DNA from: a virus
Virus record (IMG/VR): IMGVR_UViG_3300017773_000067
Reading direction: 5' to 3' (one strand)
DNA: 33,131 nt
The notes under the pieces were generated by a model. It was not told the DNA's origin. It saw nothing but the letters and a program-made list of their open reading frames with translations, and searched no databases. Numbering within the stretch: position 1 is the first letter of the stretch; every line of letters starts with the position of its first letter. The translations under genes were made by a program, and so were the position numbers. Positions 1-33,131 of this stretch are shown piece after piece.

Positions 1-72
1 AAAAGTTTAAAAACTTCGTATGAAAAATTAAAGATTCTTGAAAAAAAACTTATTAGTAATAAAATATGTTAG
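1..72 (+). CDS. Duplicated 3' end of the 97-aa ORF annotated at 32787..33080 (partial, lies in the terminal repeat)
   Basis: Same sequence as 33009..33080, ending in the same TAG (70-72). This is a linearisation artefact, not an independent gene. Confidence 0.6.
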   Translation, partial: KSLKTSYEKLKILEKKLISNKIC

Positions 73-123
73 AAATCAACTAAACTTACCTGTTGAATAT
101 AAAAAACAAAGTAGAGAAATTTA
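1..123. repeat. Left copy of a perfect 123-bp direct terminal repeat (identical to 33009..33131)
   Basis: Bases 1-123 (aaaagtttaaaaacttcgtatg...gtagagaaattta) match 33009-33131 base for base by direct reading. The repeat boundary falls inside an ORF, which suggests arbitrary linearisation of a circular assembly rather than a biological end. Confidence 0.95.
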
Positions 124-132
124 TAATAATTA

Positions 133-1320
133 ATGCAAATAGAACATTTACACGTTAAAACACTAATACCTTATGTAAATAATGCTAGGGAACACTCAGA
201 GGAACAAGTAGATCAGTTAGCAGGGTCAATTAAAAAGTTTAAATTTAATGTTCCTGTATTAATAGATAAAGAAAGAGGAATTATTGCAGGGCATGGCAGA
301 GTGTTAGCAGCTAAAAAATTAGGTTTAGAAACAGTTCCTTGCATAAGATTAGATCATTTATCAGAAGTAGAAAAAAAAGCATATATTATTGCTGACAATA
401 AAATAGCAACTAATTCAACATATAACAATACGATACTTGGATTAGAAATAGAATCATTAAAAGATTCTGGAATTGATTTAAACATATTAGGGTTTAATGA
501 TAAAGAACTTAATATATTGTCAAATCCAATAAAAGGTTTAACAGATGATGATGAAGTTCCAGAAATACCTGAAGAACCAGTAACAAAAGAAGGTGATATA
601 TATGAACTGGGAGATCATAAAATTTTTTGCGGTGATTGTAGGATCGTAGAAAATGTAAATAAACTAATGCTAGACAAAAAGGCAAACATGGTTTTGACTG
701 ACCCTCCTTACGGAGTAAATTATAATAAAAAAAATGAGCATCTTAATAAAAGATTTGGTGGCAATAGAATAACCAATTACATGGAGGCGGATGATACAAC
801 CGATTTTAAATCATTTAGTTTTGATTTTATTAAAAATTTTAAGTTAACAGAATATAATACAATTTATATATGGATAAACGGAAAAAACGCTTACGAACTT
901 TGTGACAGCATGAGGAAAAATAACATTCGCATAGCTTCGCAATTAATATGGTTAAAAAATAATCACGTTTTAACTAGGCAAGATTATGTAAGTAAATATG
1001 AAATGTGTTTTTATGGATGGAAAGATAAACACAAGTTTTACGGAGGATTTTCAACCGATGTTTTGGAGTTTGATAAACCATTAAAAAATAAATTACACCC
1101 AACAATGAAACCAATAAAAATGATGGAAAAGTTAATTAGAGATGGAAGTGTTGGAAAAAATATTGTTTATGATGGTTTTTTAGGCTCTGGGAGTACGCTA
1201 ATTGCATGCGAGAAACAAGATAGAGTTTGTTACGGTTTTGAATTAAACCCCATTTATTGCGACGTAATTATTAAAAGATGGGAAAATTTTACAGGAAAAA
1301 AAGCGAAGTTAATTAATTAA
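133..1320 (+). CDS. ParB/Srx N-terminal domain fused to an N6/N4 DNA methyltransferase (beta-class motif order)
   Basis: The N-terminus has a ParB-like signature (IPYVNNAREHS...IIAGHGRVLAAKKLG...VPC). The catalytic motif IV is present (VLTDPPYG). The AdoMet-binding motif I lies near the C-terminus (DGFLGSGSTLIACEK). The gene sits directly upstream of the terminase genes. Confidence 0.9.
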   Translation: MQIEHLHVKTLIPYVNNAREHSEEQVDQLAGSIKKFKFNVPVLIDKERGIIAGHGRVLAAKKLGLETVPCIRLDHLSEVEKKAYIIADNKIATNSTYNNTILGLEIESLKDSGIDLNILGFNDKELNILSNPIKGLTDDDEVPEIPEEPVTKEGDIYELGDHKIFCGDCRIVENVNKLMLDKKANMVLTDPPYGVNYNKKNEHLNKRFGGNRITNYMEADDTTDFKSFSFDFIKNFKLTEYNTIYIWINGKNAYELCDSMRKNNIRIASQLIWLKNNHVLTRQDYVSKYEMCFYGWKDKHKFYGGFSTDVLEFDKPLKNKLHPTMKPIKMMEKLIRDGSVGKNIVYDGFLGSGSTLIACEKQDRVCYGFELNPIYCDVIIKRWENFTGKKAKLIN

Positions 1321-1336
1321 ATCGGAGTTATAAAAG

Positions 1337-1678
1337 ATGACAAGTGTGAGCGTAGGCAGACCACCTCATCAAGCAACAACTGAAAAGCAAACAATGGTAA
1401 GAACATTGGCGGCAGTTGGTATTACGCATGAGGACATAGCAGGTAAACTAGAAATATCAGCAGATACTTTAGTAAAGTATTATAAAAAAGAATTAGCTGA
1501 TGGAAGAATAGATGCTAATGCTCAAGTAGCCAAAGGTTTATTCGATCAAGCAAAACAAGGTAATACCTCTGCAGCTATCTTTTGGTTAAAGACAAGAGCA
1601 GGTTGGAAAGAAACCAATGTAAATGAGATAACAGGGGCAGATGGTCAACCTGTTAGCATAAAAATTGTTGGAATATAA
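1337..1678 (+). CDS. terS: Terminase small subunit (HTH-type)
   Basis: 113 aa, immediately upstream of and overlapping terL. It has an HTH-like segment (GITHEDIAGKLEISADTLVKYY) and the C-terminal AAIFWLKTRAGWKE motif typical of small terminases. Confidence 0.75.
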   Translation: MTSVSVGRPPHQATTEKQTMVRTLAAVGITHEDIAGKLEISADTLVKYYKKELADGRIDANAQVAKGLFDQAKQGNTSAAIFWLKTRAGWKETNVNEITGADGQPVSIKIVGI

Positions 1679-2918
1679 TTTAGAAATACCTAAAAAGTTA
1701 TTACCACTTTTTAAACCTAAAAGATTAAAAGTTTTACATGGTGGTAGAGGTTCGGCAAAGAGTTGGTCTGTTGCCAGAGCAATAATTATTAGATGTTTAC
1801 AGCAACAAACAAGAGTTTTATGTGCCAGAGAAACGCAGAAATCCATACAGGAGTCAGTACATAGGTTATTAAAGGATCAAATTACAATAATGGGAGTTCA
1901 TGGAAGTTTTGATATCCAAGAACAGAAAATTATAGGGAAAAATGGTTCGGAAATAACGTTTATAGGTATAAGACAACAAGGTGTAGCAAACCTTAAGTCA
2001 TACGAGGGAACTGACATCTGTTGGGTAGAAGAAGCACAGGTAGTAAGTAAAAAATCATGGGATATTTTAATTCCAACTATTAGAAAAGAAAAATCAGAAA
2101 TATGGATAACTTTTAACCCAGAACTTGATACTGACGAAACTTACACTAGATTTGTAGTAGACCCACCAGATGATTGTTGGGTTTGTGAAATGAATTACAA
2201 TGATAATCCTTTTTTTCCAGAAGAGTTAGAAAAAGAAAGGGTGCAATGGCAAAAACGTGATCCTGTTGGTTATAAAACTGTTTGGGAGGGAAAGTGTAGA
2301 CCAACAATTGAAGGTGCAATATATACTCAAGAAATACAGGATATTTACAGCGAAAGTAGAGTTAGAAGCATACCTTATGATCCTCAGTTGTTAGTTCATA
2401 CTGTTTGGGATTTAGGTTGGAATGATGCAATGGCTATTATCTTTTGCCAAGTAGCATCTTCAGAAATTAGAATTATTGATTTTATAGAAGATTCGCACAG
2501 AACTTTAGAAAGTTACGTTAAAGAGATTGAATCAAGAGATTGGCATTGGGGTACAGATTATTTGCCACATGATGCGCATCATAAAGATTTTAAGTACGGT
2601 AAAAGCACAGAAGAAATGATGTCAAGTATGGGCAGAAGTACTTATATTTTAGGCAGAGGAGATGTTGAACAAGGCATTATTAAAACAAGAATGACTTTTC
2701 CTAGAATATGGTTTGATAAAGATAAAACAATAACATTAATTAATCATTTGAAAAGATATAGAAGAAGTATTAACTCTGCAGGTGAACCAACAAATCCATT
2801 ACATGATGAGCATAGCCATGCTAGTGATTGTTTGCGATACCTTGCAATGGCTGTTGAAATGATGTCTAATGAAAAATGGAGTGTTTTACCTAAATCAGAT
2901 ACAAGGTGGGTCGTATGA
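1665..2918 (+). CDS. terL: Terminase large subunit (PBSX/Terminase_3-like)
   Basis: Walker A is present (HGGRGSAKSWS) with a Walker B-like ICWVEEA. The C-terminal nuclease half carries acidic motifs (VWDLGWNDAM, LPHDA). The start must be TTG (1665 or 1668) because no ATG precedes the P-loop. It overlaps the terS stop. Confidence 0.9.
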   Translation: MLEYNLEIPKKLLPLFKPKRLKVLHGGRGSAKSWSVARAIIIRCLQQQTRVLCARETQKSIQESVHRLLKDQITIMGVHGSFDIQEQKIIGKNGSEITFIGIRQQGVANLKSYEGTDICWVEEAQVVSKKSWDILIPTIRKEKSEIWITFNPELDTDETYTRFVVDPPDDCWVCEMNYNDNPFFPEELEKERVQWQKRDPVGYKTVWEGKCRPTIEGAIYTQEIQDIYSESRVRSIPYDPQLLVHTVWDLGWNDAMAIIFCQVASSEIRIIDFIEDSHRTLESYVKEIESRDWHWGTDYLPHDAHHKDFKYGKSTEEMMSSMGRSTYILGRGDVEQGIIKTRMTFPRIWFDKDKTITLINHLKRYRRSINSAGEPTNPLHDEHSHASDCLRYLAMAVEMMSNEKWSVLPKSDTRWVV

Positions 2919-2999
2919 TGTTATTTAAACAGGGGATTGATCCTCAAATAAAATTAAAAGAGTTAGAAAAAAGAATCTTAGAGTTGGAGCATAAACTAA

Positions 3000-5000
3000 A
3001 TGGACGATCACAGACTCAAAGCAATAGTCGATCAAGAAATAAACGCAGCAATCGGGTACATAGAGAGCGAAACAACAACACAGAGACGGAAATCTCTGGA
3101 GGCTTATCTCCGAAAACCTTATGGAACGGAAACTGAAGGCAGGAGCAGTATTGTAACTGGTGAAGTTGCAGAGGTAGTTGATGGTGCGTTACCTCACTTG
3201 ATGAGAATATTTACAGCTAGTGATAATGTAGTTAAATTTGAGGCAAAGAATGAAAATGGAGAAAAAACAGCAGAACAAGCAACTCATTTCTGTAATTGGG
3301 TCTTTAATACGCAAAATGATGGATTTGGTATCCTTCACGAAACCTTTAAAACAGCCTTACTCCAAAAAGTCGGAATCTTCAAAGTCTACTACGAAGAAAA
3401 GGACACCACGAAAAAAGAAAGCTACAAGGGTTTAACAGAAAGAGAATTAGCATTATTACTTCAAGATGATACAAGGGAAGTAGTAGAACAATCAAAAGAA
3501 GAAATTCAAGTTGAAGAGTTAGGACCAGATGGAATGGCTTTGCCACCATTGGTTAAGTATGATGTAGTGGTTAAGAAAAAAGAAAGTGTTGGAAAAATAC
3601 AAATAGATTCTTTACCACCAGAAGAGTTTTTAATTAGTAAAACAGCAAAAACAATTGAAGATAGCCCTTTTGTTGCGCATAGAAAACTATTAACTAGAAC
3701 AGATTTAATTTCATTGGGTTATGATGCAGAGGTTGTAAATAATTTGGCAGCCTATGATGAATTATCTTATACACCAGAACGCAATGAAAGATACAGCCAA
3801 GGCGAACAACCTTATGAGATGGATTCCCTTGATAGGGCAATGCAAGAAATAGAAATCTATGAATGTTATATATACGTTGACTATGATAAAGATGATGAAG
3901 CAGAGTTAAGAAGAATAGTATATACGTCAAATGAAATACTAGAAAATGAAGAAACAGATTATGTTCCTTTTCACAGTATTTGCCCTTATCCGTTGCCACA
4001 TAAGTTTTTTGGTCAATCATTGGCAGATAGAGCAATGGATATACAAGAGCAGAAAACAGCAATAACAAGATCAATTTTAGATTCATTATATTTATCATTA
4101 GCACCAAGATTAGGAGCGGTAGAAGGACAGGTTAATTTAGATGATTTATTAAATCTAAGTGCAGGTGGTGTTGTTAGAATGAAAACACCAAATGCAGTCG
4201 TTCCAATGACAGTTCCACAGGTTAGCCAAGGTGCGTTTCCAATATTAGAATATTTAGATAGCGTTCAAGGTAAAAGAACTGGAATTACAGATAGTATGCA
4301 GGGATTAGCACCTGATGTTTTGCAAAATGTAACTGCTGCAGCGATTGCAGCATCTACAAATGCAGCTACAGGTAAAATTGAACTGATAGCTAGAATATTT
4401 GCTGAAACTGGAATAAAGAGTATGTTTCAAGGTATTTTGCAATTATCAGCAAAGTACATGGATAAACCAAGAACAATTAGGTTAGCAGGTAAATATATTG
4501 AAGTTGATCCGAGAGAATGGGAAAATCAATATGATATTAGTATTAATGTTGGATTAGGAACTGGAGATCAAAGACAGCAAATGGCATTACTTCAAATGGT
4601 AATGGCAAAACAAGAAGAGATTATTAAAGGATACGGAACAAGTAATCCTTTAGTTAGTGTAGGTCAGTATCGCAATGCTTTAGAAAAGTTTATTGAGTTA
4701 TCTGGTTACAAAGATGCAAAACAATTCTTTAGAGAAATACCGCCAGAAATAGATCAAGCATTATCGCAACCAAAACCTAAACAACCTGATCCATTAGTAA
4801 GTGCAGCAATGCAACAAGCACAGGCACAATTAATGTTAGATAAACAAAAAGCAGAAGCAGATATTGCTTTGAAGAGGGAAAAAATGATGGCAGATTTACA
4901 ATTAAAACGTGATGAAATGATGGCTGAATTAGAATTAAAGAAACAAGAATTATTAGCTGAAACTCAATTAGATCAACAAAAAGCAATGATGGGTAGATAA
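3000..5000 (+). CDS. Portal protein
   Basis: 666 aa, directly after terL. The ATG is preceded by an in-frame TAA. A long C-terminal coiled-coil tail (QQAQAQLMLDKQKAEADIALKREKMMADLQLKRDEMMAELELKKQELLAE) recalls portal barrel helices. Confidence 0.8.
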   Translation: MDDHRLKAIVDQEINAAIGYIESETTTQRRKSLEAYLRKPYGTETEGRSSIVTGEVAEVVDGALPHLMRIFTASDNVVKFEAKNENGEKTAEQATHFCNWVFNTQNDGFGILHETFKTALLQKVGIFKVYYEEKDTTKKESYKGLTERELALLLQDDTREVVEQSKEEIQVEELGPDGMALPPLVKYDVVVKKKESVGKIQIDSLPPEEFLISKTAKTIEDSPFVAHRKLLTRTDLISLGYDAEVVNNLAAYDELSYTPERNERYSQGEQPYEMDSLDRAMQEIEIYECYIYVDYDKDDEAELRRIVYTSNEILENEETDYVPFHSICPYPLPHKFFGQSLADRAMDIQEQKTAITRSILDSLYLSLAPRLGAVEGQVNLDDLLNLSAGGVVRMKTPNAVVPMTVPQVSQGAFPILEYLDSVQGKRTGITDSMQGLAPDVLQNVTAAAIAASTNAATGKIELIARIFAETGIKSMFQGILQLSAKYMDKPRTIRLAGKYIEVDPREWENQYDISINVGLGTGDQRQQMALLQMVMAKQEEIIKGYGTSNPLVSVGQYRNALEKFIELSGYKDAKQFFREIPPEIDQALSQPKPKQPDPLVSAAMQQAQAQLMLDKQKAEADIALKREKMMADLQLKRDEMMAELELKKQELLAETQLDQQKAMMGR

Positions 5001-5893
5001 TGTTAGAAGAGTTAAGAAAACTTAGTTATGGCATAGCAAGAGGGGTACCACAGGCTGCAACAGGGTTTGTTGATTTGGCTGCATTGCCTTTGACTTTATC
5101 AGGAATGATAAAACCAGAAGATGTAGTTGGAAGCACAGATTATTTAACAAAATTAGGACTTTTGCCTAAACCAGAACAAGGTTTATTGCCAGAAACAACA
5201 GAGTTAGTTTCTTCTTTACTAAGTCCTGCAGGAGCAACTAAAGCTGCGTTAGTTGGTACAGGTGGATTATTAGGTGATGCTGTATTAACAAGTGGAGCAT
5301 TAGAAAGATTACCACCTCCAGTAGGTTCTATTAATCCTAAAGGGTTACTTTCAAATGAATTTAATTTAGAAAAAGATATGCCAATAAAAAAATCAAATTT
5401 GGTAGATTCCGAAGTTTTGAGCAAAAAAGAAGCCGATTTTGAAGATATGGCTTTTAAAGGAGATGTAATACAAGCTAGATCAGAAGAAGAATCTTTAGAA
5501 AGTTTATTTACAGACCCAAACGTAAAAGCACAAAACATTGAAATAATTGGTGATAATAATCCTTTAGGCTTTGATTACGAATCAGGAGATTTAGAACAAA
5601 AATTAAATGCTGCAGGGTTCAGTTATAAAGATGACAGAATGGGGAGTTTAATTATTGGCAAATCTAAAGATGATGTAGAAAAATTAGAAAAAGCGTTGAA
5701 AGATCAAAATGCGTATAGTTTAGGAAAAATGTATGGGTATTCGGAAGAAGATATTGCAGCGTTTTATAAACAAAAATATGAACTTCAAGGATTACCAGCA
5801 TTTAAATATTTTGTGCAAGATAAATTTAAATTTAATAACCCAAAAACAAAATTAATTAAAAACAAAAAATTAATTGAGTTATTGGAATATTAA
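5000..5893 (+). CDS. Hypothetical head-module protein
   Basis: 297-aa ORF coupled to the portal stop by a TAATG overlap. I recognised no motif. Confidence 0.7.
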   Translation: MLEELRKLSYGIARGVPQAATGFVDLAALPLTLSGMIKPEDVVGSTDYLTKLGLLPKPEQGLLPETTELVSSLLSPAGATKAALVGTGGLLGDAVLTSGALERLPPPVGSINPKGLLSNEFNLEKDMPIKKSNLVDSEVLSKKEADFEDMAFKGDVIQARSEEESLESLFTDPNVKAQNIEIIGDNNPLGFDYESGDLEQKLNAAGFSYKDDRMGSLIIGKSKDDVEKLEKALKDQNAYSLGKMYGYSEEDIAAFYKQKYELQGLPAFKYFVQDKFKFNNPKTKLIKNKKLIELLEY

Positions 5894-5957
5894 AGGATAA
5901 GATAATGGCAATTGAAGATAATTTATCTTTTAATCAAGGATTACTAGGAACAACATA

Positions 5958-6719
5958 ATGGCAACAGAATTTGAAGTAGATCAGTTATATCAAGAAGTAT
6001 TAGGTCGTCCTTTTAATGATGGCTTTGATATTTTAAATACTTTTACTACAATGACACCAGAGGAAGTTAAAAATTATTTAACACAATCTCCAGAAGGTCA
6101 GTTTCAAAGTCAATTTCTAAGTGAAGTTGGTAGACCACTAACAGATGCCGATAGGTATTTTTATATGGATCAGGCTCAAACAGGTAATTACGGAGATAGT
6201 AACGCAGATGGCTTAGTGAATATTTACGATATTTTGTATAATATTGCTCAAAGTGATGAAGCACAAAGATTTGATGCACCAGTAGTTGTAGATCAACCTG
6301 TAAATGTTGTAGATCAAACTGCTATTGATGCAGGATTTTCTTCGCCTGATTTTTCTGTACCAGATTTAGTTTCAGCAATCAATCCAAATGCTCCAACAGT
6401 TCCTTTACAAATTACAGGTGGTTCGCAAATTTTACCAACACCATTACCTGCTAACCCACAATTTTATGGAGTTGACCCAATGACAGGATTAACAGGGTTG
6501 TTATCTAGTGAAGCAAATCCAATGTTTAGATCAGGGGTTGCAGGATTTACAGATGTGTTACCTTATCAGTTTGAATTTGGCATACCTGCAGTAACAAGAA
6601 ATGTGCCTTATTTTAGTCAAACTGGAGCAGAAGATTTTGTTGATGTAGCAGAGGCAAAACAAATTGAACAAGCAGAAACAAATAAATCAACTTCAACAAC
6701 TAACCCTAGATTTGCTTAA
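5958..6719 (+). CDS. Hypothetical head-module protein with a DUF4214-like N-terminal motif and one dockerin/EF-hand-like Ca-binding loop
   Basis: QLYQEVLGRPFNDGFD resembles the LYxxxLGRxxDxxG motif of DUF4214. GDSNADGLVNIYDIL fits the DxNxDGxVNxxD loop. Confidence 0.7.
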   Translation: MATEFEVDQLYQEVLGRPFNDGFDILNTFTTMTPEEVKNYLTQSPEGQFQSQFLSEVGRPLTDADRYFYMDQAQTGNYGDSNADGLVNIYDILYNIAQSDEAQRFDAPVVVDQPVNVVDQTAIDAGFSSPDFSVPDLVSAINPNAPTVPLQITGGSQILPTPLPANPQFYGVDPMTGLTGLLSSEANPMFRSGVAGFTDVLPYQFEFGIPAVTRNVPYFSQTGAEDFVDVAEAKQIEQAETNKSTSTTNPRFA

Positions 6720-6946
6720 TGACACCAGAAGAAGCAAAAGAACTTTTAACAAAAACTAAATTTAAAGAAGAAGTTGAAGGATTAATATTATTAAAATTAG
6801 AAGCAATAAAAAATTCAGAAACTTATCAATACGAAGAACGCGAAACTTTATATCAAAAAATTAAAGCATTAGAAGAGATTATGAATCATTTTGAATCATT
6901 ATCTGTTACTAATAAAATAAAGGCAAAGAAATTATTTTTTACATAG
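6719..6946 (+). CDS. Hypothetical small protein (75 aa)
   Basis: TAATG-coupled to the upstream gene, helical/charged composition, lies between head genes. Confidence 0.6.
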   Translation: MTPEEAKELLTKTKFKEEVEGLILLKLEAIKNSETYQYEERETLYQKIKALEEIMNHFESLSVTNKIKAKKLFFT

Positions 6947-6958
6947 GAACTTAATAAA

Positions 6959-7990
6959 ATGAACGAAACTGTTACCGAAAACAAAGGCATAGAATCGTTG
7001 GGTACAACCCAAGCTGCAGAAAAAATCTATGGTTTAATGAATGACAATCAAGAGACATCTCAGGATCAACCTCAAGAACAGTCAGCAGAAACCAATGAAG
7101 TTGAAACACCTGTAGCAGAGGTTGTTGAAGAAGAAGTTGTAGCAGAAGAGCAACAAGAAACAGAAGCTACTGATGATAATGAAACCATAGAAGAAGAAGC
7201 ACCAGAAGTTCAAACTTTTAGCGTAAAAGCAGAAGGTGAAGAACATCAGGTTACTTTAGATGATTTGGTTAAAAACTATCAGTTAGAAGCCAATGTTAGA
7301 AAAAAAATGGAAACTCTTGCTCATGAAAAGAAAGAAATTGATGGGATTAAAACAGACTTACAATCTAAGGTTAAAGACTTAGATCAAGTTACAAAAACTC
7401 GTCAAGAGTATGATGCAAGACTTCAACAAATAGATCAGTTTTTATCACAGCAAAAGGAAGATTTAACAGGCTTAAAAGAATCCGATCCTGTAGCTTATGT
7501 GACGAAACTTGCAGAACAGCAAGAAAGAGAAAAACAACAACAGCAAATCCATGCCGAGAGAGTGAGGCTTGCCCAAGAGCAACAACTTCAAAATAATAGG
7601 TTAATGGAAGAACGTCTAAAAGTTGAAAGAGTGCGTATAAAAGAGAGAGTTCCAGAACTTGCTAATCCAAAAACAGCATCAAAATATCAAGATGAGTTAA
7701 GAGATTTTGCAAAAACTTATTTTGGATTTACTGATGAAGAAATTCCTGTGGCTGTTTTTCAGCATGATAGTAGGTACGCCGAAATGCTACATGGACTTTA
7801 TCAATTAAAAAAGTTACAAAAAACAATTCCTAGTTCTATTAAAAAGGTTAATAAAGCACCTAAAATGATTAAAGCAGGTGTTAGTCAACCTAGAGATGAT
7901 AAAAGAATTAGGGTAAACAAACTTAAAGACAGAGCAAGACATACTGGAAAAATTAAAGATGTCGCTGCTGTTTTAGAAAAAATTATTTAG
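6959..7990 (+). CDS. Putative scaffolding protein
   Basis: Immediately upstream of the major capsid gene. It has a strongly acidic N-terminus (EEEVVAEEQQETEATDDNETIEEEAPE) followed by long Gln/Glu/Lys-rich coiled-coil-like sequence. Confidence 0.6.
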   Translation: MNETVTENKGIESLGTTQAAEKIYGLMNDNQETSQDQPQEQSAETNEVETPVAEVVEEEVVAEEQQETEATDDNETIEEEAPEVQTFSVKAEGEEHQVTLDDLVKNYQLEANVRKKMETLAHEKKEIDGIKTDLQSKVKDLDQVTKTRQEYDARLQQIDQFLSQQKEDLTGLKESDPVAYVTKLAEQQEREKQQQQIHAERVRLAQEQQLQNNRLMEERLKVERVRIKERVPELANPKTASKYQDELRDFAKTYFGFTDEEIPVAVFQHDSRYAEMLHGLYQLKKLQKTIPSSIKKVNKAPKMIKAGVSQPRDDKRIRVNKLKDRARHTGKIKDVAAVLEKII

Positions 7991-8002
7991 GAGATTTAAA
8001 AA

Positions 8003-8965
8003 ATGGCAACATTTTCAACACATAGTGCAGTAGGTGAGAGAGAGGATTTACAAGATGTAATATACTCAATTTCTCCAACTGATACCCCATTTATGAATAG
8101 TGTAGGACAGGGGAAAGCCACAGGAGTTTTGCATGAATGGCAAACTGATAGCCTTGCTTCAGTTAACGTTGGTAATGCAGCAGTTGAGGGAGCAGATGCT
8201 TCAACAGCAACATTATCTGCAACTACCAGATTATCAAACCATTGTCAGATCAGCGAAAAAACTATTTCTATCAGTAGAACTTTAGAAGCAGTAGATAAAG
8301 CAGGTCGCAAGAGTGAGGAAGCGTATCAACTTGCAAAAGCAGCAAAAGAGATCAAGAGAGATATGGAAGCAATTCTTCTTTCTAATCAGATTGCTAGTGC
8401 AGGTGGTTCTGCTCAAGTTCGCCACTTAGGTGGAGTTCAAACATGGATTGAATCTAATGGTGTATTTGCTTCTGCAGGTATAGCAGGTTCTATTGGTCTA
8501 ACAGCGAGAGTTGATGGAACAACAGACGGAGCAGAAAGAACATTTACAGAAACATTACTTAAATCTGTAGTTCAATCTGTATATACAGCAGGTGGTGATC
8601 CTTCGATGCTTATGGTAACTCCTGCACATAAACAGACTGTGAGTGGATTTGCAGGAATTGCAGCACAGAGGTACATGGCTCCATCAGATCAACCGACAAC
8701 AATCGTTGGTGCAGCAGATGTTTACATGAGTGATTTTGGAACAATATCAGTTGTACCAAATCGATTTATGCTTTCATCTAATAGTGCTGATGATATTGCT
8801 TTGGTTCTCGATCCAGAGTTTTTAGAAGTAAATTATTTGAGGAACTTTAGTACAAATGACCTTGCTGTGGCAGGAGACCAGTCCTCTAAAAAGCAACTCG
8901 TTGCTGAGTACACTCTGGGAGTTTTAAATGAAGGCGCTCAAGGAATTGTTTCAGACCTTGCGTAA
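8003..8965 (+). CDS. Major capsid protein (HK97-fold, SU10/epsilon15-like family)
   Basis: The N-terminal signature GEREDLQDVIYSISPTDTPFMNSVG...HEWQTDSLA is characteristic of this capsid family. It is 320 aa and follows the scaffold candidate. Confidence 0.85.
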   Translation: MATFSTHSAVGEREDLQDVIYSISPTDTPFMNSVGQGKATGVLHEWQTDSLASVNVGNAAVEGADASTATLSATTRLSNHCQISEKTISISRTLEAVDKAGRKSEEAYQLAKAAKEIKRDMEAILLSNQIASAGGSAQVRHLGGVQTWIESNGVFASAGIAGSIGLTARVDGTTDGAERTFTETLLKSVVQSVYTAGGDPSMLMVTPAHKQTVSGFAGIAAQRYMAPSDQPTTIVGAADVYMSDFGTISVVPNRFMLSSNSADDIALVLDPEFLEVNYLRNFSTNDLAVAGDQSSKKQLVAEYTLGVLNEGAQGIVSDLA

Positions 8966-9264
8966 TGGAATTTAAAAAAACCATAGTTCACAAAAATGAA
9001 AATGGTGTGGTTCTTGAAGATGTACAGGACTGCACCATAATCATTGAAAAGAATAAAAAAGAATTTAACGCTACAAAAAAAACTGATCCTTGGAGTGGTG
9101 AACCTTTTAGAAATAAAGTTGCATCTATACCTTTAACGGTATTTGATGATTTAAATAAAAAAGGAATCTTGCGTGGATTTACAGTAGTAGATGAAAAAAA
9201 GTTTCGTGCATGGTTAAATGATGCCGATAATCAATACTTTAGAACAAGAGCAGGTAAAATATAA
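8965..9264 (+). CDS. Hypothetical protein (99 aa) downstream of the capsid gene
   Basis: TAATG overlap with the capsid stop. No motif recognised. Confidence 0.65.
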   Translation: MEFKKTIVHKNENGVVLEDVQDCTIIIEKNKKEFNATKKTDPWSGEPFRNKVASIPLTVFDDLNKKGILRGFTVVDEKKFRAWLNDADNQYFRTRAGKI

Positions 9265-9872
9265 TGGCTTTTAGCACATATGCACAATTACAATCTTTGG
9301 TTGCAAACTATCTTGCAAGAACAGATTTAACATCACAAATAGTTGATTTTATACAATTAGGCGAAGTTAGATTAAGAAGAGATTTGCGTTTGCGTGAAAT
9401 GTTAACTACTGCTGATTTAACAGTTAATGCTCAAGAAGTTGATGTACCAACTGATTTTTTACAGTTAAGGGAAATTCACTTTGATACAAACCCTATAACT
9501 CAATTAGATTATTTAGTGCCAACAAGTTTTTTTAGAAATGGAAGAGTAAAAGAAACAGGTAGACCAGTTTTTTATACTTTAACTGGCGATAAATTTATTT
9601 TTGGTCCATCACCAGATGCAACTTTAACTGCTAAATTATTATATTATCAAAAACCTGATTTTTTATCTGACAGTAATACAAGTAATGTTTTTCTTACAAC
9701 CTGTCCTGATGCTTTACTGTATGCAACATTAGCTGAAAGCGAACCTTTTTTAATGAATGATGAAAGAGTTACAGTATGGGCAAGTTTATACGATAGAGCA
9801 AGAATACAATTAACAAGTAGTGATGATGCTGCAGAGTTTAGTGGCAATCCAATGCAAATGACAGTTACATGA
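9264..9872 (+). CDS. Putative head-to-tail adaptor protein
   Basis: The N-terminus YAQLQSLVANYLARTDLTSQIVDFIQLGEVRLRRDLRLREM resembles adaptor/head-completion proteins of podoviruses with this capsid type. The position after the capsid fits. Confidence 0.45.
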   Translation: MAFSTYAQLQSLVANYLARTDLTSQIVDFIQLGEVRLRRDLRLREMLTTADLTVNAQEVDVPTDFLQLREIHFDTNPITQLDYLVPTSFFRNGRVKETGRPVFYTLTGDKFIFGPSPDATLTAKLLYYQKPDFLSDSNTSNVFLTTCPDALLYATLAESEPFLMNDERVTVWASLYDRARIQLTSSDDAAEFSGNPMQMTVT

Positions 9873-11290
9873 AATCAATAACACTAGGTGAATGGTTGCC
9901 AGATCAACCACCGATTGCAGGTGCTTTAGTTGAAGCTAAAAACGTTATACCAAACCAAATAGGTTATGCACCTTTGCCCTCTGTTTCTGCCATTAGTAAT
10001 GATGCTGCAGATACACTTAATGGAGTTTTTGGTGGTAGATTCGGAACAACTACAAAAGTATTTGCTACATCTAGTACAAAAGTATTTCAATATAGTAGTT
10101 CAAATTTAAATTTAACAAATGTAAGTAGGTCAGGAAATTATTCTGCAAGTCCAACTGGCAGGTGGTCTTTTGCACAATTTGGTAAAGTTGTACTAGCTGC
10201 AAATGGAGTGGAGCCACTACAAGGATTTACCCTTGATTCTTCTAGTACCTTTCTTAATGTGGCTAGTGCAGCACCAACAGCATCGTTTGTTTCTGTTGTA
10301 AGGGATTTTGTTGTATGTGGAAAAATACCTAGTAATCCTAACAGAGTTTTATGGTCAGATATAAATGATGAAACTGATTGGATAAGTGGTGGTGCAAGTC
10401 AGTCTGATTTTCAAGACCTCCCCGATGGGGGGAACATCGTTGGAGTACAAGGTGGTGAATTTGGATTAATATTTTTAGAAAAAAGTATTAGCAGAATGAC
10501 TTATGCAGGTGCGCCATTATATTTTCAGTTTGATACACTTAGTAGAGGTTTAGGTTGTTTAGAACCTAGATCAATAGCACAGTATGGAAGTTTATCTTTC
10601 TTTTTGAGCGATGATGGATTTTATTATTGTGATGGACAAAAAATTGTTCCGATAGGGGCAGAAAAAATAGATAGATTCTTTTTTAATGATGCAGAATTGG
10701 CATTGTTGAATACAATGAGTTGTGCTGTTGATCCTGTTAGAAGATGTGTTTTTTGGTTATATACTAATAATTCATCTGTACAATCTGTTTTAATTTATAA
10801 CTTTCAAGTACAAAGATGGAGCAGAGGCGAAACAACAGCAGATTTTATTGCAGGAGTAGAAACTGAAGGAATTACATTAGAATCATTAGATAATTATAGT
10901 GGTTCATTAGATGAATTAAGTATATCGCTAGATGATAGATTTTGGTTAGCAAATAATACTTTACTTGCAGGAGTTGAAGGAACAAAAATAGTTGCTTTTA
11001 GTGGAGCAAATGCTAAAGCAGAAATTATTACAGGCGATTTAACAAATAAAAATAGTATAATTACATTAGCAAAACCTCAAGTAGATAATGGAACTGCAAG
11101 TGTAGCTGTGGCAAGTCGAGATAGATTAGATAGTGCTATATCTTTTGGTGATGCAAGTGAAGCAGATAGCGAAAATCGTTGTTCTTTAAGAAGCCATGGT
11201 AGGTATCATAGATTAAAAATATTACCATCAGGAAATTACACTTCGGCAGTTTCGGTGGAAATAGATATAAAGCCAAGAGGAAATAGATGA
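9869..11290 (+). CDS. Virion structural protein, possibly tail tube/nozzle
   Basis: 473-aa ORF overlapping the adaptor candidate by 4 nt. Assignment rests only on position and size. Confidence 0.35.
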   Translation: MKSITLGEWLPDQPPIAGALVEAKNVIPNQIGYAPLPSVSAISNDAADTLNGVFGGRFGTTTKVFATSSTKVFQYSSSNLNLTNVSRSGNYSASPTGRWSFAQFGKVVLAANGVEPLQGFTLDSSSTFLNVASAAPTASFVSVVRDFVVCGKIPSNPNRVLWSDINDETDWISGGASQSDFQDLPDGGNIVGVQGGEFGLIFLEKSISRMTYAGAPLYFQFDTLSRGLGCLEPRSIAQYGSLSFFLSDDGFYYCDGQKIVPIGAEKIDRFFFNDAELALLNTMSCAVDPVRRCVFWLYTNNSSVQSVLIYNFQVQRWSRGETTADFIAGVETEGITLESLDNYSGSLDELSISLDDRFWLANNTLLAGVEGTKIVAFSGANAKAEIITGDLTNKNSIITLAKPQVDNGTASVAVASRDRLDSAISFGDASEADSENRCSLRSHGRYHRLKILPSGNYTSAVSVEIDIKPRGNR

Positions 11291-11293
11291 TAA

Positions 11294-11617
11294 ATGCTTA
11301 CTAAACTAACATATCGAGTTTTACCATACTCTGGTGCTAATTCAAGGCAAATTAGTGAAGTTGTTAATAATGCAATGGGAGGTAAATTAAATAATACTTC
11401 TAATGTAACATTAACAGCTTCAAGTGCAACACAAACAAGTATAGATGATCCAAGAATAGGTGTTAACAGCGTTTTATTATTTACTCCTACAAGTTCGGCA
11501 GGTATGACATTTCATGGCGATATGTTTGTAAGTGCAAGAGCAGAGGGTAGTGCTGTAATAACTCACTCAGTTAATACATCTGGCGATAGAACTTTTGCAT
11601 TTGCAATAATAGGTTGA
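11294..11617 (+). CDS. Hypothetical structural-module protein (107 aa)
   Basis: ORF in the operon, Ser/Thr/Asn-rich. No motif recognised. Confidence 0.6.
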   Translation: MLTKLTYRVLPYSGANSRQISEVVNNAMGGKLNNTSNVTLTASSATQTSIDDPRIGVNSVLLFTPTSSAGMTFHGDMFVSARAEGSAVITHSVNTSGDRTFAFAIIG

Positions 11618-12012
11618 ACAGTAAATTAATTGAACCACATAATGTAAGAGAAATATGGTTTTACGTGAAACCAAAACTAGAAGTAATATTAAAAAAAAGT
11701 CCAGAAAACTGGATTCCTGAAGATATTTACAGCGAATGTGTTAATGGAAGGTCTATGTTATGGATTGGCTTTTTAGCCGATAAGCCATTTGGGTTTATTG
11801 TAGGTCAAATTCAAGAAACAAATATTTTACATATTTGGTGTGGCTATTGCGATAATAATGTATCAGATAAAGTTAAATGGACAGTAGTAGAAAATATAGC
11901 AAAAGGTTTAAAAGTGAAAAAAATTAGTTTTGAATCATGGAGAAAAGGTTGGGAAAAAAAAGCGAAATCATTAGGTTTTGCTCCCAGAAAATATATTAAG
12001 GAAATATCATGA
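11614..12012 (+). CDS. Hypothetical protein (132 aa), TTG start
   Basis: TTGA overlap with the upstream stop and ATGA overlap with the downstream start. Function unknown. Confidence 0.55.
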   Translation: MNSKLIEPHNVREIWFYVKPKLEVILKKSPENWIPEDIYSECVNGRSMLWIGFLADKPFGFIVGQIQETNILHIWCGYCDNNVSDKVKWTVVENIAKGLKVKKISFESWRKGWEKKAKSLGFAPRKYIKEIS

Positions 12013-12851
12013 GTGGTGGTGGAACGCAAACACAAATACAGGAGTTATCTCCTTCACAGGCTCCGTTTGTTGAATACGGATTAGGTGAAGCACAAAGATT
12101 GTATGAAAGTGCAACTCCTTCTTATTTTCCTGCACAAACATTTGTAGGTCCAAGTCAACAAACACAGAGTGGTTTAACTGCTATGCAAAACAGGGCATTA
12201 GAGGGCAATCCTTTAGTTCCTGCAGCACAGCAACAATATCTCAGTACTATTCAAGGAGATATGCTAGGAGCAACTAATCCATATTTTCAACAAAGATTTA
12301 ACACAGCATCAGATGCAGCAACGCAAAAATATTTTGATGCTATGAATCAAATTAATTCTCAGGCATCGATGGCAGGAAGATATGGTTCAGGTGCAATGGG
12401 TCAACTACAAGATCGAGCAACGGGGCAATTCACAAAATCTTTAACAGATACAGCAGGTGCATTAGCGTTTGATAACTTTGCAAGAGAAAGACAAAATCAA
12501 CTTATGGCTGCCCAACAAGCACCAATGTTAGCACAACAAGATTATGCTGATATTGGTCAATTATTACAAACAGGTCAAATAGCAGAGGGATATCAGCAAC
12601 AAGCGTTACAAGATGCAATTAACAGATTTGATTTCCAACAAAATATTCCTCAACAAAACTTGCAAAACTTTTTAACTGCTGCATATGGCGCACCTATGGG
12701 TGGAAGAACTACGGCTCAAGTTCCTAGAGGGGGTATTCAAGGTTTACTAGGAGGGGCATTAGCAGGAGGCGCATTAGCTAGTTCTATTCCTGCACTTGGT
12801 CCTTATGCAATGCCAATAGCAGCAGGAACAGCACTATTAGGGGCATTATAA
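12009..12851 (+). CDS. Putative internal virion/ejection protein 1
   Basis: Gln-rich, with a Gly/Ala zipper-like hydrophobic C-terminus (GGIQGLLGGALAGGALASSIPALGPYAMPIAAGTALLGAL). It lies between tail-tube and fibre genes, as podovirus ejection proteins do. Confidence 0.4.
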   Translation: MSGGGTQTQIQELSPSQAPFVEYGLGEAQRLYESATPSYFPAQTFVGPSQQTQSGLTAMQNRALEGNPLVPAAQQQYLSTIQGDMLGATNPYFQQRFNTASDAATQKYFDAMNQINSQASMAGRYGSGAMGQLQDRATGQFTKSLTDTAGALAFDNFARERQNQLMAAQQAPMLAQQDYADIGQLLQTGQIAEGYQQQALQDAINRFDFQQNIPQQNLQNFLTAAYGAPMGGRTTAQVPRGGIQGLLGGALAGGALASSIPALGPYAMPIAAGTALLGAL

Positions 12852-14245
12852 TGAAAAACTTTTTTCAATCTTTATTTGGTGCTTCACAAAACAATTTAAA
12901 CAGAAATCAAGCACAAAATATGTATAGACAAAGTTTGCTTGATGATTTGTTAAAAGCACAGGCTATGAATAAAAATATATCACCTGCTATGAATCCTATG
13001 GGTGGTATAAGTGGTTCTCGAATAGACCAACAAAGAAATATGGCTATGCCTAGTTTTGCAACTTCTGCACTTAATCCAACAAACGCTATGAATACTATGG
13101 CTAGGGGAGGTGCATTATCTGGTGGTGGAATTAGTGGAGATAGAGGCGCTCAAGTACGAGGTGGATTATTAGGTGCTGTTAATCAACCACAATCACAAAC
13201 CCAACAAGGATTATTGGGTTTAATGGGTAATCCTTTATTTGCGATTGGTACAGCGTTATTAAATCCTAGACAGTCTTTCGGACAAAATTTACAACAAGGT
13301 TTTCAAAATCTTATGCAACAACAAATGTACCAACAACAAATGAAAAGGCAAAAATTCTTAGATGATTTAGCAGTAAGAAAAGTTGATATAGATGACCTTA
13401 CAGCCCAAGCCGCAATGAAAACAGCAGGAATACCGAAAGTAAAAAGCGTACAATCTTTTGTTAGTCCTGACGGAAACACAACAGTAAATGCATTATTAAC
13501 AGAAAAAGGTTTAATAAATGAACAAGGGTTACCATTTTTTCCGCCAAAAGGATATAAACTTGCGAAAACAGGAGGTGTCACTAATTTCACAGTTGATATG
13601 GCGAAAAATCAAACAGATTATACAAATAGATTTAATCTAAATTTCGATAAAAAATATATTGACGAGGCTACTCCTAAGTTTAGATCATTAAATCAAAATT
13701 TAACTAGACTTAACAGAATAAGTGATATTTTACAAAGCGACGATTTAATGATTGGCCCTTTTGCAGAGCCAAGACAATTTATAGCTAGAGTAGGAGAGTC
13801 TTTAGGATATAGTCAGGAAAATGCATTGAGCAAAACTGCTGAATTGGTACAGGGGTTAGCAAGAGGGCAATTAGATGCTTCAGAAGCATTAAAAGGTCAG
13901 GGTGTAATTTCAGATTCAGAGCGAAAAATTATAAGAAAGGCAGCAGATGGCAATATAGACTTTACAAAAGCCGAGTTACAAACATTAAATAATGCTTTAA
14001 AAAACCTTGTAAATTATAGAATTGATACAATTAAAACTGACGTTGGATATATTACAAAAAGGCTAAAAGGTACTAATCAACCTGTGATAAATGCAACAAA
14101 AAACCCAGATACAAAAAATGTTTTACAAAAACAATTAGATGCAGAGATTGAATTTTTGCAGGATTTATTTTCTGTTTCATCAATAAAAAAATCTACAAAA
14201 AAAGAAGATGAAGATGATTTAGATGTAAAAAAAGGATACGACTAA
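12851..14245 (+). CDS. Putative internal virion/ejection protein 2
   Basis: 464 aa with an N-terminal Gln/Asn/Met/Gly-rich low-complexity region. TAATG-coupled on both sides. Confidence 0.4.
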   Translation: MKNFFQSLFGASQNNLNRNQAQNMYRQSLLDDLLKAQAMNKNISPAMNPMGGISGSRIDQQRNMAMPSFATSALNPTNAMNTMARGGALSGGGISGDRGAQVRGGLLGAVNQPQSQTQQGLLGLMGNPLFAIGTALLNPRQSFGQNLQQGFQNLMQQQMYQQQMKRQKFLDDLAVRKVDIDDLTAQAAMKTAGIPKVKSVQSFVSPDGNTTVNALLTEKGLINEQGLPFFPPKGYKLAKTGGVTNFTVDMAKNQTDYTNRFNLNFDKKYIDEATPKFRSLNQNLTRLNRISDILQSDDLMIGPFAEPRQFIARVGESLGYSQENALSKTAELVQGLARGQLDASEALKGQGVISDSERKIIRKAADGNIDFTKAELQTLNNALKNLVNYRIDTIKTDVGYITKRLKGTNQPVINATKNPDTKNVLQKQLDAEIEFLQDLFSVSSIKKSTKKEDEDDLDVKKGYD

Positions 14246-16263
14246 TGAAAGAAGAGTACAAAGAAATAGTTCTTAAACTTTCACCAGAAGATTTACAGTC
14301 TTTTAAAAATGATGATGAAGATAGTATGTCGCAAAGAGGCATAGAAACATTAGGACAAAATAAAACGCTACTATCAATTTTTAAACGTAAATCTAATGAA
14401 AAAAAAGGTGCTAAATTACCTTATGCTGCAAAATTACCCTTGACTGCTTTACAAGCACCAACATTTGATTTTTTAGATGAAATTATAGGTTCAGGAACTA
14501 AATTACTCGGAGGTGATTATAAGTCCTCAAGAGATATTGTTAGAGGAGCAACAAAAAGTTTTCAAGAAGAAAATCCAATAACATCTTTACTTAGTCAATT
14601 AGGCGCGACATTACCTGCGTTTTTAGTAAACCCCCCTGCTGCTTTAGCTAAAACTGGTCAAACTTTAGGTAAGTTTGCATTAAAAAGACCTAAGACTACT
14701 TTGATGGGTACTGGTGCAGGTACAGGATTTGTTTCTGGGTTAGGGGCATCAGAAGCAGAAACACCTTATGGTTTATTAAGTGATGCTACAATTTCAGCAG
14801 GGATAGGTAGTGTAGCTACCCCTCTTTTATATGGCTTGGGTTCAACTTTATCAAAAATACCTCAGTCAAGATTTACTTCAAGATCGCCAGAATTAGTTGC
14901 AAAGTCTAAAATACTTGAAGCTGTAAAACGTGATGAAATGACTATTCCTCAATTATTAGAGGGAATGAAATCAAAACAAAATATTTTAGGTGTAAGTGGT
15001 GGAAGAAATTTAGAAGATTTATTAGATGTTACTGCATCATTGCCGAGCATTACAAAACAAAGAGTAGAAGATTTAAAAAGAAATTATGCGGGGGGATTAA
15101 AAGAAAGGTTAACTGCAAACATTAAAGAAGAGTTAAATCCGACTGATTTAGATTTTACAAAAGTAGTTCAACAACAAGGTTTAGAAAGAAAAGCAATCGT
15201 TGACCCTTTATATGATGAATTTAGAAAATTTAGTTTTGAAGTTCCAGATAATTCTGCTTTAGAAAAAATTCTAGAAAGAACTAAATCATTTCAAAGAACA
15301 GCGAAACAAAAAGCAGATAAAGAAGGAAGAATTTTTACTTTAGACCCAGAAGTTGCTAAATTTGATAGAGTGTCGGCTACTGATATTGACTATTTAAAAC
15401 GTTCTATTGACTCTGCTATTGGTAAAAATTTGAGAAGTGGAGATATGGACGAAGTTCGTATCGACATGGATTTAAAAAAAGAACTGTTAGATATCATTGA
15501 CCAACAAACAGAAGTAGGAGGAACGTCAGCTTATAAAGCTGCAAGAGATGCGTTCGCTAGTCAAGTTGCAAAACAAACACATCTTAAAAATGGTAGAGAA
15601 TTTTTTTCAAACAATAAAGTAGATTCTACTGATTTGCAACTGTATTTCGATACTTTAAATGAAGGAGAAAAACAATTATTTAAATTAGGTGCTTATGAAA
15701 CTATCCGAAGAAGATTAGGAAAAAATGTTGGCAAAAGAAATTTAATACAAGCTAGATCAGCAGAATTAGGAGGAGAAGAAGAAGTTGCAGATAAATTAAA
15801 AGTATTATTTAAAACGGACGAATCATGGGAAAAATTTGTTAACAACATAGACACAGAAGCAACAAACGCAAAAATTAAAAACATCGGCAGGGGATCAAGA
15901 ACTCTACCAAGACAGGAAGAAGCCTCTGATTTAGCAAGACAGGCAAATGACTTATTGGTTGGCACAACTTTAGTGAAGGCAGGGCAACCTCAAGCTGCAC
16001 TTCCAATTTTAGCAAAACAACCTTTTATAAGAAACTTACTTAATCAAGCATCTACTCCTCAAAATGTAAGAGATGAAATAGGAAAACTTCTTACCTTGCA
16101 AGGAGCAGGAAAAGATTTTGCTTTTATGAAAAATATTGAATCAAATTTAACAAAAAAATTAGAAGAAGAACGATTAAGAAGAATGTTAGCATCAAATTTA
16201 GCAAATTTAACTCTCTTGCCACAAAGCAACATTGGTGCTTTAACTGGTTCTGAAAACCAATAA
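14245..16263 (+). CDS. Putative internal virion/ejection protein 3 (largest ORF, 672 aa)
   Basis: Contains a Gly-zipper segment (GTGAGTGFVSGLGAS...ISAGIGSVATPLLYGLGS). Size and position fit the large ejection protein of podoviruses. No enzymatic motif recognised. Confidence 0.4.
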   Translation: MKEEYKEIVLKLSPEDLQSFKNDDEDSMSQRGIETLGQNKTLLSIFKRKSNEKKGAKLPYAAKLPLTALQAPTFDFLDEIIGSGTKLLGGDYKSSRDIVRGATKSFQEENPITSLLSQLGATLPAFLVNPPAALAKTGQTLGKFALKRPKTTLMGTGAGTGFVSGLGASEAETPYGLLSDATISAGIGSVATPLLYGLGSTLSKIPQSRFTSRSPELVAKSKILEAVKRDEMTIPQLLEGMKSKQNILGVSGGRNLEDLLDVTASLPSITKQRVEDLKRNYAGGLKERLTANIKEELNPTDLDFTKVVQQQGLERKAIVDPLYDEFRKFSFEVPDNSALEKILERTKSFQRTAKQKADKEGRIFTLDPEVAKFDRVSATDIDYLKRSIDSAIGKNLRSGDMDEVRIDMDLKKELLDIIDQQTEVGGTSAYKAARDAFASQVAKQTHLKNGREFFSNNKVDSTDLQLYFDTLNEGEKQLFKLGAYETIRRRLGKNVGKRNLIQARSAELGGEEEVADKLKVLFKTDESWEKFVNNIDTEATNAKIKNIGRGSRTLPRQEEASDLARQANDLLVGTTLVKAGQPQAALPILAKQPFIRNLLNQASTPQNVRDEIGKLLTLQGAGKDFAFMKNIESNLTKKLEEERLRRMLASNLANLTLLPQSNIGALTGSENQ

Positions 16264-16278
16264 ACAAGAAAGAAAAAA

Positions 16279-17763
16279 ATGGCAAAAACGAAAATATCAG
16301 AATATTCACAAACTGCATCAAGTAATACCGATATAGATGGTATTAACTTAGCAGAAGGCATGGCTCCATCTCTAGTCAATAATTCGATTAGAGAATTAAT
16401 GAGCCATATTAAAGATTTTCAAGCAGGTTCAAGTGGAGATACTTTAAGACTTACAGGAAAATTAACAGTTGATAGTAGTGCAGAAATAACAAGTGGCTTA
16501 AGTGTTGCAGGGAACTTTGTAAGTACAGGAACATTTAGTCCTAGTGCATTATCTACAAGTTTATTAACAGCAAGTGGTGGAACAATTGATGGAATGGTCA
16601 TTGGTGGTTCTGCAGCATCAGCAGGTACTTTTACAATAGTTAATGCTTCAACAAAAATTAATGGTCCAGTAAGTGCAGCATCAGTTATAGCTAATACAGT
16701 TTCGGCAGGTAATGTTCATGGTGCTTTTCATGGAAGTTATTCTGGTGATTTAACAGGTAACTTAACTGCTACATCTGGTACAAGTACAGTAGCCAATTTA
16801 ATTGTTACTGGAAAACTAGATTTAGATTCTTCCACTACGGCAACAATAACTGGATTATCTGCTCCGACTGAAAATACAGATGCAGCAACTAAAAAATATG
16901 TTGATGATTCAATAAGTAATTTAGTATCAAATGCACCTACTTTATTAAATACTCTTGGTGAAATATCAGATGCAATTAATGATGATCCAGAGTTCCATTC
17001 TAATGTTACGTCAGCGATAGGAACGAAGTTAGCATTAACTGGTGGGTCAATTACTGGCACATTATCTATGGGTGGTAATACCATAAATAATTTAGGTTCA
17101 GCAAGTACAAGTTTACAAGCAGTACCGAAAAGCCAAATGGATAGTGCTGATGCCTTAAAGTTATCGTTATCTGGTGGAACTATGGGTGGCGATATTGCCA
17201 TGGGTGGAAATAGGGTTACAGGATTAAATGAAACTCCTTCAGCGAGTTCTCATGCAACCTCAAAGGCTTATGTCGACAATATTTTAGGTTCAAGTACAAG
17301 TGCTGCAAGTTCGGCTGCATCTGCATTAGTTTCGGCTGCATCTGCACAATCTTCAAAACTAGCTGCAGCAAGTTCCGAAGCAGTTGCTTTAACTCATAGT
17401 AATAATGCTGCAACTCAGGCAACAAATGCTGCAAATTCGTTTGATGAATTTGACGATATTTATTTAGGTACAAAAGCCACTAATCCATCAACAGATAATG
17501 ATGGTGATGCTTTGGCAACTGGAGCATTGTATTTTAATACGAGCTCAAATACCTTAAAGATTTATACAGGATCAGCATGGAATGATGCTGCCTTTGATGT
17601 AGGAACTTCGGTTCAAACTTTTACAATTCAAGGTGGTTCTGCACAAACAGGAGCAGTTATTTTAACAACAGCAAATATTTCAACACTTTCAGATTTAGTA
17701 TATGAACCTAAAGGCGAAGCCAGTAATCAAGCAGTTGCTATGGCTTTGGTGTTTGGTTCTTAA
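16279..17763 (+). CDS. Tail fibre protein
   Basis: The conserved fibre N-terminus is present (ISEYSQTASSNTDIDGINLAEGMAPSLVNNSIRELMSHIKDF). It has repeated A(T/S)xKxYVD motifs (ATKKYVDDSI, ATSKAYVDNIL), Ser/Ala/Thr/Gly repeats, and GALYFNTSSNTLKIYTGSAWND near the C-terminus. Confidence 0.8.
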   Translation: MAKTKISEYSQTASSNTDIDGINLAEGMAPSLVNNSIRELMSHIKDFQAGSSGDTLRLTGKLTVDSSAEITSGLSVAGNFVSTGTFSPSALSTSLLTASGGTIDGMVIGGSAASAGTFTIVNASTKINGPVSAASVIANTVSAGNVHGAFHGSYSGDLTGNLTATSGTSTVANLIVTGKLDLDSSTTATITGLSAPTENTDAATKKYVDDSISNLVSNAPTLLNTLGEISDAINDDPEFHSNVTSAIGTKLALTGGSITGTLSMGGNTINNLGSASTSLQAVPKSQMDSADALKLSLSGGTMGGDIAMGGNRVTGLNETPSASSHATSKAYVDNILGSSTSAASSAASALVSAASAQSSKLAAASSEAVALTHSNNAATQATNAANSFDEFDDIYLGTKATNPSTDNDGDALATGALYFNTSSNTLKIYTGSAWNDAAFDVGTSVQTFTIQGGSAQTGAVILTTANISTLSDLVYEPKGEASNQAVAMALVFGS

Positions 17764-17775
17764 CAGGAGAAAAAA

Positions 17776-18693
17776 ATGGCATTAGTCGGTGGTAAACTTA
17801 ATATTTCAACAGCGTCAACCACGTTGTTGACGATACCTGCAACCCTAGAAGCATCTTTACATTCTTTACTTATAAATAATCCTACTAGTGGCAACTTAAA
17901 TGTAACTTTAAGTTATTTTGATTCTAGTCAAGCAAGTGAATCAACATTGCTTACACAGACTGTAACAGGGCAAACAACTTTAAGAGCATTTAATGCACCA
18001 GTTAATATGGCAGCAGGAGATAAGATAAATGCTAGTGCTAGTGCTTCAGGTTTAGTTGCTTTAGTAAGTAGTTTTCAAAACAGTTCAACACCTGCAGAAA
18101 CAGGATTTAATGCTCAAGGAAATTGGACATCAACAACAACCTTTGGTCTTAATGATGTAGTGTTTTTAGAATCAGATCGAAATAGTTATTTATCAAGAAT
18201 AGCTAGTAATCAAAATAAAAATCCATCAGCAAATGCAAGTGCATGGCAAGTGTTTGGAAGTGTTGGATTACAAGGTGATGTTTCACTTAGTGCAACTCAA
18301 ACTTTGAGTGGAAAATCCTTTAGTGATTCTGTAAGTGTGTCTGCAGGATTAACTGCTAATACAGTTTCTGATGCAGATGGAAATTTAAGGCAAGTAAATC
18401 AAAGTGGCTCAATACAAAATACTGGGTTCACTTTAGGGGCAACAAATAAAGGCAATTACGTAAGGTGCAGTAGCACCTCTGCTTTGACTATTAATGTGGT
18501 AGGTGGGGTTTTTGAAACTGGAGATATTGTTTCTTTGTTTAACTCTGGAACTGCTGCCACAATTTCATCAAACTTTTGTACTTTGGCAGGAGCAGAAGCA
18601 AGTACATCTGTGCTTACTCTGGCTACAAATGGCGTAGGCAGTATTTTATTTTTAGGCTCGGCAGAAGCTGTAATAACTGGGAATGTGAGTTAA
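17776..18693 (+). CDS. Putative tail fibre/receptor-binding accessory protein
   Basis: Follows the fibre gene and is Ser/Thr/Asn-rich. One segment (GNWTSTTTFGLNDVVFLESDRNSYLSRIASNQNKNPSANASAWQVFG) resembles the W...GD.V...Y...P...W carbohydrate-binding (CBM5/12-like) pattern. Confidence 0.4.
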   Translation: MALVGGKLNISTASTTLLTIPATLEASLHSLLINNPTSGNLNVTLSYFDSSQASESTLLTQTVTGQTTLRAFNAPVNMAAGDKINASASASGLVALVSSFQNSSTPAETGFNAQGNWTSTTTFGLNDVVFLESDRNSYLSRIASNQNKNPSANASAWQVFGSVGLQGDVSLSATQTLSGKSFSDSVSVSAGLTANTVSDADGNLRQVNQSGSIQNTGFTLGATNKGNYVRCSSTSALTINVVGGVFETGDIVSLFNSGTAATISSNFCTLAGAEASTSVLTLATNGVGSILFLGSAEAVITGNVS

Positions 18694-18696
18694 ATT

Positions 18697-19743
18697 ATGA
18701 CAGGCATACATCAATTATTAGCATCAAATTTTAGTGGTTCATCAGATGAACTTTCTGCATTTTATTTAGTTGTCGCAGGAGGAGGTGGAGGTGGTGGAAA
18801 CCATTCAGGAGCAGGAGGTGGAGGAGAGTTAAATACCAACTTTATTTCTGGAACTAAATTTGAAATTGTTGCAGGACAGAGTTATAACGTTCATGTTGGT
18901 GCAGGTGGAAATGGTGGTGCAAATAATGTCAATGGAAGCCTTGGCTCAAATTCTTTATTTGGAACTGGTGCAACATCAAGCAATACTTTAATTGTTTCTA
19001 ACCGAGGTGGTGTAGGTGGTGAGGGTGGTGGAGAGGCAGCCCAAACATACCACATAAATATGCAAGGTGGGTCTGGTGGTGGTAGAGGTGGATTTGGCTC
19101 GTCTGGTCAAAACTTAGATAAAGCAGGTACAGCTACAACAATTGCAACAGCTAATTCTTTTGGTGGCAATGAAACTTTTGGAAACAATGGTGGTGGTGGA
19201 TATGCCTCTCAGTCTGGTTATGCTTCTGGAGGAGGAGGTGGAGGTGCAGGATCAAAAGGAGGAGGACATAATATTGCCCAAGGTGGATTTTTTGATTTTG
19301 CAAATAATTCAGCAACCTTATCGTTTGCTTCAGTAACAGATCATAATGGTGCAAGTGCTACAATAAATTGTGGTGATGGTGGGTTTGGTCTTACAGTAAA
19401 TATTGATGGAACTAGTACTGCCTTTGCAGGTGGAGGAGGTGGAGGAACAGGAAACGACTCTGACAGCTTAAGACGAATTGCAAATACTGGTGGTGGTGGA
19501 AATGGAAATTCAGCAGATAATGGAGTAGGACAAGATGCAGTTGTTAATCGAGGTGGAGGAGGTGGTGGGGCAGGAAATGTAACGACAGGTGGTTCTGGAT
19601 CGAGGGGAATTGTCATTATAAGTTTTCCAAAATCTTTTGCTGATCCAACTATCTCTGGTGGTTTATCTGCTGTTAGTACAACTCATGCTAATAATAAAAT
19701 AATAAAGTTCCAAGAAGGCGCAGGAACTGTTACTTGGGATTAA
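18697..19743 (+). CDS. Glycine-rich tail-associated protein
   Basis: Multiple poly-Gly blocks (VVAGGGGGGGNHSGAGGGGE, GGGGGGAGSKGGGH, AGGGGGGTGND, NRGGGGGGAGN), as in glycine-rich-domain proteins found in phage tail modules. Confidence 0.65.
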   Translation: MTGIHQLLASNFSGSSDELSAFYLVVAGGGGGGGNHSGAGGGGELNTNFISGTKFEIVAGQSYNVHVGAGGNGGANNVNGSLGSNSLFGTGATSSNTLIVSNRGGVGGEGGGEAAQTYHINMQGGSGGGRGGFGSSGQNLDKAGTATTIATANSFGGNETFGNNGGGGYASQSGYASGGGGGGAGSKGGGHNIAQGGFFDFANNSATLSFASVTDHNGASATINCGDGGFGLTVNIDGTSTAFAGGGGGGTGNDSDSLRRIANTGGGGNGNSADNGVGQDAVVNRGGGGGGAGNVTTGGSGSRGIVIISFPKSFADPTISGGLSAVSTTHANNKIIKFQEGAGTVTWD

Positions 19744-19746
19744 ATT

Positions 19747-20145
19747 ATGGGTCATTATGCACTATTACAAACTGTTGAAGGTACATTAGTAGTTAGTCAA
19801 GTCATGACTGGAAAAGATGAAACTAATACTGATTGCCAAAAAGATGGATTTAATAACTGGGAAGATTTTTACGGAGATTATTTTAAAGCAACTGTAAAAA
19901 GAACATCATACAACACTAGAGGTGGACAACATAAATATGGTGGTACACCGTTTAGAAAAAACTATGCAGGTCTTGGTTATACCTATGATGTTAGTAAAGA
20001 TGCTTTTATACCTCCAAAACCTTTTGCAAGTTGGACATTAAATGAAACTACTTGCACTTGGCAGCCACCAGTTGCATACCCATCAGATGGTAAATATTAC
20101 GAGTGGGTAGAAGAAAGTAATCAATGGGTAAAGATTATAATATGA
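19747..20145 (+). CDS. Hypothetical protein (132 aa)
   Basis: ORF in the operon. Trp/Tyr-rich with PFRKNYAGLGYTYDVSKDAFIPPKPFASW, a motif I recall from widespread phage hypotheticals. Confidence 0.65.
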   Translation: MGHYALLQTVEGTLVVSQVMTGKDETNTDCQKDGFNNWEDFYGDYFKATVKRTSYNTRGGQHKYGGTPFRKNYAGLGYTYDVSKDAFIPPKPFASWTLNETTCTWQPPVAYPSDGKYYEWVEESNQWVKIII

Positions 20146-20282
20146 AAAAAAATATAAAAAATATACCTTCAATATTCCCCAAGGAATTTCCAAGAGATGA
20201 CATATTAAAAGCAATTGATATTATAGAAATTCTTCAAAATAAATTAAATCGTGCAAAAATTAAATCTAGTAAAAAAATATGA
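20142..20282 (+). CDS. Possible mini-ORF (46 aa, Lys-rich)
   Basis: ATGA overlap with the upstream stop. It is below the ORF-track cutoff and fills an otherwise noncoding gap. Confidence 0.3.
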   Translation: MKKNIKNIPSIFPKEFPRDDILKAIDIIEILQNKLNRAKIKSSKKI

Positions 20283-20422
20283 TGCAAACACGTTTGTTTT
20301 GTCAGACGTGCCAAAATTTCAAACTGTTAAGGTTAGGTTATGCAAGATTTAAAAATAATAATGCTTTTATTTGCGAAGAATGTTTATTAAATAAAATTAA
20401 AAAAGAAAAAAAAATGAATTAA
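20279..20422 (+). CDS. Possible zinc-ribbon mini-protein (47 aa)
   Basis: Hand translation gives MMQTRLFCQTCQNFKLLRLGYARFKNNNAFICEECLLNKIKKEKKMN, with two CxxC pairs 20 residues apart. It has an ATGATG/TGA overlap with the preceding mini-ORF. Confidence 0.4.
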   Translation: MMQTRLFCQTCQNFKLLRLGYARFKNNNAFICEECLLNKIKKEKKMN

Positions 20423-20436
20423 AAGGAAAATAAAAA

Positions 20437-20955
20437 GTGGACCCTGCAACAATTTTATTGACTGCTTCTGCTTCTTGGGCAACAGTCAAGAAAGCGATTG
20501 CATTAGGAAAAGATATTCATTCAACTGTTAAGGCAGTTACAGAATGGGCAAGTAATGTAGATGATTTAAAAGATTCATTAGAAGAACAAGAAAAAAAGAC
20601 AAAAGATAACCCTCCCAAAAGCGATAGTATGAAAGCCTTAGATATTATGTCAACAAGGTTGAAGATTCAGCAATGGGAAGAAGAAATAAAGCACGAATTT
20701 CTGTATGGCAGTTTAAGGGAGTTTGGCAATCTTGGTCATAATAAAACTTCAATGGACGCATACAAACTTTTTTTAAAATTAAGAAAAGAAATTAAAGTTA
20801 AAAAAGTAAAAGATATTCAAATTAAAAGAGCAAAAGCGATTAAATTAAAAAGACAAATAACAACAGCTTCTGCTATTATTTTTTTAGTATTAATTACATC
20901 TGCTTTTATTTATGGAGCAATTCAATTAATTTTATCTTCACCTCAAATGCAATGA
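20437..20955 (+). CDS. Tail-anchored membrane protein (172 aa), GTG start
   Basis: A single C-terminal TM segment (ITTASAIIFLVLITSAFIYGAIQLILS) follows a charged helical region. It lies upstream of the lysis genes. Confidence 0.55.
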   Translation: MDPATILLTASASWATVKKAIALGKDIHSTVKAVTEWASNVDDLKDSLEEQEKKTKDNPPKSDSMKALDIMSTRLKIQQWEEEIKHEFLYGSLREFGNLGHNKTSMDAYKLFLKLRKEIKVKKVKDIQIKRAKAIKLKRQITTASAIIFLVLITSAFIYGAIQLILSSPQMQ

Positions 20956-21269
20956 AAAAAGGATTATATACAGAACTTGAAGAAAAATTGTTAGAATATT
21001 TTAACTCTTGCAAAAACTTAAGAGGAGTAACAACAGCTTTTTTATCAAGAAAATATAACGTAAGTACAAATTTATGCCGCAGAGTTTTGCACGTAATGGT
21101 AAAAAAAGATTTAGTGCATTTAATTCAGTATAAAAATAAATTTTACTATTGCTTAAAAAACTGGGGAACTGTTGATGAATGTTTATTAAATATTAAAAAA
21201 GAAAATATAGTTGTAGAACCATTTAGCAATCCTGCATTTGATCCGTCTATAATTAAATCAAAACAATAA
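20952..21269 (+). CDS. Hypothetical protein, possible winged-helix fold (105 aa)
   Basis: ATGA overlap with the upstream gene. The segment VTTAFLSRKYNVSTNLCRRVLHVMVKKDLV looks HTH-like, but this is weak. Confidence 0.5.
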   Translation: MKKGLYTELEEKLLEYFNSCKNLRGVTTAFLSRKYNVSTNLCRRVLHVMVKKDLVHLIQYKNKFYYCLKNWGTVDECLLNIKKENIVVEPFSNPAFDPSIIKSKQ

Positions 21270-21278
21270 GGAATATTT

Positions 21279-21734
21279 ATGTTGCAATTATTAACTGGTT
21301 TATTGCCAGTTGCAGAAAAAGTCATAGACAGGGTTATTCCTGATCCTAAAGCTAAAGCACAGGCTATTGCTGAATTAAAAAAATTAGATCAACAAGGTGA
21401 AATTAAAAAACTAGAAGCAGAATTTGCTAATGTAAGTTCAGCGAGAGAAAGAGAAATCAAGGTGGCAACTAGTGAGTTCGCACCTTTCATTAATAAAATC
21501 ATTACCCCTTGCCTAGCAATTTTAATCACATTATTAACTTTTGGTATGATGAGTACAATTTTGTTTTCAGACATAGAACAAGGAAAGTCTTATGAGATTG
21601 CCCTCTATATCCTTGGATTGCTCTCAGGAGCATTAATGAGTTGCATCAATTATTATTTTGGGAGTTCAACTGGGTCAAAAGCAAAATCTCAAGAGTTACA
21701 AGATATTATGGAAAAGAAAGAACCAAGAATATGA
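21279..21734 (+). CDS. Holin (3-TM, GTA_holin_3TM/DUF3154-like)
   Basis: The N-terminus LLPVAEKVIDRVIPDPKAKAQAIAELKKLDQQGE is followed by hydrophobic segments and a C-terminal YYFGSSTGSKAK, matching my recollection of this holin family. It lies directly upstream of the endolysin with an ATGA overlap. Confidence 0.65.
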   Translation: MLQLLTGLLPVAEKVIDRVIPDPKAKAQAIAELKKLDQQGEIKKLEAEFANVSSAREREIKVATSEFAPFINKIITPCLAILITLLTFGMMSTILFSDIEQGKSYEIALYILGLLSGALMSCINYYFGSSTGSKAKSQELQDIMEKKEPRI

Positions 21735-22120
21735 ACCAAGTTGATTGGAAAAACTCTGCTTTTTTTGAACAAAGCGAATTTTTATGCAGCCATACAAACC
21801 AAGAAAAAATGGATCAAGGTTTTATAAACACACTAAATGAGTTGCGTGAAAAATTTGATAAACCAATATATATAACAAGTGGATACAGAGATGTTACACA
21901 CCCAATAGAAATTGTTAAAGGAAAAGGTGGTGCGCATACTTCTGGTAAAGCAGTTGATATTAGCGTTTCAAGAAAAGATGCTTATACTCTGTTAAAAATT
22001 GCATTTGAACTTCAGTTTACAGGTATTGGTATAAACCAAAAAGGGAACTCTCGATTTATCCATTTAGATACAATTGAAAGTTCCCCTGATAGACCTAGAC
22101 CTACAATATGGAGTTATTAA
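21731..22120 (+). CDS. Endolysin, peptidase M15 (Zn D-Ala-D-Ala carboxypeptidase-like)
   Basis: SGYR, HTSGKAVD and FIHLD motifs are present. I place the start at ATG 21731 (ATGA overlap with the holin stop) rather than the ORF-track 21641, which would overlap the holin by 94 nt. Confidence 0.8.
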   Translation: MNQVDWKNSAFFEQSEFLCSHTNQEKMDQGFINTLNELREKFDKPIYITSGYRDVTHPIEIVKGKGGAHTSGKAVDISVSRKDAYTLLKIAFELQFTGIGINQKGNSRFIHLDTIESSPDRPRPTIWSY

Positions 22121-22126
22121 TTTCTA

Positions 22127-22585
22127 TCAAAATTTAAAGTAAAGTCTATCTCTGCTACGCACCTTTGGAAAAATTGTTTTTAATTCTCGGCAGTAGACTT
22201 CATATGAGATTCCAAATAAATAACACAAATCGGTAATGAAATAATTAAAAATATGTGGGTCGTTTAAAGAAGCAAATAACCATCTAATTGCTTGTTTTCT
22301 AGTTTTAGCACCAGATGACAAACAAAGAGCAATAGCCTCTTCAAATTCTTCATTAGCTTCATATTCTCTAATCTCGTCCTGACGAATACTTTCTTTAATT
22401 TGAGTTTTAAGATTAGTAGCCATATCTTGAATTTCAACATTAGTCATAGAGTTAAAATCTAACCAACTAGGACGAACCCCATGAACACTCTTATAATTGT
22501 CCCAAATATAATTAATGTTCCATTCACGATCTAATGTTTGGGTTTCAGCAAACTCTTTTAGATTTTGTAAAAATTTTGTGTGCAT
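22127..22585 (-). CDS. Hypothetical early protein (152 aa)
   Basis: Last gene of the leftward block, preceded by a promoter-like element. No motif recognised. Confidence 0.65.
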   Translation of the reverse strand: MHTKFLQNLKEFAETQTLDREWNINYIWDNYKSVHGVRPSWLDFNSMTNVEIQDMATNLKTQIKESIRQDEIREYEANEEFEEAIALCLSSGAKTRKQAIRWLFASLNDPHIFNYFITDLCYLFGISYEVYCRELKTIFPKVRSRDRLYFKF

Positions 22586-22632
22586 TTTTTTTCCTTGTTT
22601 TAAGTTTTTTAAGTTTATTTCCCACTATAACC

Positions 22633-22661
22633 ATTATACTAAACTATTATATAAAAGTAAA
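22633..22661 (-). promoter_or_regulatory. Sigma70-like promoter (TTTACT-17 nt-TATAAT) for 22127..22585
   Basis: On the minus strand the -35 is TTTACT (22656-22661), the spacer is 17 nt, and the -10 is TATAAT (22633-22638). It is part of the shared CTTTACTTTTA motif. Confidence 0.55.
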
Positions 22662-22685
22662 GACAGTTATAATTAAATAACTGCC
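22662..22685 (-). terminator. Weak hairpin downstream of the DUF932-like gene (possible attenuating terminator)
   Basis: The stem cagttat/ataactg (22664-22670 / 22677-22683) has a 6-nt loop and extends to 9 bp with one mismatch. A T-rich tract follows on the minus strand. The AT-rich stem makes it weak. Confidence 0.3.
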
Positions 22686-22711
22686 TTTATTAAATTAAAT
22701 AACAAATAAAC

Positions 22712-23587
22712 TTAAACAGTCGTTGCTTCTTTCCAAGCATTAGAATTTAACACCTTAACTACTTCGCTTCTGGCTCTTTCAATTCTAGCAACAGGATTAG
22801 CGTGTTTTCTTGTTGTATCAACGTGAGTAGCATAGTCTGTCAAAACATTGTATGCTCTATAAACTGTTGGACCATCATGCTCATACTTATTATACAAAGC
22901 ATCAATTTTCTCAAGTTTTCTACCTTTATTGTCATCTACAGATTTAGCACTTAATAAATTGCCTTTAAAAATTTGAAATGCTTCGTCTTTAAACATAGGT
23001 ATTTTTTTGTATTGAGCCATGTTAATCGCATGAGTTTCAGCAAACTCTAAGTGCGTATAAATGTGATCTGCTAAAGTTGTTGAATCAGCATTGATGGTGT
23101 GTCTTTGACTTCTAAAAATTGTTTCTGCTTGATTAGGAGCAACGCAACCATTTAAACACCACATTCTAACAATTTCGGTTTGAATTGATCTAGTCATTGA
23201 AGCATCGTGACTATCTAACAAAGTAATCTTTGTAAATGCTCTTTCATTTAAAATTTTGTTAAAATTGTGGTTCGGCAAAATAATTGAAACTTGCATAACT
23301 GCATTATTATTACCGCCTGTAAAACTCACTTTAGCACCAGTAGTATCTAATTCTGACTCTTGCAAAGAGTTACAAACTTTGTCATAAAACACTTTAAAGT
23401 TTTCGGTATGATGCGATAGACCAACAACCCCAATAGGAGTTTCATCTGGTTTAACTAACATAATTTTATTTTCAAAAGGAACAAACTCTGTTGTTGTTGC
23501 AAAATGTATATCCCTAACCTCTGGTTCATAATCAAACCTAGATTCTATTTGAGGTAAATTACTGTTTTCTTGAAGAACTGCACTCAT
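22712..23587 (-). CDS. DUF932-like (phage/plasmid TIGR03299-like) protein
   Basis: LLDSHDASMTRS, VRMWCLNGCV and RSQRHTIN match my recollection of the conserved DUF932 blocks (nSHDGS, RvvCxN, rHTxn). It is 291 aa. Confidence 0.65.
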   Translation of the reverse strand: MSAVLQENSNLPQIESRFDYEPEVRDIHFATTTEFVPFENKIMLVKPDETPIGVVGLSHHTENFKVFYDKVCNSLQESELDTTGAKVSFTGGNNNAVMQVSIILPNHNFNKILNERAFTKITLLDSHDASMTRSIQTEIVRMWCLNGCVAPNQAETIFRSQRHTINADSTTLADHIYTHLEFAETHAINMAQYKKIPMFKDEAFQIFKGNLLSAKSVDDNKGRKLEKIDALYNKYEHDGPTVYRAYNVLTDYATHVDTTRKHANPVARIERARSEVVKVLNSNAWKEATTV

Positions 23588-23619
23588 ATTATTTTCCTTG
23601 TTTTATTGAATGAACTTAT

Positions 23620-23649
23620 ATTATATAACAAAGAAATTATAAAAGTAAA
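23620..23649 (-). promoter_or_regulatory. Sigma70-like promoter (TTTACT-18 nt-TATAAT) for 22712..23587
   Basis: On the minus strand the -35 is at 23644-23649 and the -10 at 23620-23625. It has the same CTTTACTTTTA core as the promoter at 22652-22662. Confidence 0.5.
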
Positions 23650-23675
23650 GTAAAATAATTAAATAATTAAAATAC

Positions 23676-23704
23676 TTTACAATTGTAATAATAATACTTA
23701 TAAT
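23676..23704 (+). promoter_or_regulatory. Near-consensus sigma70-like promoter on the plus strand with no downstream ORF
   Basis: TTTACA (23676-23681), a 17-nt spacer, and TATAAT (23699-23704). It points into a 120-bp ORF-free stretch that ends at the 23793-23821 hairpin. Confidence 0.5.
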
Positions 23705-23710
23705 AAGTTA

Positions 23711-23826
23711 TAGTCAAAAAGCGTGCTTAAAAAACTTAAACAAGAAAAATACATCTTGGGAATATTTTGGAACCACAAACATAAAAAAAGTCAAGGTAAA
23801 TAAATCAGCATTATTTACCTTTTTTA
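23711..23826 (+). ncRNA. Candidate ~115-nt phage sRNA (predicted from promoter plus terminator only)
   Basis: Bounded by the plus-strand promoter above and an 11-bp hairpin followed by a T-run. The stretch contains no ATG. Confidence 0.3.
23793..23821. terminator. Bidirectional rho-independent terminator
   Basis: A perfect 11-bp stem aaggtaaataa/ttatttacctt has a 7-nt loop (atcagca). It is followed by TTTT on the plus strand and by gacTTTTTTT on the minus strand. It sits immediately downstream of the stop of 23824..24075 (-). Confidence 0.7.
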
Positions 23827-24075
23827 ATTCCGATCTTCCTTTTCAAACAAATGAATCATTGTCGGTGGTGTTATAGCTACATTTCTACCATTCATTTCTT
23901 CCAGAGTTGTAGTTGCAACATTACTTTGAACAAATCCTAATAACACTTTGCTATCTAAAAGAATTGTCAAACCCTTTTCATTTTGCAAAACTGCACCTGC
24001 GTCAACCCATTTCGTTTTGACTTCACCTGTTTTGGTTTTATACTGTACCCCAATTTTAGCTGTTAAACCTGCCAT
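23824..24075 (-). CDS. Hypothetical early protein (83 aa)
   Basis: ORF coupled to the upstream gene by a 1-nt overlap and followed by the terminator. No motif recognised. Confidence 0.65.
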   Translation of the reverse strand: MAGLTAKIGVQYKTKTGEVKTKWVDAGAVLQNEKGLTILLDSKVLLGFVQSNVATTTLEEMNGRNVAITPPTMIHLFEKEDRN

Positions 24076-24317
24076 TATTTATCCTTTCTGTTATATTCAT
24101 TAATCCATGCTTCCTCACGAAGTTTACATCTTGCCGCAACAATACTATCTGATAGTTCAATTTCTAAAATACCTTTATAATAAGATTCAGCTTGAGCATA
24201 ACCAGATTTGTATGCTATGTCCCAAATTTTATGCAAACGATCCTCTAACGTTATATAAAAAAACCAAACAATAAAACAACCACTTATTACAAGCAAAAAT
24301 TTGCATAAAAAAGTCAT
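24075..24317 (-). CDS. Small membrane protein (80 aa)
   Basis: N-terminal TM segment (FLCKFLLVISGCFIVWFFYI). Overlaps both neighbours by 1-4 nt. Confidence 0.6.
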   Translation of the reverse strand: MTFLCKFLLVISGCFIVWFFYITLEDRLHKIWDIAYKSGYAQAESYYKGILEIELSDSIVAARCKLREEAWINEYNRKDK

Positions 24318-24943
24318 TTGTAATTTTTTAAATTAAATTTAAGTTCTTCAATTTTTTCGTTCACTTCTATAATTTTATTCAATAATTTTAACAACTCAGG
24401 TTTTTTAAAAGTAAATCGTTTAACAAATAAAATTAAACTTTCTTTTGGCGATTCGGGGTTGAATGAAACAAAATCACAGTAATCTGCGCTTGTTACTAAA
24501 CATTGCATTTGCATTTGCAGTATATAATTATTATCAACTTTTTTATTACCCACAAAAAATTGTAAATGATTATGTAACAACGGACATTTAATTTCTACCA
24601 AACCACCATTTTTTGTGATCCCATCAGGCGAACAACCAATAAAAGGATATTCTTTGCTAGTGCAAAAATTTACTTCAGTAACATCTATATTTGTTTTTCT
24701 TGAATAATAAACTCTAGCAACATCTTCAAGTTCAGTACCTCTTTTCATAGCAGTTGTTGGTTCAAATTCAGATTTAGTAGGCAAACCACTTATGCGTTCA
24801 GATGCTTTGTCATAAAGCATTTTTTGAAATTTTATAGTAGATTCGCCAGAAAAAATTGTACTAATATCACTTCCAGTAAATTTACCTGCTCGATCCTTTA
24901 ACCACTCCTCCGTACCTTGTTTATGTTCTGAAATATCAAACAT
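24314..24943 (-). CDS. YqaJ-type (lambda Exo-like) recombination exonuclease
   Basis: The YqaJ N-terminal motif is present (QGTEEWLKDRAGKFTGSDIS). PD-(D/E)xK elements are present (SPDGI...LVEIKCP). It is adjacent to the annealase candidate. Confidence 0.8.
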   Translation of the reverse strand: MFDISEHKQGTEEWLKDRAGKFTGSDISTIFSGESTIKFQKMLYDKASERISGLPTKSEFEPTTAMKRGTELEDVARVYYSRKTNIDVTEVNFCTSKEYPFIGCSPDGITKNGGLVEIKCPLLHNHLQFFVGNKKVDNNYILQMQMQCLVTSADYCDFVSFNPESPKESLILFVKRFTFKKPELLKLLNKIIEVNEKIEELKFNLKNYK

Positions 24944-25452
24944 TACTTACTACCTTTAATATTAAGTGGAACTTTTATTGCAGGTTTTTTGGCAAGATGC
25001 TTTAAGTACTCTGGGGGCAAATCATTATCCTTTGTAACTTCTTTTTTTTCAGATATTTTTTTTGCTTTATTAAGTTGATTTTCAATTTCATTTGTATTGA
25101 CTTTTTCCTGTTGAGCAATTGCATTTTCAACTTCATTTGCACTTGCAAATTCAGTTCCACCAAAACCTAAAGAAGCTAATGCTCTACCAATCGCACTTGT
25201 TTCACAGTTTTCTAATGCCGAGGTTTTGTTAATCATTGAGCTTGCCCTTTTTTCTTCAGCATGACCTGTAGCAATTACTCTGCCATTTTCATTCGATATT
25301 GATGCTTTCATTACTACCTTTTGATCGTCTAATTCAACAACTTCTGTTTCCAAAGAATAGTTTTGATATTTTTCGTTTGAACGAAAATTACTAACACGTT
25401 TTGCTACAGTTAAATATTCTTTGCCATGAATTTTTACTATTCCATCAACCAT
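24943..25452 (-). CDS. Putative single-strand annealing protein (Rad52/Sak-like)
   Basis: First gene of the leftward operon, directly upstream of the exonuclease. TSALENCETSAIGRALASLGFGG resembles the Rad52-family helix (AxxxAxTDAxKRAxxxxGxG). Confidence 0.5.
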   Translation of the reverse strand: MVDGIVKIHGKEYLTVAKRVSNFRSNEKYQNYSLETEVVELDDQKVVMKASISNENGRVIATGHAEEKRASSMINKTSALENCETSAIGRALASLGFGGTEFASANEVENAIAQQEKVNTNEIENQLNKAKKISEKKEVTKDNDLPPEYLKHLAKKPAIKVPLNIKGSK

Positions 25453-25566
25453 AATTTTTTCCCTTTACTTTTAGAATGTTTAGTTTATTATAAATTAATA
25501 ATATAAATAAGTATATATTTATTATTAATTAGTTTATAATTAAATAAATTAATCTAAGGAGTTAGT
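25453..25566. promoter_or_regulatory. Divergent early control region (promoters plus candidate operator palindrome)
   Basis: 114-bp gap between divergent operons. The plus strand has CTTTACTTTTA (25463-25473), with TTTACT -35 and TTATAA/TATAAA 18-19 nt downstream, plus a TATAAT at 25535-25540. A 10-bp perfect inverted repeat aattaataat/attattaatt (25493-25502 / 25521-25530) extends imperfectly inward. The SD is AAGGAG (25556-25561). Confidence 0.5.
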
Positions 25567-25905
25567 ATGCCACAGGAGTTAATAATAAATTTAAAGAACG
25601 ATAGGAGTGAAGTAAACAACAGCAGACGTGAGGTCAGCCGAAGAACTTGGCATCAGTTTGGAATGAACAATGTGATGTTAGCAGAAACTTTAGGTGTTAG
25701 TCCAATTACAGTCGGTACTTGGTATAACACGAAAAATGGTGTTAAAAAATTAGTTATTCCAATTAAATATTGCCCACTTCTACAAATGAAAACAGGTATT
25801 AGATGCGAAGAAGCCAATCCAGATGCTTTTTCTGAAAGGTGGACAAATACTGTGAGTGTAGAATCTTTACCTGCAATTGCAGAAGTTTTTGAAAAATTAA
25901 AATAA
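25567..25905 (+). CDS. HTH transcriptional regulator (Cro/YdaS-like)
   Basis: The segment NVMLAETLGVSPITVGTWYN is a typical helix-turn-helix. It is the first gene of the rightward early operon, next to the palindrome. Confidence 0.6.
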   Translation: MPQELIINLKNDRSEVNNSRREVSRRTWHQFGMNNVMLAETLGVSPITVGTWYNTKNGVKKLVIPIKYCPLLQMKTGIRCEEANPDAFSERWTNTVSVESLPAIAEVFEKLK

Positions 25906-26288
25906 TGGCAGGAAGATCAGCAAGAAACAAAGGTTTAAATGGTGAACGTGAACTTGTTAACATTCTTAAAGATCAACTTGGTGATGTTGTTCAAGAAATT
26001 AAACGAAACTTGGAACAGACTAGAACATCAGGTGCTGATATTTTAATTGAGAATTATGTTATTGAAGTTAAGAGACAAGAAAATATAAGTATTATAAAAT
26101 GGTATAAACAAGCTGCTGATAGTTGTAAGGCAGGGCAAATACCACTAGTAGCATTTAGAAGAAATGGAGGAAGATGGTATATAACTTTAGCATTAGAGGA
26201 TTGGATACCTCATATGCGAGAGATGTTATCGCAAAAAAACCAATGCGATTCAGAAGAAAGGTTAGAGGGGCAAGAGGGTGGAGGATAA
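25905..26288 (+). CDS. PD-(D/E)xK nuclease, Hjc-like Holliday junction resolvase
   Basis: The layout NKGLNGERELVNIL...SGADILIENYVIEVKRQ follows the KGxxxERxL...D...EVK pattern of archaeal-type resolvases. Confidence 0.6.
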   Translation: MAGRSARNKGLNGERELVNILKDQLGDVVQEIKRNLEQTRTSGADILIENYVIEVKRQENISIIKWYKQAADSCKAGQIPLVAFRRNGGRWYITLALEDWIPHMREMLSQKNQCDSEERLEGQEGGG

Positions 26289-26466
26289 AGGGCTTCACAG
26301 ACGAAGAATATTGCTATTGCCGTAAATTTTTGGGTTAAAGCCAAATTTACAGATCGTTATACGGGATACCTCACTTTAACAAGTATGTAATAAACTAATG
26401 ACGTAGTCCATTTTAGTGAATTTGCATCTTTGATAGTAATATTGCGTTTAAAAAAAAGGGAAAAAC

Positions 26467-26979
26467 ATGGAAAAGCTATTTAAAGAAATATGGAATATTT
26501 ATCCTAGAAAAGACAAAAAGAAAATTTCTTATTTAAAGTTTAAAAAAATGTTTTTAAAAATAAACTCTTTTTCAAAACAAAATAACATTTCAGTTTATAA
26601 AGTTTTTGAAAATTGGCTTTGGGCAGAGTTAAATAAAAAACAAATTTTAGATGAATTAGGAAAAATTATTCCTGAAAAAAAACAATTTATTCCTCATTTA
26701 GTAACAATGCTTAATCAGGAAAGGTGGGAAGATGAACCTTTTATTAATGCTTATGGCAAAGAGGTTAAAGGTTATTTTGATGCAAAAAATAATTTGTGGT
26801 TAAAAATTAGTTTAAAACCAAAAGTTATAGAATCTAAACTAGACAAAAAACAAATTGAAGCATATAAAAATACAGTTCCAATAACTGTTATCAATTTACA
26901 TAAAAAAAATATTGCAGAGGATAACAACCACGCTGAAAGTTCAAAACTATTTTTAGAAAAAAAAGGAATTAGTTTATGA
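26467..26979 (+). CDS. Hypothetical protein (170 aa), possibly replication-associated
   Basis: The N-terminal FKEIWNIYPRKDKKK resembles the FxxFWxxYPxK motif I recall at the start of proteins in phage replication modules. This is weak. It follows a 178-bp noncoding island. Confidence 0.55.
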   Translation: MEKLFKEIWNIYPRKDKKKISYLKFKKMFLKINSFSKQNNISVYKVFENWLWAELNKKQILDELGKIIPEKKQFIPHLVTMLNQERWEDEPFINAYGKEVKGYFDAKNNLWLKISLKPKVIESKLDKKQIEAYKNTVPITVINLHKKNIAEDNNHAESSKLFLEKKGISL

Positions 26980-27386
26980 ACCAGACATTTATTGTTAATA
27001 AATTATCTAAACCAAAAATTAAAGAAGCTGTAGATTTAGCTAATGATGATATGGTTGTCATTATTAAAAAACGAAATAGGACCACCGAGCAAAACGCTCT
27101 TTACTGGGCATTACTTACAGAAATTGCTGATTCTTCGTTTACTGTTGAAACAGAATTTAAAGGAAAAAAAGTAAAACAAAAGGTAAATAAATTGGATTTG
27201 CACAATACTTTTGCCCATTATTTTTTAGAGCCTGTAGAGATTAAAACATTTGATGGAAAAAATCATTTGGTTAGAAAATCAACAACAGAACTTACAACAA
27301 CAGAATTTGCAGATTACCTAGAACAAATATATAATTTTTGTAGCCAAAACAAAGATTTGCAATTTATTAATGATAAACAAATATAG
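26976..27386 (+). CDS. ninB: NinB/Orf-family recombination mediator
   Basis: VIIKKRNRTTEQNALYWALLTEIAD aligns with lambda NinB VTIQERNRSLDQNRKLWACLGDVS. STTELTTTEFADYLEQIYNF aligns with STSRMRVGEFAELLELIQAF. Confidence 0.8.
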   Translation: MNQTFIVNKLSKPKIKEAVDLANDDMVVIIKKRNRTTEQNALYWALLTEIADSSFTVETEFKGKKVKQKVNKLDLHNTFAHYFLEPVEIKTFDGKNHLVRKSTTELTTTEFADYLEQIYNFCSQNKDLQFINDKQI

Positions 27387-27669
27387 AAATAAAAAATTAT
27401 TAAAGTTAGCTAACAAATGTCCATATTGTATGGCGTGTGGTGCAGATAACAATAATGATATTGTTGCAGCACATTTAAATTTTGACAAATCAAAAGGAAT
27501 GGGAACAAAATGCCATGATTATTTAATTGCTTATTTGTGTTGGAAATGCCATTTGTTAATTGATGAGGGTTATAGTTTAACGCCAGAAGATAAAAAAGAA
27601 TTAAGTCAAAGAGCATTTTTAAAAACCTTAAACTGGTTGTTTACAGAAAATCATTTGACGGTAAAATGA
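27370..27669 (+). CDS. YbcO/DUF1364-family putative nuclease
   Basis: CPYCMACGADNNNDIVAAHLNF..GMGTKCHDYLIAYLCWKCHLLIDEG parallels E. coli DLP12 YbcO (CQVRIPGVCNGNPETSVLAHIR..GTGTKPPDLIATIACSACHDEIDRR), including the Cys/His ligands. Confidence 0.7.
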   Translation: MINKYRNKKLLKLANKCPYCMACGADNNNDIVAAHLNFDKSKGMGTKCHDYLIAYLCWKCHLLIDEGYSLTPEDKKELSQRAFLKTLNWLFTENHLTVK

Positions 27670-28013
27670 ACATTGAATTTAGATTATTTAATTGGGCAAT
27701 TTATTATTCAATGCTTGATGATGGAAGACCAATCGTTAAAAAACATTGTGGAAGTGCAGAGCATAATTTTAAAGGTGAGGTTGGTGAAGTTTTTGATGAT
27801 GAAGATAAGTTTATCGAGCCAGATAAATTTGATGCAGAAAAACTAGAAAAAAAAATTATTAAATTAAAAAAAAAAGATAGGAGGTTAATTAAATTCAAAT
27901 ACATTTTGTTTCCACAACATTCAGATAATTTTGTTGCTAATAAATTAAGAATTTCTGAAGAAAAATTTAAAAATGATTTAAGGTCTATTAAATATCAACT
28001 AGAGAGGAAATGA
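27666..28013 (+). CDS. Hypothetical protein, candidate late-gene regulator (sigma region-4/Q-like C-terminus)
   Basis: The C-terminal KKDRRLIKFKYILFPQHSDNFVANKLRISEEKFKNDLRSIKYQL resembles a sigma70 region-4-type HTH. Its position after ninB/ybcO mirrors Q in lambdoid nin regions. Confidence 0.3.
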   Translation: MNIEFRLFNWAIYYSMLDDGRPIVKKHCGSAEHNFKGEVGEVFDDEDKFIEPDKFDAEKLEKKIIKLKKKDRRLIKFKYILFPQHSDNFVANKLRISEEKFKNDLRSIKYQLERK

Positions 28014-28016
28014 AAA

Positions 28017-28328
28017 TTGGATAAAGTTTTAAAAATTTACGAGAAATTAAATTTAAAAGAAAAAATTGAATTAATGAATTTATTACTTCATAGCGACTGT
28101 TTTGTTTTTTTGCAAAGTGATTTGAGGCAGATCGGCTTTGAAAATAATCCATGCGAACTATCTTTTTTTGCAACGCAAAATGGAACTAAAATTCAAGTAA
28201 CAATTGACATGGATACTTTAAATTGCACAGCAGTTCCAAACCAACACATTAAAAAAATTGATGATATTAAAGCTAACACTTTTTGCATTCCCACAACTGA
28301 CAAAGGAAAAAAATGGAAGATAAATTAA
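28017..28328 (+). CDS. Hypothetical small protein (103 aa), TTG start
   Basis: ORF in the operon. No motif recognised. Confidence 0.5.
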   Translation: MDKVLKIYEKLNLKEKIELMNLLLHSDCFVFLQSDLRQIGFENNPCELSFFATQNGTKIQVTIDMDTLNCTAVPNQHIKKIDDIKANTFCIPTTDKGKKWKIN

Positions 28329-28582
28329 AAATTGATACAGCAACAAATGATTCGTTAAATATTTTTTTTAATGATAAAGAAGAAGATGAAAAATTAAAAA
28401 AAATTAAAGATGCTATTAAAAATGCAGCCGAACAGATGAACCCAGAATTTCCTGTGGTTATTTGTTTTGTGGACAAAGAAAGCAATTATAGGTTTATCTC
28501 AACCGATAACAATAAAGCAAATATCCATGAATTGCTAAATATTACTCAATTTAGTTTATTGGAACAATATAAAAAACGTTAA
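28313..28582 (+). CDS. Hypothetical small protein (89 aa)
   Basis: ORF overlapping the previous one by 16 nt. No motif recognised. Confidence 0.55.
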   Translation: MEDKLKIDTATNDSLNIFFNDKEEDEKLKKIKDAIKNAAEQMNPEFPVVICFVDKESNYRFISTDNNKANIHELLNITQFSLLEQYKKR

Positions 28583-28597
28583 ATAAGTAATTAGCTA

Positions 28598-28626
28598 TTT
28601 ACATTTATATTATTATTCTTTATAAT
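28598..28626 (+). promoter_or_regulatory. Near-consensus sigma70-like promoter (TTTACA-17 nt-TATAAT)
   Basis: TTTACA at 28598-28603, an exactly 17-nt spacer, and TATAAT at 28621-28626. It lies in a 75-bp gap, with AAGGAAAAAAAATG at the next gene. Confidence 0.6.
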
Positions 28627-28657
28627 ATCTATAAGGTCGTAAAAACAAGGAAAAAAA

Positions 28658-28894
28658 ATGGTTGAAAAAGAACTTAAATTCACATTATCTCAATTTGGTC
28701 TGGCTTATCTTTTAGGATTTATTAAAGATAAAGTTGGTGCCGATCAAAGGTTTGAGAATTGGGAGGCAATCATTGAGGATCAAATTAAACACCCTGATTC
28801 CGTGTTTTGTATACCTTCAGATGTTTCAAAGTCTGGGCGCATAGAGACAATTTCTGTGCCTGTTGAATATTTTAATGTAGAGGAGGTAGTGTAA
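28658..28894 (+). CDS. Hypothetical small protein (78 aa)
   Basis: First ORF after the promoter, with a purine-rich leader. No motif recognised. Confidence 0.65.
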   Translation: MVEKELKFTLSQFGLAYLLGFIKDKVGADQRFENWEAIIEDQIKHPDSVFCIPSDVSKSGRIETISVPVEYFNVEEVV

Positions 28895-29259
28895 TGAGTG
28901 CTGAAATTGTTGATGATTTGACGTTGGAATTTCCGAAAGAAAATTTAAAAAAGTATAGTGAAAAGTCAGTAACTGCTGAAGTTGCTATTGCTGAAGAAAT
29001 AACTAATATCTGGACTAGAAAAACAATTTATTTGCCAAGTAGTTTAATTGAGAAATCTGGTGATGATGATTTGTCCGTGCCTATGTGGATAATTAACAAA
29101 TCAGCAATCCAAGCTGTTTATAACTGGGTTAGTAATTATGGCAAAAAGGGAATAGATCATTTATCTGGTAGTTACTATGAAGTTACTTTTGTCGATAGTA
29201 ATGACAAAATAACAGTTGGTGTTACTGTAGGTGATATACAGGCTTATTTAAAAAGGTAA
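28894..29259 (+). CDS. Hypothetical small protein (121 aa)
   Basis: TAATG-coupled to the upstream ORF. No motif recognised. Confidence 0.65.
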   Translation: MSAEIVDDLTLEFPKENLKKYSEKSVTAEVAIAEEITNIWTRKTIYLPSSLIEKSGDDDLSVPMWIINKSAIQAVYNWVSNYGKKGIDHLSGSYYEVTFVDSNDKITVGVTVGDIQAYLKR

Positions 29260-29270
29260 CTGCAGGATTT

Positions 29271-29522
29271 ATGTGGGAGAAACAAATGGTTATTTATACT
29301 GTAAATGCACTTTTAGGAACAGGTATCTTTGAAGCATTTCCATCTAAACGTGAAGCTGAAAAAGCCCAGAGAGAAATGGCAACCCCAGAACATAATTATC
29401 CATTGGATGTACCTCACGCTAATGGAATCCCTTTAACAATCAACAAACATAATATAAAAACAAAAAAGGATATGATCGAGTTGTTGAATTGGTGTAAGGG
29501 AGATGTTGATGGTTTATATTAA
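29271..29522 (+). CDS. Hypothetical small protein (83 aa; the start may be the internal ATG at 29286)
   Basis: ORF in the operon. No motif recognised. Confidence 0.6.
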   Translation: MWEKQMVIYTVNALLGTGIFEAFPSKREAEKAQREMATPEHNYPLDVPHANGIPLTINKHNIKTKKDMIELLNWCKGDVDGLY

Positions 29523-29560
29523 ATTTATGGATAATATTTAAAATAAAAAGGTAATGAATT

Positions 29561-29845
29561 ATGGAAGACTATATCGTTTATAGAAGAGTTACTGAAATTC
29601 AGGGTACTGTAATAAAAGCAAAAAGTATTGAAGATGCAAACAAGAAACTTGCAAAAATTAATGCTGACTTCAACAAAAATCCTTTGGATGCTCCACTAGA
29701 AAACAGCTTGGATTGTGACTTTGAGTTTATTACTTATTTAGATGACCAAACATATTTGCCAAAAAAAACTATACGAGTCGAAGATGCCAAAGAAGAATTA
29801 AGGCCATTTGGTCTTAAGCACAAACGATATAGAAAAAGAAAATAA
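29561..29845 (+). CDS. Hypothetical small protein (94 aa)
   Basis: ORF with AAAGGTAATGAATTATG upstream and a basic C-terminus. Confidence 0.6.
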   Translation: MEDYIVYRRVTEIQGTVIKAKSIEDANKKLAKINADFNKNPLDAPLENSLDCDFEFITYLDDQTYLPKKTIRVEDAKEELRPFGLKHKRYRKRK

Positions 29846-29881
29846 TTAATCTATCAATCATTAACAGGGGTAATAGAAAAA

Positions 29882-30295
29882 ATGACAACTTTAACTGATG
29901 AGGAAATTTTAGCGTTAAAAAAACCAAAAAATAGTTTAACTGAAAATGATCATGCTGTTATTGATGGGTTTTTAAATTATTTTTTACAAAACCTTGAGGT
30001 TTGGTTAGCAGTACAATCAATAACTAAGCAAATGGTTTTTAAAGGTGTTAAGAAAAGTGGCATTGTTGTAGTTTTTGGAAAAATCAGATATGACCACACC
30101 ATAAAAACAAAATCTGATAAATTTAAATTAAGTAATAATTATATGCCTTTTTACGCAAAGGCATTTGCTGAAAAATACCCAAATTTTGCTTTTATTTTTG
30201 ATTATAAAAAAAGTAGAGCAGAATGTGTTGATTATGATTTACTATTTAATTATTTATCTGAAAAAAATAATAATAAAAAGGAAAGTTATGTTTAA
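29882..30295 (+). CDS. Hypothetical protein (137 aa)
   Basis: ORF in the operon. No motif recognised. Confidence 0.65.
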   Translation: MTTLTDEEILALKKPKNSLTENDHAVIDGFLNYFLQNLEVWLAVQSITKQMVFKGVKKSGIVVVFGKIRYDHTIKTKSDKFKLSNNYMPFYAKAFAEKYPNFAFIFDYKKSRAECVDYDLLFNYLSEKNNNKKESYV

Positions 30296-30386
30296 ATTAA
30301 TTGTATGTACAACTTTAACTTTTTTTTGGTTAGACTATGTTTATATAGTTTATGGTTTAAATTTGGATTATTTTACAGGTTTATAA
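30288..30386 (+). CDS. Possible 32-aa membrane mini-protein
   Basis: MFKLIVCTTLTFFWLDYVYIVYGLNLDYFTGL. The ATG at 30288 overlaps the upstream stop (ATGTTTAA). The longer 30165 ORF-track version overlaps the preceding gene and is rejected. Confidence 0.3.
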   Translation: MFKLIVCTTLTFFWLDYVYIVYGLNLDYFTGL

Positions 30387-30412
30387 AAAAATAGTTGTAA
30401 TTAATTTTTTTT

Positions 30413-30523
30413 GGTGGTAAAGTGGAGGTGGGTTACTTTGTCCAGTCGCTAGTAACCTCCCTTTACACACCTCAGGGCAATCTCAGTTTACTTTCCTTGT
30501 TCTTTGATTGCCCACCCTTTTTT
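30413..30523 (+). promoter_or_regulatory. GC-rich structured noncoding element (candidate cis-regulatory leader, attenuator or ncRNA)
   Basis: Hairpin A is ggttact/agtaacc (30431-30437 / 30451-30457), extendable via G-U and two G-C pairs. Hairpin B is gggcaatc/gattgccc (30475-30482 / 30506-30513), followed by accc and T6 (30518-30523). An alternative pairing joins ggtggg (30427-30432) to cccacc (30511-30516). GAGG and then ATG 30537 follow. Confidence 0.4.
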
Positions 30524-30536
30524 GAGGAAAAAAATT

Positions 30537-30665
30537 ATGGCAGGAAGATCAAAAGGTGGTGCAACAGGAGGCAAGAAAAAAGGCAGTTCAGTTGCAAAAC
30601 CATCATCAATGGCTCAAAGAATGGCAAAACTCAGAAGCATGAAAAAGCAAAAAAAACGAGCATAG
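30537..30665 (+). CDS. Small highly basic protein (42 aa)
   Basis: Hand translation gives MAGRSKGGATGGKKKGSSVAKPSSMAQRMAKLRSMKKQKKRA. A GAGG lies 9 nt upstream, and the TAG stop directly abuts the next ATG. Confidence 0.5.
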   Translation: MAGRSKGGATGGKKKGSSVAKPSSMAQRMAKLRSMKKQKKRA

Positions 30666-31358
30666 ATGCCGTTTTTAACCTCTGCAATCCCATACTTTAA
30701 ATGTTGGGTACGCAAAGAATTTACTCATAATCACGAAAAATATACTGGAGAATTCATACATGGATTAGCCACAGCAGTTACTTGTATTCCTGATAGATCA
30801 TTAAGTTTTCAAATAATTTTTACAGGTTACGAGGTTGACGATAATAAAAAACCCAATGTTCATGGTGGTGCAATGTGGGCAAGAATGCCTATTCAAGCAC
30901 TAGTAGGAGATATACCTCTGGAAGAGTGGGCAGAAAGAATGCCTAGCCACTTAGTTCAACCTTGGGATTGTAGTAGCAGAACACATTGTGTATTTGAAAT
31001 ACCAAGAGCAAAACCATCTCCTTGGTTAGCAAAAATTGATGGTAATTTTTTTAAAGCAAAATATTTATTGAGTGTGGATTATTCAGACAGTTCAGTAGCT
31101 GATGATCCTGCACAGCATAAACAATCACATATTCTTGTTTTGACTGATGGGAAATGGAAAGGAAATATAGTGGCTTTGCCAAATAACAGGGTTAGGGTTT
31201 CATCTCCTGCATATTGGAATTTAGGAGAGGGTGCGCCAGATTTTAGACCAAGTCAACATATACATTGTGCCGAAGAGGATTATAGTTACTTAAATGCAGA
31301 ATATACATTCAATAATATCTACGTTGGAAAAACAAATGCTAAAAAGAAAAGAAGTTGA
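30666..31358 (+). CDS. Hypothetical protein (230 aa), compositionally atypical (Trp/His/Pro/Cys-rich, few Lys)
   Basis: Long ORF. I recognised no family. Confidence 0.75.
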   Translation: MPFLTSAIPYFKCWVRKEFTHNHEKYTGEFIHGLATAVTCIPDRSLSFQIIFTGYEVDDNKKPNVHGGAMWARMPIQALVGDIPLEEWAERMPSHLVQPWDCSSRTHCVFEIPRAKPSPWLAKIDGNFFKAKYLLSVDYSDSSVADDPAQHKQSHILVLTDGKWKGNIVALPNNRVRVSSPAYWNLGEGAPDFRPSQHIHCAEEDYSYLNAEYTFNNIYVGKTNAKKKRS

Positions 31359-31362
31359 ATCA

Positions 31363-31473
31363 ATGCAAGAATTTATCAATAGACCTAAACCCAAGCAAGG
31401 CAGGGCAATTGATAAAAAGGTTGAGTATGGTCCTAAATTAAGTATGAAAAATGGCAAAAAAACCAAAAAGTAA
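31363..31473 (+). CDS. Possible basic mini-protein (36 aa)
   Basis: Hand translation gives MQEFINRPKPKQGRAIDKKVEYGPKLSMKNGKKTKK. It fills most of the 184-nt gap. A second overlapping basic mini-ORF (31451..31546, 31 aa) is an alternative. Confidence 0.3.
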   Translation: MQEFINRPKPKQGRAIDKKVEYGPKLSMKNGKKTKK

Positions 31474-31542
31474 AGTTAATCAAGCAGGTAAACAGTTTGT
31501 TAAACAACCAAAAAAAATAGCAAAAAAAGTGAAAAAATTTAT

Positions 31543-32355
31543 TTGAGTGATCCATTTAAAATTATAGAACCAAGCGTTATTAGTTTTTCTGGTGGCAGAA
31601 CATCAGCCTATATGCTTTATCGGATATTGCAGTCAAACAAAAATACTTTGCCAGAAAATAGCGTTTGTGTTTTTGCAAATACAGGCAAAGAGATGGAGCA
31701 AACTTTGGAGTTTGTCAGGGATTGCTCTGAGCATTGGAAAGTTAAAATTTATTGGGTTGAGTATAGTTCAGACAATTTAGGTTATAAAAAAGTAAATTTT
31801 AAAAGTGCTAGTAGAAATGGTGAGCCTTTTGAGGCTTTGATAAAAAAAAGAAAATATATTCCAAATAAAATAATGAGAAATTGCACAATAGAGTTAAAAA
31901 TTAGACCAATACACAAATTAGTTAAAAAAGAACTTTGGCAAGGAAAAGGTTTATCTCACAATGAAAATATGGATTTGATGGGAATAAGAGCAGATGAAAT
32001 GAGAAGAGCAGCAAAAGTAGACAGAGAGAGAGTGCCTTTAGTAAATGCTGGGGTTACAAAACATCATGTTGCGAGTTTTTGGAAAAATAATTCTTTTGAT
32101 TTAAAGTTGCCAAACATTAATGGAGAAACAATTCATGGCAATTGTGATTTATGTTTTTTAAAAGCAAATGGGAAAATACAATCTTTAATTAGAGAAAAAC
32201 CAGAACGTGCAGATTGGTGGATTCAACAGGAAACATTTGTAAAGGATCAGTTCGACAGGTTTGGTATGAGTTACAAGAGAAGAAAAGAGGCAGCCATTAA
32301 TCAAACTGAAATGTTTGAGTTTGACGATTCAATACCTTGTTATTGTGGTGATTAA
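31543..32355 (+). CDS. PAPS-reductase-family PP-loop ATP pyrophosphatase (TTG start)
   Basis: A PP-loop SFSGGRTSAYM lies at residues 14-24. The C-terminus has Cys clusters (HGNCDLCFLK, IPCYCGD). TTG is the only plausible start upstream of the PP-loop, because an in-frame TAA lies at 31501. Confidence 0.8.
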   Translation: MSDPFKIIEPSVISFSGGRTSAYMLYRILQSNKNTLPENSVCVFANTGKEMEQTLEFVRDCSEHWKVKIYWVEYSSDNLGYKKVNFKSASRNGEPFEALIKKRKYIPNKIMRNCTIELKIRPIHKLVKKELWQGKGLSHNENMDLMGIRADEMRRAAKVDRERVPLVNAGVTKHHVASFWKNNSFDLKLPNINGETIHGNCDLCFLKANGKIQSLIREKPERADWWIQQETFVKDQFDRFGMSYKRRKEAAINQTEMFEFDDSIPCYCGD

Positions 32356-32607
32356 ATGGTTGCTAAAAAATATCAAAATCCTAAAGGTGGTTTAAACAAA
32401 AAAGGAAGAGAGTATTTTAAAAGAAAAACTGGTTCAAATCTAAAACCACCTGTAAGTGCAAAACAAGCTAAAAAATCCCCAAAAGCAGCAAGTCGCAGAA
32501 AATCATTTTGTGCTAGAATGGGGGGAATGAAAAAGCTAACTTCAAAAAAAACAGCAAATGATCCAAACAGCAGAATTAACAAGGCATTAAGAAAATGGGA
32601 TTGTTAA
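32356..32607 (+). CDS. Small basic protein (83 aa)
   Basis: The start abuts the upstream stop. Lys/Arg-rich with KSFCARMGGMKK. Family not identified with confidence. Confidence 0.65.
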   Translation: MVAKKYQNPKGGLNKKGREYFKRKTGSNLKPPVSAKQAKKSPKAASRRKSFCARMGGMKKLTSKKTANDPNSRINKALRKWDC

Positions 32608-32790
32608 ATGACAGCAGAACTTTGGCAACGATTTGAAGATATTAAGAATGATTTTGAAAAGTTAAGGTGTGGCAATCAAATGCACCCAACGGATAAAGAA
32701 TTAAATAAAGAATATGTTCTTAATCAAATGCGAGTGTATGCAAAATATTCAGGTCATTTAAATTGGAAAGTATTAAATAGGCTTCCATGA
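32608..32790 (+). CDS. Hypothetical small protein (60 aa), paralogue of the next ORF
   Basis: The N-terminus MTAELWQRFEDIKNDFEKLRCG parallels MTAEEWQKLELIKNNDCKWRLG of 32787..33080. Confidence 0.6.
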   Translation: MTAELWQRFEDIKNDFEKLRCGNQMHPTDKELNKEYVLNQMRVYAKYSGHLNWKVLNRLP

Positions 32791-33080
32791 TGACAGCAGA
32801 AGAGTGGCAAAAACTCGAACTGATAAAAAATAATGACTGTAAGTGGAGGTTAGGTTATAACACTAATAAAGAAGATGCAGGGTTAGAAGAAGCATTTTTA
32901 AAAGAAAGAAGGAAAAATTATAGGAATACTTATCTTTCGTATTTTTATCGGCAGGATCAAGAATTATATGAAAAAATAACACCTTATAAAATAAATACTT
33001 TTTTAAACAAAAGTTTAAAAACTTCGTATGAAAAATTAAAGATTCTTGAAAAAAAACTTATTAGTAATAAAATATGTTAG
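32787..33080 (+). CDS. Hypothetical small protein (97 aa), paralogue of the previous ORF; runs into the terminal repeat
   Basis: ATGA overlap with the previous ORF. The last 72 nt lie inside the 123-bp repeat. Confidence 0.6.
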   Translation: MMTAEEWQKLELIKNNDCKWRLGYNTNKEDAGLEEAFLKERRKNYRNTYLSYFYRQDQELYEKITPYKINTFLNKSLKTSYEKLKILEKKLISNKIC

Positions 33081-33131
33081 AAATCAACTAAACTTACCTG
33101 TTGAATATAAAAAACAAAGTAGAGAAATTTA
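33009..33131. repeat. Right copy of the 123-bp direct terminal repeat
   Basis: Identical to bases 1-123. Confidence 0.95.

Follow-up and report, generated by a model that had tools for sequence, protein, structure and literature searches.

A structured noncoding gap lies at the head of the late block

The window analyzed here (the whole stretch of viral DNA, IMG/VR record IMGVR_UViG_3300017773_000067, 33,131 nucleotides [nt] long) carries a gap at positions 30387 to 30536, between a 32-amino-acid (aa) hydrophobic open reading frame (ORF; 30288 to 30386) and a 42-aa basic ORF (30537 to 30665). All genes from 30537 to the end of the window, and all those from 133 to 22120, lie on the plus strand. 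The two ends of the window are contiguous, as confirmed by the related contigs L168 (the whole contig of the L002/L081 lineage) and L003, which run from the corresponding element into terS, terL, and portal. The element and these three genes are on the same strand in the window, L168, and L003, and this synteny places the element at the head of the late block. The block includes a 230-aa phrog_3704 protein, a PAPS-reductase-like protein, a DUF6321 protein, a ParB-methyltransferase, the portal, and structural proteins, and it ends with the holin and endolysin. Upstream of the gap, the early right arm is lambdoid, with a cro-like gene, a resolvase, a replication protein, NinB, a YbcO-like gene, and the gene for a 115-aa protein; the ybcO-rusA-quuD order of DLP12 matches it up to quuD.

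In most of ~330 relatives, the 230-aa phrog_3704 gene comes after a small ORF rich in Gly, Lys, and Arg (30537 to 30665 in the window; most loci from L004 to L160), and in other lineages this ORF contains repeated KKKGYARGG-like units. The partner of this small basic ORF is probably the 230-aa protein, not the leader described below. The 230-aa protein itself (30666 to 31358) has distant cyanophage and pelagiphage homologues annotated as "ferredoxin," "PurM," or hypothetical; the first two names look unreliable because no Pfam domain was found. Structured sites were also seen elsewhere in the window. At 23676 to 23826, a promoter-like TTTACA-17-TATAAT is followed by a hairpin, with T-runs on both strands (23820 on the plus strand and 23789 on the minus strand). 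At ~21990 to 22045 on the minus strand, a strong hairpin (-18 kcal/mol) followed by a T5 run lies inside the endolysin gene at its 3' end, where this gene and the leftward genes converge.

The predicted parts of the gap, which together we call the cassette, are listed here with the first gene behind it and the candidate regulator.

27666 to 28013, plus strand: gene for the 115-aa protein in the Q position, candidate regulator of the cassette; follows NinB and the YbcO-like gene
30395 to 30400, plus strand: predicted -35 hexamer TTGTAA; the TTG never varies, and 17 nt (18 in L172) separate the two hexamers in every lineage, with unrelated spacer sequences
30418 to 30423, plus strand: predicted -10 hexamer TAAAGT, preceded by TGg (extended -10-like); equivalents elsewhere are TAAAAT, TACAAT, TATAAT, and CAAAAT
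30430 to 30458, plus strand: hairpin 1, the predicted 5'-terminal stem-loop; ggttact/agtaacc extends to an 8-bp stem (30430 to 30437 with 30451 to 30458)
30459 to 30474, plus strand: single-stranded pyrimidine-rich linker with the conserved CCTTTACA motif at 30460 to 30467
30475 to 30513, plus strand: predicted terminator hairpin gggcaatc/gattgccc; 8-bp stem (30475 to 30482 with 30506 to 30513), 23-nt loop, -14.2 kcal/mol
30514 to 30523, plus strand: ACCC spacer and U6 tract (30518 to 30523); other lineages have U8 to U9 directly after the stem
30524 to 30527, plus strand: Shine-Dalgarno sequence GAGG, 9 nt before the ATG at 30537; the ribosome-binding site (RBS) lies 0 to 8 nt past the U tract in all lineages
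30427 to 30432 and 30511 to 30516: complementary pair ggtggg/cccacc, found by sequence inspection
30537 to 30665, plus strand: 42-aa basic ORF, the first gene behind the cassette; 63 to 66% identity in L172, L175, and L168

The gap is noncoding, folds strongly, and contains a promoter

The preliminary description had pictured a GC-rich noncoding island in which two hairpins, a T6 run, and the GGTGGG/CCCACC complementarity, followed by GAGG-N9-ATG, formed a switch of riboswitch or attenuator type. Each of these sequence features is present where it had been placed, and the gap is indeed noncoding. The 92-aa frame at 30422 to 30700, whose conservation would have spoken for a protein, is not conserved over the gap; it finds matches only where it overlaps the 42-aa ORF, at 40 to 47% identity, compared with 63 to 66% in the 42-aa frame. 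The description of the region as GC rich applies to the core (30430 to 30523), which stands out at 44.7% G+C, but less so to the gap as a whole, whose G+C content is a modest 37.3% against a window mean of 32.8% (standard deviation, 5.7), with 23% of 150-nt windows being equally rich. A 154-nt stretch folds at -46.2 kcal/mol, compared with -32.0 ± 3.9 kcal/mol for shuffled sequences (z = -3.64), and the predicted transcript (30430 to 30525) also folds more stably than its shuffles (z = -2.93). As the preliminary description had supposed, the region resembles no known RNA family: an Rfam scan returned no match at the gathering threshold or at E ≤ 10 except for chance eukaryotic hits, neither the window nor five related loci matched an Rfam covariance model at the gathering threshold, and ARAGORN found no tRNA.

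A promoter inside the gap had been overlooked, and its presence changes the reading of the locus to that of a promoter-proximal terminator. The predicted promoter, TTGTAA-17-TAAAGT, agrees with the consensus at 8 of 12 positions, and the pattern TTGnnA-17-TAnAnT occurs nowhere else in the 290 nt that precede the 230-aa gene, though a simple promoter scan did not pick it up. From the positions of its -35 and -10 hexamers (30395 to 30423), transcription is predicted to start at ~30430, the first base of hairpin 1. The terminator that follows is the least canonical among the lineages compared below, because of its 23-nt loop and the 4-nt ACCC spacer before U6.

The same layout recurs in at least seven phage lineages

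DNA-level searches found no relatives of the cassette. A blastn search of the element against 80 related loci returned nothing, a search of cultured phages with positions 29800 to 31600 gave no match, and a pattern search of IMG/VR for the linker motif plus a T-run recovered just the L002 contig and chance coding matches. Homologous cassettes were therefore sought by position and architecture, both upstream of homologues of the 230-aa gene (in IMG/VR and metagenomes) and downstream of homologues of the 115-aa gene.

At least seven lineages have the layout: the window, L002/L081, L003/L082/L084, L172, L173/L174, L175, and a freshwater group (L254, L258, L259, L263, and L267, plus the variants L243 and L249). 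The order common to them is TTGnnn-17-TAnnnT (with a spacer of 18 in L172), a hairpin, a linker, a terminator hairpin, U6 to U9, an RBS, and a small basic ORF. As judged by sequence, a sigma70-type promoter, TTG-17/18-TAnnnT, is thus kept directly upstream of the late operon in all lineages. The first paired base of hairpin 1 lies 6 to 8 nt past the -10 element in 10 of 10 sequences compared, the pyrimidine-rich linker varies from 15 to 36 nt, and an intrinsic terminator (hairpin plus U6 to U9) follows 70 to 100 nt past the -10 element in all lineages. Most lineages have strong canonical terminators with 7- to 12-bp stems and U8 to U9; the copy in the window is the weakest. In three relatives (L208, L230, and L238), the Q-like gene is present and the promoter and hairpin 1 remain, but the linker motif and the terminator are missing together.

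The flanks of the cassette promoter differ between lineages. In L175, an A/T-rich hairpin with T9 (~7360 to 7396) lies ~60 nt upstream of the promoter, so that terminators flank it on both sides; this upstream terminator implies that the downstream one is not simply the end of the early operon. In L172, tandem ~9-nt units (CCAAGTTGA-like; 6391 to 6450) lie just upstream of a consensus cassette promoter and may be regulator binding sites. The smallest version is found in L243 (~4466 to 4530), where a minimal cassette ~120 nt past the Q-like gene consists of the promoter, one 5-bp hairpin, U8, and the first gene. A leader reduced to one hairpin and U8 fits a factor that is loaded at the promoter, not on an RNA element of the leader.

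Pairing is conserved between lineages while sequence is not

The sequences of the spacer, hairpin 1, and the terminator stems are unrelated between lineages, and pairing is nevertheless kept. Covariation, which the preliminary description had named as a check, was thus found in the homologues: the stems stay paired between lineages in spite of their unrelated sequences, and compensatory changes occur within lineages. From L003 to L082/L084, a G:C pair of hairpin 1 becomes A:U; from L173 to L174, a G:C pair becomes G:U, a change that keeps the RNA helix and breaks the DNA palindrome; and from L002 to L081, merely the loop-closing pair is opened. These pairs were tabulated lineage by lineage with a script. 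MAFFT and RNAalifold, applied to the 10 leaders, yielded no predicted pairs, since stems this different in sequence cannot be aligned.

How often such an arrangement arises by chance was gauged with a detector that required a promoter, a 5' hairpin, a terminator with T6, and an RBS-ATG jointly. Applied to 1.5 Mb of loci together with the window, it returned 10 distinct cassettes on the gene strand, and the single hit in the window was at the gap. On the opposite strand, its single hit was the L001 contig, which is in reverse orientation, so that only true cassettes were found in ~3 Mb. Taken together, these comparisons establish a predicted promoter-hairpin-linker-terminator-RBS architecture, conserved with covariation, at the head of the late block. 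The preliminary description's claim of a structured leader with a terminator directly before the operon's RBS is thereby supported, with a structure that is conserved through covariation in the homologues.

The same comparisons argue against the other half of that claim, namely, that GGTGGG:CCCACC and the terminator hairpin are rival pairings of a switch that senses a ligand or factor. The two segments are genuinely complementary, to a degree slightly beyond that of shuffled sequences in the window (P ~0.03), and L003, L084, and L173 show comparable complementarity, likewise above that of shuffles, between the 5' region and the terminator (16 nt past the -10 element with the 3' flank of the terminator). 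However, the pairing is absent from L002, L172, and L175, which are the window's nearest relatives, and forcing it in the window yields -21.7 kcal/mol compared with a minimum free energy (MFE) of -42.7 kcal/mol, a cost of 21 kcal/mol. About half or more of GGTGGG lies upstream of the predicted start, and the segment would pair with the 3' arm of the terminator rather than the 5' arm, which is kinetically unfavorable. Moreover, the leader sequences are unrelated between lineages, match no Rfam family, and share no aptamer-like core; hairpin 1 and the terminator stems of one lineage are wholly unlike those of another in sequence and size, and the L243 version is a single hairpin with U8. With its alternative pairing missing from the closest relatives, energetically poor, and unaccompanied by an aptamer-like core, a riboswitch or mutually exclusive pairing switch is, in our estimation, extremely unlikely.

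A short linker motif is shared by all lineages

In contrast to the stems, part of the linker is conserved: a YCUUYA core is found just 5' of the terminator in every lineage, distant freshwater relatives included. Its variants are CCUUUACA in the window and L002, UCUUUACU in L172, UUCUUUACA in L254, CUCUUUCA in L175, and UCCUUCA in L003 and L173. A second conserved segment is confined to two lineages, as the terminator-loop sequence UUUACU..CCUUGUU is shared by the window (30483 to 30505) and L172 (6569 to 6583), whose stems share no sequence. Conservation of a loop while the stems differ is the opposite of what neutral drift would produce.

Certain roles for the motif were tried and rejected. 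Several MFE folds show the C/U-rich motif sequestering the RBS, but shuffled leaders leave the RBS unpaired with no higher probability. Inspection likewise found no -10 element at the right distance, in any lineage, for the TTTACA in the linker or loop to serve as the -35 element of an internal promoter.

One reading of these conserved segments is that the main product of the cassette is the terminated RNA of ~90 nt, which would be a phage small RNA (sRNA) with Shine-Dalgarno-like sequences as its targets in trans; such a role would be compatible with a termination checkpoint at the same site. The predicted RNA has the classical shape of an sRNA, with a 5' hairpin, a single-stranded pyrimidine seed, and a terminator with a U tail. 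The persistence of the linker motif across all lineages and the terminator loop shared by the window and L172 despite different stems both fit this reading, for which StxS of Stx phages offers a precedent (PMC7547250). On the other hand, no phage translation-initiation region pairs with the linker or loop better than shuffled seeds do, and the L243 RNA is reduced to ~25 nt. We therefore regard the sRNA reading as quite unlikely to describe the main function.

The linker motif also invites comparison with N/nut- or rrn-type RNA antitermination, in which hairpin 1 would be boxB, YCUUUACA would be a boxA bound by NusB/NusE, and the basic ORF might be an N-like factor. The order of a hairpin followed by a C/U-rich box resembles that of rrn leaders, the first gene does encode a very basic 42-aa protein, and the motif may resemble the boxA core (CUCUUUA). 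Several observations point the other way: the loops of hairpin 1 are not conserved, the type-B lineages have UCCUUCA alone, L243 has no separate hairpin and box, and most of the ~330 loci that have no cassette nevertheless carry the basic ORF with the 230-aa gene. Antitermination of this type thus seems very unlikely.

The 115-aa protein in the Q position is a probable remote Q82/QuuD relative

A gene for the 115-aa protein is present 0.3 to 3.2 kb upstream of the cassette in all cassette lineages with enough flank and in no cassette-free locus around the 230-aa gene. The protein has 96 relatives among 1.8 billion representative sequences, and a protein search of cultured phages with it gave no match. 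Of 87 aligned relatives, 52 match phrog_19609 (unknown function), 14 match phrog_79 ("antitermination protein Q-like"), 4 match PF06530, and 4 match Sigma70_r4_2; the window's own protein is below the Pfam thresholds, and its PHROGs matches are weak. A profile comparison by hhalign with Escherichia coli QuuD gave a probability of 51% and an E value of 1.5e-4, with a collinear alignment over 109 columns.

The AlphaFold model (pLDDT, 86) consists of an N-terminal helix, a disordered linker, and a four-helix domain. This domain superposes on sigma region 4 at 1.6 to 2.0 Å, with a profile match to 3hug at 5.5e-6; comparison of the fold with the solved Q21 and Q-lambda structures gave no match. The N-terminal helix carries a conserved L.NWA.W motif, and an HC.S.EH.Y motif lies in the disordered linker. 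We conclude that the 115-aa protein is probably a remote relative of the Q82/QuuD antiterminators, with a predicted sigma region-4 fold.

When the association was examined from the side of the protein, 59 of the 100 evaluable loci with a Q-like gene had no cassette by the detector, which means that the 115-aa protein could be an activator rather than an antiterminator.

Model for late transcription

We propose that transcription of the late operon passes through a promoter-proximal termination checkpoint in the gap, similar in kind to lambda PR'-tR', with the Q-like protein as the candidate factor, and consider this reading somewhat more probable than not. A host sigma70-type promoter (30395 to 30423) would start an RNA at ~30430, the first bases of which would fold into the 5'-terminal hairpin, to be followed by the short pyrimidine-rich single-stranded tract. 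The intrinsic terminator (30475 to 30523), which abuts the RBS of the first gene of the late block, would by default stop polymerase arriving both from the cassette promoter and from the upstream early operon, so that an RNA of ~90 nt would be released. Expression of ~25 kb of co-directional genes (the basic ORF, the 230-aa gene, terS, terL, portal, the tail genes, holin, and endolysin) would then need read-through, most likely by polymerase that the 115-aa Q-like protein has modified at the promoter or close to it, as in lambda PR'-tR'/Q. The general idea that a terminator-bearing leader gates the operon is supported; where transcription starts, that it terminates in vivo, and what the Q-like protein does are parts of the model that we infer.

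A checkpoint is favored over a plain end-of-operon terminator because the order of promoter and then terminator is conserved, because L175 has an additional terminator upstream of the promoter, and because the leader of L243 is minimal. Inspection of six lineages found no shared -10-like pause element in the first 30 nt. The weak terminator of the window, the remoteness of the Q assignment, the existence of terminator-less relatives, and the 59 of 100 loci mentioned above leave room for an activator role or for a leaky terminator that is not regulated at all.

According to the latter explanation, the promoter and the 5' hairpin, as an mRNA stabilizer, drive the operon, and the terminator hairpin and U-run do no more than damp transcription coming from this promoter and from the early operon, with no dedicated factor involved. 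The window's hairpin is noncanonical and probably inefficient, relatives with the promoter and no terminator exist, and neither a pause element nor a Q-binding element was recognized; these observations speak for leakage. Conversely, with the strong canonical terminators that directly follow a good promoter in most lineages, the greater part of the transcripts of an essential 25-kb operon would be wasted; the conserved linker motif comes and goes jointly with the terminator; and the Q-like gene co-occurs with the cassette. On balance, we consider unregulated leakage unlikely.

A further reading would make the cassette the target of a new antitermination system, in which a protein built from a helix, a linker, and a sigma region-4 domain is loaded via the YCUUUACA leader box and the ~90-nt RNA doubles as a phage sRNA with anti-Shine-Dalgarno-like seeds. 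The box could act on DNA, as the -35-like TTTACA present in several lineages, or as a boxA-like RNA site; in the former case, the TTTACA of the linker might be a likeness of the -35 element that a sigma region-4 domain could bind. This combination is speculative, and we rate it as rather improbable.

Comparison with known systems

Constitutive transcripts from PR' that are terminated at tR' to give short RNAs have been described for lambda, 21, 82, phi80, P22, and Stx phages (PMC7547250). The cassette shares with lambda PR'-qut-tR' a promoter with an intrinsic terminator within ~100 nt, its place at the head of a long co-directional late operon and downstream of a nin-like region with a small regulator gene in the Q position, and, as predicted, a short terminated RNA as the default product (6S RNA in lambda). 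The differences are that the leader of these cassettes is 70 to 95 nt, compared with 194 nt in lambda; that the hairpin starts at +1 and the terminator abuts the RBS of the first gene; that no Q-binding or sigma-dependent pause element was recognized in the cassette; and that the first genes behind it are not the lysis genes, which lie at the far end, while the regulator is only remotely Q-like. The regulator resembles Q82/QuuD (PF06530, phrog_79) in its gene position after ybcO/ninB, an N-terminal L..W..W motif, and a collinear profile alignment, whereas it differs in that the window protein is below threshold, most relatives fall in phrog_19609, and the predicted structure combines a helix and a disordered linker with a sigma region-4 domain.

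In Stx phages, the short terminated RNA of the late promoter acts as an sRNA, StxS (PMC7547250). The predicted RNA of the cassette is like StxS in being a short RNA released at a promoter-proximal terminator of a late promoter that, in the Stx case, is controlled by antitermination (PMC7547250). In contrast, StxS arises from a 258-nt precursor through cleavage by RNase E, and its binding to Hfq and its targets are proven (PMC7547250), whereas the cassette RNA is a prediction from sequence.

The leader also resembles N/nut and the rrn boxB-boxA regions, since it has a hairpin followed by a short conserved C/U-rich box in a promoter-proximal position. It differs from them in that the hairpin loop is not conserved, the box is loosely boxA-like, no N homologue was identified, and the terminator follows immediately rather than far downstream. 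With riboswitches and attenuators the cassette shares a terminator in the 5' leader, but not a conserved ligand-binding core, a conserved alternative pairing, or an Rfam match. We read the cassette as a fresh example of the already known lambda-type "stop unless released" layout and not as a riboswitch.

These findings locate a proposed early/late transcription switch in a group of uncultured marine and freshwater phages whose nearest cultured relatives, by portal similarity, are phages of Methylophilales and SAR11-type hosts. To our knowledge, no regulatory circuitry has been described for these relatives. Along with the cassette comes a candidate family of regulators, ~100 representative sequences that for the most part lack a functional assignment (phrog_19609). 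Since the cassette spans ~150 nt and the regulator is a protein of 115 aa, the idea is directly testable. If the 115-aa protein acts at the cassette, Q-type control would also cover a highly divergent family whose fold is that of sigma region 4.

Follow-up and report, generated by a model that had tools for sequence, protein, structure and literature searches.

Introduction

IbrA and IbrB of E. coli are adjacent, dedicated partners, and we take them, like YbdN and YbdM, to combine a PAPS-reductase-like with a ParB-like protein, encoded near each other. Members of the same two superfamilies co-occur in DNA-modification systems, and Dnd systems, for example, include the ParB-superfamily protein DndB along with DndC (PMC10853773). 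On the phage side, a PAPS-domain/Dam methyltransferase fusion of Vibrio phage p0018 has anti-Dnd activity (Piel et al., bioRxiv 10.1101/2021.05.05.442762), PAPS reductases are found in Aca-regulated anti-defence operons (PMC13551039), and some phage DNA-modifying dioxygenases need a ParB-like protein for activation (PMC13229309). 'PAPS reductase/cysH' is also among the most frequently reported phage auxiliary metabolic genes, and conclusions on sulfur cycling and host health in ecology rest on this label (e.g., PMC13369170).

The viral DNA analysed here (the window, 33,131 nucleotides) encodes a PAPS-reductase-like enzyme and a ParB-domain DNA methyltransferase (ParB-MTase) on either side of its assembly junction. 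From this arrangement, the original prediction had proposed a single uncharacterised module that would also comprise a 230-aa protein and several basic mini-proteins. Our analysis favors a different view, in which the region is probably the distal portion of the rightward operon in a marine phage of the lambda type, and its accessory genes were acquired independently and do not make up one system.

Results

A probable rightward operon across the genome junction

By exact string match, the window begins and ends with the same 123 nt, the signature of a circular assembly, and the unique genome amounts to 33,008 bp. The junction is covered at 99.97-100% identity by L040, an independent metagenome contig from NCBI, on which o97, the ParB-MTase gene and terS follow one another unbroken. 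Given this overlap and the junction-spanning contig, the predicted circular adjacency of the PAPS-reductase-like gene and the ParB-MTase gene is real. All open reading frames (ORFs) were recovered at the positions originally given for them. The distance from the PAPS-reductase-like stop to the methyltransferase start is 785 nt, in agreement with the estimate of about 0.8 kb, and exactly three small ORFs (DUF6321, o60 and o97) lie between, again as predicted. The region contains the following features:

30387..30536, + strand: non-coding leader (sequence reading and RNA folding)
30537..30665, + strand: basic42, 42 aa, pI 12.0, 33% K+R (gene call on independent contigs)
30666..31358, + strand: p230, a conserved marine-phage protein of 230 aa (phrog_3704, E = 5.8e-27)
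31336..31473, + strand: 45-aa ORF of uncertain status that overlaps the end of p230 (gene call on L040/L041)
31451..31546, + strand: very basic 31-aa ORF, pI 11.0, with a 4-nt overlap with the NinC-like start (gene calls on contigs of the same phage only)
31543..32355, + strand: NinC-like PP-loop protein, 270 aa, PAPS_reduct superfamily (Pfam, PHROG, NCBIfam and PADLOC scans; NinC homology)
32356..32607, + strand: DUF6321 protein, 83 aa, basic, pI 11.1 (Pfam DUF6321, E = 3e-24)
32608..32790, + strand: o60, 60 aa, tandem paralogue of o97 (BLASTP against o97; conserved in L051)
32787..33080, + strand: o97, 97 aa, last gene before the junction (on L040, the ParB-MTase gene follows 60 nt further on)
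33009..33131: terminal overlap, exact copy of window positions 1-123
133..1320, + strand: fusion of ParB and a beta-class N6A/N4C DNA methyltransferase, 395 aa (phrog_498, N6_N4_Mtase, ParB_N, PADLOC MTase_II)
1337-1678, + strand: terS (phrog_309 terminase small subunit, E = 1.9e-22)
1665-2918, + strand: terL (terL homologues)

The ORFs are co-directional and closely spaced (gaps from 0 to -23 nt), and the whole set is read on the + strand. Lambdoid genes elsewhere in the window encode a Cro/YdaS-like HTH protein, NinB (E = 8.9e-12), a YbcO-like nuclease and a YqaJ exonuclease.

Upstream of this set, the sequence of the leader shows what resembles a promoter of the extended -10 type (TTGTAA-N17-TGGTAAAGT). 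The leader also has two hairpins, the first formed by GGAGGTGGGTTAC...GTAACCTCCC and the second, which resembles a terminator, by GGGCAATC-N23-GATTGCCC with ACCCTTTTTT after it; the terminator-like hairpin is present in identical form in L051-L053. The predicted RNA fold of the leader has an energy of -48.2 kcal/mol (z = -3.1), and an Rfam search with the leader matched no family. We infer that the leader may represent a late-operon start akin to lambda pR'/tR'.

Gene content varies independently among relatives

The original prediction had named a lack of synteny in related phages as a refutation of the single module, and the set is indeed not syntenic. The nearest relatives, L051-L053 (~92% nucleotide identity), keep basic42, p230, DUF6321, o60 and a ParB-MTase but lack the PAPS-reductase-like gene; window positions 31462-32364 are swapped for two unrelated small genes in these contigs, between flanks that are ~92% identical. 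Among 35 viral contigs with a homologue of the PAPS-reductase-like gene, no neighbor is constant: the commonest one occurs in at most 12, and the ParB-MTase cluster is nearby in four. Relatives that reach terL are evenly divided, with a ParB-domain gene present in four of the eight. Moreover, p230 and DUF6321 turn up, with neither partner present, in phages of very different kinds, and ParB-MTases are widespread in phages without the PAPS-reductase-like gene (e.g., Acinetobacter phage P711 and Vibrio phage 1.213.O). PAPS-reductase-like genes do lie within 2.5-4 kb of a ParB-modifier in L026, L044 and L010, and adjoin methylases in Phage C72C1 and L034.

The 230-aa protein and the small ORFs

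The 230-aa protein had been labeled a compositionally odd ORFan; it is not an ORFan, and its composition departs little from that of the genome. Besides its PHROG match, p230 has 1,142 homologous clusters in a set of 5.8 billion proteins (548 at the 50% level), tblastn detects homologues in pelagiphages and cyanomyoviruses, and its GC content of 0.36 is just slightly above that of the genome (~0.32). Codon differences from the L051 counterpart are mostly silent (30 synonymous, 10 non-synonymous). The database labels of this large marine-phage family, 'PurM' and 'ferredoxin', are mislabels; Pfam and PDB searches, including one with a diverse profile, gave no match, and the AF2 model (pLDDT 49.5) is unusable.

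The predicted basic mini-proteins proved to be of mixed standing. DUF6321 is a true Pfam family with 7,779 homologous clusters, best matches of 70-87% identity and representatives on many marine phage contigs. Basic42, for which a Pfam search returned no match, has a close counterpart in the nearest relative L051: 39 of 42 residues are identical, and the codon differences comprise four synonymous and three non-synonymous ones. By comparison, the 31-aa ORF finds no support beyond gene calls in the same phage: it falls within the segment replaced in L051-L053, no counterpart was found beside PAPS-reductase-like homologues elsewhere, and its status as a gene is doubtful. The 45-aa ORF, which matched no family, corresponds to a 48-aa ORF in L051 with the first ~35 residues in common. 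BLASTP relates o60 to o97 with 36% identity over 44 aa (E = 2e-6). The small basic ORFs, DUF6321 and p230 would be widespread marine-phage proteins that here are mere neighbors.

The PAPS-reductase-like enzyme belongs to the lambda NinC family

As predicted, 31543-32355 encodes a PAPS-reductase-like PP-loop protein, matched by phrog_424 (E = 6.5e-47) and by Pfam PAPS_reduct (E = 1.6e-6; 28.7 bits at a cut-off of 22.5; profile positions 3-118 of 175). Its relation to lambda NinC is evident in BLASTP (29% identity over 211 aa, E = 1e-18) and in hhalign (probability 99.7%, E = 3.3e-26), and these sequence comparisons place the 270-aa protein in the lambda NinC family (PHROG 424). Some database records name its homologues 'NinC-like recombination protein', and it shares ~30% identity with PAPS reductases of Vibrio phages other than p0018. 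To our knowledge, no NinC-family protein has a known biochemical function.

The protein carries the motif SFSGGRTS. In an alignment of 46 homologues, the PP-loop (S16-G-G-R-T-S21) and six cysteines (C61, C114, C201xxC204 and C266xC268) are invariant, and the C-terminus reads IPCYCGD in all 46, the final cysteine pair forming C266xC268GD. The AF2 model is confident (pLDDT 89.4), with a disordered C-terminal tail that bears cysteines. Its best Foldseek matches are LarE, CysH, APS reductase and NcsA, all enzymes of sulfur metabolism with the PP-loop fold, at a probability of 1.00 yet with weak TM-scores of ~0.4. SspD leads the PADLOC scan (E = 1.2e-15, a partial match over profile positions 3-197 of 277), ahead of BrxP (E = 4e-4) and DndC (E = 7e-4), and there is a weak match to the TilS N-terminal domain (E = 0.0021). 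The domain scan detected neither RNA-binding domains (THUMP, PUA or similar) nor a DUF3440-type extension. Judged by these motifs and matches, the protein is a stand-alone member of the PP-loop ATP-pyrophosphatase superfamily with a Rossmann-like alpha/beta fold, and its C114 and C201xxC204 are candidate ligands of a metal or Fe-S site.

NinB and the YbcO-like gene lie ~4 kb upstream in the same orientation, with the promoter/terminator-like leader in between. In relatives, the neighbors of NinC-like genes include DnaB, DUF1376, RusA, NinB, NinG (E = 2.8e-59), Sak and YqaJ; the usual neighbors are lambda nin-type replication/recombination genes, and there is no fixed partner.

A ParB-plus-modifier slot upstream of terS

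The predicted fusion of a ParB domain with a methyltransferase was borne out. The protein matches phrog_498 over residues 1-392 (E = 6.6e-131), N6_N4_Mtase (E = 1.3e-20) and PADLOC MTase_II over residues 1-391 (E = 1.1e-100). ParB PHROG families match it down to E = 2e-48, and Pfam ParB_N does so at E = 1e-4 with 22.7 bits, below the 26.3 cut-off. The N-terminal ParB domain, with its GHGR motif, spans about residues 1-150, and the motifs that follow in the translation are in beta order, VLTDPPYGV (DPPY at ~190) before the FxGxG-type DGFLGSGST (~349). The protein matches 939 phage records, in 307 cases across 80% or more of its length.

The gene lies directly upstream of terS. Acinetobacter and Vibrio phages have it in the same place, last in the early operon and immediately ahead of the terminase. 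In relatives, the ParB domains directly upstream of terS are 52-56% identical and have varying partners: a beta-class methyltransferase in L026 and L044, and a Mom-family protein (Pfam Mom, E = 9.5e-46) in L010. The closer relative L051 encodes a non-homologous methyltransferase with reversed motif order in this position. The ParB-plus-modifier slot upstream of terS is conserved, with a constant ParB and an exchangeable catalytic partner.

Discussion

Our analysis of the region upheld the ORFs, the domain calls, the circularity and the precedent for ParB/PAPS-reductase-like co-occurrence on which the original prediction had drawn; the claims of one module and an ORFan did not survive, the odd composition was not confirmed, and the 31-aa mini-protein is doubtful as a gene. 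We propose that the genes are, in all probability, separate and swappable accessory genes and not one conserved DNA-modification system. The most likely reading is that of two independent anti-restriction loci. The NinC-like gene would provide an optional anti-defence function on a swappable cassette, and the ParB-MTase is predicted to be a separate, self-sufficient anti-restriction device in the slot before terS, where the ParB domain presumably loads or activates the modifying enzyme on phage DNA.

How does the idea of one integrated epigenetic or anti-restriction system, formed by the PAPS-reductase-like enzyme, p230, the basic mini-proteins and the ParB-MTase and acting on phage DNA around packaging, fare against these data? 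The dense, co-directional packing of the genes into one apparent transcription unit that runs into terS/terL would suit it, as would the pairing of DndB with DndC (PMC10853773), the anti-Dnd fusion of a PAPS domain with a methylase (10.1101/2021.05.05.442762) and the three contigs with both gene types within 2.5-4 kb. However, the loss of just the PAPS-reductase-like gene from the nearest relatives, the lack of a conserved neighbor across 35 loci, the four-to-four split over the ParB gene, and the occurrence of p230, DUF6321 and ParB-MTases without their supposed partners in other phages make such a system quite improbable. A looser, facultative functional link between the PAPS-reductase-like gene and the ParB-modifier is possible because of the co-occurrence in four of the eight terL-reaching relatives and the methylase neighbors in C72C1 and L034.

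Two further alternatives concern the 270-aa protein itself. Virome papers usually annotate such proteins as true CysH-type PAPS/APS reductases (e.g., PMC13369170), auxiliary metabolic gene products that would boost host sulfate assimilation during infection, and both the Pfam score above the curated cut-off and the CysH and APS reductase folds among the Foldseek matches agree with this label. The Pfam alignment is nevertheless partial and the TM-scores are low. The spacing of C114...C201xxC204 (87 residues), which presumably resembles that of the Fe-S cysteines of APS reductases, and the flexible cysteine tail also speak for a CysH-type enzyme, but this family is defined by a C-terminal ECG(L/I)H catalytic cysteine motif, and the tail here reads CYCGD, not ECGLH. 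Likewise, the PP-loop of CysH is degenerate, whereas that of the window protein is the canonical ATP-binding SGGRTS. The metabolic label is weakened because we are dealing with a NinC homologue that has an ATP-type PP-loop and no CysH motif and is encoded on a swappable cassette in a context of replication, recombination and anti-restriction genes, and we regard it as very unlikely. Rather unlikely, too, is a role in RNA modification (tRNA thiolation or lysidine-type chemistry) or as an aid to replication/recombination instead of DNA modification: it could draw on the TilS match, the fold of the tRNA thiolase NcsA, the frequent neighbors NinB, NinG, RusA and DnaB, and the 'recombination protein' label of some homologues. 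Yet the TilS and NcsA matches are at the superfamily level only, the RNA-binding domains sought were not detected, lambda ninC is non-essential (PMC10695390), and the only phenotype that experiments have shown for a phage PAPS domain is anti-Dnd activity (10.1101/2021.05.05.442762).

What, then, might an accessory NinC-like enzyme do? We propose that it would use ATP to adenylate an oxygen on a nucleic-acid substrate, to which its cysteines would then hand sulfur in the manner of DndC/SspD, TtuA/NcsA and LarE; the pointers to such chemistry are superfamily membership and the cysteine patterns. A bolder and, in our estimate, unlikely extension is that the NinC family consists of cysteine/Fe-S-dependent PP-loop sulfur transferases that mark phage DNA (with phosphorothioate or thio-bases) or neutralise Dnd/Ssp, here perhaps late and beside a ParB-loaded methylase, so that the DNA would be doubly marked before packaging. 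Were it true, a lambda gene that has had no function since the genome was sequenced would acquire one, and a very commonly reported viral auxiliary metabolic gene would be re-classified. The slot before terS, with its constant ParB and interchangeable modifiers (two unrelated methylases or Mom), offers a natural example of the partnership, demonstrated recently, between ParB-like proteins and phage enzymes that modify DNA. Neither the NinC-like cassette nor the ParB slot represents a novel type of system. Each can inform annotation and help in choosing experimental targets.

Among known proteins, lambda NinC (nin-region ORF-290; PHROG 424 'PAPS reductase') shares with the window protein the motifs SFSGGRTSAY, the cysteine of (F/N)CT..LK, GIRADE..R, the CxxC of GNC..C..K and a C-terminal cysteine pair, which is CxC-GD in the window protein and CxxxC in NinC. 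Both genomes are lambdoid and encode NinB, and the window gene may, like lambda NinC, be part of the rightward early operon, but lambda NinC adjoins NinB, whereas the window gene lies ~4 kb downstream of it, past the leader and close to the terminase. DndC and SspD are likewise PP-loop ATP pyrophosphatases of the PAPS_reduct superfamily with essential cysteines, although DndC is roughly twice as large as the window protein, and scans of the proteins encoded at 28658-33080, at 133-1678 and in the early region turned up no DndA/SspA cysteine desulfurase, DndD/SspC ATPase or DndE/SspB. Unlike the adjacent IbrA and IbrB, the window genes are non-adjacent, their pairing is not conserved and the ParB domain is fused to a methylase. 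In p0018, a PAPS-like domain, also phage-encoded, is coupled to an adenine methyltransferase as counter-defence within one polypeptide; in the window, the two are encoded by distinct genes, with 785 nt and three ORFs separating them, and relatives may carry one without the other. The association of ParB with exchangeable modifiers echoes the ParB-activator concept of 5mYOX/ParB (PMC13229309), with the difference that the partner in the window is a methylase and not a dioxygenase.

Results

All of the ORFs on which the original prediction was built are present, and they form a tightly packed array on the plus strand, in which neighbouring ORFs between 30537 and 33080 are spaced by 0 to -23 nt.

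ORFs of the array and the methyltransferase gene across the junction
30537-30665, plus strand: basic ORF, 42 aa
30666-31358, plus strand: p230, 230 aa
31336-31473, plus strand: ORF, 45 aa
31451-31546, plus strand: basic ORF, 31 aa
31543-32355, plus strand: NinC-like (PAPS-like) ORF, 270 aa, TTG start
32356-32607, plus strand: DUF6321 ORF, 83 aa
32608-32790, plus strand: o60, 60 aa
32787-33080, plus strand: o97, 97 aa
133-1320: ParB-methyltransferase fusion (ParB-MTase), 395 aa

String matching revealed an exact 123-nt terminal direct overlap (window 1-123 and 33009-33131), with the 3' end of o97 duplicated at 1-72, and L040, an independent metagenome contig of 6 kb with 99.97-100% identity, leads unbroken from o97 through ParB-MTase and terS to terL. 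Because the ends overlap and this contig spans the junction, the circular map is correct, with a unique genome of 33,008 bp, and the proposed adjacency of the two enzyme genes is real: 785 nt separate the stop of the PAPS-like gene from the start of the methyltransferase, with exactly three ORFs in between. Two of these, o60 and o97, form a tandem pair of paralogues, 36% identical over 44 aa (E 2e-6), and matched no family. The window contains no tRNA genes, and a megablast search with 30300-33131 against 50,697 phage records returned no match. Further upstream, the remainder of the early region (22127-28582) is lambdoid. Genes for a YqaJ exonuclease and a DUF932 protein point leftward there, and those for a Cro/YdaS-like HTH protein, a PDDEXK nuclease, NinB (E 8.9e-12) and a YbcO-like nuclease point rightward.

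Read from its sequence, the leader at 30387-30536 carries a promoter-like site with an extended -10 element, TTGTAA-N17-TGGTAAAGT, followed by two hairpins. The second, GGGCAATC-N23-GATTGCCC plus ACCCTTTTTT, resembles an intrinsic terminator with a U-tract and is identical in the nearest relatives, L051-L053. At gathering thresholds, no Rfam family matched anywhere in the window, and for the leader at E<=10 only nonsense eukaryotic matches came up; a generic promoter and terminator scan found no enrichment over shuffled sequences. The layout resembles lambda pR'-tR', the start of the late operon; by this analogy, the genes 3' of the leader may belong to a late transcript. A 137-aa ORF upstream of the leader was considered as a Q-like antiterminator and rejected, having no similarity to the weak Q-like neighbour seen in relatives. 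In L044, a 37-kb relative, the 400 nt directly 5' of the NinC-like gene (L044:3150-3556) are intergenic, rich in GC and include a terminator-like hairpin; this region matched no Rfam family and could be an uncharacterised structured RNA.

Pfam and PHROG searches upheld both domain calls of the original prediction, a PP-loop PAPS-reductase-like protein and a ParB-methyltransferase. For the 270-aa protein, the Pfam PAPS_reduct match (E 1.6e-6, 28.7 bits) covers only profile positions 3-118 of 175; the match to phrog_424 has an E value of 6.5e-47. Lambda NinC is a direct homologue (29% identity, E 1e-18; hhalign probability 99.7%) and shares its PP-loop, CT..LK cysteine, CxxC and C-terminal cysteine pair; NinC-like genes are present in 244 INPHARED records. 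Across 46 aligned homologues, a canonical PP-loop (S16-G-G-R-T-S21) and six cysteines (C61, C114, C201xxC204 and, at the C-terminus, C266-x-C268-G-D) are invariant. The protein has no ECGLH tail of the kind found in CysH-type reductases. In a defence library the best match was SspD (E 1.2e-15), then BrxP (E 4e-4) and DndC (E 7e-4). AF2 modelled the protein with confidence (pLDDT 89.4) up to the final ten residues, which bear the CxC motif, and the PDB folds nearest to the model are LarE, CysH, APS reductase and the tRNA thiolase NcsA (probability 1.00, TM ~0.4), all PP-loop-fold enzymes of sulfur metabolism; searching the PDB by sequence gave chance matches only. The protein is a PP-loop enzyme that stands alone; its loop is of the ATP type, its cysteines are conserved and its Cys-x-Cys tail is flexible.

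Does this gene belong to a conserved module? We mapped all window proteins onto 35 IMG/VR contigs with PAPS-like homologues 46-77% identical to ours and found no conserved companion; clustering the 586 neighbouring ORFs gave families that each reached at most 12 of the 35 loci. The recurrent neighbours (DUF3310/HTH, Sak, YqaJ, DUF1376, NinB, the weak Q-like protein, NinG, DnaB and RusA) define a lambdoid replication and nin-type neighbourhood. L051-L053, which are Tara and other marine contigs, share about 92% identity with the window across 28302-31461 and 32365-32821 and 98% across terL, and retain the 42-aa ORF, p230, DUF6321, o60 and a ParB-methylase. In place of window 31462-32364, which comprises the 31-aa ORF and the whole NinC-like gene, these contigs carry a 74-aa basic ORF and a DUF5824 ORF (L051:2713-3153). 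The NinC-like gene is optional in this phage lineage, and ninC of lambda is dispensable (PMC10695390). The exchange between the window and L051 is a clean cassette exchange, and the two form a natural presence/absence pair for experiments. Conversely, in four contigs with the PAPS-like gene (L023, L028, L030 and L042), terL is not preceded by a ParB gene. The ParB-methylase of Acinetobacter phage P711 and that of Vibrio phage 1.213.O end the early operon with no PAPS-like gene within 6 kb upstream, and p230 adjoins DNA polymerase A in HTVC027P and lies among unrelated genes in cyanophage S-TIM5.

Along its full length, the 395-aa protein corresponds to phrog_498 (E 6.6e-131); it consists of a ParB N-domain and a beta-class N6A/N4C methyltransferase with DPPY before FxGxG. 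This architecture is common, with matches in 939 phage records, 307 of them over >=80% of the length. The slot directly 5' of terS always opens with an orthologous ParB N-domain, whose identity in distant relatives is 52-56%, and the attached enzyme differs.

Contents of the slot directly 5' of terS
Window 133-1320; L026:8540-9751; L044:6448-7638: ParB with beta-class N6_N4 methylase
L051:3981-5239: ParB with another methylase, FxGxG before PPY (opposite motif order)
L010:9168-10380: stand-alone 175-aa ParB_N protein, then a Mom-family protein (Pfam Mom, E 9.5e-46), then terS

The methylases of L051 and the window have no detectable tblastn similarity, while their ParB parts are 88% identical at the nucleotide level. 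M.EcoGII, a non-specific methylase, was considered as a ParB-fused member of the family and dropped; its authors found no additional domains in this 349-aa beta-class enzyme (PMC5778455).

The 230-aa protein had been taken for an ORFan, which it is not: it matches phrog_3704 (E 5.8e-27), tblastn detects homologues in pelagiphages HTVC027P and HTVC008M and in many cyanomyoviruses, and a large protein set holds 1,142 homologous clusters (548 at 50% identity). Records of pelagiphages and cyanophages label the family 'PurM' or 'ferredoxin'; we discard both names, as the family is similar to neither. It is under purifying selection, given 30 synonymous versus 10 non-synonymous codon differences from the nearest relative. 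Neither shallow nor diverse alignments gave a significant PDB match in profile searches, Pfam found no shared family among 29 diverse members, and the AF2 model is unusable (pLDDT 49.5). Across these 29 members, G68, P75, Y133, G166, P172, N173 and R175 are invariant, and the family motifs QPWDC, DDPxQHK and PNNR suggest a putative enzyme or specific binding protein. The 83-aa protein is a member of DUF6321 (E 3e-24), an extremely conserved family of 7,779 clusters.

Discussion

The original prediction joined these genes into one DNA-modification module across the genome junction. What it described is confirmed in part, and its interpretation likewise has partial support: the domain assignments stand, as does the general precedent, whereas the module itself is contradicted by synteny. 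The PAPS-like, ParB and p230 genes occur separately in other phages, L051-L053 lack the PAPS-like gene and other relatives the ParB gene, and the set as a whole is therefore not syntenic in related phages. We therefore consider an integrated system very unlikely. Even less probable is that the 270-aa protein is a true CysH, carried as an auxiliary metabolic gene; the Pfam match that would speak for it is partial, the ATP loop is canonical, the ECGLH motif is missing, and both the homology to NinC and the genomic context point elsewhere. A role in RNA modification, or as an accessory of replication or recombination, is unlikely too, albeit consistent with a TilS match (E 0.0021) and the NcsA fold, similarities at the superfamily level only, and with the gene neighbourhood.

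We favour a counter-defence role for the NinC-like protein, and propose the following mechanism. By analogy with DndC/SspD, TtuA/NcsA and LarE, the enzyme would adenylate an oxygen on a nucleic-acid substrate; sulfur would then pass through a persulfide on cysteine, a three-cysteine Fe-S cluster, or both. Counter-defence is suggested by the sole phenotype that experiments have given for a phage PAPS domain, the anti-Dnd activity conferred by a PAPS/Dam fusion of a Vibrio phage (10.1101/2021.05.05.442762), and by the presence of PAPS reductases in Aca-regulated anti-defence operons (PMC13551039). A literature search for IbrA/IbrB returned only retina papers. Klebsiella phage KPN N98 (NC_052987.1 44279-51917) has two separate PAPS-reductase-annotated genes within one cluster of genes that run in the same direction, alongside hypothetical proteins of 368 and 412 aa and, a few genes downstream, a nucleoside 2-deoxyribosyltransferase; its function may lie in nucleotide or DNA modification.

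What is the relevance of the changing enzyme beside a conserved ParB domain? For some phage DNA-modifying dioxygenases, activity has been shown to depend on a ParB-like activator (PMC13229309), and the arrangement before terS fits such a partnership. This points to an exchangeable DNA-modification cassette beside the packaging genes, in which ParB would be the constant part and serve for loading or activation. The role of ParB-MTase is most likely escape from restriction via methylation of phage DNA, and a catalytic half that differs between near-identical phages is the expected outcome of diversifying selection by host restriction systems.

For the old and general question of NinC-family function, all that the locus offers is a natural presence/absence pair in the window and L051. 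It is not a new system: all of its components come from known families, namely NinC/PHROG 424, ParB-MTase/PHROG 498, DUF6321 and PHROG 3704.
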